Shown: one piece after another, positions 1-64,000 of the stretch
How positions within the stretch are numbered: the first letter of the stretch is position 1
Layout: each line of letters begins with the position of its first letter
The notes under the pieces: model-generated
Seen by the model: the letters and a program-made list of their open reading frames with translations, nothing else
The model's database searches: none
Told to the model about the DNA's origin: nothing
Assembly: GCA_048213135.1 (NCBI GenBank)
Contig: PS015015.1
Coordinates: forward strand, 158,925 to 222,924
Direction: 5' to 3'
Length of the DNA stretch: 64,000 bases
Origin: Reclinomonas americana ATCC 50394
Lineage: Eukaryota
Program-made: the position numbers and the translations under genes

Positions 1-855
1 GACTTGTTGGTGGAGAGCGTGCTGGAGAATGCCGAGGCAGTGCGCGACTGGGTGCACTCTCGTCGCCTGCCGCCGGTGGCCGAGCTCAACGAGGGCACGT
101 ACGAAGCGATTTCGGAGGACACTCGCAACACGTACCTGTTGATTGCGTCGTCGCAGTTGCCGGGGTCCATGGAGAGGTTCTTTTTTGCGCATAGCTCGTG
201 CATCTGTTGACGTGGATTCTTACCTTCTCCTTGTTGCGCCAGTGCACGCAACCTGCTGACGGGGCCTGCGCGAGCTGATCGCAGTCGCCTGTTTGCGGTG
301 ATTGACTTTTCCAAGTACGAGCGCTTCATCGAGAGCACGCTGAGCACGTCGGCCACCGAGCTGCCCGTCATCATGCGCATCGATTTCAAGGAGAGCACCT
401 TCCAGAAGATGTCGGCCGCCTCGCGTGGCGACAATAACCTCATCTCGGAGGAGCAGCTGCACGAGTTCATTCGCCAAGCCGAGGCCGGCGACATTTCGTC
501 TTGTTGCGTGCGACTTTTGTTGGGTGTGGACGCGATCGATTCTTGTCTTCTCTCACGTCTTGCTTGTTACACCAGCGTCGTTCGGTGGTGGCGTGTTCTC
601 TGGGCTGTGGAATGCGGGCAAGAAGTTCTTGGTGCGTCACGATTCTCTTGTACCCCTCCCTCACCTGCATTTTGTTCACGCTTGTGTGTGTGTGCGCGCG
701 CGCAGATCTACATTGGCCAGAACCCGTCCGTCGGTGTCAGCATTGTGCTGGCCTACATTGCCGTCATGGGTCTCCTGGTGTACGTCTTCCGCCGCATGAG
801 CTCGGGCGACGACAAGGACGACAAGCCGGCCGTCAAGGACAAGGACAGCGACGGT

Positions 856-887
<32 letters not shown>

Positions 888-1011
888 GGCCGACGGCAAG
901 AAGGGAGACGACAAGCGGAAACCGAAGAAGGCCAGTGCGGCGGCGGAGGGTAGCGCAGCGGTGCCGGCAGCCACGGTGCGTGCCAAGCAGGGCGAGGCCA
1001 AGCAAGACTAG
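1..1011 (+). CDS. 5'-truncated ER membrane protein, probably thioredoxin-fold/PDI-like (TMX3-like) with C-terminal TM helix and acidic tail
   Basis: Four exons joined by GT-AG introns: ...WVHSRRLPPVAELNEGTY...RLFAVIDFSKYERFI...LHEFIRQAEAG..., then TM segment VGVSIVLAYIAVMGLLVYVF, poly-E tail, ending AKQD-TAG at 1011. The family call rests on architecture only. Confidence 0.45.
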
Positions 1012-1100
1012 ACGAGAAAATAGCCGTGAATGGATGTAGCGAGAAATACAACAGCGCGAAAGAATCAGGGGAACAGGCTCTTCATTGCCTTCGCTGCAGC

Positions 1101-5111
<4,011 letters not shown>

Positions 5112-5781
5112 GCCTCCGTCAATACAATAATCCGATGATTGATTGGTGGGACAGCAATCAAGCATGTCTTTCTCGAAGTGCGTGTTGCAGGTGGCGTCGA
5201 CACCGTGCGATGAGTTCTGTTGTGTTGAGCGTTGCAGAAGTGGCACTGCTTGTCGCAATGCACTGGCATGATCGACGTCGACATCGACGTTGCTGAAACT
5301 TGCTTCGAATTCCCTCGCCGACGTGGTATGCAAGTTTGTATAACACGCTACACTACGGTACCCATGCTGACCGTGCAGCTGTGAGCACGCATGAGTCGCT
5401 GCTGTCGACGTCGTGCATATCTTGGGACTTTTCGCTGCTCCACATTGTGCGCATGCTCCCTCTGCTAAAGAACTCACACCGCACATTAGCAGTACATTTA
5501 CAGATGCAGTGCCTTGCGTCAGCCGCAACAGCGATTGCATTTATAGTCGCGTGAAGCTCACGTCCTACGAACCGTTACAATCTTGTGCGACGTTACGAAA
5601 TCATTGCTTTTTCGTGTGGTGTGCGCTGAGTGAGCGAGTGCGAGTGAGAGAGGAGGCGTACAGGGGAGTGCAAAGAGGGTTGCAGTCTCGTTGAGAAGCG
5701 TGTGTGTGTGAGTGCGTGTTGTCGACCGCACAACTCCACATAGCCGCTCTTTCCTGTGTGTGTTTGTTTGAGTGAGGATTG

Positions 5782-5819
<38 letters not shown>

Positions 5820-5870
5820 CTCTGTGTAGAGTGACTTGAGAGAGCGTTCAGGCCAGAAAAGTAACACGCC

Positions 5871-8800
5871 ATGGACGCTGAGGATACGAGTGCGGCCGAG
5901 ACAGGTCCGCTGGAAGTGCGCATTTGCTCCAAGAACTGGCGCACTCGCGCTGCTGTTGCGTCTCCACACACACACACACACACTCTCTCTCATACACGCA
6001 CATACTCTGTCATCATCACTCACTCTCTCGTGCACACAACAGGCGTTTGATGAGGTGAAAAAGGCATTTGCCATGGCCGAGGACAGTCGCGACTCGGTGT
6101 TCCGTGAGTACCAGTCGGCCATGGTGGCTGCACCACGTGATTCCAATCAAGCCGCGCAAGACAAGGGCCTCGAGGCACTGTTGGTCTTCCTCGAGCGATC
6201 AGATCTGGCTGCAGAGTTGCGCATTTGGCCACGACAACTCCCCTCTCATTCTCCCTCTCCTATCCTCCCTGTTCTTCTCCTTCTCTCTGTTCTTCTCCTT
6301 CTCCCTGTTCTTCTTCTCCTCTCTGTTCTTCTCCTCCTCACTGTTCTTCTCCTCTCTGTTCTTCTCCTGCTCCCTGTTCTTCTCCTTCTCTCTGGTCTCC
6401 TCCTCCCTCTATTTCCACCTCCCTCTCTCCTCCCTCTCCCTCTCCCTCTCCCTATCGCTGACCACCCCTCTCCATCACGACCGCCNNNNNNNNNNNNNNN
6501 NNNNNTGCCGAGCTCGAGGCGCTCTTCGAGTCGCACCCGAAGGGCTCGGCAGAGGCCACGCGCTTCAAGCAGTCGGAGCTGCTGGCGCGGCAACGTGCTG
6601 CCGAGAGCGGCGTGGTGAATACCGTGTCCGCGTCCGTGGGCAGCTCCTCCGCCGCCGGACCCTCGGGCGTGGCGCAAGTCACGATCGAGGTGGATCCACT
6701 CGAGTTTGTCGACCCGATCGACATTTTGGCCAAGGTGCCGGCGGACTTTGTCGACCGGCTGGTGCGTCTGTAGTGATTTGACGTGTCGTTTCTTCTTCCC
6801 TTCTACTCACACAAGCGCGCGCACACAGCAAGCGAAAAAGTGGTCGGACAAGAAGCAGGCACTCGACGAGTTCATTGGTCTGTCGGGTGTCCCCAAGATC
6901 GTGCCCGGCGACTTCCACGAGCTGGTCGGCGAGTTCAAGAAGCTGCTCAACGACGCCAATGTGGTGGTGGTGGCCACCGCCGCCCAGTGCATTCGCAATC
7001 TGGCCAGTGGCCTCCAGCGCGACTTCCAGCCGTACGCGCGCCCACTGGTCTCCGTCCTCATCGACAAGCTGAAGGACAAGAAGACGAATGTCGTCGACAC
7101 GTGCCGTGGAGCCCTGGAAGCCATGTTTGGCAGCCGCTCGCTCTCCCTGGCCGACTGTCTCGATGGTACGAGTCGCTGCTGCCTCCGCTGTCTCTCTCAC
7201 ACGCACTTTGCTCACCTGTGCGATAGACATTGCCGGCGGTCTGCACCACAAGACGCCGCAGGTGCACAGCGAGACGATGAAGGCACTGCACAAGTTCTTC
7301 TCTGGCGCTCGCCGCGAGGACTTCAAGGGCATTGTGAAGCCGACTGCCGCCATGTTGATGAAGGTGCTGTGCTGTGCTGTGCTGTGCGGTGCTGCCACCT
7401 GCCGATCGCATCTCACCTCGTCCATGATTCCCGTTCCCGCAGGCCACCGACGACAGTCTGGCCGAGTGCCGCGACTGGGCCTGCAACTGCATTGCATCCA
7501 TGATGCGCATACTCGGACGACCCACCGTCGAACCGCATTTGGAGGGGTGCGTGTGAGAGCTCTCTTCCCTCCGCCCCCTGTGCATGCGCTCACCGACGCA
7601 TGCATCGTGCAGGCTCGACAAGATCAAGCTCAACAAGGTCGACGAATACTTCAACCAGTCGGGCAGCGGCGGCTCGTCGAGCTCCGCTGCACCGTCGCTG
7701 TCCATCACTGTTGCGTCGGCGTCGCAACCATCGAGCCCGGCCGCCTCCAAGCCACCGTCGGCCACGAATCGTCGTGTGGTGGCCTCGGCACCGTCGTCGC
7801 CGGCCAGTGACAGCAACGGCGATGCGGAGATTGCGCCGCGTTCTCCTGCCGCGTCGTCGGCTGCCAGTGGTCGCAAGGCCTCGGTGGCTGAGTCGCCGTC
7901 TGGCGCACGTCCGCCCTCGGCCCGCCCCGCATCTGGCAAGAGTTGCGTCACATTATTTTCTTCGAGGCGGTGCGTCGCTGAGCTGCTACTCATTCTTTCC
8001 TCTCACCTGCAGTTGGCAAACGAGGCCCGCCGTCGTCATCAGCAAGCGCTGGTGCGTCATCAAGTGGCCCGCCAGCGGCTCGCAAGCCCGATCGCCCAGC
8101 TGCTGCCTCGAGCCGAGGCGGTGCATCGTCGTCGTCGGGGCCCTCGGAGCCAGTCGATGATGGTCCAGAAGTCACCGACTCGGATGCCGTGGCGGCGCTG
8201 GCCGACATTGTGCCTGCCGAAGTGCTCACCAATCTCGAGAGCAAGCAGTTCAAGGAGCGCATGCAAGGTGCCGTGTGTCGGGAGGAGCGTCATGTTTCAC
8301 TCTTGTTCAAATCATGTCGAGCTTAAGTTTTGCTTGCTTCTTGTGTCAGGCATGGAGGACTTGACAACGTTGGTTGCTGGTCTCGGCGACAACGTGGTGT
8401 CGCAATACTCGAACCACTTTGTGGCGCTGGTCGCTCGCGCTCCCGGCTTCAAGGACACGAACTTCCCGTGCCTGACCGCCAAGTTCGAGCTGGTGGCCAC
8501 GATTGCGCCGCGTTGCGCCACCATCAGCCGTCGCTCTGCGTCGACAGTGGTGTCTGGTGAGAGAATGGGATTGAGAGTGCCTGCGTACCATCGCGATCTC
8601 ACGCACTGTGTGATGCAGGTCTCGCCGACAAGATCTCCGATCCGAAGCTCAAGGGCGTTCCCGGCCGCTGCCTGATGGCGCTGTCGGAAGCTGTGACGCC
8701 GCGCTACGTGGCCGGAGTACTGCTGCGCAATGTCGATGGAGCCAAGTGCGTATGCAACTCTGTCAAGTGAGCGGAATGCCGGTGACCTCACTTTGATTTT

Positions 8801-11800
8801 GTCGCAGGAACCCCAAGGTAATTTCGTCGGCATTGGAGTGGCTCAACGAGGCGCTGGACGACTTCACGCCCGCCATGTTCGACATCCGCACCTTGATTGA
8901 CACGACCAAGAAGTGTCTCATTGAGCAGACAAACCCGGCGGTCAAGGCCGCCTGCATTGCCATTGTGGGCACGCTGCGCAAGTTGCGTCAGAGACACACA
9001 CACACTTACGTTGACGGTTACCGATGACGTGCGTGCTCATGCGAGACTCGTCGACAGGCATCTCGGTCCGCCAGTGGCCGATTTCTTTGCGGGCCTCCCT
9101 GCTGCGCAGCAGCAAGTCGTCGACCGCGAAATTGCGCGGATTGCCGAGGAGTTCCCCACGCCGCTCGCTCTGGCCGGTGAAGGACCGAAGCGATCTGTGC
9201 ATGCTCCGGGTGCGGAGAATGTGGTGCTCGGCGGAGCAGGAGGTGAGATTCCGAGCAGTGTTCGTTGCTTCGCACTGTTTGTCACTCACCTCTGACCCTT
9301 GCAGGTGACTTGCTTCCTCGCAACGATATCACGAACGAGATCAAGGCTCGCACGCTCGCCATTATTGTGGAGGAGAAGGAGAAGTGGCAAGACCGCGTGG
9401 CGGCCTTGAAGGAGATCGAGGGCATCTTCAACGCCGCCGGCAACCGCATTTGCGGCAGCATTGGCGAACTCGTGCGCTCCATCAAGCGCTGCCTCAGCGC
9501 CAAGAACCTCAATGTGGTCTCCTCGTCGCTCCAGCTACTGGCGTTGACGGTGACGGCCTACGGTCCCGACTTTGACAAGTACGTCAAGGTGGTGCTGGGT
9601 GCGACGATGCAGAAGCTGGGTGACGCCAAGACACACATTCGTGCGGCCGCTCTGGCCGTTGTGGATGCGTGCGCCGCCGAAGTGCAGTTTGACCATTTGG
9701 TACGTGGCGGGGTGAGATGAGTTTTCTGTTGTTGCACGACGGTGTGGCTGGCTGACACGGAAGGGTGATGCAGATCGCCGATGCCGCCGCCAGCTTGGCC
9801 AACGAGTCGCCAGTGTTGCGAGTCGAGCTGTGCCAGTTCTTGCTGAAGAACATGCAGGCACTGTACTCGGAGCACGTGCAGCTGGGCCCACTGGTGAAGC
9901 CAGTTATCAATCTGTTGTCGGTGCGTCACACTCTTGTCGTCGAGTCGCTAAAGATGGCGAGCTGTCGCAAATCTGTTGACAATGAGTGTGTGTGTGCGCG
10001 CACGCAGGATCGCTCCCCCGACGTGCGCCGTGTGGGCAGCGAGCTCATGGTGCCAATCATTCACCGTGTTGGCGTCGAGTCCGTCCGCCGTGCCGTGCGC
10101 GACCTGAAGACCGCCGTGCAGCAGTTGGTGTCGCCGGTGGTGGAGCGGTGTGCGTCACAGCCTGTTCCCGACGGCATCATGCTGCCGACGCACTCGGATG
10201 CCGACCACTCGGCGGCCACCCCGTCGTCGGCGTCGTCTTCGCACACATCGTCAAGCGTCACCACCACAACAACGACCACCACTACTGCGCCGACTGCGGC
10301 ACTGGGCAAGTCCACTGCCGCTGACTCGGACAAGGAGAATCGTCCAAACACAGCCGGCAGCATGTCGGCCACTGGCTCGGTGACTGCGCGTGGCAGCGGA
10401 GGCGCAGCACGTGGTGCTCGTCCGGTGAGTGTGTTCTGTTCCCTCGTGCAGTTTGTGTGTCTCTAGTTGGCCAGACCATAGACAGCGCATCGTCTCTTGC
10501 TTCTCCTATTCGCCGTCTGTCACACTCGTGTTCACATTGCTCTGTGTATGTGTGTGTATGTGTGTTTTGTGCACTTTTTGTGTTTTCCCCTTGTAATCGA
10601 CCAGATGAAGGGCCTTAACAACGTGTCCACGCAGGCTCCTGCCCGAAAGGCATCGGCACCGAACGTGGGCACGTCGGCGGCCATTGAGAAGGCGGCGGCT
10701 TTCAAGGCCAATGATCAAAAGGTGAGCGGCCGATCATCGCCGTGTGCGCCCCTGCACGGCATTCCTCCTCATGCTGGTGTTGTGCAGGAAGCACGCGCTC
10801 GCCGTGAGCGCAAGATCAAGTGGCAGTTTGAGGAGCCGCGCCCCGAGTTTGTCGGTGTGTATGTGTGCTATTTGTGCTGCCGTCAATCGTCACAAATTGC
10901 TGAATGCGAAACAACAACAACAACAACAACACAGAGATGCTGCGTGAACAACTGACCGCCTGCGTGAGCGAAGGAATTCTCGGCAAGATGATGTCGAACG
11001 ATTTCAAGCTGCACGTTGAGGCGCTGGCAGACATGCAGGCGTCGCTCACGACCCAAGCAGAGGAGGTCATCCAGTCGCTGGACGCCATTCTCAAGTGGTG
11101 CTCCCTGCGCATGTTTGACTCGAACACGACGCCGGTGATGAAGACGATTGAGTTTGTGTCGGCCCTGTTTGCCATGCTGGCACAACACCAGTTGCGTCTG
11201 CGAGGATGCGCACAACGAGCACGAAGCGGTCTTTCTTGCCTCTGACTCATTCTGTGATCGCCACGCAGATATGTGCTGTCGGAGTTCGAGAGCTACTTGT
11301 TCCTGCCGTTCTTTATCGACCGCCTCGGCTCCAACAATGCACACGTTCGCGCTGCCATGAAGGAGCTTGTCAAGGTGTGAACGCGGCACTGAGTATGTGT
11401 TAGCCGTGCACAGCATTTTGACCCATCTCTGCTCAGGTGTCGCATGACGTCTGCAACACGTTCCGTCTGTTCACCTACATCATGCGCGGATTGGAGAGCA
11501 AGAACTCCAAGACGCGTGCCGATTGCATCGAGGAGGCCACTGTCATGGCCCAGAAGTACGGTTTGGCGGGCGTGGCGCAGAATCCGGAGCGCGTCCTGCG
11601 TTCCGTCACCGCCAACCTCAAGGATCGCGACAACAACGTGCGACAAGTCACGCTTGCGTTCACCGAAATCGCCTATGCACAGCTCGGTATGTTGGACGCG
11701 CACACTTCACTCTCCCGCTGTTGTCTCTAAAACAGTGCGTGCCACCAACGCAGGCGAGGACATGTGGCGGTCGTTGAAGGCGCTGCCTGATCCACACAAG

Positions 11801-14634
11801 GCCATGATCGAGGAGCGTCTCAAGTACTCGCATGTGGTGCCGGGCTCGATGGCCAGTGGCGCACAAGCAGCACAGGCGGCCGATGAAGACACGGCTCAGT
11901 CGGGCTCGCTGTTCTCTTCCGACGACGAGGACGACGATGGCGAGGCGGAGGAGCAACCGACCCGCGGCTTTGGCGGTGCAGCTGCTCGTCTGCCGGCGGC
12001 GGCTCGCGGTTTGCCCGGCAGTGTGCTGGCGCAGCACATTCGTGCGCAGTCCACCGAGTCGCACGACTCATTCGGCAGCAGCTTGGCCGATCACGCCCCA
12101 GCTCACGTTGCCATGGGTCCGCCGGCGCCAGTGTCGTCAATGCACGCGGTGTCGCGGTCGATTGGCTCGACTCCTGTCAGCCAGTCGGGCGACGAGGTGG
12201 TGCACCCGATGGGACCACCGGTGCCGGTGATGCAGCAGCAGTCGTCGCAGCCGGCACTGCGTCGTGTCGACGAAACCCCACAAGTTCCCTCGCGCCGTGC
12301 GTTTACTCCGCAGTTTGACGAGGCACCGACTCCGCAGTTGCCGTATCGTGCAGCCAAGTGCGTCAGCATGTGTTTTGTCGTTCGTGGCAAGGTCACTTGT
12401 GCTCACCCACTGGGGTTTTATGACACAGTTTGGTGGGTCTTCGCGTGGTCGAGGAGGATCGCAGTCCGGTCGACTTGATCAGCGAGTTGATGAGCAGCAC
12501 CGACGACGACGCCGTTGTGGAGAGTCTGCGACGAGTGTGCAACAAGCTCAACTCGGAGGAGCAGTCGATCTTGCCTGTGGTGCAGCAGCTGGTCAACGCG
12601 TTGACCCTGCAGCTCCAGCGCGGATTCTCGAGCACCCGCGACTTCCCGCAGCGCATGTGCAAGTACGCGCTGAATACGCTCATGCAATTGTTCTCACGCA
12701 AGACGATTGCGGCGGCGGTCACTAGCGAGTCGCAGAGTGCCCTGGTGCACGAGCTGCTCAAGGTACTTGCGGTTTCACTGCCAATTCCTCCCGTCACTCT
12801 GTAGTCTGTCAGTCTGACCCCACGCCCTGCAGCGTCTGCTGGACCCGAATCTCACGGACCTGCCCGACGGCCAGACGCTTCTGCGCGGCCTCAACACGCT
12901 GATGCACAAGTTGTTGGAGAACAGCGACCCGAATATTTCATTCGGCACGCTGTTCGGCATCCTCAGCTCGTGCCTCAACGAGCACCTGCACACCAACGAC
13001 GGCAACGGTGACGCCGAGTCGCCGGAGAACAAGACCATCGAGTTGCTGGCCAAGTGCATTCTGCGCATGACCAAGAGCATCCGACAGACCGACCGTGGAG
13101 TCGATCTGGCGGCCATTCTCAAGCAGCTGCACGCGTTCTTTGTCGCCCACCCGCCACACACGATCAAGAACCGCTACAATGACCTGCCGATCCGCACGGC
13201 CAAGACCGTGATCAACGAGCTGGTGCGGTGTCACGGTACACGCGTTCTGGAAGTGTGCGACGGTTTGCTGGCTGCCAGCGAGCTGGAGCACTCTGACGAG
13301 GAGCCCATTATTCGCCAGTACGTCGACATGATGATCCGCAACAATGCCACTCGGCACGGCTCTGGTGGTGCGTTCGCATTCTTGTCATTATCTCTCACTA
13401 GATGGAGTGCTGACCGACGCCTGCGCTGCTCCACAGATTCGTCGGCCTCCTCATCCTCCGACCGGCCGCCATTAGCGTCTGCCGGCAGCTCCGGTAGCAT
13501 CACCGGCACCGCCGTGTCGACCATGCCGACTGCCAACGGCGATGGGCGACCAACGACGGCGCCAGCGCGCATCGACGACACTGCTGCGGCTGGTTTGCCG
13601 GCGCAGGAAGACGGGGCGACCGACGGTGACGATGCAATCTCTGCTGCGCAACAGGACGCAGGGCAGCAGAATTCGTCGCAGCCGGGCAAGGTGCTGACGC
13701 CCAACAAGCGTTTGGCTGACATTTTCCGCAAGGTCGGCAACAAGAACACCACTCGCGAGGGACTGCGTGACTTGCACGCATTCCGCCTCGACAACCCAGA
13801 CGCCAACCTCAATCCGTTCCTGGAGAAGATGTCCAAGCCCTTCCAGCAGTACATTTGGAGGAACTTGGAGAAGTTGGAGAAGGTCTCGGAGGACCGCCGC
13901 AATCGCTCGAGCATCATCGCTTCGGGTGACGGTGGTGACGTGTCGTCGCCGTCTGCCGCCGGCCCCATGCCCGCTGCATCCGCGCTGCCACCAGCACCGG
14001 GACCCGCGTCATTTACGCCATCACGCACGTTGCCGTCGAGACCGTCGACGGCGAGCGCTGCGGCCCCACCAATGCGCACATCGGCCGCCGAACTGGCCGA
14101 GATCAAGAACCGCCTCGACAGCCTGCGGCAGAACAAGCGTTGCGTGAACGCGGGAAGCACATGAAAAAATTGTTTGTCTATGCACTCACGATGCCGCGTT
14201 CTGTATGCACAGCCACGAGCCAGTCGGTGGCCCTGGATCCACCAGTGTCGTCAGTGATGGCCGCGAACGCCAATGCCAACGCGGCCAGTGCTGCTGCCTC
14301 CATTGGCTCACCGGCCGTCGATTCCAGTGCCGTGCTCGAGCGGTCGCGCCGGCTCTTGATGAAGTTGGCCGAGTCGCAGCAACACCAGCGTCCAGGCTCA
14401 ACCTCACCATCACCGGCAACGTCGGTGGCGTCGGAGGATGGAATGGGTTCGGCACCGAACTCGCGACCGTCTTCGGCACTCGGTGCCGCGTCGCCCATTC
14501 CGCGAAATCCGTCGCCAGTGTCGATGCACTCGATGGCCAGCCTGGATGAGCAGACTCCGGCGTCCCCGGACCCGACCAAGAGCAAGCCGTCGTTGGCCGA
14601 TATCAAGGCCCGACTGGCACGGTTCCGCAAGTGA
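5871..14634 (+). CDS. CKAP5: XMAP215/chTOG/Dis1 microtubule polymerase (multi-TOG)
   Basis: N-terminus LEVRICSKNWRTRAAAFDE...DSNQAAQDKGLEAL. TOG starts KKWSDKKQALD, SKQFKERMQG and EKWQDRVAALKE, plus KWQFEEPRPE, ILKWCSLRMFDSNT and GLESKNSKTRADCIEE. Ends LADIKARLARFRK-TGA. Part of TOG1 is lost in gap 6486-6505. Confidence 0.93.
6268..6410. repeat. ~18-bp pyrimidine minisatellite (ctgttcttctccttctcy) x ~8 in chTOG intron 2
   Basis: Directly visible degenerate tandem units. Confidence 0.85.
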
Positions 14635-15146
14635 GCGAGACGAAAGGGAGTGAGTGAGTGAGTGAGTGAGTGTTAATGTTTCAATGGTTTGGGGTTTTTT
14701 GCGGATGGTCGCATCGAATGTGGATACAGCAGCGTGTTGGACGCGCGGCGTGTATTCTTGTATCGCACCTGAAGTATGGGAGAGTGTACACACGCGATGG
14801 TTGCCTGGAAACGCGACAACGAGGCGCTAAGTTGTGATTTCACGACGTTTTACGAAGCCTCACGCGACTACTACTTTCGGTTGTATGCACAATAGGACGA
14901 GGGATTCTTGACAGAGAAAAGGGAGGAGCGAGGACGAGTAGGAGCAAAGCACACACACACACACACACAGAACAGGAAACAAATGCATACATATTTTTGT
15001 GGCAACATGGACAAGCAGACGGACAAGGCGACAGGCAGACAGGAGAGATGCACCACACAACACAGTTGTGCATGCTAATCCTCCAGTCCCGCCGCCGCCC
15101 TTGCCGCATCGGCCCCACACCCCGCGATAGCAGAACGAATTCCGCT

Positions 15147-17787
<2,641 letters not shown>

Positions 17788-18252
17788 GAGGCAAGGTAAG
17801 CGAAAGCGTGCCGGTTGAGCGGCCGGATCGCTGAATAGAGGGAATTGAGAGTTGACTCCAACGAGGCCTGCCGGTGCACACGGTGCGACCAACCTGGGTT
17901 CTCCGAGTGCGAAAGAATACGCGGAGGTATGCGGCATAGGTGGATCTGCCGCGATCGTGTCGGAAGATTGCAAGTCGGCTTCAATTTTTGCAGTTGTTTC
18001 CGGACCCGGCTTTCCCAGCTCGCCGACTGGCTGGCTGGCCTTCCACCCCAAGCTTCTACGCTCTACGATACAACTGTTACCTCTAAGAGCGCACTTGTCA
18101 TCCTGTGAGTATTTTTCTGTGCTTGTTGTTGTTGTAGTTGTATTTCACATGAACAGGATTCCTTCTTGCTTCTCTCTCGTACATCAACACACAGTGCGTG
18201 CGGGTCATTGGCTAACGCACTGGCGGATCTCTCTCTCTCTTTCCTGTGACAC

Positions 18253-20932
18253 TCACGGGGCATCAAAGTCCACGTGGCGATAGTTTGGATCCAGCACTTG
18301 AATGCGGAAACCGTTGTCCACGACACCCTTCGCGTGCTGCAAGTCCACATTGCCGGCGTTGGCCTGCAGAGAGGTCAGTAAATCAACAGTGCATGCTAGA
18401 AGCGAGTTGCACCTAAGTCTCATACCAGTTGCAGCACGGCCAAAAAGGTGCGCGCCACCTCAAATCGTGGTGGTGGTCGCTCGTCTTCGTCGCTCCGTAC
18501 CGCCTCGGCAAAACCAACACCGCGCTCTGCGAACAGGCGTCAGTCAGTCGATCGCGAGAGTACGCCGTGCGTATAAAGTGCTCGCACTCAACTCTCTGCG
18601 CCCTTGCCAGACAGTGTGCCGAGCACGCGTGAGCCGTACTGCTCAATGGCGAATGGATCGTGCGTCTCCTCCTCGTCAATCCGCTCCCGAATGTAGCGCT
18701 GCCAGCTGTTTACCCGCTGCGTCAGCTGCGTTTCCACGGCGTACTTTTCGGCCTCGGACATGTATGCGGCCTGCGACAGCCAATAAAGTGAGCACAATAG
18801 AGTGCACATTTTCCACCCGTGCACGACACGCAACGACATGCTTGCGACATAGTTGCTCGTATGTGATGCTGCCCATGTCGCCCATGTCATCGTGGCCACT
18901 TCCGTGCAATTGTTGCCATGCTCGAGCACGTCCCATCTGCCAGCAACACATTCAGATACTGTGGTCTTGCTTCCTGTTCATCTGTGTGCACACACGCACC
19001 GACTGCGATCCTGCCTCGTCCATCTGGAATTCGGCATCCCAGTCCTCAAATCCCGACGCTCCCCCACTCTGCTTCTCCAAATCGCCCGCGGCCGCGCCTG
19101 CTGCCTTCTCACCCCAGTACACCTCTGCTGCATCCATATCACCACCGCCACCACCATAGTCGTAATCGTCCACGTCGTCGTACTCATCGTCGTCGTCAAA
19201 GTCGGACTGCGCCACAATCACACCAAATGGATTGACGCCAGCATTCTCCTTGCCACCCTGTTTTTTGTCCCACGTCATAAGCACTGGCGACAAACATATG
19301 CACGCTGGAGAAGTGAACAAAACCTGGACGATTCGCATCTGTGGTCGCCGAAGCTGCTTCCACGCCGTATTCCTCCGCTTCCGTTCCCTCGTCCACCACT
19401 CGGTCGGCAAATTCAGCACCTGGGAAAATGCGGGTGAGCTTGCGCGGCGCACGAACGAGAAAGACTGTCGTGCGAGTGCGCAACATTGGAATACAACGGG
19501 AGGCCCTTGCCCGAATTGCTGGTGACACTCATCACCGCCGCATGGGCCTTTTGCAGCTCACGCAGTGGGTTCACGTTGACGGCGGAGATGCCCACAATCG
19601 ACGCCACAGCAATCGCCGGTGTTACAGTGGGAATTCGTGTGGTGCTCTTCTTGCCCAGTGGCTTCTCCGGCAGCGCCCCATCCTCCAAGCTATCACACAA
19701 CACCACTTCGTCAGTGACTCAGCGCGTGCATCGTCGCTCTACAAACACACACACCTGTGCGGATCCAGTGGAGCCAGCACATCGATTTGCTCCTCCTCTG
19801 GCTCCTGCTTCCACGGCACCTCCATCATGGCCGGCATCTGCGCCAGCACTGGTGCACCGCCCGCTCGCTCGTCCACCTGGCTGGATGGCAACGCGGCATC
19901 CTCCTCTGCGAAACCGGCTTCCGGATAGTGATCGTCGTCGTCGTCGTCGTCATGATCGGGATAGTCGTCATCGTCGTCGTCGCTGCCGTCACGCGCCGCC
20001 GCCATTTCACCGGGCGCCACCGGTCGTGGCACGTTGCCGAGAAGTCGCGGGAAGAAGAGACCCATATCCGAAGGGTCGATCAGCAGCGCACCGCTCTCGT
20101 GCATGGTTGACGAGCGCACGCGCAGTCCATTCGAACCCGGGGACAAACTGCCGCCCGCATCGTTGCCCTGCGTGTGGTGATCAGCTCATGCGCGGGTCAT
20201 AGCACCCAGTCACCACACGCCTTCACCTCTCGCAAAATTGCCACAGAGCTCGGTGTCACACTCCCAATGCCAGCCTCCGACGCCGTGCGCTTGCGTGACG
20301 CCAAGATCGATGAAGCGCGAAGACTAATGGCCGCGTCGGTGCTCACTGGAATGTCGTCCAGTGGCAGAAACGCTACCTCGCCTGCGTGCGCAAGTTCGGC
20401 GTCATCCGCCTCGTCGGCCTCTCCTTCTCCATCACCACCTTTTCGCTGCCTGCTCGTATGCGAATGAGGGCGAGAGGTGATCTACATAACAACACAAAAA
20501 GACACTCACCGCTGATTGACCAAGAAGCTGAGCGTGCGGTTGACCAGCTGGTACAACGACTCGATCTTCTTCGAGAGCGCCAGTGTGGAGCCCTGAATGA
20601 GCAGAGCGGCTGCGCGAAATGCATCATCAACATCATCATCATCAACACACGGTATCCCTCTCTCTCGCACACACACCTTCCGCAAAGTTGATCTTTGTCA
20701 GTCCACCATCGAACGACACCACCACATGAGACAGCTCCTCGAGGTACTCCTCGAGTTGTGCGGCCACGTCGACCTTCCACGAGTCGGCCAACTCACTGAC
20801 GATGTGATCGAATGAGTGATCGATGAGAGATCTCACTCCCAACCACCAACACACTCACCGCAGTGGTTTGAGCAGCTCGGCAAACCGATGCTGCTGGCTC
20901 TGCTGTGATGAGGAGCCACCTTCGTCGTCCAT
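18253..20932 (-). CDS. NCAPH2: Condensin II kleisin subunit CAP-H2
   Basis: N-domain [50 protein letters not shown]-domain [41 protein letters not shown]. Confidence 0.92.
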
Positions 20933-21020
20933 TGCTCTCTCTTCTTTCTCTCTCTCCCGCCGCACAATCGTAACGGTCAAATTTCTCGCGGATCGATGAA
21001 CTGCGAGACTCAAAAACGCG

Positions 21021-23246
21021 ATGTCTGAGGCAGCCGCTGCGACCGACGGAGATGGGGGCAGTCGCGGACCGCGGCATGCACCCATCAAAGAGCTGATTCA
21101 GCGACGATGGTCACAGCGTCGACAGAAGCGGCAGAGTGATTTTCTGCTGCGCCAAGAATCGGTTCCGTGTGCAGCTGGCCCCTCTCTCCCTCTCCCTCCT
21201 CTCTCTCTCTCTCTTTCTGTTGTGATCTCACATCCTTCGTTCTTTGTGTGAATGAACAGCTGCGTGCAGCCAAGCTGGCCACTCTGCGACTGGATTACGG
21301 GTCGGAGTCGGAGGCTGAGAATGACGACGACGACGACGACGACGACGATCGTGGAGGCGCGGGGCGTCGTCGCGGAGGAGGTTTCGTGTGGCATTCTATC
21401 CTCTGATCCTCATCCGTCCTCTCATCAGTGGTCTCCCTCCCGCAGGTCGTCGCCGAGGTGGTGGTGGAGGTGGAGGGCGGCGACACGCCAAGGTCTGCAT
21501 GCGGTGCCATGTGTTGTCTCGCTTGTTTGTCTCACGTTGAGAGGGATGCAGGCCGCGGAAGAGGAGGGATGGATGGAGGTCGCTGCGGAGGCAGAGGCGG
21601 AGGAGGAGGCTGAGGCACCGCCTCGGGCTCGTCGTCGTGATCGGGAGCCCTTCATGTTGCCCGAGTGGCTCATCACGCCGCCGTCGGACCTGTGCAGCAG
21701 CCTGTCGTGGTTTGTGCTAATGCGACCCGAGGGGACTCGTTGTTTTGTCACTGCGCGAGGTGGACGCACCGTGTCGCGCAAGAAAGACGGTGCGCGCGCG
21801 CGTGTGTCAGTCAGACTGGGGATGTTGCTTGTGGGGGTGACTGACATGTCCCCCCTCTAGGTCGTGTGTTGCATCGCTTCCGGAGCAACTTGCCGGGTGG
21901 TGGGGGCGGTCCGATACCGCTGCCTGGCCGACCGCTGCCACTCAATCTCCAGTCGCTGCGCTTCTCGTCGTCGCCGACGGTTCTCGACTGTGTCTTTTGT
22001 CCGCACACCAATCAGTATCTGGTGCTCGATGTGTTGACGTGGCGCGGCATGGAGGTGCACCAGTCGCCCTGTCAGTTCCGTTTTGCGTGGATGCAGAGTC
22101 ACTTGGAGGATTTTTGGGCCGAGAATGCGACGGGAATGCCGCCGCCGACTACGGGTGTCGACGTGCAGTCGCCACCGAGTCGCCGCTCCCGTCGTCCGAC
22201 CATCACCTACTTTCCGGTCACACTCTTGCCACGCGCAGTCGCCACACCCGAGTCGGTGACCATGGGTTGCGTGATCTCGCTGCAATCTGTATGAACCCGC
22301 ATCGTCACCAACAAATGCTGACGCTGTTGTCGTGCAGCCTACACGGAGCAAGACTGTGGCTTTGTCAAGGACGGCCTGCTCTTCTACCACCGCTATGGCG
22401 TGTACACCGACGGCACCTCTCCACTGGTGCTGCTGTGGAAGGATCCGGCCACGTGCAGCTACTTTGACTCGGTTCGCCAGTCGCCGATTGTTGCGTTCGC
22501 ATTGGCTGCTTAGTTCATCTCCCTATCCCGTTCCACTCACGAACTCGTTACACGGGAGCAGGAGGCGCGTCTGCAGATTGATGCCGACCTGCTGTTGGTG
22601 ACGGGCGACCACCCGCCGGTTCCAGTGGTGCAGCTGACTGCCGAGCAATGTCCACAGTTGGCCACGCACGTTTATGAGCAAGAACAGATGCGCACGATGC
22701 AGCTCGGTGGGCGGGCGAGGCGGCGAAAGCCCAAGCCAGTGGAGCCTGGAGTGTTTTTGCGAGTCGGTATCGATGCAGCACTGGTGGCCGAGGCGGCGAC
22801 AGCCATGGGCGCAACCGCAGGCGATGCACCACCGGCGGCATGCATCGCTGCCGAGGCTCTCGTGTACGACAGCATACCGCAGGACCAAAAGTCGTTCCCC
22901 GACAGGTACGCCTCGTCACCACCGCGCACAAGGGGAGTGAGACGTATTCTCTCTCCCTCCTTGAACTAACACTTTCTTCGGGTGCAGCTGGAGCAAGATT
23001 GTGTTCCAGGCCATTTGCTGTGCGGGCGAAACAATACCCATTGACGAACTGGTCGCCTGCGTGGAGGCTCCACCACCGGAAGACGAGGTGGAGTGCGGCG
23101 CTCTCGCGCCGTCATGGATCGAGGCAGGGGATGCCGACGCAGGAGCGGCAGAAGAAGAATCATCGCAGATGGTGGTGAGCGGTGCCTCTGCGGCCGCTCC
23201 CCTCGACGACTACGGAGCCGGCAGTGGCTCGTGGGGTCCTACCTGA
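21021..23246 (+). CDS. SNUPN: Snurportin-1 (m3G-cap snRNP import adaptor)
   Basis: Arg-rich IBB-like N-terminus. Motifs FMLPEWL..P.G.RC..FRSNLPGG, TVLDCVF..YLVLDVLTWRG..QFRFAW and DGLLFYH..Y..GTSPL. Confidence 0.9.
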
Positions 23247-23335
23247 GTAACATCACACGTACACATACACACAATAACTCATCCTCCGTTCTGCTTCATT
23301 GCCATCCCACGTGCGCCACACTCGCACATCACGCC

Positions 23336-23962
23336 TCATTTCATCTTGGCCGACACATACGAGCCAGACTCAGGCGCCGACGCAGACGCACCAGCCACCA
23401 CAGCCGCTGCAGCAGGAGAGATGTGAGCGCCCACACACGCAACAAACACACAAGCAAGAAGGGACGCACCGGGAGCATGCAAGGGAGCATCCAAATCACT
23501 GAGATGCGACTTGATGGTCGTCACACGCCGCCGCACTCCACCCAGCGTATCCCGCACCCGCGATAGCCGCTGCCGTGTATTCGCCAGCGTCTGTGCACCC
23601 TCCACCAATCCCGGAAACTCGCAGCTCCCATCCACCGCACTCAACGCTGCGCACATCCTCAATCATCAATCACACATGCAATCACACACACACACTTCCA
23701 CCCAAACCACGCAACTGGCCAGCAAGCTCTCCACGCGCTCCATCAGATCGCCTTGCGACTTGCCCAGTGACGACAGTCGCCCATCCAGCTGGTCAGTGAT
23801 TGGCCTCAGCAGCGCCACAAAGCCCGCCGCCAGACGCGCACTCTCTCCACTGCCTCCGCTGCCACTGGCCGACTCACTGCTGGTGGCAGTGTTGCTGGCA
23901 CTGCTCTCCTCGTCACCGCTCTCGCGCTCTACTGCTGGAGGAGGAGCCTCACCTTCTGACAT
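23336..23962 (-). CDS. SNAPIN: Snapin (BLOC-1/BORC subunit)
   Basis: Three exons giving LAAGFVALLRPITDQLDGRLSSLGKSQGDLMERVESLLATL...LANTRQRLSRVRDTLGGVRRRV, which matches the snapin coiled-coil pattern. Confidence 0.8.
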
Positions 23963-24183
23963 TGTGTGTGTGTGTGTAAAAGTGAGAGTGGTGAATTTTA
24001 CGATGATTAGCGTGTTCTTTTGTTGTTTGTTGTGTTAGGCGCGTGTGCAACGACGTCCAGCGCGTCGCAGCACCGCGCGTGTTGTTATCATCATGGCTGC
24101 CGATCGTTCCAGCGAAGGTGTGTGTGTGTGTGTGTTTCAAGTTTTTGCGATGGCAATGAGGCTNNNNNNNNNNNNNNNNNNNN

Positions 24184-26193
24184 GGACGACGGCGACGGTG
24201 TTGCCGACGACAACACCGCCGACCGCCGGTCTTGTCGTGTTTTGGCCGGCGGCGACGGCGTTGGCGATGATGCTGGCGTCCGATCTCGTTGCGGCTTGCC
24301 TGGCGGCGTGGCCGCACCGTCGCTCCCGTCACCAGACACGGCAGCGTCCATGGGATCCGAGCGTCGTCGTTCGTCATTCCGGCGACCGCGTTCCTCGCTA
24401 AAATGCAGAAACCGAGCGATAAATTACCACACATGCACACATGAGACGAATCGGAATGTGCAATCAGAATGCAAGTACTAACGAGAAAGGAGCAAAGGAG
24501 AAGAGAAGAGCCAAGCGGGTACGCAAGACAGCAGTGGCAGTGACACCAGCAAGCACGCCGAAAGCACGAACCCGATATCCATGGGCTGGTAATCACGCGG
24601 TGAGGTCGCGCCGGCAGCACCGGAATTTGCCGATCGTCTGGCCTCCTCCAGCCTGATGCGAACGTGCTCTGGCAGACATGCGTCGAAGAAACCAAGTAGG
24701 TGGCGAGAGAGGCGTTCGCGAGCAGCCACGATTTCTCCCGCTGGCACAGGGTGCACCATGAACTGCATCTGGCGATCAGGCAGGACAGTGCCCTTGCACT
24801 GCTCCTGTGGAGGGGAGAGAGGCTGGCGGTTCAGCAAGACACACTCTCGCTCCACTCTCTCTCTCTCTCACACACACACACGACTCCATTTTCTTGTGGC
24901 ATCAACGCAACAATCTGCGATTCACGAATCCCCTCGGGAATGGGGGCCGTGAAGCAAGCAATGAGCAAGTCACCCGCCTCCGTCGACTCGACCAGCGTCG
25001 AGAACTCGTATCTCTACATCAGTCACAACGAGAACAACAAGTCAGAACCGCGGCTGCTCACGCTCCCACGAGGAGAATGACGCACGGATGGTCGTGGATA
25101 TAACAGACGACACAATGCCAGTACTTGGGCCGTGTTCACCTCCCTGTCGACAGCAATGTAATCGGCAGGTACTGCTGCTGTGTACATACACTACGTTAAT
25201 TCCACTCGCTTGCTTGCTTCGAGAACAACAACAGAGNNNNNNNNNNNNNNNNNNNNNNNNNNNNNNNNNNNNNNNNNNNNNNNNNNNNNNNNNNNNNNNN
25301 NNNNNNNNNNNNNNNNNNNNNNNNNNNNNNNNNNNNNNNNNNNNNNNNNNNNNNNNNNNNNNNNNNNNNNNNNNNNNNNNNNNNGCATCGCCACCACTGG
25401 CAGGCAACTGCGCGATTGCGGTGGACGACGACAATGACGATTGCGAAGACGGTGGCCGGCCAGCCGACGATGCAGCTGTTGCCGGCGCAATGTCATCACG
25501 ATCGGCGACAGCCTTCTTGTCCGGCTCATTCGACTGCGTACCAGACGCTGGCGGTGGCTGAGGCGGTCGTGCACTGCCGCTGAACTTGGACACGCGCTTG
25601 CCGTCTCCACCCGCACCTCCGCCATCGCCACCACCACCACCACCATTGTACGCGCGGGCGTGTGGTGGCGTGCTTGGCGGTGTGCGGGCAACGTCGACCG
25701 CACTGCCGCCGTCTGCCGGACTCGGCAATCGGCGGACAGGGCGCGGCACCGACAGTAATGTCGTCGACGCCTGCATCTCCGTATCGTCAGGCTCACTGTG
25801 GGCGTCGAGTGCCGGATACATGTGCTGGTCGGACGAGTCGCCGGGGCTGTCGTGCCTCGAGACCGGTGACGCCGGCGCTGACTGCGTCATCGACTCGGAC
25901 CCACCGCCTGATCCCGCACCGTCGTCGTCGTCGCCGTCGTCGCCGTCGCTCTCGAGTAGCACATCGAGCAGCGGGTCTGAGTGCCCCCCCGGCCGCATGC
26001 TGGCCGGCTGCGCACCAGGCATCGGCACTGGAACAGGCAGCACTGGTGCCAACGGCACAGGCAGAACCGGTGTCAGTCTCATCGGCAGCACAGGTGCTGA
26101 TGGTGCCGGCGGTGCCGCCGGCGGTGGTGCTTGTGGCGATGGTTCCGACGGTGCTGGTAGCGACAGTGATGATTTCCGATCTTGCCGGGACTT
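24184..26193 (-). CDS. Hypothetical protein fragment(s): Pro/Ser/Gly-rich region plus a small spliced globular segment
   Basis: Long open low-complexity frame 25385-26193. Spliceable exons EVNTAQVLALCRLLYPRPS/RYEFSTLVES..RESQI/EQCKGTVLPDRQMQF..MDIG/EERGRRN... Bounded and interrupted by gaps, with no family recognised. Confidence 0.45.
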
Positions 26194-26213
26194 NNNNNNN
26201 NNNNNNNNNNNNN

Positions 26214-28303
26214 CGCGCCTCATCGGTCTCCGGAACGACTTCCACCTCCAGGATCGGTGCCGACAGCGTCGGCGGGAAGGCGCGAACGCTGCCGAATTCA
26301 CGCTGCAGCATGCGGAAGCAGAGCGGATGCAGGAACACCGACTGCCCATCCGAGGCTACGTGCGGCACGGCACACACACCGATGAGACGCGGACACTGTC
26401 ACCTTCACCTCGAGAAAGAGAAACTCACCCTGGTAAAAGAAGAAAAAGTCCTCGCTGACATCAGAGTGGTGCGGGAAGTCGTGATACGACTGTGATGGGT
26501 CAAATGAACGATCGTCATCTTCGTCGTCGTCGCCTTCGATGCCATTGCCACCTCCATCACCGCCGGCTGGAGCGCGTGTCGATGTGGACGTGTCGACGGG
26601 TGCGCTGGCACTGCGGCCAAACGCGGAAGCGCCGAGTGCAGGCTTGCTGCCCCGTGGTGGCGACGGAGTTTTCGGCAAGCGACGCTCCGACCAGGCCACT
26701 GCACGGTCCTGCAACTGCACTTGCGCCATCGTGATGAACTGGCGGTACATGTCGTCAGCACCGTCGGCCAGCGCGACCTACGAAAACGACGAAGCCAATC
26801 AGCGTCTGTTGTTGCCCCCACCAGTCGATGAGCAGCAGACCTCTTCGAGAGTGCGCAGCTGCGTCTGCTCTCGGTCCAAAATGTGCGAGATGCCGGCAAT
26901 GCCGGTGGTGTACACCACACGACAGAAGCGTGCGTTATCGTCGAGGCACGAAAGCAAAGTCTCGCGGTAGGCACCCATTGGCGTCAGCGGTGGGATGGGC
27001 GTGGTGTTGCGTCGCACCACGTTGCTGCCACGCAGGCGACGGCACAGCGCAAAGTGACCCACGTCGCCAGCACTCAGCAGCGACGCAGGCGTGATGGAGA
27101 CGCTCTTCAAAGCGCGCGCCTGCACCATTTCGTACACGCACACTGGGCACTTGCGGAAGCCATTGCAGGTGGCCTGCGCACGGGTCAGCACGGGAGGAGG
27201 AGGAGGAGGAGGAGAGGAGGGAGAGGACCACACACGTGGTCGACGAAACATCGTGCTCGCACAGATACCGCAGAATGCAAGTCATGCAGAATACGTGACC
27301 GCACTTGGTCATTTTCCTGCGCACGCGATAACTGTTGGCACTTCCCCACAATGGCATGGCATGCACGAGTGCTTCACGCAACGGGACAGTGCATTGCTCG
27401 AGGCAAATGGGGCACTGGTGGTGCACCCACTCCGGATCAATGGTGCACACTTCCTCCACGTCCTCCCAGTGCACGCGCTGCTGGTTATCGTGAATGTGTC
27501 TCGAGTAGTCACCCGACGACACCACGAAACGGAAGCTGAAGACACACGCGAGGAGTGAGTGCGCGCACACACACACACACGACGGCACACACACACAAGC
27601 TCGCCACTCAACTTGGCGAGAATGAACCGATCCCGTCGACCGGGGTCGGCGGCAGCACCGAGACGCGAGGTAAAGTACCGCCGTGCGGGTTGTCCGCCGC
27701 GACTGCCAGGCTGCAGAATGCGACCGGCGCGGGCCTGCGTGGTCGTGGCCGTGGTGAAGCTCAGCAAGTGATTGGCTGACCGAGTGACGCGCTTCATCGC
27801 CTGCATGGAGACACAAACGTGAGAGCATGCACTCGGGAGCGACGACGACGACGACGACGCAGACGATACCTTCATGTCGCCACTCTTGCCAGCGTGCAGA
27901 TGCGAGAGATCGCTTTCCAGCAGATCCTCTGCATCATTGCTCTCTTCCCAATCGTCGTCGCACTCCGCCCAATGCGCAGCCGCCTACGCACAAGCTTGTC
28001 AGCGGCGCAGAGAGAGAAGAGAGGAGAAGGAGGAGAGCGACGCACCGATTGCGCCAATCGCACCATGGTCTCCTCCTCGGTCTCTTCTTCTTCGTCTTCG
28101 TCGCCATCGTCGACGCCATCGTCTTCTTCAAAATGCTCCACATCACCATCGCTGTCGACGGTGGCGTAGGGACTGGCGGCGGCATCGGCATGCGACGATG
28201 AGCTCACAGAGAGCGAGTGAGCAAACTCAGGCGGCGGCAGTGGGACGTTTGCGCCCTCCACCTCGTCCGTGATACTCGAAGCGGTGATCGCCCTGGATGA
28301 CAT
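26214..28303 (-). CDS. RNF10: RING E3 ligase RNF10/Mag2 (3' end lost in gap)
   Basis: SANHLLSF, FILANFRFVV, WEDVEEV, RING CPICLEQCTVPKMTKCGHVFCMTCILRYL..RKCPVC, and FFFYQ..DGQSVFLHPL. Confidence 0.9.
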
Positions 28304-28884
28304 GCGCTGCGCAGGAGCACGGAGTCAGGCAAACACACACACGCACAGAGAGAGACATGTCCCCGCGCAAGCAAACCTAAGTTGACGCGTTGTAGTTGCT
28401 GTTGTTGATGGTGTGATAGAGGCGAGGGTGCCGCAGCAGGCAGTGGTCGACTCTTCTTTCTGACGCGAAGAAGCGGAGTTGTTGTTGATGTTGTTGTTGT
28501 TGTTGTGCAGCAGCAGTTGCAGCAGTGTAGTTGTGGTTGTGGTTGACAGTCGATGTGTATGTGTGTTGTGTGGGGTGTGTTTCTCATGTGAGGCACTGTT
28601 GTTGATGTTGGTCTTGGAGGGAGGAAGGAGAGTGTGGGGGGGAAAAGGGGGTTTCTTGTGTGTGTGTTGCGTGTGAGAATGCAAGGTTTAGAACGACATG
28701 ATTACGAGGGAACGACCAGGGAGACTAATGAGCGAGAGAGGGGGTGGATGTGCGATGAGTGGATTGTGTAAAAGAGGAGGGTGGAGTGGAGGAGGTGAGC
28801 GCGTGGTCCCGATTAAGCTTCAGAGAAAGGAGCAAGCGGAAATTTTGCAGTACGCTTTTTTTGGCGCGAAAAGTTACACCAAGA

Positions 28885-31713
28885 ATGCTTCCCAACGCGC
28901 GGGTAAAGCAGCTGCGACAGGCGATCAGCGAGCTGCTGGACTCGCGAGGTACACGCTCACAGTGCCACATAGGAGATCGCTTCTTTCGCTCACTCTCTCT
29001 CTTACAAAAGGTCTGTGGGATCCACTGCGCGATCTGATCGTGCGTCACGCGCCTGCGATTCTCGGCACACCGCCGCTCGCTGGTGCCGAGGCCGTCAGTG
29101 CATCGCCGTTGACTGAGAAGGGTGCGGTGTGAGTGGGGGCAAGCGATGAGGTGATCGGTCACTGATCGTAAACGCAGAGGTGTTGGAGCGAGTGATTGGA
29201 TCGTTGCAGACCGAGACGCAGTGGTTGACGCGACAGTGGCCCAGTGATGTGTCGCGGCAGCCGGAGGACGCCGAAGTACATGCTGCTGCTGCTCGTTGCG
29301 CTGAGCGATTGACGCTTCGTCGTCGTATGTGTTCTCACGATCGTATGTGTGGGGCGACGCAGCGTACGTGGCGGCTCGGGCGGGCACTGCTGGCGTGCTG
29401 AGTGGCGGACCGCTGGCGCCCCCGCAGAGCCCCAATGCGTGGTACTTGCATTTCCGGCTGGAGGGCGGCTGTGCGTTTGTCGATCTGCTGGCGGCGCAGG
29501 GTGATTCGGGATCGACCACACCCGATCAGTTTGTGCTCAGCGTGCAGTGCGGTGACACGGGTGAGCACACGATCGTGGAGGCGGTGCCGTTGGATGTGGA
29601 GCCGGCGTTCGCCGGGCACCTGGTGTTCCAGGTGCCCACGGTGGGACTGACGCCGCCGACAGCCGATGCATTGATCCAGAGGCCACGCGAGTTGTACTTG
29701 GTGCTGTTGCGACGGTCGGGTCGCTCTGGTCGCCTCTCGTTTGCGGCGTGTGCGCGGTACGACTGGCGCAAGGTATGCATGGCTAAGAGGGAGGTGACGA
29801 ATCGGTGTTCGTGCGTTGAGCTGAACGGCATGACATGCAGGTGGCGTGTGGTGGTTCGGTGCGAGTGGCGATTGAGTTGTCGCAGTCGTATGGTGTGATC
29901 AATGCACGACTGGAGGCGCTCCCTCAAGCGCTGCCGTCGTACATTTCAGCCGATGTGTTGCACCAAAAGGTGACGAGTGCTGCGGCAAGAGGGTGGTTTG
30001 CTGGCACTGATTATCTTCTGTGCATGCAGATGGTGGACGAGGCCGACGCCATGGCAGCAGTCGAGGCCGAGGTACGCGCCTACGCCGCGCAGTGGGTACG
30101 CGAGTTTCGCCAGACGCGATCCGAGAATGCGGTTTGTGTTGCTTGCTACGTGGGTGATGATCTTTGTTGAGACTGACACACGCGAGCGACAGTCGCGCTC
30201 CATGCGTTTCTTCGCCACTAACGAGGCCGGCGAACACCGACCACTGATCGCGTTTGTGAATCCACTACAGGCCGATCGGTGCGCGACGAATGAATGTGTG
30301 CTGCCAGTCTCTCCTCTTGTCGCTAATCTCGTGATTTCTGCAGTATGCTGGACTCGCCTCAGCATGCGGCTCGATTCGTGAGTCTCATTCCGTTTGAGCG
30401 AGAGGACGCAGCAGCGGGCGACGACGGCAGTATGGATGTGTGGCACTCGCTGCAGACGTTCTTGTGTCGGAAGCGAGGTCAGTGTGTTCGCGTGCACAGC
30501 CCCACATCCGTCCGCGGCACTCACATTGCGGTCGCAGGCGGCGTGGACTCGCATGCACTGCTGTTGTGCTCGCTGCTGCTGGGATTCGGGCTGGACGCCT
30601 ACTGCTGTGTGGGCACCGTTGCTGGTGGGCGGCGGCACACTTGGGTGCTCACGCGCGCCAGCAACGGTCGCATCACCATGTGGGAGAGCCTGACGGGTGT
30701 GCGGTATCCGCTGGGCACGTCGCAGCACAATTTTGAGGATGTCTTTGTGCGTCATACCTTGCTTCCGCTCGTCACCACACCGACAGCGTGTTGACATTCG
30801 ATGTTCTGCGTGCAGACTTTGTTCAATCACGCGGTGATCTTGGCCAACATTCAGCCGCGCACTGTTGCGTACGCACACCGTGTCCTTGCATTCATCCGTG
30901 TGACCGACGCTCGGGCACAGTTGGTGAGCGAGTTGGACTGGGACCTGTACAACGAGGCGGCATGGAAGCGCACAAATGCCGATCTAATGTCTCGTGTGCG
31001 CCACGAGCCACTGGTGCGACTGCGAGCGTCGACGCTGGATGTGGCGCAAGAGGAGCGCGTGTTGGAGACGGAACTGCGCAAGTCGATCGGCGACTATCGC
31101 GATCAGGAGGGGGTGCGATCCATTATAACTCGCCCGGCGTCGGTGCTGCGCTGCTGACATACGCTGCGTGTTGTCTCGGCAGTTGTCGGTGGTGTGGGAC
31201 GACAGCCTGTCATACATGTTGGCTCCGGCCCTGGTCAGCTACGAGGCCGAGCTGACCCTGCAGCACCCCTCTGCCGCCCCGCTGCTCGGATCCGCCGACT
31301 TTGCCGAGGCGCTCACACACTCGGTGCCACAGCACCACGCGTTCAAGGTGCGGTGTACACGCCGCACAATCACAACCATCAAGAAGAAAGAAAGCGCTCA
31401 CCCGCATGGACACAGGGCTACCCAACCGTCTCGCAACACCGTTCTGCCGCACGCATCCTCGCCTCCATGCTGAAGAACGACGCATGCAGCGCCATCCTCA
31501 ACACCACGGGCGACACAGTGCGCTTTGCGCTGCGCTGCAAAGTCTTCCCCTATCCCGACGACACGTTGCGTCCGTCGAACACCTCCGCGCAGTCTCCCCC
31601 CCTCGCCTCACCGAGACACACGCCCGCACTACAGAGTGGCCGTATGGACCATGCTGGCCGTGCGCTACCAAACGCACTCCACGAGCGCCGCAGGAGGAAG
31701 CAAGAGCATGTAA
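28885..31713 (+). CDS. CEP76: Centrosomal protein CEP76-like (C2 + transglutaminase-like)
   Basis: MLPNARVKQLRQAISELL, YLHFRLEGGCAFVD, DWRKV, HAARFVSLIPF, HALLLCSLLLGFGLDAYCCVG..H.WV..WESLTG, LFNH..ANIQ, and FALRCKVFPYPD..AVWTMLA. Confidence 0.88.
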
Positions 31714-31788
31714 AAAAACACCAGATCATGTCTTCCAACGAGGCGTCACATTCACAATTCTCTCGCCACACTCACACGCGTACATGCA

Positions 31789-32357
31789 TCAATGTACGAC
31801 AGGCTTCAGCGGCTCCACCACCATCTCATCCCAGTTGATCTGCGAGTCCAGCGCCTCATCGACCTCGCCAATCAATGCACTGTGCATGCAAGCAGTGAGC
31901 ACGCGCGCGTTGCGCGCGAGAATGCAAACAACACACACGAAACATGTTGTCTCCACGAATGATAAACAGGCCGAGTACTTCTTGCTCTGTTGGTGCGTTG
32001 GCTGCACACACGGAGAGAGTGTGTGTGTGTGTGAGAGAGAGAGACGTATTGCAAGTGGACGAGACAACACACACCATTGTGCACACGCTCAATCGAGTTC
32101 TCCAGAATGACATTGATGGCCTGATCAAAGCCCTTCAGGTGGCCCTGACACGCATCAGCAACACACACACAGTGAGCACACAACACGCGAGAGATATGAG
32201 TAAAGAAGACGAAACCACAATGTGTCGGCCATCATTGGTGATCAGCGTCACCGTGCCTGTGAGTGAGAGAGAGAGAGAAGTGAGCGGCATGCAAGACAGA
32301 GGCAAAGAGCACAAGAGTGGCGAAACGATCAAGTAGTGTCTCCAACCCGTCGGCCAT
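31789..32357 (-). CDS. LSM8: U6 snRNA-associated Sm-like protein LSm8
   Basis: Five exons: MADGLETLLDRTVTLITNDGRHIVGHLKGFDQAINVIL..EVLGLFIIRGDNIALIGEVDEALDSQINW..EPLKPVVH. Confidence 0.95.
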
Positions 32358-32507
32358 TGCACAAGTGAAGGACGATCGTCCTGTGCCTTCCTCGTGCGTG
32401 CGTGGTGAGCGAGCGACGAGTGTGCGCAGTGTGCACGTGCATACAGTGTGTAACAGTTGTGTGTCTTACGCGCACAGGTCTGTCTCTCTCTCTCTTCGCC
32501 TTTTGTC

Positions 32508-34433
32508 ATGGAGAACGCCGTCGCGTGGTTGTGGTCGTCGCTGCAGTACCAGTTCGAGCACCACCCTGTGCACTTGGGTTGCGTAACTACCACCACCACC
32601 TACACACGCACACACAGCGCAAGCAAACAAGCAAGAATGTGTGAGAAGAGAGAGGCGCGCTGCAACTCACTCTCTCACTGTCACAGTGCTGGAGTTCCTC
32701 TTTGTGACGTTTATCCTGTACCTGCTGCCACAACGCTCGTTCCGCCCCTCGACAAAGAACCCCGATCAGCTCACCAAGGAGGTAATCCGCGCGCGCGCAC
32801 ACGTGTTTGTGCAACATGTCGTTCGTGATCACTCACACACGTGTCACACACACAAAGGAACGCGATGAGCTGATTGACTTGTGGGAACCCAAACCACTCA
32901 TCCCGCACGATGAGCGCGTGCAAAAGTTCGACATGAAGGTCGTCGAAGGGTGAGTGATCACTCCTCTGTTGAGTCGAGTCTCTCTCGCCAGTGATTGACT
33001 GCTGTCTTGTGGTTGTAAAGGAGCTGCGGTGAGCGTGTTGTGGTCAACGGGAAGCACGCTGTCAACTTTGCCTCGTACAACTTCCTCGGCTTCCTCGGCG
33101 ACGAGGACATTAACCGTGCGTGCACGACTGCGTTGCACACGTATGGCGTCGGAGCGTGCGGACCGCGCGGCTTTTACGGCACCATTGGTCAGTGTCCCCT
33201 GTGCGCGTGCCTCTCTATACCTGTCTCTTACCTTGTGAGTTGGCGATCAGATGTGCATCTGCGACAGGAGCAGCTGCTGGCGCGTTTCATGGGCACGCAG
33301 GAGGCGATTCTGTACTCGTACGATTTCGCCACCATCTCCAGTGTGATTCCGGCGTTCTTGAAGCGCGATGATGTGATTGTCGTCGACGAGTGTGCCAATC
33401 ATGCGGTGAAGACAGGCGCGATGCTGTCGCGCTCGCGTGTGCTGTTCTTCCGCCACAACGACATGCAGCATCTGGAGGAGTTGCTGAAGCAGGTGACGGC
33501 GCCCAGCAAGACCAAGAAGCCGCTCAATCGTCGGTTCATTGTGGTCGAGGGACTGTACCAGAACTCGGGTGGTGCGTGTGCACAGCTGCAGGGGAGAAAA
33601 GGAGCGATCTGACTGAGGAGTGCCTGCGCAGATTTGTGCCCGCTGCCCGACATTGTGCGTCTGAAGAACAAGTACAAGTTCCGCCTGGCCATGGACGACT
33701 CGTTTGGCATCGGCACTCTCGGTCGCACCGGCCGCGGCACGTGCGAGCACTTTGGCATTGACGTGGAGGAGGTGGACATTATCACTGGTTCGCTGTCGAA
33801 TTCGTTTGCCGCAGTGGGCGGCTTTTGCGTCGGCAGCCACGTGGTTTGCGATCATCAGGTTTGTTGTCTGTTTGTTTTTGTGTCTCCTCGATGCGTCGCT
33901 TCGTGATTGCTAACTGTGGGGTCGCAGCGTCTGTCTGGCACCGGCTACGTGTTCTCTGCAGCGCTGCCGCCGTACCTGTCGGCCGCCGGCATTGCGGCGA
34001 TGAACAAGCTGATTGACCGACCAGAGAGCGTGCAGCAGCTGGAGAGTTGCGACGACCCTTGCCCGTGCCTTTTGGGTCTCCATTCGTCTCAACCCGCGTG
34101 GGATGTACAGAGAACACACAGACGCTGCGTGAGGAGCTGGCCAACCTGGAGGAGCACGGTCTGGTGGTGTCGGGCGATGCCAACTCGCCGCTGATCCACC
34201 TGCGACTGAAGCGATCACGCGGCTCACGCGACGCCGACTACGACCTGCTGGAGACATTCGTGTCCAAGGCACTGGACCGAGGAATCGCACTGACGACGGC
34301 CAAGTACACGCCACTGGAGAGCCACCCACCGCCACCGAGCATCCGCATGTGCGTGTCGGTGAAGCACACGCCGAATGACTTGTCGGAGGCCGCCAACGTC
34401 GTCAAGCAGCTGGCCCGCGAATTGGTCGCATAG
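32508..34433 (+). CDS. SPTLC1: Serine palmitoyltransferase subunit 1 (LCB1)
   Basis: N-terminal TM, DELIDLWEPKPL, NFASYNFLG, YGVGACGPRGFYGTIDVH, FIVVEGLYQNSG and HQRLSGTGYVFSAALPP. GSLSNS has Asn in place of the PLP-binding Lys, as expected for LCB1. Confidence 0.95.
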
Positions 34434-34559
34434 AGTGGGGGGAAGCACGTATAGGAGCAGGAGGATGTGCATGGAAATCATTTATAAAGACGTCGTTGTG
34501 AAGAAGTCCTGTGGGATTGGCCTCCACCGACCGACTGTGCGTGTGTGTAAGAGAGAGCA

Positions 34560-36369
34560 ATGATCTTCTTGAGGAAACTCGGCCGGCCCTCGGCTCACCG
34601 TGAAGGTTGGCGCACGCGCACGACACAGACACTGAGAGTCGCACACACGCACATTCTTCTCTCAATCACTCTCTCTCTCTCTCACTCGTCCTATGAATGC
34701 ATGTGCATGTGCATGTGTGTGTGCATGCGTGTGTGCATTATCACCCCACACGTGCTCTGTGTGTGCACACAAGCGCGTCTGCAGAGTGGAGAGTGGCACC
34801 ATGTCTCACTCACTCACTTGCACACACACACACACAGCTCTCCTGCGCAACCTCGTCACCGCGCTGGTCAAGCACGAGCAGATCATCACCACACTGCCCA
34901 AGGGCAAGGAGCTCAAGCGAGTCGCCGATCAGCTTGTCACACTGGTAATCTTACTCTCTATGAGTCTCTCTCTCTCAGTCTCTCGTGTGTCTCATATGCA
35001 GTCTGCAGGCCAAGCAAAACACTCTGGCCTCTCGTCGTCGCGCTCTTGGTTACATTTACGAGCCTGATGTGGTGAAGAAGCTCTTTGCGGAGTTCCCGTT
35101 GAGATATGCGCAACGGAATGGGTGCGTTGGGGAGGAGGGGAAGGGAGAGAGNNNNNNNNNNNNNNNNNNNNNNNNNNNNNNNNNNNNNNNNNNNNNNNNN
35201 NNNNNNNNNNNNNNNNNNNNNNNNNNNNNNNNNNNNNNNNNNNNNNNNNNNNNNNNNNNNNNNNNNNNNNNNNNNNNNNNNNNNNNNNNNNNNNNNNNNN
35301 NNNNNNNNNNNNNNNNNNNNNNNNNNNNNNNNNNNNNNNNNNNNNNNNNNNNNNNNNNNNNNNNNNNNNNNNNNNNNNNNNNNNNNNNNNNNNNNNNNNN
35401 NNNNNNNNNNNNNNNNNNNNNNNNNNNNNNNNNNNNNNNNNNNNNNNNNNNNNNNNNNNNNNNNNNNNNNNNNNNNNNNNNNNNNNNNNNNNNNNNNNNN
35501 NNNNNNNNNNNNNNNNNNNNNNNNNNNNNNNNNNNNNNNNNNNNNNNNNNNNNNNNNNNNNNNNNNNNNNNNNNNNNNNNNNNNNNNNNNNNNNNNNNNN
35601 NNNNNNNNNNNNNNNNNNNNNNNNNNNNNNNNNNNNNNNNNNNNNNNNNNNNNNNNNNNNNNNNNNNNNNNNNNNNNNNNNNNNNNNNNNNNGAGAGAGA
35701 GAGAGAGAGAGGTGGGAGGAAAGGGGAGAGGAGAGGCTTCTGCATGGTTCCGTGAGTAGTGGGCTGCCCTGAGCCAACTGACTGCAGCGATCGAAGAGAC
35801 CACGCAGAGCGAGAAAGGACTCGCAGAAAGGAGACGTAGCGATTGATGCAGCGAGACAGCGAACTGCAACGATGGAACAAGTAATGCACGTGGAGAGACT
35901 GCACGCGCAACTGCGCTAGCAGCCAGAGAGAGCCATCAGAGAAGATAGAGCGACGCGTGCATTGACATCGAACTTGGGAACGATACTGCAAGCAGCCAGA
36001 GATCCATCTTCGAAGACAGAGCGATTCATGCAGAGAGACAGCAACTGCAACGAGGTAACGAGCAACTGCAGGAGTATACGCACATGGACACACTAGAATC
36101 AGAGCGATGACTGCAGTGAGACGACGAACCGCATCGACTCCCTTTTCGTACGCTCACATCGCCCTCCCTCTCTTCCCCTTTCCGTGCTCAGTGGATACAC
36201 CCGCGTGCTGCGCATGGAGAACCGACGAGGCGACAACGCCCCCATGTGCCTCGTCGAGTATGTCGATCGTCCTGCCAAGCCCACCACCACCACCACCACC
36301 TCGCCCAGTACCATCACCACCACCGCCACCACCACAAAGGCACAACAGCCACAACTTGCATCCTCATGA
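34560..36369 (+). CDS. MRPL17: Mitochondrial ribosomal protein bL17
   Basis: [67 protein letters not shown]. The last intron spans gap 35152-35692. Confidence 0.92.
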
Positions 36370-36718
36370 TAGACCATTCTTTCGCTCACTTCGCGATTCC
36401 CTCTCGGCCGAGAGAGCAGTAAAAAAACACAACAATCAGCTCATCAACTACATCACCATACAGGCGACGATGATTGCAACACTTGCTGCTTTTTTTGCTC
36501 AATATCAGCATTCGTTCGACCGTCGCGCATTGGGCGACGAGCGGACGCCCTTGCATACGTAGCAGCACCCCCCGAAAGGAGTTGACGACGGAGGCAAGTG
36601 AAACAACGTCGCACAACAGGACAACCTCCTTGTCGCTTTCGCTAACTCCGTCGTTTACCGCCGGTGCGGGGCGGGCTGATAACACATTCACAAACAACAC
36701 AAAAATTCGACGATTCTC

Positions 36719-37008
36719 ATGGAGCGCTCACCATCTCGATCACGGGCGCACAAGGACGACGACGAGGAGGAGGAGGAGGATGAGGATGTGCCCATGATGG
36801 CCTCTGCGGCGATTGAGGCCGCCACTGCGCGCAAGGAAGAGGAAGAGGAGGAGGAGAGTCGAGTGCGTGTGAAGAAGGAGCGCGTGGCCAAGAAGCGGCC
36901 GCGCGATGAGGAGGAGCATGGGGGTGATAGTGGCAGTGGAGGAGGAGGAGCAGGAGGAGAGTCGTCATCATCAGCAGCAGCAGCAGCAGCAGCGGGTGCG
37001 GATGACGA
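36719..37008 (+). CDS. 5' fragment of an unidentified acidic/basic (NLS-like) protein running into a gap
   Basis: Open frame from ATG 36719 with poly-D/E and KKERVAKKRPR. The rest is hidden by gap 37009-37378. Confidence 0.4.
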
Positions 37009-37378
37009 NNNNNNNNNNNNNNNNNNNNNNNNNNNNNNNNNNNNNNNNNNNNNNNNNNNNNNNNNNNNNNNNNNNNNNNNNNNNNNNNNNNNNNNNNNNN
37101 NNNNNNNNNNNNNNNNNNNNNNNNNNNNNNNNNNNNNNNNNNNNNNNNNNNNNNNNNNNNNNNNNNNNNNNNNNNNNNNNNNNNNNNNNNNNNNNNNNNN
37201 NNNNNNNNNNNNNNNNNNNNNNNNNNNNNNNNNNNNNNNNNNNNNNNNNNNNNNNNNNNNNNNNNNNNNNNNNNNNNNNNNNNNNNNNNNNNNNNNNNNN
37301 NNNNNNNNNNNNNNNNNNNNNNNNNNNNNNNNNNNNNNNNNNNNNNNNNNNNNNNNNNNNNNNNNNNNNNNNNNNNNN

Positions 37379-38498
37379 ATCGCCAACAGCCACGTCCAAC
37401 AGGTCGTTCAGCTTGCGGTAGCGAGCTAACGGAGTGTTGAGTTGTAGCAGTTCGAGGTACGTGGGGCGGTTGCTGGACAGAACAGCCTGCGAGATGGGAG
37501 AGGGGCAGTGAGGGCGGAGAGCCATGAGTGGAGAAGGATGAGACGAGCACGCACCGTGAGCACGCTGCAACACCAGAACGAGTGCACTGTCTTGTCGGAC
37601 GGGTCGGGCTCGTCGCCGTAGTGGTCCACCAGCTGGTCCCTGTGGCGGTGCAGTGACGATCAGACGACGAGCATGCAGGCATGAGACTTCTCGAAGACGA
37701 ACCGCGCATTAGGATTGAGACTATTGAGGAAAATGCGGATCCTGCGGGTGATGCGCTCGTACGCGCCTAATGAGGACTCCTCGTCCTCGCAGTCCATTCG
37801 TGCGTCGTCGCAATCAGGGGCCGAACGAGCTGCCGATGACGGACCGGCATCTCCTGACGAGTCGCACGGGGGGCGTGTTGTTGAGCGAGGCTGCGTCGGG
37901 TCGGCGACATCATCGATCCAGTCGACAGCTGCGAAGAGAGGAGTCAGCGAAACGAATACACAAGGGTGCATGCACATGCACCACATTGCTCACCAGCCAC
38001 TGTGTAGCCGTCGACCTCCCACGCTCTACGCAACGACAACACAATATGAGGAGTGAGTGGCCACAAGTGCATGTACTGTGTTGTTGGAGGTCGCGAGAGA
38101 CGCACCTCTGTACTCGGAAGCGACGACGGCCAACCGTGCGGATGAATAACCTGCCGTCGGGAAGCTGATCGAGGAGGTTGAGTGACAACACAAGAGTGCG
38201 GCAGTCAGCAAACGGTGAAATGCACCTGGAAGTACTCGTCGACCTCAACCATGGTTCCAATGCTATCTTGCAGTTGTGCCATGACACCGAATGAGCGAGA
38301 TGCTTGTAGCACCCTGTAGAACAGAGCGAGTGAGTGGGGGAATAAGGTGAGTGCATGCACACACAATTCGTACCGGCGAAGCATGAGCCGATATCGAGGC
38401 TCGAAAACATGCAGCGGAAGCCCACTGCCCGGAAAACAGCTGCACGATCCTTCCGTGAGAAATCTATGGTGGTGAACGTGCGACGAAAACGCCACACG
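37379..38498 (-). CDS. LON N-terminal substrate-binding (PUA-like) domain protein, LONRF/cereblon-type domain, partial
   Basis: FPGSGLPLHVFEPRYRLML..FG..IGTMVEV..LPDGRLFIRTVGRRRFRV..SFW..LELLQLNTPLARY. Both ends lie in gaps. Confidence 0.8.
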
Positions 38499-38574
38499 NN
38501 NNNNNNNNNNNNNNNNNNGGGGTCGGAATGCAAGGCAAGCAACGAATGGTGCAGGCACACACAGACTGACTGAC

Positions 38575-38812
38575 CATTGAACAGACTCTGCGCGAGACCG
38601 TATCCCACGAGACCGAGTCCGACCAGCAGTCGGCCCACGCCCTACACGCGGAGCATGTGTGAGTGCAAGAGGAGAGAGAGACAGTGAGAGAGACAGAGAG
38701 TGTGTAAACTCACTCCAAAGGGAATCCCCATTCCGCCCGAGGCACCTCCGCCACTTCCGCCTTCGCCCGCGTTGGGCATGGCCTTGGAGACAAGAGCGCG
38801 GATGCGATTCAT
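38575..38812 (-). CDS. Prohibitin (PHB2-like) N-terminal two exons; remainder lost in gap
   Basis: MNRIRALVSK..G-rich..LLVGLGLVGYGLAQSLFN(V) matches the prohibitin-2 N-terminal TM pattern. Confidence 0.65.
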
Positions 38813-39075
38813 TTTGTGTTCTCTCCGCTGCTGCATGAGTCAGTGAGAGTGTGTGAAAGTGCACATGGCATGCGCAAACATGTACACACAAAGAGCGACA
38901 CAAAGAAGAACGACACACACACGCGCGCGCGTATGTGTATGTGTGTCTATACGAGTGAAGACTGCAACAGCACACAGACAGTGGGCGGGCTGTGAGCTCA
39001 CCTGTGTGCGACGAGAGTGTCGTGTGTGAGAGGACAGATGACGTCAGAGGGACACACACTTTGCCAACCCCGCGC

Positions 39076-42000
39076 ATGGGCGATGCTGTGCTGCTGAATG
39101 GGCCACATGGCGACCTCTTTCGGTACTCTCACATACAGAGAAGACGCGCGCTCTCTCTCTTGCACACGCTCACTTCCTTTCAGGTCCACACATGAACTGG
39201 AAAAGCAACTGGCCACACTGTGTCGCACACATCGCGGCTCCTATGTCTCCCGCGAGGCCACTGCCATTCGCGAGAGGTGTGTGTGTGTGTGTCTCTTTTT
39301 GACTCTCTTGCCAGTGCTGATTTGTGTCGCAGCATTCGCGGGAATTATGAAATGATCATCTGTGAGGACCACGAGTTGGCCTACCAACGCGACTTGGTCG
39401 TCAACCTGTGGCGTTTGGTGTATTACAAGCCCATTGAGGAGTTCCGCCGTCGCTTCAAAGAGGTGTCATTTTGCCCGCCTTTTTTTCCTCTCTCCTTTTC
39501 CTCTCTGACACTATCGACAAGGTGACAACGGCGGATCAGAAGGGGCAGCTCACACTGGAGTTCATGGCGTTTCTCGACGAGGCCAAGGCCTTCTTCATGC
39601 TCCTGGTGCAAAAGTTGGAGCTGCAGGCCAAGAGTTGCGCTGTTCGTTGAGCATTATTTCAACCGCGTGTGTTCTCATTGTGTGTGTTTGCCGCCAGCGC
39701 TGAGCAATCGGGAAAAGCCGCACGTGTACTTTGTCGTGCACAAGTGCTTGGTGTTCCTCGGAGACTTGGAGCGGTACAAGCAGAATTACTCGGCCGAGGT
39801 GGAGAAGGACTGGCGTGAGGCCACGCACTGTTACCTGCGTGCGCATGCCATGGCTCCGTGCAGTGGTGCGTTTGCAACTGGGTTGGAGCGTGCGTGGCCG
39901 GCGACAGTGCTGACGTGTGTGTGTGTGGCGGTGCAGGGAGTCCGCAGAACCAGCTCGCCGTGTTGGCGACCTACCGCAACGACGACTTGGAGGCTATTTA
40001 TCGCTACTTTCGCGCTCTGATGGTGGAGAAGCCGTTTCTCAACGCGCGAGAGAACCTGCTGACGCTGTTTGAGAAGAACCGCTTGCGCCTGCTCGAGTTG
40101 GAAGCGTTGCTGACCCCGAAACGCAAGGTGGCGTGGTGGCAGTGAAGCACATTTGTTCTTCTCATTCTCATCCGCTCGCTGTCGCAGGATCGACGCTCCA
40201 AGCAGCAGCCGCGTCGAGGCGCAGGTGCGCCGTCGCTATCGGCTTCGGGTGGGTCATCGTCGTCGGCATCATCGTCGCTGCGCGATTCACTGTCCGGATC
40301 GTCGTCGGCCACTCCTGGCGGGCCGTCGTCGACTCCTGGAGGCGACACCCACGCCGGCTCCTCGTCCGCATCGCTCTCGTCGCCGTCGGCCGAGGACTTC
40401 CGCTTGTTCATCACACGCTTCATTCGTTGCCACGGCGTCCTGTTCACCAAGACGAGCGCCGAGACGTTCCACGACGTGGAGCAACAGGCCATGCGTGCAC
40501 TGACGGCGTTCATGAAGGCCAACTCGTTGGAGGGCGACCTGTTCACCATGCTGGTGCTGATGAATGCATTCTCGGTGCACAATCTCGACTATGCTCCCGG
40601 TGAGTCGCGGAGTGGAGGAGCGGCTGTGAACGAACGTACTCGGTCTCATCTCAGTACAGAGCACTACACGATGACGGATGTGGATCGGCGCAAGAAGAAT
40701 GACCTGACCGAGTACGCGTTGGTTCTGTTCTACGATACGCTGCGCAAGGTGAGTGCGCAGAGCATCCCGTCATCGGTTCGAACGCTGCGCTCACGTGGTA
40801 GTGGCGATGCAGGCGTTTGAGAACATCTTCTTTGCCAATGTCACCACATTCCTGGTCGGTGCGATGTTGGGAACTGCCTGGTTGGCGCAACACTTGACCT
40901 CGGCTCTAGCCGACTTGCCGCCTCGGGAGAAGGAGGTTCGTGACACTCGTGGGGTGTTTTTTCCGTTTGTGTGCATGACAAGGGTGTGTTTGTGCGTGAT
41001 GCAGGCGCGTGCGCGTAAATCGCTGTGGATGTGCATCGCCAAGGCGCTCTCTGTGTTGCACTCGCGGCACCCACATCTGACAGTCTTGGCGGAGGGTGCG
41101 CTCTGCTTGTTGATTCGTCGCGAGCCGACACACTCGCACATGCTCACCATTTCCACTTTCCACAGAATCCGGCCTCTTCGTGGCCGGTCCCGAGGACTAC
41201 GATCTGCAAGGCTGCACTCCGTTTCGCGCCCTCGTCGGCGACGCCGGTGTGTGTGTGTCTCCCCACTGTCTACCTACCTGTCGTTTTGCTGAAACGCATG
41301 TGTGTCAAAACGCAGATGTTGCCGGAGCCAAGGACGGTGAAGACGATGAACGCCTGCAGCATCGGCGGCGGCGAGTGGTGGCGGTTTCGGATGCCAATGA
41401 AGACGAGGAGGACGAATTGGAGATGGCGCGCCTGGCGCGACTGTGGAAGTACGCCACAGAGGTGGCCGAGGAGCACCCGGTGAGTGTCTCTCTCTCACAA
41501 TGGCTTCACCTATCCACTCACACGCATACGCACGCAGGACTTTGCCGAGGAGGCTGCGGCTCGTGGCGTTCCTCTCGGCCGTGGTCACATTGGCACCGTG
41601 TCGGCCGCCATGCCACCCCCCCAACCGGTCGTGCGCATGGCCAATGGACATGCTGGTCCCTCTGTGGCGGCTGCTCGGCCAGCACCGTCGCCAATGGTGC
41701 ACGACGCCGACGACAGTGAAGCCATGATGGTTGATGTCGCGGCTCACCGCCCTGCCGACGCCGGTACGTCACCCACCACTGTGCGCCTGTCAAGTATATT
41801 TTCATTCATCTTTGTGTTGTGCAGACATGAGCTCTCTTCCTGCTGCTGCTGCTGCTGCTGCCGCCGCTGGGGGCGCATCCAGCTTCACGCACGCCGATGA
41901 CGATGACGACTACCTTCACAGTCACCAGGTCAGTGCTGCTGCTGGCGCGCCGTCGTCCAGTCTGCGCGCACGCCGTCCGATTGACAGCGACGACGAGGAC

Positions 42001-42986
42001 GAAATGATTGTCTTCGATCCGCAAAAGTTCACGGCTCCTCCACGCGCAGTCGCGCCTTCGAGTTCGATTGGAGGTGCGACGTGCTTGGTGTTGTTATGTC
42101 ACAGCGTGATGGGGCTGCGACTGAACTCTCTTGGCAAACTTCGCAGGCCACCAGCAGGCATTGTTTTCAGCCGAGGACCGCGTGGTGTCGGAGCGCGAGC
42201 GCACCTCGGTTGCCGGTGATTTGTATCGCGGACAAGTCGTTGGCACGTCTGCGCTGCCTTCTGCCGCGGTGCCGACCTCCATCCCCTCCATGCCCGCTTC
42301 CAGCTGGTCATCGTACCAACAGTTCAATCCGATGGGTGGCATCGGCGGCGGTGGTGGTGGTGGTGGTGGTGGCGCCGGCGGTAGTGGTGTTGGCAGTGGG
42401 ATGGGTGCCGGTGGCGTGGGTTCTGGATTCCTCGGAGGCCCCATGTCTGGCTTTGCAAGCGCCATGGGTGGCGCGGGTGGCATGTCTGGCGCCGGTGCCT
42501 TTGGTATGGGCGCACCGTCGGCCGGTGACATGTTCCGTGGTGGATCATCGTCCTTTTTCGGTGGAGCGCAACCGTCGCCTGCCGTTGCGTACGGCAACAT
42601 GGCGCCGGCACACGCTTCCAACACGGATGGGTGCGTTTCCTGCAACTACAGAGATAACAGAGGTGGTTCTCACAAGTGCACTGCTGTAATGCGCGCAGCG
42701 TTGGACCCACTCCCATGTCGTGGATGTACGACACTGCTCTGCTGCCACCGCGCCCGCCGTCTGCACCGTTGGCTCCAGTTCCCAACTTTTCTGCGTACCC
42801 GATGCCGCCGGTGAGAGACGCAGTGTGCGCTTATGTCAGTGTCGTCCGCCTCCCTCACGCCTGCCGTGTTAGCAGCCGATGGGTGGCATGCCGTTTGGTG
42901 CGGCCCCAATGCCCTCTGCGCCGGGACCGCTGGGCAGTCCGTTTGTGTTCCCGAATCCAACGGGGACTGGCGGTGGTGGTGTCTGA
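39076..42986 (+). CDS. SMG7/EST1-family 14-3-3-like TPR protein (NMD factor); no PIN domain seen
   Basis: YEMIICEDH..LWRLVYYKPIEEFR, HKCLVFLGDLERYK..A.HCYLRA..P.SGSPQNQLAVLATY..AIYRYFRAL..PFLNARENL..LFEKN, followed by a low-complexity G/P/M tail. Confidence 0.88.
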
Positions 42987-43596
42987 GTGCGAGTATTCGC
43001 GCGTGAGTGTCTGTGTTCGGATGAGTGAGAGAGACGTGCGACCTCAGTGTCGCCTGTGGAGTCTTGCCAATGCGTGCAAGTGATCGCGGCGCCCCGTTCT
43101 GTGGCAGCGTGTGCAGATCCTCCTTTCGTCTTCTCCTTCCACCTCTGCATCCGACCCCCATCTGCGTCAATGACGTGGACGGTGGACGTGCGATGCTTGA
43201 GCAATAGAAAACAAGGGAAAAAACTCCCCACTGGTGTGATATTCGCCAGCTGGGTCACCCCGCGGTTGTAAGATATCGTGTGTGGTGCATCATACTATCT
43301 ATGTGTTATATATCCCTTCTTTCACTCTTTTTTTTTCCCTCCCAATTGTCTTTTCTATTCATTCTATATGCCCTTCTATCGTGCTGCCACTGCTCGCTTC
43401 CCTGTGAGCGAAGCGCGAGACGTAGTGTACGCCACTANNNNNNNNNNNNNNNNNNNNNNNNNNNNNNNNNNNNNNNNNNNNNNNNNNNNNNNNNNNNNNN
43501 NNNNNNNNNNNNNNNNNNNNNNNNNNNNNNNNNNNNNNNNNNNNNNNNNNNNNNNNNNNNNNNNNNNNNNNNNNNNNNNNNNNNNNNNNNNNNNNN

Positions 43597-46500
43597 TGGC
43601 GCAATCGGGATCTCAATGTGAATCTCGTTGAGGATGACCGTGTTGCGCTCGGTTCCGTAGCGACCCGTGTCGTACTCAATGGTGCCAAACACCACACTGG
43701 TCTCCGACGACGACACCTTCAAGTTGACCGACACCATCTGCTTGCCAAAGCCGGCAATGGTGTAACTCTGTGGCCGGTCCATGATCTTCAGATCGCCCAC
43801 CGTGTTCAACTCGACCGTCAGGTTCTGCAGCGTCTCGTTGGTCTGGTTGACCACCAACACCTGGAGCACGACAGGGGTGATCGGATGAGCACAAAAAGGG
43901 AAAGAAGGGAGAGCACACACGCACAGCACCTCCAGTGACACGTCGTACTCGCGCACAGTGACACAGGCCTCGGCATAGACAGGATCCGAGAAGCCCGTCA
44001 ACTGGGTGATGCGACCCAACCGATCAGTGAACTCGCTTGTCCGGTCACCGGCCTTGGCCTTTGTCATGTCTGCACGCAAACGTGAGACACGTAAAGCAAG
44101 TCGGGTTCAGAGATGCGCCATCAACACACCTTCTTCCTCATCCTCAACGTCCAACACACCCACATCCGCCTTGAGCTGGCGGAAGGCAATGACCTTGTCA
44201 GCAGGTGTGCCGACAGTGCTGTGAGAGTGCGGCGCGCGTCAGTCGGGAATGCAGAGGAGTGGAGAGCAACAACGGAAACACGGGTACGTACGTCTCGTCC
44301 TCCTTTTTGCCCTTCAGCGCCTGTTCCTCGCGCTCCTCTCGCGCGTGCAACCGCTCGTACATCAGATCCAGACCATGCATCGAGCCGTCGGTAATGATGC
44401 CTCTGCAACAGGGAAAAGAAAAGTGATGTGATGAAAACAGAATAGCGCGACGCTCAGGGCCTGGGAGGCAGTACGCACGCGACATCGGCGTCGTTCGGGT
44501 TCGCCAACATGCGCAGGCATCGGTACAAGTGGTCACGCGGATCCTCGTCCATCCTCTCCGGCACCAGCGACGAGTGGCCGAGGCGAATCATGGCGCTGAT
44601 GTACAGCATGACCTCGGTCAGCAAGCCATTGCGAATCTCCTCCGACAAGCCAATCCTGTAGGCCTTGAGGACCAGCTTGGTCAGCGCACTGGCCACACAT
44701 ACACTGGTGTAGTAGTCGGCCTCCAGGAGGTACGCTGCGGTGTGATGAATGAGCACCACACGACATGCAGCAACAAGCGTGCGAGACGCAACTGCGCAGG
44801 GTCTTCACAACCGCAGCAGCCGCCGCGGCCGCCGACGCTTCCTTGTCCACTGGTGTGCTGTCGGTGGCATATGTGCCGTCGGCCAACACACGAGTCTTGC
44901 GCGTGGTGATGCTCGGTGCACTCGAGGTTGTCGTGTGTCCACTGTGTGTCGAGCTGGCGTCGTCGTCGCGAGCAGCCGGATCCACTTCGCTGGTGAACGG
45001 AATGGGCCCGAGAGACTGCTTGATGGTGGTCACCGCCGCCATAATGTCGTGGTGCTCGCTGCTGAATGCAGCCAAAATCCACACCACCACACGGAACACC
45101 TTGGCAGTGGTGATGCTCGGGAACACAACGTGCAGCTTTTGGAGGATCGAANNNNNNNNNNNNNNNNNNNNNNNNNNNNNNNNNNNNNNNNNNNNNNNNN
45201 NNNNNNNNNNNNNNNNNNNNNNNNNNNNNNNNNNNNNNNNNNNNNNNNNNNNNNNNNNNNNNNNNNNNNNNNNNNNNNNNNNNNNNNNNNNNNNNNNTCA
45301 CGCAGCTCCGGGAAGCGATGCATGATTTCGCTGCGCGGCAGAGGGAAGTGAGCGACGTGCTTTTTGTGTGTGCGTACACAGAAATAGAAACACACAGACA
45401 GACCGCACAAAAAGCGCCACATCCAGGGCGGATGGGCTCGTATCGCCCAAAAAGTCCATCAGCAAGTGCACCACGCTGTGTGCCAACTCTGGGAATCGCA
45501 CCGCGCAGCGGTGGATGGTGCGGATGATCATTCTCCGGTACTCGGCCGCCTGTCGCCCATTGCACATGAGACAGGGGAATGTGCACGAGAGAAAAGAAGT
45601 ATGTATGTGTGCACATGCACGCAACTCCATCAATGGCTTCCGTTTGTGCCTTGCTGACCTCTTTCTTCAGGAACACCATCACCTCTTCCACGTTGCGCGA
45701 CGACACCAAGTCGAGCGCCACGTTGATGACTTTCTCGCGGATTTCCACATTCGGGCTGCGTGATAAATGTGTGTGAGTGAGGAGAGCGAGTTGTCAAGAT
45801 GGAACGACGCCTGCTTTACCGACCTTGCCACACCGCGCAAAATGTCCATCACCAAGTCCTCCATGACGACGCTGAATCGCTTCTTCATGTCTTGAATGCG
45901 GTCGAGAACAATCAGCTTGACGTTGTTGTCCGAGTGCTGCGGCATGACAACACATAAGCAACCAACATGTGAACAAGCAAAAAGGGGAGGCCGAAACTGT
46001 GGCCAACAACTGGCACAGAGTGGAGGCAGCAGCGCGGATTGAGGTCGGCGAGCGTGACATGGCCACCAGCGTAATGGCGGCCTGGTACACGACAGCATTC
46101 GACGGCGAGTTGAGCAAGTCAAACGTCATCTTCAAGTACCGTCCCTGTTCACGCGCTGGGTGTCAGCACCAACACAAAGGAAACCCACGACACACATATA
46201 TATAATCGCACACAAAACCTTGTCGGTGGGGTTGCTTCGGGCCAGCTTGCGCACGGCGTCGAGAACGACCAGCTGGAACTGCTCGCCGCCATTCTCCAGG
46301 TCAGAGATGCGCGAGCGCAGGTACTTGATCGCGCGGTCCTGCGCGCACTGGAACAGCATGATGAAAGCGTTGCGGCGGGCGCTGGCGTCGCTCTCACGAT
46401 CAGTGGACAGCGACTCCTCGGCCAGCTCGGCGGCCTCGGGGATCAGGTCGGGGTGTTGCCGGAAGATGGAGTACATGGCGAGCAGTGCATTCTTGCGCAC

Positions 46501-47346
46501 GTAGGCGTGGCGATGCGTCAGATTGATCTTGACCTCGGAGGCCAGCTCCTCTAGTAGCTCCACCTGGTCGACCTTGGAGAGGAAACGCAGCGTGGCGCCG
46601 CGCACGTACTCGTTGGGGTGGTTGAGATTCTTGCGAATGTGGTTGGAGACGAGAATGAGCTCAGGCAACAGCTTGCCATCCGCACTGGTCTTCCTGATCG
46701 ACTCCCAGTACAGCAGCAGAAGCTTCTGCAGCGTCTTGTCCTCCTGCATGATGAGCCACAAAAGAGTGAGCGCAAATTGGGTAACACGCATCAAGTTCAC
46801 GCGCGCACACACATGCACACCAAGGACAGCGTGGTCTCCACACTCACGACAGGCGTGTGGTGTGGAGAGAGGGGGAGGACAAGAGGAAGATGAAGAAGAA
46901 GAGAAAGACAGTGTGTGCGTGCGCGCGAAAAATGGCGCGCCCCCAAACACACGCACGCAGGCACGCACACTCACGCTCGTCGCCCACAGGTACACTGACG
47001 ACGCACACACGCACATACACATACACACGCGCACGTATCACACACACAAAAGCAAAAGCAAGGGACACACTCAAGATTTACACACACGTGTCAAGCTCTC
47101 TTGCCTCCCACCCTCCCTCTCTCGCTCTCATGCTACCCACTCAACTCGAGGCATGACGTTCTGGATGATGGGCATCAACAGCTGCTGCACCCGCTCGCCC
47201 TGCAGCAGCAGCGTCAGGATACGACGCATGGCCACCACTCGCTCAGCATCCGAGCCCGTCTCAATCGTCTTGCGCAGCTCCTGCGTCGATGGCGGGTCGG
47301 TGTCCCGCGGCAACAGCAGAGTGCATGCACCGTCGTAGAGTGCCAT
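43597..47346 (-). CDS. COPB1: Coatomer subunit beta (beta-COP), 3' end in gap
   Basis: KLLLLYWE..GKLLPELILV..LNHPNEYVRGATLRFL..HRHAYVRKNA, SDNNVKLIVLDR, TRVLADGTYAT, and QLTGFSDPVYAEA..NQTNETLQNLTVEL.T.GDLK. Confidence 0.96.
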
Positions 47347-47441
47347 ATCTCCACAGCACACAGCGCAAACAGAAGACTAGACAGAGTGGGGTACAATTTA
47401 CTCGCGNNNNNNNNNNNNNNNNNNNNNNNNNNNNNNNNNNN

Positions 47442-48325
47442 GGGAGCAAGGTCACGCGGCACCTGGACGGCATGTTGCATGTGTTGTCGACGGGCGACGA
47501 GCGACCGCGACTCGTGCATCGACTCGACAAAGACGCCAGTGGGTGCATTGTGGTGGCGCGCAGTCGCGAGGCGGCGGCGTACCTTGCGCGGTGGTTCACG
47601 TACACACGGCCCGATGCGGCCACCATTCTCAACAACCGCGACGCCACCGATTCACTCTTTTCGGTGGTGCGTCGGGGCTCCTATCGCCGAGTGCCGGTGG
47701 ACGAGGCCGCCTCGCTGCTGTACATCAAGAAGCGCTACTGGGCGTTTGTGAGTGGCGCACCCGAGGTGTCGGAGGGGAGAATACGAGCGCCGTTGCAGAA
47801 GGGTGTGTGTGTGTGTGTCGGTAGCAGTGTGAGCAACGTGAGCGACGATGAGTTGACTCTTATTATCACACAGTGGCCACGACCGATGGAGGCCGCGGTG
47901 GTGAGCAAATGATGGTGGTGTCGGAGGACGCCGGTCAGTTTGCCGTCAGCGAGTATCGCGTGATGGACCGGGCGGGGAAGCAGGTGTGTTGGCGATGGAC
48001 AAGGGGGGAAAAGGATGAAATGGAAAGGCTCATCGGGCTGCGTCAGGGCGCCTGGCTTGAATTGTCGCCACTCACCGGGCGCACGCACCAACTGAGAGTC
48101 CACACGGCGTCGGTGCTGCGGTGCCCGATTGTCGGCGATCACAAGTACGGTCTCGGAGTGCCGCCAGGGCTGCGCGAAGCCTGTCCGCAGCCGATCCTGC
48201 AACTGCATTCGCGCCAGATCATCCTGCCGTACCGCAACGCAGCCGGTGAGTTCCTGTGCGTGACGGCACCGTTGCCGCAGCACATGCGCCACACCTGGAA
48301 GTACTTTGGGTTTGAGCTAGATTAA
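47442..48325 (+). CDS. RluA/RPUSD-family pseudouridine synthase (5' end in gap)
   Basis: Catalytic motif LVHRLDKDASG, KRYWAFVSG, and LSPLTGRTHQLRVH..PIVGDHKYG..LQLHS. Ends TAA at 48325. Confidence 0.92.
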
Positions 48326-48375
48326 AAGTCATGATGCATTCGTCACACACTTGTTGAAAACTGGGTGCTGCAGTC

Positions 48376-48447
48376 GGCCGTTTGGTCTAGTGGTATGATT
48401 CGCCGTTCGGGTCGGTGAGGTCCTGGGTTCAATTCCCAGAACGGCCC
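48376..48447 (+). tRNA. tRNA-Pro(CGG)
   Basis: GGCCGTT/AACGGCC acceptor stem, D arm TGGTCTAGTGGTATGATT, anticodon arm CGCCG-TTCGGGT-CGGTG, T arm CTGGG-TTCAATT-CCCAG, followed by T-run Pol III terminators. Confidence 0.93.
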
Positions 48448-48861
48448 TGCTTTTTTTGCGCTTTTTTTATTTCTCTGCGCTCGTCGTATATCACTCACTG
48501 CTCTGTACTGCATGTAACAAAGTCGCGAGAAACATGCAAAAAACAAATGCACGCGAAAGAGAAAGAGAAAAAACAAAAGATATCGAATGTTCGGATTCTT
48601 GTGCTTCCACTCTGCCTTCGTTTCCCTTCTTCACACACTTCTTCTCACTCTCTCATCACTACGTACCCTATGCATCCACCCTTGAATTCGACGAGAGGCA
48701 AAAAAGAGACGAGGAAACAGAAGAAATCCGAACATCGATATTGTTTTCTTTCTCTTTCGCGTGCATTTTTTTGCATGTTTCTCGCGACTTTGTTGCATGC
48801 AGTACAGAGCAGTGAGCGATACGACGAGCGCAGAGGAATAAAAAAAGCGCAAAAAGAAAGA

Positions 48862-48933
48862 GGGCCGTTCTGGGAATTGAACCCAGGACCTCACCGACCC
48901 GAACGGCGAATCATACCACTAGACCAAACGGCC
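48862..48933 (-). tRNA. tRNA-Pro(CGG), identical second copy
   Basis: Exact reverse complement of 48376-48447, with its own T-runs downstream. Confidence 0.93.
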
Positions 48934-49143
48934 GACTCCAACTTCCGAACCTGCGCAGCGCCAACGTGCGTTGACGGGGCAGAGCTCAGTGTCTCTTGCT
49001 ATTGCTACGAGCACGACCAGCACTCGCAGACACCACGCACACTCAGCGATTGAAAGAGTAGCACATTGTACACCAAAACACGACATCCACACATTAATCT
49101 GTCCAATTGCTCGACACCAAACAACATTCACACATTCACACCC

Positions 49144-49477
49144 ATGCAGTCGCGCACGGCATTGGCAGTGGCCCTTGTTGTGGCCGCCCTTCTGGCGGTG
49201 CTCATCGGCAGCACGTCGACACTCGCCTCGCCGGCCTCCGCCAATCTCTTCATGAACGTGGGGTCGAGTGGCGAGACCGCGCTTCCGAAGGGAGTCGGTT
49301 CGTGGGAAGAGTTCCTCGAGAAGCTGCTGGAGCATGCTGAGGAGGTGAGGCGGGAAGGGAGGAGAATGGAGGGAGGGAGAAGGGAGAGGGAGAAGGGAGG
49401 GGGTGTGAGAAGGGGACAGGGGGTCTTCTTATTTGTGTCATGAAGCGCTCGGAGTGTGAATGTGTGATACACAGAGA

Positions 49478-49512
<35 letters not shown>

Positions 49513-52500
49513 ATACACAGGAGAGAGTGTGTGTATGAGAGAGACAGAGAGTATTCTCTCTGGGGGTCGGATGATTGACCGCATTTCCGCAGATCAAGAC
49601 CTTTATCGAGCGCATCACGGACCTCAAGCGCTTCCAGTACGCCGAGGTGTGTGTGGCTCCTTGTCGCCGTACAACCGCCTCCTCTTCTCACTCCTCTGCC
49701 CGCAGGACTGTGTCAAGCTGTACTCGGAGGCCACGGCCACAGATTGGTCCGTGCGCGCCATCATTGTCGATCGCAAGCCGGTCGTGCAGACCGACTTGTA
49801 TGAGACTCAGGTCGGCACTCGTGGTACTGGCGTTGCTCTCATCTGCCGCTTACTTTGTTTTCTTTCGCCGCAGCTGCTCCTCGAGCAAACCGACACCCAC
49901 ATGTCGCAGATGGTCAATCTGTTCATGAATGAGAAGCCGCAGCTGACACTGGATCACTACGTGGTGGTGCCGGAGGTGTGTGTGTGTGGCGTGAGATGCT
50001 CCAGCATTGTACACTCGCCTTGGCGATTCACTGTGCGGTGCTGTGCAGAGCGACGAGCTGTGCGACGGCTTGTCGAAGGACTATGGTTGCATCTGCAACA
50101 CTCTCGGCCACTGCCAGACCGGCACCATGAAGGCCGATCCGTGGACCCGGGCGGTCCGTCTTCTCGCGCACACTCGCTTGCTTGCTTGCGTCTTCAGCTG
50201 ATGTCGTTGCTGGATGCAGGCCGTCGACTTCCAGTTCTTCGAGCTCGGTCGCAACCGCACTCTCAATCAAGTGCAGTGGATGCAGGTGCGTTCCAGTCTC
50301 TCTCGTGTCTGTCCCTGCTTGCTCATCGACTCACCGTCATCCTGTCATGGTATGCAGTCGCACAATGCCTACAACACACGGTTCGTCGCATGCGGAAACA
50401 AGGCGTCTGTTGTGTGGACGCTCTCTCATTCTTTCTTTCATCCCATTGCTCAGTGCCAACGGTTACGGTCTGGAGGACAACCTGTGGGGCGGCATCTTCT
50501 CGATCATTGCTCCAGGCGAGCAGATCATTGTCGCCAACCACGAGGTTTGTTCTGCTGTGTTCTTTGCAGAGCATGTTGTTGTCGATGCTCATCTCTCGCA
50601 TGCTTCAGTTCTCGTTGACCGATCAGCTCAACGCCGGTGTGCGTGCGCTGGAGTTCGATCCGCACTGGTTCAACGGCAAGATCCGCCTGTTGCGTTCCGG
50701 TTGTGGTCGACTCTGTTATAGCGGTTGTTTCTCACAAGATTGTGTTATCTTTCGGTTGCAGGTGCCACTCTGGTGTGTATGTTCTTCACGTCGCTCTGTT
50801 GCTGCTGCGGCGTCTGGTGCTTACTTGTAATACGTTCTCCACAGGTATTCCCGACATTGCATGGGTCGACAAGCTGGTGGCCGTGATCTCCAAGATCATC
50901 GGTCGCCCGATTGACTGGTGCACCACGGAAGTTGCGTGGGCTTCTCGTTCACTTTCCACGCCCATCAGTTGTCTCACTCCCAATGCCCTGCGACGCAGTT
51001 GGTCTGTGGTCTGTGGGATCGCCCGTACGCTGATGGCATTGCCGAGGTGGCCGACTGGTTGAAGAAGCCCGAGAACCAGCACGAGATCATCAACTTTTAC
51101 TTTGAGAATCGTTGCGTCGACAGTGTCTCGTCGTGTGCAGTATGCTCACCACTGACATTTCCCTGTGTATGGTGATGCAGACTACCGGTTCACATTTGGC
51201 AAGGTGCGGATGCAGTCATTTATCTTCCATCGCTCTCGCCGTCACTTACACCTCATCCCGCACAGAACGACCTGATCAACAACCCCATCCGCGATCACTT
51301 GGGCGACCTGGTGTACACACCGGCCGATCGTGCCGCGCAGTTTGGCAACAACACCGAGTTGAGTTCCACTTTCATCAACGGATGTTGCAGCATCTGATAC
51401 CAACTCGTGCTCTCGCGCAGCAAGTGGCCGACGGTGCAGCAAATGATTGACATGGGCAAGCGTGTGGTGATTGGCACGAATGACGACACCAACGGTGGCG
51501 TGTACGTGCACCAAAACTTCTGGACGGAGTGGGGCATTGATGACCTCGCCAAGGATCCGTTCCCACACTGCCTCGGCGCCAATGAGACCATGTGGTCTCG
51601 TATCGTTGTGTCTCTTGCCTCGTAGTCATGCCTTTCTCCGGGAGTGTGTTCGCTGACTCGTAGCTGCTTCCGTTTTGCAGTACGGCACTCACTTGTGCTA
51701 CCCGGTAAGTAACAAGGAAGGGCAATGGAGCTGTGGCAACGAGTTGCTCACTCGCGCTGCCTTCTGATATGCAGCCCGTCGAGGAGTCCGGCTGCAAGCC
51801 CCCGTATCCCGAGTCCTTCTTCCCGGAGCGCGTTCCATGGGTTGCGTCTTGCTCTCTCTCTCTCTCTCNNNNNNNNNNNNNNNNNNNNTCTCTCTCTCTC
51901 TCTCTCTCCGCTCGTTTATGTGAGTCTGACATGAACCCATGCACACAGGCCACTGACTGCGGTGCGCTTGCTCGTCACCATCCCGGTTGACACGATCGTC
52001 GGTTGCTGAACCTTTCTCCTTTTCTCTTGTTGCAGGTATCACGTGGATTGGCTGGGATCGCACGTCGCCGGGTGTGTTCTTTTTCTCGCCAGCTTTCCTC
52101 TGAGTCCGTCTGCGTTTGCTAACCTGTCGAGTTGCGTTTCAGCGCTGACTGCGGGTGGCATTTGGAGCTGGGCGCCAGGAGAGCCCCGTCTCAGTTTCGT
52201 CAAGAGTGTGTGGCCTGTGCATTTCCACGATTCCATCCTCTCACTGCCCTCGTGCGCCTGTCGACAGCCAACGCCTGTGTGGTCATGGACTCGACGAGCC
52301 ACTGGATCACTGCCCCGTGCTCCTCCCTCTCGACCCCCTACCGCGCCTGCCGCAACCTCCAGAACGACCTGCAGTGGACCGTCGGCAGTGGGTGAGTTCT
52401 CCACAAGAAGAAATCTGCTGCGGTCCTCTTTGCTAACTCGTTGCCCCTCGCAGTTCCTGCCCGTCTGGCTTTGTCTTCGACACACCGGTCAGTGGCAAGC

Positions 52501-52574
52501 AGAACCACATTCTGTGGCTGTCGGCCTCCCAGTCGCAGCAGGCTGCCGGCATTCTGCTGCCGTGGCGCACCTGA
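49144..52574 (+). CDS. Secreted PI-PLC-like (PLC X-box/TIM-barrel phosphodiesterase, Rv2075c-like) protein, copy A
   Basis: Signal peptide, SHNAYN, NHEFSLTDQLNAGVRALEFDPHW..RLCHS, WLKKPENQHEII.FYFE, WPTVQQMIDMGKRVV, and Cys-rich C-terminus WSWAPGEP..ACVVM..W...C. About 20 introns. Confidence 0.8.
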
Positions 52575-52783
52575 AAGCTGAATTCTCTGCCAAGTCGGAA
52601 GTGACGCATACGCCTGCGTTGTAACTTTTTCCTCTCTCTCTCTCTCTCCATCCCCACTGTTGTTGTTCGTTCCATCTATTCTCTCCCGCTATGCGCCACC
52701 CCGACAATCGTTTCCTGAGTTAATGATCATCATCACGCGAAGTGCTTTTGAGTTGTCCCGCACCACACCCTGAGTGAGACAGA

Positions 52784-55700
52784 ATGTCACGCGCACTGCT
52801 TGTGGGTGCCGTGGCGGCCGCCGCCTTGCTGGTGATGCTCGTCAGCTCATTCATGGCTGCGCCGGTCTCCGCCTCGATGGTGATGAATGCGGCGAGCCGC
52901 ACACCGCTGTCGACCAGCATTTTCGGATCGTGGGAAGAGTTCCTGGCCAAGCTAATTGAACACGCCGATGAGGTAGTTGGCACACACACACACACAAGGA
53001 TGTGCTCGAGCGATAGAGAGAGAGAGGGAGAGATCACAGGCTTTATGTGCGTGCATTCATCACAAGATCCATCCAGCATTGATCCGCGATTGATCCCCCA
53101 CGTGTCTCACTCTTGCCCTATTGACTCTCCTTTTATGACATCCACTCGACTCACGCGGTAGTTCTCCTCCCGACAGATCAAGTCGTTCATTGAGCGCATC
53201 ACTGATCGCAAGCGCTTCCAGTACGCTGAGGTGATCTGAATAGATCCGTGTGTGTGGTGAGTTCGTGTGAGCTGACTCCGCGTGCTCAGGACTGTGTCAA
53301 GCTGTACTCGGAGGCCACGGCCACAGATTGGTCCGTGCGCGCCATCATCGTCGATCGCAAGCCGGTCGTGCAGACCGACTTGTATGAGACTCAGGTCGGC
53401 ATTGGTGGTTGCAGGGTTGCTCTCATCGATCATCGATTGCTCACTTTGCTTCCTTCCACCGCAGCTGCTCCTCGAGCAAACCGCAACGCACATGTCACAG
53501 CTGGTCAACCTGTTCATGAAAGAGAAGCCGCAGTTGACGCTGGATCACTACATTGTCGTACCCGAGGTTTGCGAGTGAGACGCACTCCGCACTCGTGCAG
53601 CGCCATCTCAACCTCCTTGCGGGCAGAGCGATGAGCTGTGCGACGGGTTGTCTAAGGACTATGGTTGCATCTGCAACACTCTTGGTCACTGCCAGACTGG
53701 CACCATGAAGGCCGATCCGTGGATCCGAGCGGTCAGTATTCTCGCGCACACTCACGTGCTTGCTTGTGTCTTCAGCTGAAGTCGTTGCTGGGTGCAGGCT
53801 GTGGACTTCCAGTTCTTCGAGCTCGGCCGCAACCGCACTCTCAACCAAGTGCAGTGGATGCAGGTACGCTGCTTCAATGCGGTGGATGTGCATCTGGTGT
53901 TGTGACATTAACCGCGATGCATGTCACTTGCAGTCGCACAACGCCTACAACACGCGGTTTGTCGTGAGAGAAAGCCGCGTGCGTTCCACAAGACTCCACT
54001 CTTATTCTTCCTTTCGTCGTATCACGCAGTGCCAACGGGTACGGTCTGGAGGACAACCTGTGGGGTGGCATCTTCTCAATCATTTCTCCGGGCGAGGACA
54101 TTATCATTGCGAATCACGAGGTCTGCTCGTGTCGACTTGTCTCATCGCATGAACAGCAAAACTGACCAGAGTACTCGGCTGTGGCAGTTCTCGTTGACCG
54201 ACCAGCTCAACGCCGGTGTGCGTGCGCTGGAGTTCGATCCGCACTGGTTCAACGGCAAGATCCGCTTGTTGCGTTCTGATGTTGTCTGCTGCCCCTCTGC
54301 TTTCGTGCTCTTACCGTTGCAGCTGTCCGTAGGTGCCACTCCGGTCCGTGAACATTCTTCTCATCGCAGGCTGTCCTCGAGTTATTGACACCCTTTGCAG
54401 GCATTCCCGATGTCAAGTGGGTCGACAAGCTGGTTGCGGTTCTCTCCAAAATCATCGGTCGCCCGATTGATTGGTGCACCACCGAAGTTGTGTGAGCTTC
54501 TCGTTCACTTCTTGTTCCCGTCAATTGTCTCACCTCAACGCAGTTGGTGTGTGGTCTGTGGGATCGCCCGTACGCTGATGGCATTGCCGAGGTGGCCGAC
54601 TGGTTGAAGAAGCCCGAGAACCAGCACGAGATCATCAACTTTTACTTTGAGAATCGTTGCGTCGACAGTGTCTCGTCTTGTGCAGCATGCTCAACACTGA
54701 CACTTCTCTGTGCATGGTGATGCAGACTACCGGTTCACGTTTGGCAAGGTGCGGATGCAGTCATATATCTCCCTTTTCTTTGCCGTCACTCACGCCTCCT
54801 TGTGCACAGAACGACCTGATCAACAACCCCATCCGCGATTACTTGGGCGACCTGGTGTACACACCGGCCGATCGTGCCGCGCAGTTTGGCAACAACACTG
54901 AGTTGCGTTCCACTTTCATCAATGGATGTTGCAGCATCTGATACCAACTCGTGCTCTCGTGCAGCAAGTGGCCGACGGTGCAGCAAATGATTGACATGGG
55001 CAAGCGTGTGGTGATTGGCACGAATGACGACACCAACGGTGGTGTGTACGTGCACCAGAACTTCTGGACCGAGTGGGGTGTCAACGCCCTGGCCAACAGC
55101 CCGTACCCCACGTGCCTCAACACCAATGAGACCATGTGGTCTCGTATCGTTGCGTCACCCCCCCCCCCAGCGCTTGTCCGTGTGCACTGCACTGCTTACA
55201 CATCTTCCGCAATGCAGTTCGGCTCCTATTTGTGCTACCCGGTGCGTGCTAGCGCGATGTGCGACGACTCGTTTGTTGTTCGTGACTCACGTTGTTGTCG
55301 TGCAGCCGATTGAGGACTCTGGCTGCAAGGCGCCATATCCCGACTCGTTCTTCCCGGAGCGCGTGCCCTGGGTTGCGTCTCGCACTCCTGTTTCCACGAT
55401 GTTGCTGCTGTTTCTCTTCTCATTCTTGTCATGTTCACAGGCCACGCAATGCGGTTTGTCTCCGTGTCCACCCTGCTGCTGACTTGCGCCATCGCTCACC
55501 AATTTTTGTAGGCATCACTTGGATTGGGTGGGATCGCACATCGCCAGGTACCACTCTCGCGGGTGGGGCGAACGTAGCAGCTAATGGTGTCTTACTCTCT
55601 CGCTGTGCAGCACTAACGGCCGCCGGCATCTGGTCGTGGGCGCCAGGCGAGCCTCGTCTCTGTTGCGTGCAATTACCAGCTCATTTTATCTGTATGTCGC

Positions 55701-56032
55701 CATGACCTCACTCGTCTCGCAAAGCCAACGCCTGTGTGGTCATGGACTCCACCAGTCGCTGGGTGACCATTCCATGTGCGTCGGCGCCGACCGACGTGGC
55801 CTGTCGCAACATCGATAACGATTTGGATTGGGTCGTGAGCAGTCGGTGAGCCGCGAGAGGACGCTGACTCACAGTTTCCTGCGCCCTCACGCCCCGTTCA
55901 TGGTACAGATCGTGCCCCGCCGGCTACGTATTCGACACGCCGGTCAGCGGCAAGCACAATCACGCACTGTGGTTGGCCGCCACCACCTCGCAAAAGGCCA
56001 CCGGGATCCTGCTGGCCTGGCGCACCACCTGA
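52784..56032 (+). CDS. Secreted PI-PLC-like protein, tandem copy B
   Basis: Same exon structure and motifs as copy A, with a diverged signal peptide and C-terminal exons. Ends WRTT-TGA. Confidence 0.8.
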
Positions 56033-56210
56033 AGTTGGCTCTTCTTGCTTCCGTTTCCTTGTATACTTTGAGTAGCGCTCGCCAGTAGCCTGGCGCAGCT
56101 TCCCTTAATTGTCGTTGTCAGTAAACGCCGACGTCGTCACATCTGATGCATGCATGCATGTCTCGTCGTGTCCCATGAACTCCTTCCTTTCCGTCCTGCC
56201 TGTCTGCGCG

Positions 56211-56874
56211 ATGCTGTTCCTTCGTCGTGCACTGCCTCTCCTGTGTGCGCCAGTCGCACGCATGCCGCTCTTGCTCTGCAGACCAGTGCCGACAATGCAA
56301 CATCACTGCAGGTTCACTCGCACTCTCTTGCTCTCTCTTTCCTTCGCCCTCTCACTCGTCATTGCAGCTTCTTCAGCAACATCAGTGCGAGTGGCAGTGA
56401 GAATGTGTCGGAGGCCGTTTTCCAGGAGGCCGCCGACACCACCATGCAACACATTTTTGATGTGATGGATGTGGTGGGCGAGAAGTTGATCGACTTTGAG
56501 TTGGAGATGGCTGTTGCGTGGAATACTTTGGCGTTCCCCGGCCGGAGATACAGTGGCTGACACCCGTACGGGGCACAGATGGGAGTGTTGACCATGTCAG
56601 TTGGGCGAATCGGCACGTTTGTGATCAACAAGCAGAATCCCACGCGACAACTCTGGCTCTCGTCGCCCATCAGGTCTCTCTCTTTCTCTGTCCCCTCCCG
56701 TCTCCCCTTATTCTGACTGACTGGCGATGCCTCAGTGGTCCGTGGCACTACGGCCTCGATGTGGCAACGCAGCAGTGGCTGTGTACGCGTGACCAGCACA
56801 ATCTCATTGAACGGCTACAACAGGAGCTCTCTGACGCTTGTCGCGTTCCGGTGCAACTGGCTGAGGAGCAATGA
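56211..56874 (+). CDS. FXN: Frataxin (mitochondrial)
   Basis: Arg-rich presequence, FQEAADTTM, and [36 protein letters not shown]. Confidence 0.93.
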
Positions 56875-56903
56875 AGCAGTGGCATAGACGGTGCACTCCC
56901 ATT

Positions 56904-57991
56904 TTACATGCGTTTCCACCAGAAGACCACCAGCAACAGCAGCGTCACCAGCGCCATGGCGATGTACACAATCCACCGTTCCAAGAACTGCTGCCGGTCA
57001 ATCAAGCGCAACAATTGCGTGGATATGCCGAGCGAGTTGAACATGTCGAGCACCTTGCGATAGGCCCCCTGCTCGACACGGTGATCAGGATCGCATCGTG
57101 CTGCTGTCTTTCCAACCCCCACATCCACCCACCTTCAGCCTGTCGCCCTGCCTCTGCAAGTCGGTGAGCACATCGGCACCGGTATCGTGGATCTCACTCA
57201 TCAGCTGCCTCGATCGTCGCAACGACCCTTGCTCGTGCGTCAGCTCGTCGATGCGCACCGACGTCTGCACCACAAGTGAGTCACCAGCCGCCGAGAGAGA
57301 CGAAGAAAGCAAGCTCGCACCTCTGCCCGCATGACCTCAATCTCTCGCCTCTCGTCGTCGCGGCGCTTCAGGCGCAACGCGAAGCGATTCATCGAGTCTG
57401 TCAGCTCCCGCGCTTCTTGCGTGAGATTGCGAATGAGACTGCATGCAGACCACAAGTCAGTCTCGCCACAACACACTCGCAGTATGCATACACACAGACC
57501 CATTCCACTTGGCGGCGGCCGACACCGACTCACGACGCGCCATCGCCTTCATATTCTCAATGCCGCGCGTGGCCGCGTCCAGCTTCTGTCTCAACAGCGC
57601 AGTCGACGACGGGAGCGATGACTACGAGAGACCACAGTGAGTGAGCGCGTGGGTGGCGTGAAGAGGGGGCGAGCCACACCGATGAGCCACCAGCTGCCCA
57701 CTCGACCACATGTCCATCTGCGTCGACAGTTGCAGCTGCTGCAGCTGCTGCCTGTGACGATGCGTGTGACTCGTCGCCGTTGCGTGTGCTCTCCTCTCCG
57801 TGCCTCTCCAGCTCGGTCAGGCGGCGTTGCACTTCAGCGAGTGCGCGCTTCACGTCTTGGTACCTGATCGATGCAGATGATGAGAGAAGTCGTTACAGCG
57901 TCGTGTGCGCATGTGCGCTCTCACACACTCTATGTGTGTGTGTGTGTGTGTAGCACACATGTGCGCGCAACTGGATGTCAAGAGCACTCAT
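56904..57991 (-). CDS. GOSR2: Golgi Qb-SNARE membrin/GOSR2/Bos1
   Basis: SLRRSRQLMSEIHDTGADVLTDLQRQGDRLKGAYRKVLDMFNSLGIS..LLRLIDRQ followed by a C-terminal TM. Confidence 0.85.
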
Positions 57992-58154
57992 TTGTGCGTC
58001 GCCACTGTGCGTGCAACAAGAGCTTTCACTCAACACGTGGCTTGCAAGACTCGAGTAACGAAATGAACGAAATTGAGGAGATGCAGGCATAAGGACTTCC
58101 ACATTGTACACCATCGATTGTGTGACGCGCCGCGTGGCTGCGAGATGCCTCTAA

Positions 58155-59314
58155 CTAGTCGCGCGCTGCGCGCTTCAGCATCGACGCATTGGCCGGCGCC
58201 GGTCGAGCGGCGCCGCCCTTCTTGCCGGGCGCCGCCTTGGAGGGATCGTACGAGGGCTTCAACCACGACTTGATCGGCACGTATCCACGCTTCCACATGT
58301 CTTGCAGCTGCGCGCGCAAGAAAGAGCGAGACTATACGTGAGCAAGCTCGTTGTTGTGCATGCATGCATGCATGTTGGTGTGTCGAACCTGCTTCTTCAG
58401 CGTCAATGCAAGCAGGATGAGGAAGTACAGCAGCAAGACGGGCCAGTACACCGGCACATCGGTGAGGTACGTCATTGTGGCCAGCAGTGCCAGTGCCGTC
58501 GACACAGCAATGTTTTGCCTGCCACGTCGTCAGCGGGCTACAAGAGCGAAACGAAACGAGACAACAAACGATGCACGCACCACAACTTGAACTCGGGGAG
58601 CTGTGGCGCGCGCGCGTAAACAGGTGTCAGCGTGTGAGGACCCAAGAGAGCGAGAGAGCGATGGGCGACGCGCACACCTGTCCAATGAATGGCCTGTACT
58701 CCTCATCGTTGGTCATTGGGAGCGTCGGACCCTCGTCGGAATCATCCAGTGGTGTCACGAAGCCAATGAGTGCGTTGAGGATGTAGATTCCTGCGTCGAT
58801 CAAGTCGATCAGCACAAACACCACACCTTACACACCGACACACACAGCACATCACACACCAAGCGCGTACGACACAATGTACCAGCCAGAAGCCACCTGT
58901 CGATTGCACGTATTGATGAGCTTATTTCCTCTCTGTGTGTGTTGACTGTATGTGCGTGTGTGTGTGGACGCACCCACACACGAATGATGTAGAGCAGCAC
59001 GAGAGTGCCGGCGACTGCCCATCGCTTGCCCACATGCGGGTTCAATCGATCAAGCAGAATCTGCGCCTTAATCTTGAACGATCGCTTTAGCCTCTCCTGC
59101 AAGACGCACACACACACACAAAGAGAGCGCATGGGAAGGATGAAGAACGTGAGAAAAAACATGCATTTTGACGTGCGCGACTCTTTTTTTTTATGTTGCA
59201 CATGTTCGACACACATAAACACACACATGCGCGCAGAAAACGGCAAGATAGAAACGCAACAAGCAGAGGCAGTGCCTCGCTCTTCTCCTCGCCGCCTTGA
59301 ATGCTGAAGCTCAT
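58155..59314 (-). CDS. RER1: Golgi-ER retrieval receptor RER1
   Basis: QILLDRLNPH..RW, GIYILNALIGFVTP, LPMTNDEEYRPFI..LPEFK.W, and DVPVYWPVLLLYF..TLKKQ..M.K.GYVP. Confidence 0.92.
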
Positions 59315-59451
59315 CGAGGCACAGTGCGTGCGTGTGCGTGTGTGAGAGTGATGAACGAAATTGCGGCGCGAGTTCTCCCGCGCTTTTACACTCTCACTCG
59401 CATTGTGTCGTGTGTCGTGTGTGCGGAGTGTGCGGAGTGTGTGTGTGCAAC

Positions 59452-62400
59452 ATGGGCGGCACCGTCAAGCTCCGCATCTATGAAGCTCGTTGCGTGTGTG
59501 GAGTCGCATGAACGCGCGTGTTTGTTGTGTGCCATGTCTCGCTCTTCTTCCTCTTGCTCCCTCTCTCTCTGTGCGCATGTGTGTGCGTGGATGCAACGCT
59601 ATATGCAACTCACTGCGCTCTCTTTCTTTCTCTCTCATGCAGGCGACTTGCCTGTGATGGACTCGGCGACGGGCTTGGCGGATCCGTACGTCGAGATCCG
59701 CTTCTCGAGCTTTGCCGCCNNNNNNNNNNNNNNNNNNNNNNNNNNNNNNNNNNNNNNNNNNNNNNNNNNNNNNNNNNNNNNNNNNNNNNNNNNNNNNNNN
59801 NNNNNNNNNNNNNNNNNNNNNNNNNNNNNNNNNNNNNNNNNNNNNNNNNNNNNNNNNNNNNNNNNNNNNNNNNNNNNNNNNNNNNNNNNNNNNNACAATC
59901 CGTATCGCTTGACGTCGGCTGGCGTGCACTTTCGCACCTCGTCGATGTGGCCGGCGTTCACTGGCGAGGATCTGCGTGTCACCAAGGTGTATGGCCTGGT
60001 GGAGGACTTGTTGGCGCAGGAGGATCCGGAGCACACGTTTATGGAGTCGTTCCGTACCTCACGCACCTCCAACGAGGCTCGCCAGACGACGCTGGAGGCC
60101 ATGGCCGGCATGCTGCGGCGGCACATTGGTCGGAAAGTGCAGGGTACGTCTCCTCACACGTGGGGTTCTCTTGTGCGCCTGTCACTCACTCGTTGCTTGC
60201 GCAGAGCTCGGCGGCAATGCTGTTCTCGGATTCCGCATCGAGTTCGATCTGCAATCGGAGCTCAGCGTGGTGATTGCTCGTGCGCAGGGCACAGCTGCTA
60301 TTCTGGAAAAGGTTCGTGGTCGAAACTCACTTGAACACACACACGCATGGTGCCTCCGTCTCACACGCACATCGGCACACAGAGTGAATCGTCGAGGTCA
60401 GCGTCGCCCACTCGCCTGTCGTCGCCGACGTCGCCCACATTGTCGCATGCCATCTCGCCAACATTGCGTGCACTGGCTCCGCCATTTGCACTGTCGGGAC
60501 CAGTGCCGTTGGGTCAGAGTCTCGACTCGTACGGACGGCGAGACTTGCTGCGCGACTCCCCGTCAAGTCCGGAAGAGGGTGGCATTCCGATTGCTGTCGC
60601 AGTGGTTTCGTTTGCTCCCCTTCTCCTCTCTTCCCCCCTAGCATTCTTTTCTTGACCCGACAACAATCTGGCGGCAGGCGCGCACCGGTAGCCCACGCTC
60701 GCGGCAGTCGCCAACATCACCGACGCCTGCGTCACCGTCGTCCTCTCGCAGACTTCGTGGATCGGTGAGTTCACCGGCATCGAATTTCGCATTGCGTGTG
60801 CCATGTGTGCTGACTCGACGAGCTCGGCACGCAGTTCCTCAGCAGCAGTGGTGGTGCTGGCGGAGGCATTTTGGAGGCGGCAAAACAATTTGGTGTCATG
60901 GACCCCAGCTCGTACCCTCCGCCGTTCGACGCGTCAGCGGTGCTGCCGCCACCGTTGGTGACCAGGGCTATCAGCAGTGGTCACTTGCCTCTGGGAGAGC
61001 ACGGAACGGGTGGCGGCAGTGCCACGTTGCTTCCTGTTGCTGCCGGTGCGGCTGGCGCAACGGCAGCAGCGCCTCTGTCGAACAAGAAGCGTCGGAAGAA
61101 GAAAACTGTCAGCGCAGACTCCGCAGCAGGTGCAGTGCTCTCACGCGCGCATGCATACACGTGTGTGTGCGCCTGTAGTGGACATCTCACCACGTGATTT
61201 TCTGCGGTGCAGTTCAGCGCGATCCCTCCACCGCCACCATCGGCCGTGTTCGACCTCGGAAGCGATTTTCGCGATCATTGTGGGGATCCACGCGACCGCG
61301 ACGAGAGGTGGACTTGTTCACGTTGACAGAGTTGCCGGCGCAGGCCATCGAGCAATTTGGCGGCGTGGTCATGGTGAGTCGCATGGGATAATGTGTGTGA
61401 TTCAGTCGACTGTTTTTCTCAATTGCACACTTCGGTGCAGTCGCGTGCGGTGAAGCTGCTGCCTGATGCCCGTCGCACTGGCCAGTCCATCCAGGACACG
61501 GAAGACGCGTGGTGGAATGAGCTTCGTGAGGAGGTGCAGAGTCACTGTCGTGCCCTGAATTGCACGCATGTGATTGGCTACACGGAGGCGTGTGTGGTTC
61601 ACGACGGTGCGCATTTGTCTGCTGCTTGAGGGGAAACGCCAATGACGCTGACACGATTGATGCAACATGCAGATATTGCCGTGCTCACGGCCACCGGCAC
61701 CGCCTGTGTGGTGGACGAGGAGCGAGCATTGCGTGCACTGCGACATACTCGTCGTTGCGTTTTGCCGCCACGCACACATAGAGACAAGGAAATTCGTGTT
61801 TGGCGACTAATGTCGATGTGCTGTATCATCTCTCTCTCTCTCTCCTTTCGCAGGGAGTGCGTGTCACTATGCGCACGTTCCGTTCAGGAAACGAGACCGA
61901 CCGTACCATATGAAGTTGCAGCTTTGTCACGTGTGCGGCAAGAAGTACGTGCCCGACATTATCCTGTCGACATCCGCGTTGCCGCACAGTGTTGCGTCAC
62001 GACTCCACGTCTGCCATGTCCTTCCACGCAGGTGCTGAATCGATTTTGCCCCCACCTCATAGTACAGCATCAAGGGCACTGGCCAGTTGCTGGAGGTTCG
62101 TGTGTCGCGCAGACTACGACGATCAACTGGCGAGAACCGTGCCGCCGAGATCAGTGCCTCGCTGCCGTTCTTGGAGTACGACATGCACCAACAGCTCATG
62201 AACAAGCTGCGCGTGGGTGGCATGAATGCCGTCTTCTCGCTCAAGTTCCAGGTGGCATTTTGTGAGCACACCATTAGTGCCATTGCGACTGGCACAGCAG
62301 TTGCGTTGTCGTTGCTGCTGCTGATGCCCGAGATGAGAATGCGTCGCGTGACCACGCCCGCGAACAGGTATTCATGTGCGCTCTGCCACCACCGCAAGTG

Positions 62401-64000
62401 TTGGCGATTGAGCGCATAAGTACGACTCTGAGTCGGGCGCCGAACATTGCACAGATCGTGGCGCATGTGCAGGCCATGAGCGAGCATAATGTTGCGTCTG
62501 CCTGCGTGGTGTTGCCGCTGTAGTCACTGCTCTCACATTCCTTCTCTGCAGCACGATGTTTGGCAAGATATGCCGGTGCTGGAAGCCCCGTCGGCGGTTC
62601 GTGAGAGAGTAGAGCGTGCCTTTCCTCGCCAGCTCATCCTGCTACCCCTCTCACCCCCATTCATTTCACCAGGATACGGACGAGAGCGGAACAAGTGAAT
62701 CAGCAGGCGAAAGTACAGGATCGGAGGGTTCCAGGTCGGTTGCTTCAATCTCTTTCTGTAATCGCCACTTCTTGCTGGCTGAGCCGAGGTGTCGCCGTGC
62801 AGTTCGTCTACGGAATCGATTGACTCGGACGCGCGCCCCGATGGCGATGGTCGACCTGCTTTTGTTATGCAGGTACGTCACAACGCCCTTTTGTAGCTGC
62901 ACTTGGATATACTCGCCCTCATCATGCGAACAACATTCGCAGCTTGACGACTCGACAGATGCCGATAATCTTGCCTGCTTGTTGGACGTGCTTCCGCCGC
63001 CCATAAAGCAAATTCCGCACGAGGTGCACGGCAGCCTCTACTCACCGGCCACTCGGCAAGGGCTGGAGTCGGGTGGCGGTGGGCGCACACCACCCCTGCA
63101 AATGTACGATCCGGAATGTTTCCTGTCGACGACCGAGTCGGTGCCTGGACTGCGATGTGCGCCGCTGTTGGACGCACAGTACGTGACGATTGTGAGGAGG
63201 TATCCGTACACTGGCGCTCTGCCTGGTCCGAATCAGGATTTGAGTGCCTGTCTCACGGATGCCTACGGATACATTCGTTTCAAGGTGAGGAGCTGCAGTG
63301 TCCAGTGGTGGAGTTTGTGATGTAGTTTCTCACACGTCTGTGCAGGCTCTGAGTTTATTCCACACATCTGCGGCCAGTGGTCTGGATGTGGACGTGTCGT
63401 TTGTGTCGGAGCACTTTATTCAAGTGATTGTGTCTGGCATGCTGTCGGCCTACGATGCCGAGGTTTGTGTGTGACGATGCTCTCTCCCGCAACCGAGTCA
63501 ACAATAGACTGAATTCTTTTTCGTTGCTGTGCAGGAGGTGCAACAGTGTCTAGGTGGTCGCATGTTGCCGCCGGCGCAGCCGCAGCATGTGCCAGAGAGT
63601 CGGCCGACTGCGCGTAGCGCCGGCGGTACGCCTCTGCTCCAGTCGACTCCCTCGGTCGTGCCGGCCGCTGAAGCAGACGACGAGCTGTTGTTCCAGTTTG
63701 AGACGGCGACCACCATTGGGACGGCCGGGGCGCCGGGTGCCGCCGCCGCACGACGTGAGTGAGCTTCTCCGTTTTGCGAAGATGCCATGCATGCATCTCT
63801 GACGCCTGCTGCACTGCAGACCATTCTATGCTGGAAGTTGGCACGTACGACGACGACTCCAGCCGTCTCGGCTCCAAGGTGGCCGTGGAGCACGTGTACA
63901 TGAGCAATCTCGGCCAATGCACCGGTGAGTGAGCGGCTCGTGCGCCAAGCATGCTGCGCCTTGATCGCTAACTGCCACACGCACAGGCTCCACCATCATC
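59452..64000 (+). CDS. C2CD5: C2 domain-containing protein 5 (CDP138/KIAA0528-like), runs off window
   Basis: MGGTVKLRIYEARDLPVMD..DPYVEIRF, DPEHTFMESFRTSRTSNEARQ..GGNAVLGF..FDL, DAWWNELREEVQSH, C..CGKKYVPDIILST, and LPFLEYDMHQQLMNKL..GMNAVF.LK. Confidence 0.92.

Follow-up and report, generated by a model that had tools for sequence, protein, structure and literature searches.

A second abundant donor form, GTTGCGT, without a requirement for G at the exon end in a genomic window of Reclinomonas americana

In a single 64-kb window of Reclinomonas americana (the whole stretch of DNA analyzed), predicted introns whose donor carries an extra T (GTTGCGT rather than GTGCGT; hereinafter extra-T donors) dispense with the exon-final G that ordinary introns need. 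The window is intron-rich, and the extra-T form makes up ~24–25% of its predicted introns and is present in 13 of its 17 genes (Table 1). As the best reading, to which we give a probability of about one half, we infer a mechanism in which recognition is slid by one base while cleavage still occurs before GT. The introns were predicted with a purpose-built gene finder that scores donors without regard to exon bases; 128 of them, identical in two runs and with supported strands, form the window-wide set. A cleaned set was obtained by removing 6 doubtful rows together with 7 duplicates from paralogs, so that each paralog was counted once. The link between extra-T donors and non-G exon ends that the preliminary description had claimed holds throughout the window: a 2 × 2 contingency test on the predicted introns gave a strong association (-1 G in 3/32 extra-T vs 79/96 ordinary donors, p=1e-13), which persisted after cleaning (3/28 vs 75/87, p=3e-13) and with strict motifs (3/23 for GTTG[CA]GT vs 23/28 for GTG[CA]GT, p=8e-7). 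In the cleaned extra-T set (n=28), the exon ends in A 10 times, in T 9 times, in C 6 times, and in G 3 times. The four exceptions with G before GTT (22266, 32578, 51841, and 55372) are also real, with 51841 and 55372 occupying the equivalent position in a tandem paralog pair.

The chTOG/XMAP215-type gene, in which the pattern had been described, presents 24 visible donors, 18 ordinary and 6 extra-T, and is interrupted by an N run (6486–6505). All six GTTGCG donors lie where they had been placed and each follows a base other than G (gct, aga, aga, caa, cca, agc), as against a -1 G in 16/18 ordinary donors (0/6 vs 16/18, Fisher p=2.1e-4); the two exceptional ordinary donors after AA (caa/GTGCGT at 8746 and 12358) are likewise genuine. 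Splicing out these introns leaves 2144 codons of uninterrupted frame between 6507 and 14634. Both ends are known for five of the six extra-T introns because the 3′ end of the intron at 6216 falls in the N run.

Table 1. Positions in the window of the chTOG/XMAP215-type gene, its extra-T and non-G ordinary donors, and the extra-T donors elsewhere (a slash marks the exon–intron border).
Feature	Gene	Position	Strand	Details
Extra-T donor ctt/GTTGCGT		503..509	+	73-nt intron
Extra-T donor ttt/GTTGCGT	GH31	2325..2331	-	65-nt intron, phase 0; exact homolog alignment, junction F fits
Extra-T donor atc/GTTGCGT	GH31	4299..4305	-	68-nt intron, phase 1; exact alignment, junction CTG=L fits homologs' NLYG
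TOG-domain exons	chTOG/XMAP215-type	5871..14634	+	Pfam TOG hits, intron table, open spliced frame, homolog alignments
Extra-T donor gct/GTTGCGT	chTOG	5955..5961	+	intron 5955-6042, 88 nt, phase 0; indel-free vs XMAP215 homologs
Candidate extra-T donor aga/GTTGCGC	chTOG	6216..6222	+	intron 3′ end lost in N run
Extra-T donor aga/GTTGCGT	chTOG	7942..7948	+	intron 7942-8012, 71 nt, phase 1; low-complexity linker; frame only
Ordinary donor, non-G exon end, caa/GTGCGT	chTOG	8746..8751	+	intron table
Extra-T donor caa/GTTGCGT	chTOG	8982..8988	+	intron 8982-9057, 76 nt, phase 2; no indel, 8 homologs shown
Extra-T donor cca/GTTGCGT	chTOG	11191..11197	+	intron 11191-11268, 78 nt, phase 2; no indel, most homologs shown
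Ordinary donor, non-G exon end, caa/GTGCGT	chTOG	12358..12363	+	intron table
Extra-T donor agc/GTTGCGT	chTOG	14139..14145	+	intron 14139-14212, 74 nt, phase 1; frame only
Extra-T donor aga/GTTGAGT		18586..18592	-	66-nt intron; variable position = A
Possible extra-T donor aat/GTTGCGC		19478..19484	-	227-nt intron, poor acceptor; least certain retained row
Extra-T donor after G, tgg/GTTGCGT	snurportin	22266..22272	+	72 nt
Extra-T donor att/GTTGCGT	snurportin	22490..22496	+	72 nt
Extra-T donor ctc/GTTGCGC	CEP76	29295..29301	+	68 nt
Extra-T donor act/GTTGCGT	CEP76	30864..30870	+	57 nt; if retained, in frame, no stop
Extra-T donor cac/GTTGCGT	CEP76	31565..31571	+	70 nt; upstream exon end = CEP76_C profile position 127/140
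Extra-T donor after G, tgg/GTTGCGT	aminotransferase	32578..32584	+	109 nt
Extra-T donor aga/GTTGCGA	aminotransferase	34046..34052	+	65 nt
Extra-T donor aga/GTTGCGC	EST1/SMG6-like	39634..39640	+	64 nt
Extra-T donor gca/GTTGCGT	COPB1	44786..44792	-	58-nt intron, phase 1; indel-free vs 15 homologs
Extra-T donor gga/GTTGCGT	COPB1	45619..45625	-	76-nt intron, phase 0; spacing = most of 15 homologs
Extra-T donor cct/GTTGCGT	tandem paralog 1	50689..50695	+	partner 54268
Extra-T donor gaa/GTTGCGT	paralog 1	50931..50937	+	partner 54487 gaa/GTTGTGT
Extra-T donor atc/GTTGCGT	paralog 1	51111..51117	+	partner 54656
Extra-T donor cga/GTTGAGT	paralog 1	51358..51364	+	partner 54902 tga/GTTGCGT
Extra-T donor atc/GTTGTGT	paralog 1	51605..51611	+	partner 55149 atc/GTTGCGT
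Extra-T donor after G, tgg/GTTGCGT	paralog 1	51841..51847	+	intron enters N run 51869-51888; partner 55372
Extra-T donor ctt/GTTGCGT	paralog 2	54268..54274	+	one of two gene-finder runs; partner 50689
Extra-T donor gaa/GTTGTGT	paralog 2	54487..54493	+	one of two gene-finder runs; partner 50931
Extra-T donor atc/GTTGCGT	paralog 2	54656..54662	+	partner 51111
Extra-T donor tga/GTTGCGT	paralog 2	54902..54908	+	partner 51358
Extra-T donor atc/GTTGCGT	paralog 2	55149..55155	+	partner 51605
Extra-T donor after G, tgg/GTTGCGT	paralog 2	55372..55378	+	phase 0, last codon TGG; partner 51841
Extra-T donor tct/GTTGCGT	paralog 2	55662..55668	+	
Extra-T donor gct/GTTGCGT		56513..56519	+	66 nt
Extra-T donor ctt/GTTGCGT	Rer1, first intron	59254..59260	-	164 nt; downstream exon begins at Rer1 profile position 3

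The same pattern emerges from motif counts made without an intron model. Raw GTTGCGT is found 36 times on the sense and 3 times on the antisense strand, and by preceding base the sense:antisense counts are 9:0 for A, 10:1 for C, 13:1 for T, and 4:1 for G; G/GTGCGT is at 24:3, yet GTGCGT after a base other than G is at 38:39. For ten genes with a strand fixed by Pfam hits alone, GTTG[CA]GT is at 23:0, and across all sense occurrences a -1 G precedes 2/23 GTTG[CA]GT vs 29/64 GTG[CA]GT (p=0.002). T is the sole base accepted as the extra base: GTAGCGT (2:0) and GTCGCGT (7:6) supply 0 donors each and GTGGCGT (13:7) supplies 1. Downstream of the extra T the ordinary spectrum recurs one step later (GTTG[C/A/T]GT vs GTG[C/A/T]GT), and the donors of the tandem paralogs interchange the C, A, and T forms (GTTGCGT, GTTGAGT, GTTGTGT), in line with the proposed superposition of N/GTTGCG on G/GTGCG by a one-base slide. 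The variable position is C in 36/49 extra-T donors (the 36 being GTTGCGT) vs 24/61 ordinary donors (p=5e-4).

As to where these introns are cut, alignment with homologs is free of indels at seven extra-T junctions, and cleavage at N/GT fits exactly; as judged from these comparisons, GT-AG cleavage is shown at the seven. Their exact spacing leaves no room for an extra codon. Retention of the extra-T introns would break the frame or introduce a stop in 26/28. It is very improbable that the pattern is an artefact of calls made by eye or by the gene finder, or that cleavage lies elsewhere, either at GTT/GC with a GC-AG intron or with both borders slid by one base. The introns are predictions, a 3-nt slide would preserve the frame, and homologs revealed several gene-finder mistakes (43920, 8512, 2535, and the acceptor at 11687); against this, the donor score saw only intron bases, the raw strand counts agree, and the seven junctions have exact spacing. 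A one-base slide would, moreover, yield non-GT or non-AG ends and change the junction residue from F to L at 2331 and from L to V at 4305, residues that homologs lack or carry less often.

The two classes are otherwise alike: they are similar in length (70 nt for extra-T vs 67 nt for ordinary introns) and share the branch motif CTCAC/CTGAC (median 21 nt), a CAG acceptor, and GC content, which points to one spliceosome for both. These likenesses, together with the spread of the class over 13/17 genes, also bear on a mobile origin, whereby the donor would have arrived with one family of inserted elements, leaving the -1 base to reflect the insertion target. Certain protists and algae do carry introner-like elements, and the donor octamer is very uniform; however, the interiors of 115 introns display similarity limited to 3 short low-complexity matches, none of them between two extra-T introns, and we regard this origin as the least probable explanation.

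What distinguishes the extra-T donors is the register in which the consensus is matched. In 9/10 donors with T at +3 that fit the consensus in no register but the normal one (GTTCGT, GTTTGT, and similar) the -1 G is kept; its loss is confined to donors in which sliding the alignment brings the consensus back (GTT and then G[CAT]GT). This bears on compensation between exon and intron of the "seesaw" kind (AG//GUNNN vs NN//GURAG), in which the very strong intron side of extra-T donors would spare the exon G. According to the available text of PMC11732430, -1 G and +5 G are generally anticorrelated in animals and plants. The intron consensus is stricter in extra-T donors, and among ordinary donors the share with -1 G climbs a little with declining intron-side strength (32/41, 24/29, 13/14). 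Nevertheless, ordinary donors with the full consensus retain -1 G in the strict-motif comparison above, so ordinary compensation fails, the jump tracking the extra T rather than intron-side strength; we consider this account improbable.

Under the shifted reading, both forms would be ordinary U2-type GT-AG introns, with N/GUUGCGU as a second abundant donor form. G/GUGCGU and N/GUUGCGU would share the heptamer G-[G/U]-U-G-C-G-U, lying one base deeper in the latter: the intron +1 G of an extra-T donor would occupy the usual slot of the exon -1 G, its +2 U would form a mismatch with the base that normally pairs with +1 G, and its +3 U to +7 U would act as the usual +2 to +6. U1 snRNA would read these donors through its 5′ end, and U6 would have to tolerate the extra base. 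The exon end would be freed from G because the last exon base lies outside the recognized heptamer, and the proposed freeing of this base for coding would be a consequence of the shift. A need for +3 to pair as +2 U usually does would account for the restriction of the extra base to T, and the stricter extra-T consensus fits a helix short of one pair. Since cleavage stays 5′ of GU, it would be set by something besides the shifted pairing, which is also the case for human sites read by U1 in a shifted register.

The exon side offers partial support for shifted recognition. Over exon bases -1 to -3 of extra-T donors in the cleaned set, the log-likelihood is -158.9 for the unshifted model, -116.6 for a codon-position background, and -119.1 for the shifted model; ordinary exon-end preferences are thus rejected for these donors by 42 log-likelihood units, and the shifted model gives no gain on the background over the three positions together, whereas at -1 alone it is best (-39.3 vs -43.2). 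Comparing the extra-T -1 with the ordinary -2 position in the cleaned set reveals an excess of T (9/28 vs 12/87, p=0.046) and no difference for A, G, or purines. The proposal of slid recognition with cleavage before GT is partly supported: the conditional loss of -1 G, the restriction to T, the repeated consensus, the rejection of ordinary exon-end preferences, and the seven junctions favor it, whereas the A and C expected at -1 and -2 give no clear pairing signal (-1 A 10/28, -2 C 6/28).

Pairing energies were computed across U1 registers. With the textbook U1 5′ end (taken from PMC4856993, and possibly different from that of this organism), no register pairs stably with non-G extra-T sites (0.0 kcal/mol), whereas a hypothetical U1 matched to GUGCGU makes the shifted register narrowly the best at such sites (-6.2 to -7.5 vs -5.4 kcal/mol for the bulged one). 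In this bulged register, the same U1 would pair with +1 G and +2 U, one U would bulge out, and pairing would resume at +4 G. It is only 0.8–2.1 kcal/mol worse than the shifted register at non-G sites, gives the most stable complex at -1 G (-10.1), could draw on two adjacent U's for a degenerate bulge position, and resembles bulged registers documented in humans in the available parts of PMC4856993 and PMC9311317. However, -1 would still lie opposite C9, and duplex stability with the matched U1 would thus favor a G there, which is seen in 3/28 as opposed to 75/87 ordinary donors; a +3 bulge should also admit bases other than the T alone observed. We therefore hold bulging to be unlikely.

A dedicated variant U1 or other trans-acting reader, with a 5′ end perfect for GUUGCGU (e.g., position 8 C to A, which would make the shifted register Watson-Crick), is likewise unlikely. 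It is the only modeled case in which extra-T sites are bound strongly at any -1 base (-10.3 to -11.8 kcal/mol with a hypothetical fully matching U1, A being best and G bringing no gain), and the donors of this class are numerous and closely alike (GTTGCGT 36/49). The variant is, however, purely hypothetical, with no U1 gene seen in the window, and we know of no organism with two U1 types for two donor classes. In the available text of bioRxiv 10.1101/2022.06.08.495308, altered U1 5′ ends match odd donors in Entamoeba and Mastigamoeba, yet Thecamonas and Mamiellales, which also favor C at +4, have a standard U1.

One of the closest parallels to shifted recognition comes from human genes, whose shifted-register 5′ splice sites were reportedly described by Roca and Krainer in 2009. 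In humans this register is a rare curiosity, with an exon end that mimics CA before G. There the U1 helix is slid by one with cleavage kept at GU (per the available text of Tan et al., 2016, PMC4856993), and, as here, an extra U follows GU and the exon -1 G is dispensable. Unlike the human sites, the donors of the window make up about a quarter of predicted introns, use one fixed heptamer, and display no clear CA exon end. Bulged U1 registers, which Roca et al. are said to have reported in 2012, similarly place one additional nucleotide between GU and the remaining consensus. The +2/+3 bulge is a documented human register in the available parts of Tan et al., 2016 (PMC4856993) and a review (PMC9311317); bulged sites retain the -1/C9 pair, whereas here -1 G is lost and T alone is tolerated. 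The two "seesaw linkage" classes AG//GUNNN and NN//GURAG (Parker, Fica, and Simpson, 2025, PMC11732430, available text) likewise form separable donor classes with and without an exon-end G; however, they differ in the matching side within a single register, whereas a one-base offset separates the classes of the window, where the ordinary class combines -1 G with a complete intron consensus. Finally, lineages with GYGCGY-type donors have raised the question of a co-evolved U1 (Irimia and Roy, 2008, PMC2483917; Roy and Bowser, 2022, bioRxiv 10.1101/2022.06.08.495308). The available portions of these two sources do not mention the GTTGCGT form. The main donor of the window, GTGCGT(G) with C at +4, is shared with Mamiellales (among them Ostreococcus), Thecamonas, and Mastigamoeba. 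The organism is none of these, since its COPB1 gene product has only ~45–53% identity to any protein found, and the window is far richer in introns than Mamiellales, Thecamonas, and Mastigamoeba.

The last exon base proved to be tightly coupled to donor class. In the chTOG/XMAP215-type gene (hereinafter chTOG), whose model was curated against homologs, 24 donors are visible, six of them belonging to the extra-T class (introns starting GTTG[CAT]G, here GTTGCG) and 18 to the ordinary class (introns starting GTGCGT-like). The exons preceding the six end in gct, aga, aga, caa, cca, and agc, and G at the last exon position (-1) is found at 0/6 extra-T versus 16/18 ordinary donors (Fisher p=2.1 × 10–4). 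The details given for this gene in the preliminary description, namely six GTTGCG donors after a non-G base and two AA/GTGCG exceptions among the ordinary donors (the slash marking the exon/intron border), are all correct on the curated model, whose frame is open from 6507 to the stop at 14634 (2144 codons) once the introns are removed.

For the remaining genes, we predicted introns with a small custom dynamic-programming gene finder in two runs, one with hand-set weights and the other with trained matrices. As its donor score is built on intron bases only, this program is unable to favour any exon-end base. A version without a donor model was poor, and the trained-matrix version over-weighted GTGTGT and produced tiny exons; hence, only introns common to both runs were used. 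On strands backed by either Pfam or the coding score, the two runs yielded 186 and 183 introns, and 128 of these were called identically. A 2×2 test of -1 G against donor class, suggested earlier for RNA-verified introns and run here on the concordant predicted ones, gave 3/32 for GTTG[CAT]G versus 79/96 for ordinary donors (p=10–13). We removed from this set the calls at 8512, 43920, 4486, 47809, 61163, and 49832 (the ordinary rows removed were all non-G, which slightly widens a contrast already present in the raw table), and seven paralog duplicates (54656, 54902, 55149, 53864, 53957, 54121, and 54749), the reasons being homolog-exposed errors, three donors in (GT)n runs, one 42-nt intron, and duplication in tandem paralogs. 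Homolog alignments revealed the 8512 donor to be false, with the real one at 8557, the 43920 donor to be misplaced, with the true site being gag/GTGCTG, and the 2535 call to be wrong, the correct donor being caag/GTTTGT at 2550. The counts then stand at 3/28 extra-T versus 75/87 ordinary (p=3 × 10–13; predicted introns from one window), and with the strict motifs GTTG[CA]GT and GTG[CA]GT at 3/23 versus 23/28 (p=8 × 10–7). The previously listed G/GTT exceptions are real (22266, 32578, and 55372 with its paralog 51841); these amount to three independent cases, every one of them tgg/GTTGCGT. The association between the -1 base and donor class in the window is confirmed and lies far beyond chance.

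The same coupling is apparent from strand counts that use no intron model. Within gene intervals, GTTGCGT occurs 36 times in sense and 3 times in antisense orientation (by preceding base, A 9:0, C 10:1, T 13:1, G 4:1), and GTTGAGT 6:0, with a non-G base before all; in ten genes with the strand set by Pfam alone, GTTG[CA]GT is 23:0. GTGCGT is strand-enriched after G (24:3) versus no enrichment after A, C, or T (38:39), and GTGAGT behaves likewise (17:5 after G, 13:26 after other bases). Thus, the coding strand is marked by G/GTGCGT in one class and by non-G/GTTGCGT in the other. An explanation of the coupling as an artefact of the intron calls, or of cleavage elsewhere than assumed, is unlikely in view of these counts together with the homolog-checked junctions (see Table). 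Across the whole window, GTGCGT outside predicted donors seldom follows G (3/34 sense, 3/42 antisense), a scarcity that may be compositional or partly reflect avoidance of cryptic donors.

Table. Genes placed by Pfam matches on single exons, extra-T junctions checked against homologs, and ordinary chTOG donors without -1 G
Feature	Position	Strand	Basis or remark
GH31 glucosidase gene	~1.1-5.5 kb	-	Pfam on exons
chTOG/XMAP215 gene, five TOG domains	5871-14634	+	Pfam on exons
Coatomer beta (COPB1) gene	43.6-47.4 kb	-	Pfam on exons
Snurportin, CEP76, and aminotransferase genes			Pfam on exons
EST1/SMG6-like, pseudouridine synthase, Rer1, and C2CD5-like genes			Pfam on exons
Gap-free extra-T junctions, coatomer beta	45625, 44792	-	Versus 15 homologs
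Gap-free extra-T junctions, GH31	4305, 2331	-	Versus homologs
Gap-free extra-T junctions, chTOG	8982, 11191, 5955	+	Versus homologs
Ordinary chTOG donors without -1 G	8746, 12358	+	caa/GTGCGT

Since a 3-nt slide of the border (GTT/GCG, yielding a GC-AG intron) preserves the frame, frame by itself cannot settle the cleavage site. Comparison of the spliced products with full-length homologs showed seven extra-T junctions to be free of both gaps and insertions (see Table); the remaining 21 of the 28 are placed by frame and signals only. GC-AG introns cut at GTT/GCG were rejected, as the one additional codon expected of them is absent from all seven homolog-aligned junctions. Sliding both borders by one base makes the ends non-GT or non-AG, and a one-base slide alters the junction residue (F to L at 2331, L to V at 4305) with a worse fit to the homologs. 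If retained, 26/28 of the extra-T introns break the frame or meet a stop. All 28 run from GT to AG, with the acceptor being CAG in 27 and AAG in one, and introns of both donor classes carry a CTCAC/CTGAC/CTCAT branch motif whose median distance to the exon is 21 nt. By termini and frame on one hand and by branch site on the other, the extra-T introns are U2-type GT-AG introns. Minor, U12-type introns have a long, rigid donor of the RTATCCTT type; this identity is ruled out, the donor here being GTTGCGT. Comparing Pfam coordinates with the borders of 12 exons that flank extra-T introns gave loose support only: CEP76_C stops at an exon end, and Rer1 and EST1 begin at an exon start.

The extra-T class has a sharply defined anatomy. 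The inserted base is T only: GTAGCGT, GTCGCGT, and GTGGCGT show no strand enrichment and, over 22 sense occurrences, provide a single donor. The bases following the T reproduce the ordinary spectrum one step later (G, then C/A/T, G, T), with +4 to +7 corresponding to the ordinary +3 to +6. GUUGCGU slid by one base differs from GGUGCGU at a single position, with the intron's +1 G falling in the slot of the -1 G. A T at +3 is insufficient for losing the -1 G, as GTTCGT/GTTTGT-like donors, which fit in the normal register only, follow G in 9/10 cases. The extra-T class is the stricter one at the variable position (C in 36/49 versus 24/61 in ordinary donors), and at six homologous positions of a pair of tandem paralogs both copies have extra-T donors, with differences confined to the variable base. 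Extra-T introns are found in 13/17 genes and resemble ordinary ones in branch motif, branch distance, acceptor, length, and GC content. A comparison of 115 intron interiors gave three short low-complexity matches, none of them between two extra-T introns, thereby rejecting an introner-like mobile family. Apart from the offset donor, then, these are normal introns handled by the same spliceosome, and they do not form a mobile family.

The tandem paralogs (49144-51767 and 52784-56032, + strand) have many very small exons (11-126 nt), and those exons that we tried gave no Pfam match; the 45 nt upstream of their six shared donors are 82-100% identical, and extra-T donors make up about one-third of their predicted introns (5/14 and 5/15 concordant). 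Two further donors stand apart. In COPB1, the homolog-supported donor aca/GTTTCGG at 45997 (- strand) combines a non-G exon end with GTTT and may be the extra-T form of a GTTCG-type donor, in which case the class is possibly wider than GTTG[CAT]G. At 40128 (+ strand), both gene-finder runs called an odd donor, caag/GTGGCGTG, which fits the consensus only with G as the extra base; this single case keeps its -1 G, as a true bulged site would.

Five independent features are most simply accounted for if the recognized heptamer is offset by one base and the cut still falls at GU, a reading that is partly supported. That recognition is shifted by one base and cleavage stays before GT had been proposed from inspection of the sequence; the heptamer match on sliding and the loss of -1 G (3/28 versus 75/87) agree with this, and we infer which molecule acts as the reader and how it pairs in detail. 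Upon comparing models of the exon end, the unshifted one is rejected by 42 log-likelihood units, and at -1 alone the shifted one is the best (-39.3 versus -43.2 for a codon-position background). It gains nothing at -2 and -3 and is overall no better than background; hence, pairing upstream of the +1 G would be weak or absent. The -1 base of extra-T donors does not differ from the -2 base of ordinary donors for A (10/28 versus 39/87), G (3/28 versus 12/87), or, likewise, purines (13/28 in the extra-T class), with T being somewhat higher (9/28 versus 12/87; p=0.046). Pairing with U10/G11 would predict a CA exon end; -2 is C in 6/28 extra-T donors. G at the extra-T -1 position is also below the 34% expected from codon position (3/28; p=0.004). 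G is generally rare before GT-motifs (14-16% before GTGCG on both strands; 10/30 before antisense GTTGCG), and in light of this low baseline, as well as the equivalence of the two exon positions with respect to G, we do not claim active avoidance.

Were the U instead bulged, with -1 and +1 retaining their usual U1 partners, the -1 G should stay favoured, and the looped-out +3 base need not complement U1; yet G is observed at only 3/28 and the base is always T, making this register improbable. Ordinary compensation between exon and intron (a seesaw of AG//GUNNN and NN//GURAG), whereby a consensus +3 to +6 would render the -1 G dispensable, fails: perfect GTG[CA]GT donors hold the -1 G in 23/28 cases, and its frequency at ordinary donors ranges only from 78% to 93% across intron-side strength.

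The offset reading was further explored through modelled pairing energies with textbook and hypothetical U1 5′ ends, either of which may differ from the organism's own. With the textbook U1, ordinary sites would reach -7.4 kcal/mol with a -1 G and -2.4 without it, and extra-T sites following a non-G base 0.0 in all registers. For a hypothetical U1 made complementary to GUGCGU at positions 5 and 6, the values at extra-T sites would be -6.2 to -7.5 in the shifted and -5.4 in the bulged register; an extra-T site with a -1 G would attain -10.1 in the bulged register, and an ordinary site without it still -10.3. A hypothetical U1 carrying A instead of C at position 8 would bring extra-T sites to -10.3 to -11.8 regardless of the -1 base, a result of modelling rather than evidence. 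By these energies, no single U1 would explain through duplex stability alone both the demand for G in ordinary donors and its absence in the extra-T class. Either the -1 G would serve another step (U5 loop 1, for which a role of the exon-end G is argued in a section of PMC11732430), or bulged complexes would be unproductive, or there would be a second reader. In the last case, one major spliceosome would hold two donor/reader pairs: a standard-type U1 for G/GUGCGU, and a second U1, changed opposite the +1 G, that would pair perfectly with GUUGCGU one base further in, serve about one-fourth of the introns, and need no exon-end G. To this specific arrangement we would assign a probability of roughly 0.15.

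Ordinary donors (G/GTGCGT) across the whole window have G at +3 in 71%, C, T, and A at +4 in 49%, 30%, and 16%, G at +5 in 89%, and T at +6 in 64%. This consensus is a poor fit to the textbook U1 5′ end at +3/+4, and one may ask whether U1 has co-evolved with it; published cases exist on either side. A passage on Ostreococcus (PMC2483917) describes GTGCGT(G)-type donors, and in the portion of Roy & Bowser (bioRxiv 10.1101/2022.06.08.495308) that deals with C at +4, this base is recorded for Mamiellales, Thecamonas, and Mastigamoeba, with a standard U1 in Mamiellales and Thecamonas and an altered one in Mastigamoeba.

The window itself comes from the nuclear genome of a eukaryote rich in introns (GC content ~57%, 13 assembly gaps), with short predicted introns (median 67-70 nt) in which the CTCAC/CTGAC branch motif lies ~21 nt before a CAG acceptor. 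The closest relatives of COPB1 are ~45-53% identical, implying that the protein collection searched holds no close relative, and scanning metagenomes for a COPB1 exon returned one transcript-length contig (52% identical) of no help for intron comparison. A search with a C-terminal chTOG exon found no homologs. The chTOG intron after 6216 enters the gap at 6486-6505, leaving its 3′ end unseen; beyond its donor, 6223-6485 (+ strand) is taken up by an extended low-complexity stretch, rich in CT and containing repeated units, that reaches this gap, and most of the first TOG domain appears to be missing there. In GH31, some 10 conserved residues, corresponding to the PPYWSLGFHL region of homologs, were missed by both gene-finder runs at 3660-3892 (- strand), between the 3892 donor and the exon preceding the 3605 donor, where there is probably at least one very small exon. 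Rfam detected no snRNA gene in the window, its sole finds being two tRNA-Pro(CGG) genes (48376-48447, + strand; 48862-48933, - strand; both 53.3 bits), inverted and ~415 bp apart, with the pseudouridine synthase gene on one side of the pair and the first tandem paralog on the other.

Shifted 5′ splice-site recognition is rare in humans, where it took suppressor-U1 genetics to demonstrate it. The register is defined in a passage of Tan et al., 2016 (PMC4856993), that refers to Roca & Krainer, 2009. We found no report of GTTGCGT/GUUGCGU as a splice donor in full-text searches or in the passages cited here; supplementary donor tables might hold some. What is new is a shifted-type donor serving as a major class, the shifted register itself being already known. 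In this organism, gene finders with a single position matrix would miss or misplace extra-T introns, as the trained matrix did here. If used genome-wide for about one-fourth of the introns, the class would offer a natural system for what fixes cleavage when U1 pairing is offset, for how U6 copes with an extra base beside the catalytic GU, and for whether the exon-end G is needed by U1, U5, or neither. In contrast to human shifted recognition, which is a rare exception, the extra-T donor, with its single sharp motif and clean statistical signature, marks roughly a quarter of the introns predicted here.

Follow-up and report, generated by a model that had tools for sequence, protein, structure and literature searches.

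How are introns recognized whose donors read N/GTTGCGT (the slash marks the exon-intron boundary) in a genome whose ordinary donors read G/GTGCGT or G/GTNNGT, and are such donors real? The question is raised by two adjacent paralogous genes, A and B, and we addressed it in the whole 64-kb stretch of DNA that contains them (the window). In our view the seven intron pairs concerned are probably genuine U2-type GT-AG introns with a second class of donor, N/GTTGCGT, which we call shifted for reasons given below.

All fourteen donor hexamers that a sequence-only reading had listed for the two genes were found in place and letter by letter (Table 1). Genes A and B are a tandem pair, which by self-comparison is the sole duplication in the window. 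The model of gene A was built from coordinates and runs from ATG to TGA with zero internal stops; none of its exons matched Pfam. The introns of gene B were placed by aligning the intron positions of gene A onto it, and 21 of the 21 transferred positions fall on GT...AG and leave the frame open. Thus all 42 introns of A and B start with GT and end with AG, their removal restores a continuous reading frame in both copies, and the seven pairs of shifted donors occupy homologous positions. At six of the seven shifted positions, retention in one copy or in both either shifts the frame or brings in an in-frame stop. Intron 17 is a multiple of three and stop-free in both copies, so that in gene A its status as an intron depends on its signals and on its divergence. 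In other respects the shifted introns are like the ordinary introns of this genome, with which they share GT-AG ends, the CAG acceptor, a putative CTNAY-like branch motif, lengths of 57-108 nt and the string TGCGT in the donor. Counted back from the 3' end, the uncalibrated motif CT[ACG]A[CT], a candidate branch point, occurs at 10-40 nt in seven of seven shifted introns of A and in five of seven of B, with a similar spread among the ordinary introns.

The junctions of the shifted introns were placed by means of the open frames, conservation between the paralogs and protein homology. It is very improbable that they are misplaced or artefactual, be it that other GTs are used, that the cut lies one base further inward (TT...CA) or that a sequencing error has added a T. 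Frame-preserving alternative GTs do lie within 45 nt of six of the seven shifted sites in each copy. Moreover, what frames and homology determine is the junction in the mRNA, and a slide of one base at both ends of the intron gives an identical mRNA, because every GT-AG intron starts and ends with G, and mRNA evidence is blind to it. However, the upstream alternatives would make sequence that is conserved at 97-100% a part of introns that are saturated elsewhere, and the TT...CA reading would make the introns end in CA, TA or AA instead of uniformly in AG. Shifted donors in the GH31, coatomer-beta and C2CD5-like genes align gapless in conserved blocks, and a spurious T fails to explain 45 sites in the window, the absent -1 G or the agreement of two copies. 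At intron 12, which lies in a near-identical tract of the two genes, the motif alone favours the called donor over the alternatives.

Table 1. Genes, shifted introns (A and B) and shifted donors (other genes) in the window. Exonic -1 letters are in lower case; identities are between the interiors of the A and B introns.
Feature	Position	Strand	Donor	Remarks
Gene A	49144..52574	+		22 exons, 21 GT-AG introns, 589-aa open frame; coordinate-built model
A intron 9	50689..50761	+	t/GTTGCGT	body versus B 0.51, unalignable; retention shifts frame
A intron 11	50931..50998	+	a/GTTGCGT	identity 0.57; within 45 nt no other GT that keeps the frame
A intron 12	51111..51180	+	c/GTTGCGT	near-identical tract, identity 0.89; uninformative on selection
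A intron 14	51358..51420	+	a/GTTGAGT	near-identical tract, identity 0.97; in-frame stop if retained
A intron 15	51605..51680	+	c/GTTGTGT	identity 0.52; retention shifts frame
A intron 17	51841..51948	+	g/GTTGCGT	(CT)n run and 20-N assembly gap; identity 0.37
A intron 20	52194..52267	+	a/GTTTCGT	identity 0.48; retention shifts frame
Gene B	52784..56032	+		tandem paralog of A, 21 GT-AG introns, 585-aa open frame
B intron 9	54268..54332	+	t/GTTGCGT	
B intron 11	54487..54543	+	a/GTTGTGT	
B intron 12	54656..54725	+	c/GTTGCGT	
B intron 14	54902..54964	+	a/GTTGCGT	
B intron 15	55149..55217	+	c/GTTGCGT	
B intron 17	55372..55440	+	g/GTTGCGT	
B intron 20	55662..55724	+	t/GTTGCGT	
GH31 alpha-glucosidase gene	1101-5111	-		
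GH31 donor	4299..4305	-	c/GTTGCGT	gapless block NLYG versus 9 homologue segments
GH31 donor	2325..2331	-	t/GTTGCGT	gapless, highly conserved block
Coatomer-beta donor	47139..47145	-	a/GTTGAGT	gapless junction versus 12 homologues
Coatomer-beta donor	45619..45625	-	a/GTTGCGT	junction length agrees with most of 12 homologues
Coatomer-beta donor	44786..44792	-	a/GTTGCGT	junction agrees with 12 homologues
C2CD5-like donor	61991..61997	+	t/GTTGCGT	gapless junction versus 12 homologues
C2CD5-like donor	62300..62306	+	a/GTTGCGT	gapless junction, conserved block ATGTAVF...LPPP
C2CD5-like donor	62491..62497	+	t/GTTGCGT	gapless versus most of 12 homologues, moderately conserved block

Are these donors under selection? 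The sequence-only reading had treated the seven pairs as so many independent comparisons and had remarked that the class is kept even where the intron bodies no longer align by eye. The bodies have diverged to this extent in five of the pairs, in which interior identity (0.37-0.57) is at the level of 361 non-homologous pairs of A/B introns (0.49 +/- 0.05). The pairs 51111/54656 (0.89) and 51358/54902 (0.97), by contrast, lie within a tract in which introns 12 and 14 as well as exons 12-14 are 89-99% identical between A and B; they are therefore uninformative and the effective sample is five pairs, not seven. In these five pairs +3, +6 and +7 match in five of five, +4 in four and +5 in three, whereas ten informative ordinary donors match at +3 to +7 in only 2, 4, 7, 2 and 3 of 10 cases, so that within saturated introns 22 of 25 shifted positions are identical as compared to 18 of 50 ordinary ones (Fisher p 1.9e-5). 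Just past the donor, at +9 to +20, identity is 0.29, from which the probability that +3, +6 and +7 all match by chance in the five informative pairs comes to about 1e-8. The proposal that purifying selection acts on the shifted donors is thus supported by the comparison of the two copies. Its reach had been drawn too narrowly, as GTT..G with drift at +4 and +5: +3 T and +6 G are indeed kept, but so is +4, which is G in 13 of the 14 shifted A/B donors, and all 14 have T at +7, a position that the earlier reading had left unmentioned, while only +5 drifts (C 10, T 3, A 1). Constraint covers the full heptamer GTTGCGT, with +4 G and +7 T included.

That the donors match without selection, just because the genes were recently duplicated or converted, is scarcely credible. 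Such a history accounts for the two pairs in the near-identical tract, but it is contradicted for the other five, whose bodies are as different as those of unrelated introns and whose +3, +6 and +7 are nevertheless all kept; where intron bodies have diverged as far, ordinary donors retain +3 and +6 in no more than 2 of 10 cases, and the same heptamer is found again in unrelated genes. Retention of the donor class as such is weaker evidence for selection than conservation position by position, since a donor that changed class would be cut one base away and the frame would be lost, so that retention between the copies is partly forced.

The class extends well beyond the tandem pair. Throughout the 64-kb window GTTGCGT occurs in 45 copies as against 15.4 +/- 4.3 expected, a count that none of 100 shuffles reached, and one-letter variants show no such enrichment in the same window (ATTGCGT 6 versus 8.9 expected, TTTGCGT 3 versus 9.6, GATGCGT 9 versus 13.9, GTTGCGA 11 versus 16.1). 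A donor-blind gene model, which requires only GT at the donor, picks 20 of the 45 GTTGCGT sites, compared to a base rate of 195 in 8492 GT sites (2.3%); under this model GTTGCGT has the top rate of donor use among GT heptamers with at least 8 copies, and outside genes A and B 13 of 34 sites are used as against a base rate of 2.0%. The intron-content part of the model was trained on A/B introns that contain GTTGCGT heptamers, which introduces a small bias. From the donor-blind donors an unsupervised three-class mixture with a random start recovers N/GTTGCGT with a weight of 0.24. The gene model got 2 of 11 coatomer junctions wrong, in one case by calling a false shifted-like donor, and later donor-aware passes are for this reason partly circular. 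We also curated a set of 52 introns from gene A and the coatomer-beta and GH31 genes, the last two of which contribute 31 introns that all start with GT. In this set the shifted class makes up 14 of 52 introns, about a quarter, with the consensus +4 G 11/14, +5 C 10/14, +6 G 14/14 and +7 T 13/14; coatomer beta has a GTTTCGG donor beside three GTTG[CA]GT. Use of the class in unrelated genes is confirmed at predicted junctions by protein homology (Table 1), which rules out noise and sequencing error and bears out the earlier view that the class is functional.

The uniform terminal heptamer and the narrow spread of intron lengths (57-76 nt) would also fit a mobile, introner-like element that generates introns and of which GTTGCGT is a conserved end. 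We think this highly unlikely, as ordinary introns are equally long, the self-comparison of the window found no repeat family, and the intron bodies are unrelated: the 361 non-homologous A/B pairs from this one window, with a mean identity of 0.49, do not exceed 0.64 and reveal no families of body sequence. U12-type introns likewise form a second intron class with a rigid donor consensus, RTATCCTY. This octamer matches once in the window (1.36 expected), is absent from all curated donors, the 14 shifted ones among them, and a U12-type reading was rejected.

How, then, does the shifted donor relate to the ordinary one? In the curated set G at -1 is found in only 2 of 14 shifted but in 35 of 38 ordinary donors (Fisher p 1.7e-7), and the -1 position of the shifted donors (A7 C3 G2 T2) instead resembles the ordinary -2 (A19 C11 G5 T3). 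Within the intron, shifted +4, +5, +6 and +7 mirror ordinary +3 (G 26/38), +4 (C16 T11 A8 G3), +5 and +6. The two classes differ in that ordinary donors drift much at +3, +4 and +6 and the shifted class almost not at all. We consider it likely that the shifted class is the ordinary G/GTGCGT displaced one base inward, with U1 pairing out of register. The first G of the intron would then stand at the usual place of the last exonic G, and T at the place of the ordinary +1 G; +3 T and +6 G would be kept because they equal the ordinary +2 T and +5 G, displaced by one base. U1 snRNA, and possibly U6 later, would pair one nucleotide out of register, either with the entire helix shifted or with one of the two U's bulged out, and the cut would stay at the sole available GU, one base 5' of the position expected from the ordinary register. 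The out-of-register pairing and the identity of the snRNA that performs it are parts of the scheme that we infer.

But why would the shifted donors hardly change between paralogs when ordinary donors do? If the exonic -1 G is missing, recognition would depend entirely on intron positions +3 to +7, which would account for their near-invariance while ordinary donors drift. Pair counts agree with displacement when they are made with a U1 5' end of the human type, taken from PMC4856993, which may differ from that of the host. The 14 shifted sites then average 4.07 pairs in the ordinary register, 6.79 in the shifted and 6.57 in the bulged one; for ordinary sites the means are 7.66, 4.55 and 6.13, respectively.

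A bulged register, with G+1 and U+2 paired to U1 as usual, one U (+2 or +3) extruded and the helix continued from +4 onward, is a variant of this explanation rather than a contradiction of it, and as the precise form of the pairing we regard it as a lesser but real possibility. Its mean pair count does not separate it from the shift, and with the same, possibly non-host U1 it is best or tied at 8 of the 14 sites. A bulge +2/+3 register has, moreover, been described for human GUU... sites in PMC4856993. However, as the register is drawn there, exon -1 would still face C9 of U1, from which we would expect -1 G to be favoured; it is scarce, and the -1 position looks like an ordinary -2. In addition, a bulged N/GUUGCGU would never outpair plain N/GUGCGU, and the extra U would be left without a selective reason.

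By calculated stability, duplexes of the shifted class with the human-type U1 are weak in every register, at -5.5 to +0.5 kcal/mol, compared to -1.4 to -10.9 kcal/mol for those of ordinary donors. Beyond a standard U1, something else may take part in recognition of the shifted class. A rival reading is that of a second code, rather than a mis-registered first one, with a dedicated reader, namely a variant or lineage-changed U1 fully complementary to GUUGCGU. The poor pairing of the class with a standard U1, whichever the register, would fit such a reader, as would the consensus, which is tighter than that of ordinary donors; furthermore, both classes prefer C/T and G opposite U1 bases 5 and 6, which would fit G and C in U1. 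We nevertheless hold it to be rather unlikely, because the 5' end of U1 as a rule hardly varies among eukaryotes, and GTGCGT-like donors occur together with a standard U1 in GC-rich genomes. Rfam families in the 64-kb window comprise two tRNAs only, and no U1 sequence was found there.

Displaced pairing has precedents. At human shifted-register 5' splice sites (Roca & Krainer 2009, as described in PMC4856993) U1 pairs displaced by one position. The donors described here are alike in being GT-AG sites with poor pairing in the ordinary register and a cut that is, by our inference, kept at GU. As in the human sites, +1 G replaces -1 G, and +6 G and +7 U replace +5 G and +6 U; the correspondence position by position is what the human shifted register predicts. 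Also in keeping with that register are the gain in pairs when U1 is moved by one position (6.79 versus 4.07, with a human-type U1 that may not be the host's), the dispensable -1 G and an exon -1 that behaves like the ordinary -2. Similarly, looping out one U, as in the human bulge +2/+3 sites, raises the count (6.57 versus 4.07, with the same reservation as to U1). The difference lies in frequency and constraint. For the bulge +2/+3 register (Roca et al. 2012), the table in PMC4856993 gives 68 predicted sites, of which 54 remain when curated, in a total of 201,541 human 5' splice sites, and all validated non-canonical human registers together are put there at 1.5%. In contrast to the bulged sites, the class studied here has a share of about a quarter, and its lack of -1 G speaks against a simple bulge. 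Unlike the rare human shifted sites, it follows a tight consensus of its own, GTTGCGT, makes up 14 of 52 curated introns and is conserved more strongly than ordinary donors. Out-of-register donors, which are exceptions in human, would thus appear in this 64-kb sample as a major class.

Donors of the form GTT[GT]NGT stand at 7 of the 21 intron positions in each of the tandem paralogs A and B, and all 14 hexamers listed by the sequence-only reading of this locus were found exactly where it had placed them. That reading described +3 T and +6 G as kept and +4 and +5 as drifting. Drift holds for +5 but not for +4, which is G in 13/14, and +7, on which it did not remark, is T in 14/14. The base before the cut in the seven shifted donors of copy A is T, A, C, A, C, G and A, that is G once only, and the remaining 14 copy A donors are of the type G/GTNNG (slash, cut) with G at -1 in all. 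Frame-preserving alternative GTs lie close to 6/7 shifted sites in each copy. Intron 19 of gene A contains a GTTGCGT that the model leaves unused, so the heptamer alone is insufficient to make a donor. In gene B, two ordinary donors are without the +5 G that their A counterparts have; where the exon ends in AG, an ordinary donor seems to accept almost any sequence on the intron side.

But are these bases retained by selection or by recent common origin? Intron interiors (+9 to -16) of A and B were aligned and compared with a baseline of 361 non-homologous intron pairs, whose identity is 0.49 +/- 0.05 (maximum 0.64). The intron bodies, held earlier to be past alignment, are indeed at this floor for introns 9, 11, 15, 17 and 20 (0.37-0.57) but not for introns 12 and 14, whose interiors are 0.89 and 0.97 identical and whose surrounding exons are 98-99% identical; lying in a near-identical tract, these two pairs are uninformative on selection. 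The tract, whose flanking introns are saturated, probably arose by gene conversion or is a segment of younger age. That recent conversion accounts for the whole of the retention is rejected, as the five other shifted pairs are no more alike than unrelated introns. With the six pairs of interior identity > 0.60 left out (introns 3, 5, 7, 12, 13 and 14), 5 shifted and 10 ordinary pairs were kept. The shifted donors match between A and B at +3 to +7 in 5, 4, 3, 5 and 5 of 5 pairs, the ordinary ones in 2, 4, 7, 2 and 3 of 10, so that the +3 T and +6 G singled out before are matched in every informative shifted pair whereas ordinary +3 and +6 are matched in 2/10 each. Pooled, this is 22/25 versus 18/50 (Fisher p 1.9e-5), and given the local background identity over +9 to +20 of 0.29 (53/180), agreement of all five pairs at +3, +6 and +7 would arise by chance with a probability of ~1e-8. 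Judged from this comparison of paralogs, at an effective n of 5, the purifying selection proposed for the shifted donors is real and stronger than that on ordinary donors. Class switches between A and B number 0/21 intron positions, which is weak evidence because a switch shifts the cut by one base and breaks the frame.

What the retained positions correspond to becomes apparent from a curated pool of the 52 introns of gene A, the coatomer-beta gene and the GH31 gene, all in one 64-kb window, from which gene B was kept out because it is not independent. Under a working rule for shifted donors (GTT, +6 G and +5 not G, by which g/GTTTTGT is ambiguous), 14/52 introns (27%) are shifted. They have G at -1 in 2/14 as opposed to 35/38 ordinary donors (p 1.7e-7), and after a one-base slide the two classes match position by position: shifted -1 (A7 C3 G2 T2) with ordinary -2 (A19 C11 G5 T3), +3 (T 14/14) with +2 (T 38/38), +4 (G11 T3) with +3 (G26 C5 T4 A3), +5 (C10 A2 T2) with +4 (C16 T11 A8 G3), +6 (G 14/14) with +5 (G 35/38) and +7 (T 13/14) with +6 (T 28/38). 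Shifted +3 T and +6 G thus correspond to the two intron bases under most constraint in the ordinary donor, and +4 and +5 to its two free positions, which explains both the retention and the drift noted from the sequence. In acceptors (CAG) and lengths the two classes are alike, and candidate branch-like motifs show a similar spread in both. A U12-type identity of the shifted class was rejected on a donor motif check in the window, and an origin as introner termini because the intron bodies form no family among the 361 non-homologous pairs. The textbook donor is GTAAGT, with A at both +3 and +4. The curated ordinary donors have G at +3 in 26/38 and C or T at +4 in 27/38; these preferences hint at a non-standard U1 5' end in the organism, or may merely reflect G+C content.

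Homologues were collected for the GH31, coatomer-beta and C2CD5-like genes, and the spliced predictions were aligned locally. The GH31 prediction (20 introns, 845 aa) aligns end to end at 34-40% identity; besides two shifted donors in gapless conserved blocks it has 17 ordinary donors, with -1 G in 16/17, and one g/GTTGCTA. Shifted junctions of the coatomer-beta gene fit 12 homologues, two mis-calls of its model having been set right by eye, and three of the C2CD5-like gene are gapless, a fourth donor falling in a variable stretch of the alignment. Sequencing error as the origin of the class is rejected. Pfam profile coordinates gave nothing usable as a junction check for shifted donors, exact abutment being found only at one ordinary donor.

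Coordinates of the features discussed
Feature	Position	Strand	Remark
Gene A	49144-52574	+	model from coordinates; 21 GT-AG introns; 589-aa open frame
Gene B	52784-56032	+	all 21 A intron positions align onto GT...AG; 585-aa open frame
A/B duplication	49590-51856 vs 53174-55387		sole duplication in window (self-comparison)
Near-identical A/B tract	~50999-51530 vs 54544-55075		89-99% identical including introns 12-14
Gene A micro-exons	50762-50772; 51949-51961	+	11 and 13 nt; same places in B
Assembly gap in gene A intron 17	51860-51910	+	20 N, (CT)n either side; intron length as assembled includes gap
Unused GTTGCGT	52131-52137	+	in gene A intron 19, just upstream of acceptor (model)
Gene B ordinary donor gag/GTAGTT	52973	+	no +5 G
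Gene B ordinary donor cag/GTACCA	55548	+	no +5 G
GH31 micro-exons	3805-3815; 3729-3736	-	11 and 8 nt; gapless alignment over conserved PPYWGLG block
GH31 donor c/GTTGCGT	4305	-	shifted; gapless conserved block
GH31 donor t/GTTGCGT	2331	-	shifted; gapless conserved block
Coatomer-beta donors a/GTTG[CA]GT	47145; 45625; 44792	-	junctions fit 12 homologues
Coatomer-beta donor a/GTTTCGG	45997	-	junction fits 12 homologues
Coatomer-beta donor g/GTCGGT	45823	-	corrected by eye
Coatomer-beta donor c/GTACGT	44291	-	corrected by eye
C2CD5-like donors GTTGCGT	61991; 62300; 62491	+	gapless junctions
C2CD5-like donor	61754	+	variable stretch
CEP76 ordinary donor	31348		exact abutment, CEP76_C 78/79
tRNA-Pro(CGG)	48376-48447	+	equal scores
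tRNA-Pro(CGG)	48862-48933	-	equal scores
Further gene	21021-23246	+	rough in-house prediction
Further gene	18253-20932	-	rough in-house prediction
Further gene	38655-43765	+	rough in-house prediction
Further gene	47442-48815	+	rough in-house prediction
Further gene	56904-59314	-	rough in-house prediction

The class extends beyond the paralogs. GTTGCGT occurs in 45 copies on both strands of the window, 34 of them outside A and B, as compared to 15.4 +/- 4.3 in shuffles, and one-letter variants at letter one, two or seven show no enrichment there. A frame-aware dynamic programming model of gene structure, with content and acceptor models trained on A and B and with GT as the only donor requirement, picks GTTGCGT at 20/45 sites against a base rate of 195/8492, the top value for any GT heptamer with at least 8 copies, and at 13/34 versus 2.0% outside A and B, the intron-content model of this donor-blind pass having been trained on the A/B heptamers. 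Among the 152 introns predicted outside A and B, 18 start with GTTnnGT (-1 A5 C5 G4 T4), 42 with GTnnGT (-1 G in 31/42) and 92 otherwise, many of the last surely mis-placed. When fitted from random starting values to all 195 donors, a mixture of three classes yields N/GTTGCGT with weight 0.24, G/GTG[CT]GT with 0.52 and a noise class. Later donor-aware passes gave class weights of 0.26-0.31, which we do not take as estimates since these passes are partly circular and erred at least twice in the coatomer gene. A gene model for this organism requires both donor classes; a single-pass model without them missed 9/42 known introns. We infer that a one-base-displaced donor class, used window-wide, is the deeper explanation of the pattern in A and B.

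In the simplest account one signal, G-[G/T]-T-G-C-G-T, would be read by the same machinery at both classes. With G as second letter the cut would follow the first G; with T the only GT would lie one base earlier and the cut would precede the first G. U1 would then sit one nucleotide out of register on shifted sites, or pair in a near relative of this arrangement with one U bulged (+2/+3). The cut is placed at GT from reading frames and homology, and a slide by one base at both ends would give the same mRNA. The shifted register is described for rare human sites, with the bulged-U register as its near relative, in PMC4856993. With the U1 5' end printed there, which is human-type and may not be the organism's, the shifted class forms on average 4.07 pairs in the ordinary, 6.79 in the shifted and 6.57 in the bulged register, and ordinary sites 7.66, 4.55 and 6.13, respectively. 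These counts leave shift versus bulge undecided; the scarcity of G and the richness in A at -1 favour the shift. All shifted-class duplexes with standard U1 are weak, and opposite U1 positions 5 and 6 both classes prefer C/T and G, so that a changed or additional U1 may be at work. It is conceivable, though we would not count on it, that about a quarter of this lineage's introns follow a second 5' splice-site code, N/GUUGCGU, which would be read with a one-nucleotide displacement and be selected more tightly than the ordinary code, maybe with a U1 variant of its own or a changed U1 5' end.

Out-of-register recognition concerns a small minority of human 5' splice sites and accounts for some puzzling donors and disease mutations. 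All validated non-canonical registers together make up 3119 of 201,541 human sites (1.5%), the bulge +2/+3 type 68 predicted sites and 54 after curation (PMC4856993), in contrast to about one quarter for the shifted class here. The excerpts consulted of the literature on shifted registers and on intron-rich protist donors hold no description of a GTTGCG-type class; genome papers could contain one. If such a second code does operate in this lineage, register-shifted recognition would be routine rather than an exception in a natural system, with about one intron in four on sites of sharp consensus without -1 G, and the spliceosome would be able to run two donor registers in parallel at large scale. 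Such a system would provide a natural data set on what sets the cleavage position after U1 departure, and a reason for possible mis-annotation of the genome by standard gene finders trained on G/GTRAGT-type donors.

The window is eukaryotic DNA of ~57% G+C with 13 assembly gaps. Its Pfam matches include the GH31 glucosidase, a TOG/XMAP215 protein, a kinase, CEP76, coatomer beta, the C2CD5-like protein and others; the best matches of coatomer beta are assorted eukaryotes, no close relative being among them, with a top identity of only 53%. In the five further gene regions exon-level Pfam identities are snurportin-1-like, condensin II CAP-H2, EST1/SMG6-like, pseudouridine synthase, Rer1 and v-SNARE. 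No homologue of the A/B protein came up when its longest exon served as query in a word-based search, and Pfam gave no match to 13 exon translations at E up to 1; HNAYN and LCH motifs may hint at a PLC-like phosphodiesterase. A/B introns measure 57-108 nt except for the first (248 and 204 nt), and their density in gene A is extreme, with 21 introns per 1770-nt coding sequence (~12 per kb); in the GH31 gene 20 introns interrupt ~2.5 kb of coding sequence. Directly upstream of gene A lies a pair of tRNA-Pro(CGG) genes in opposite orientation.
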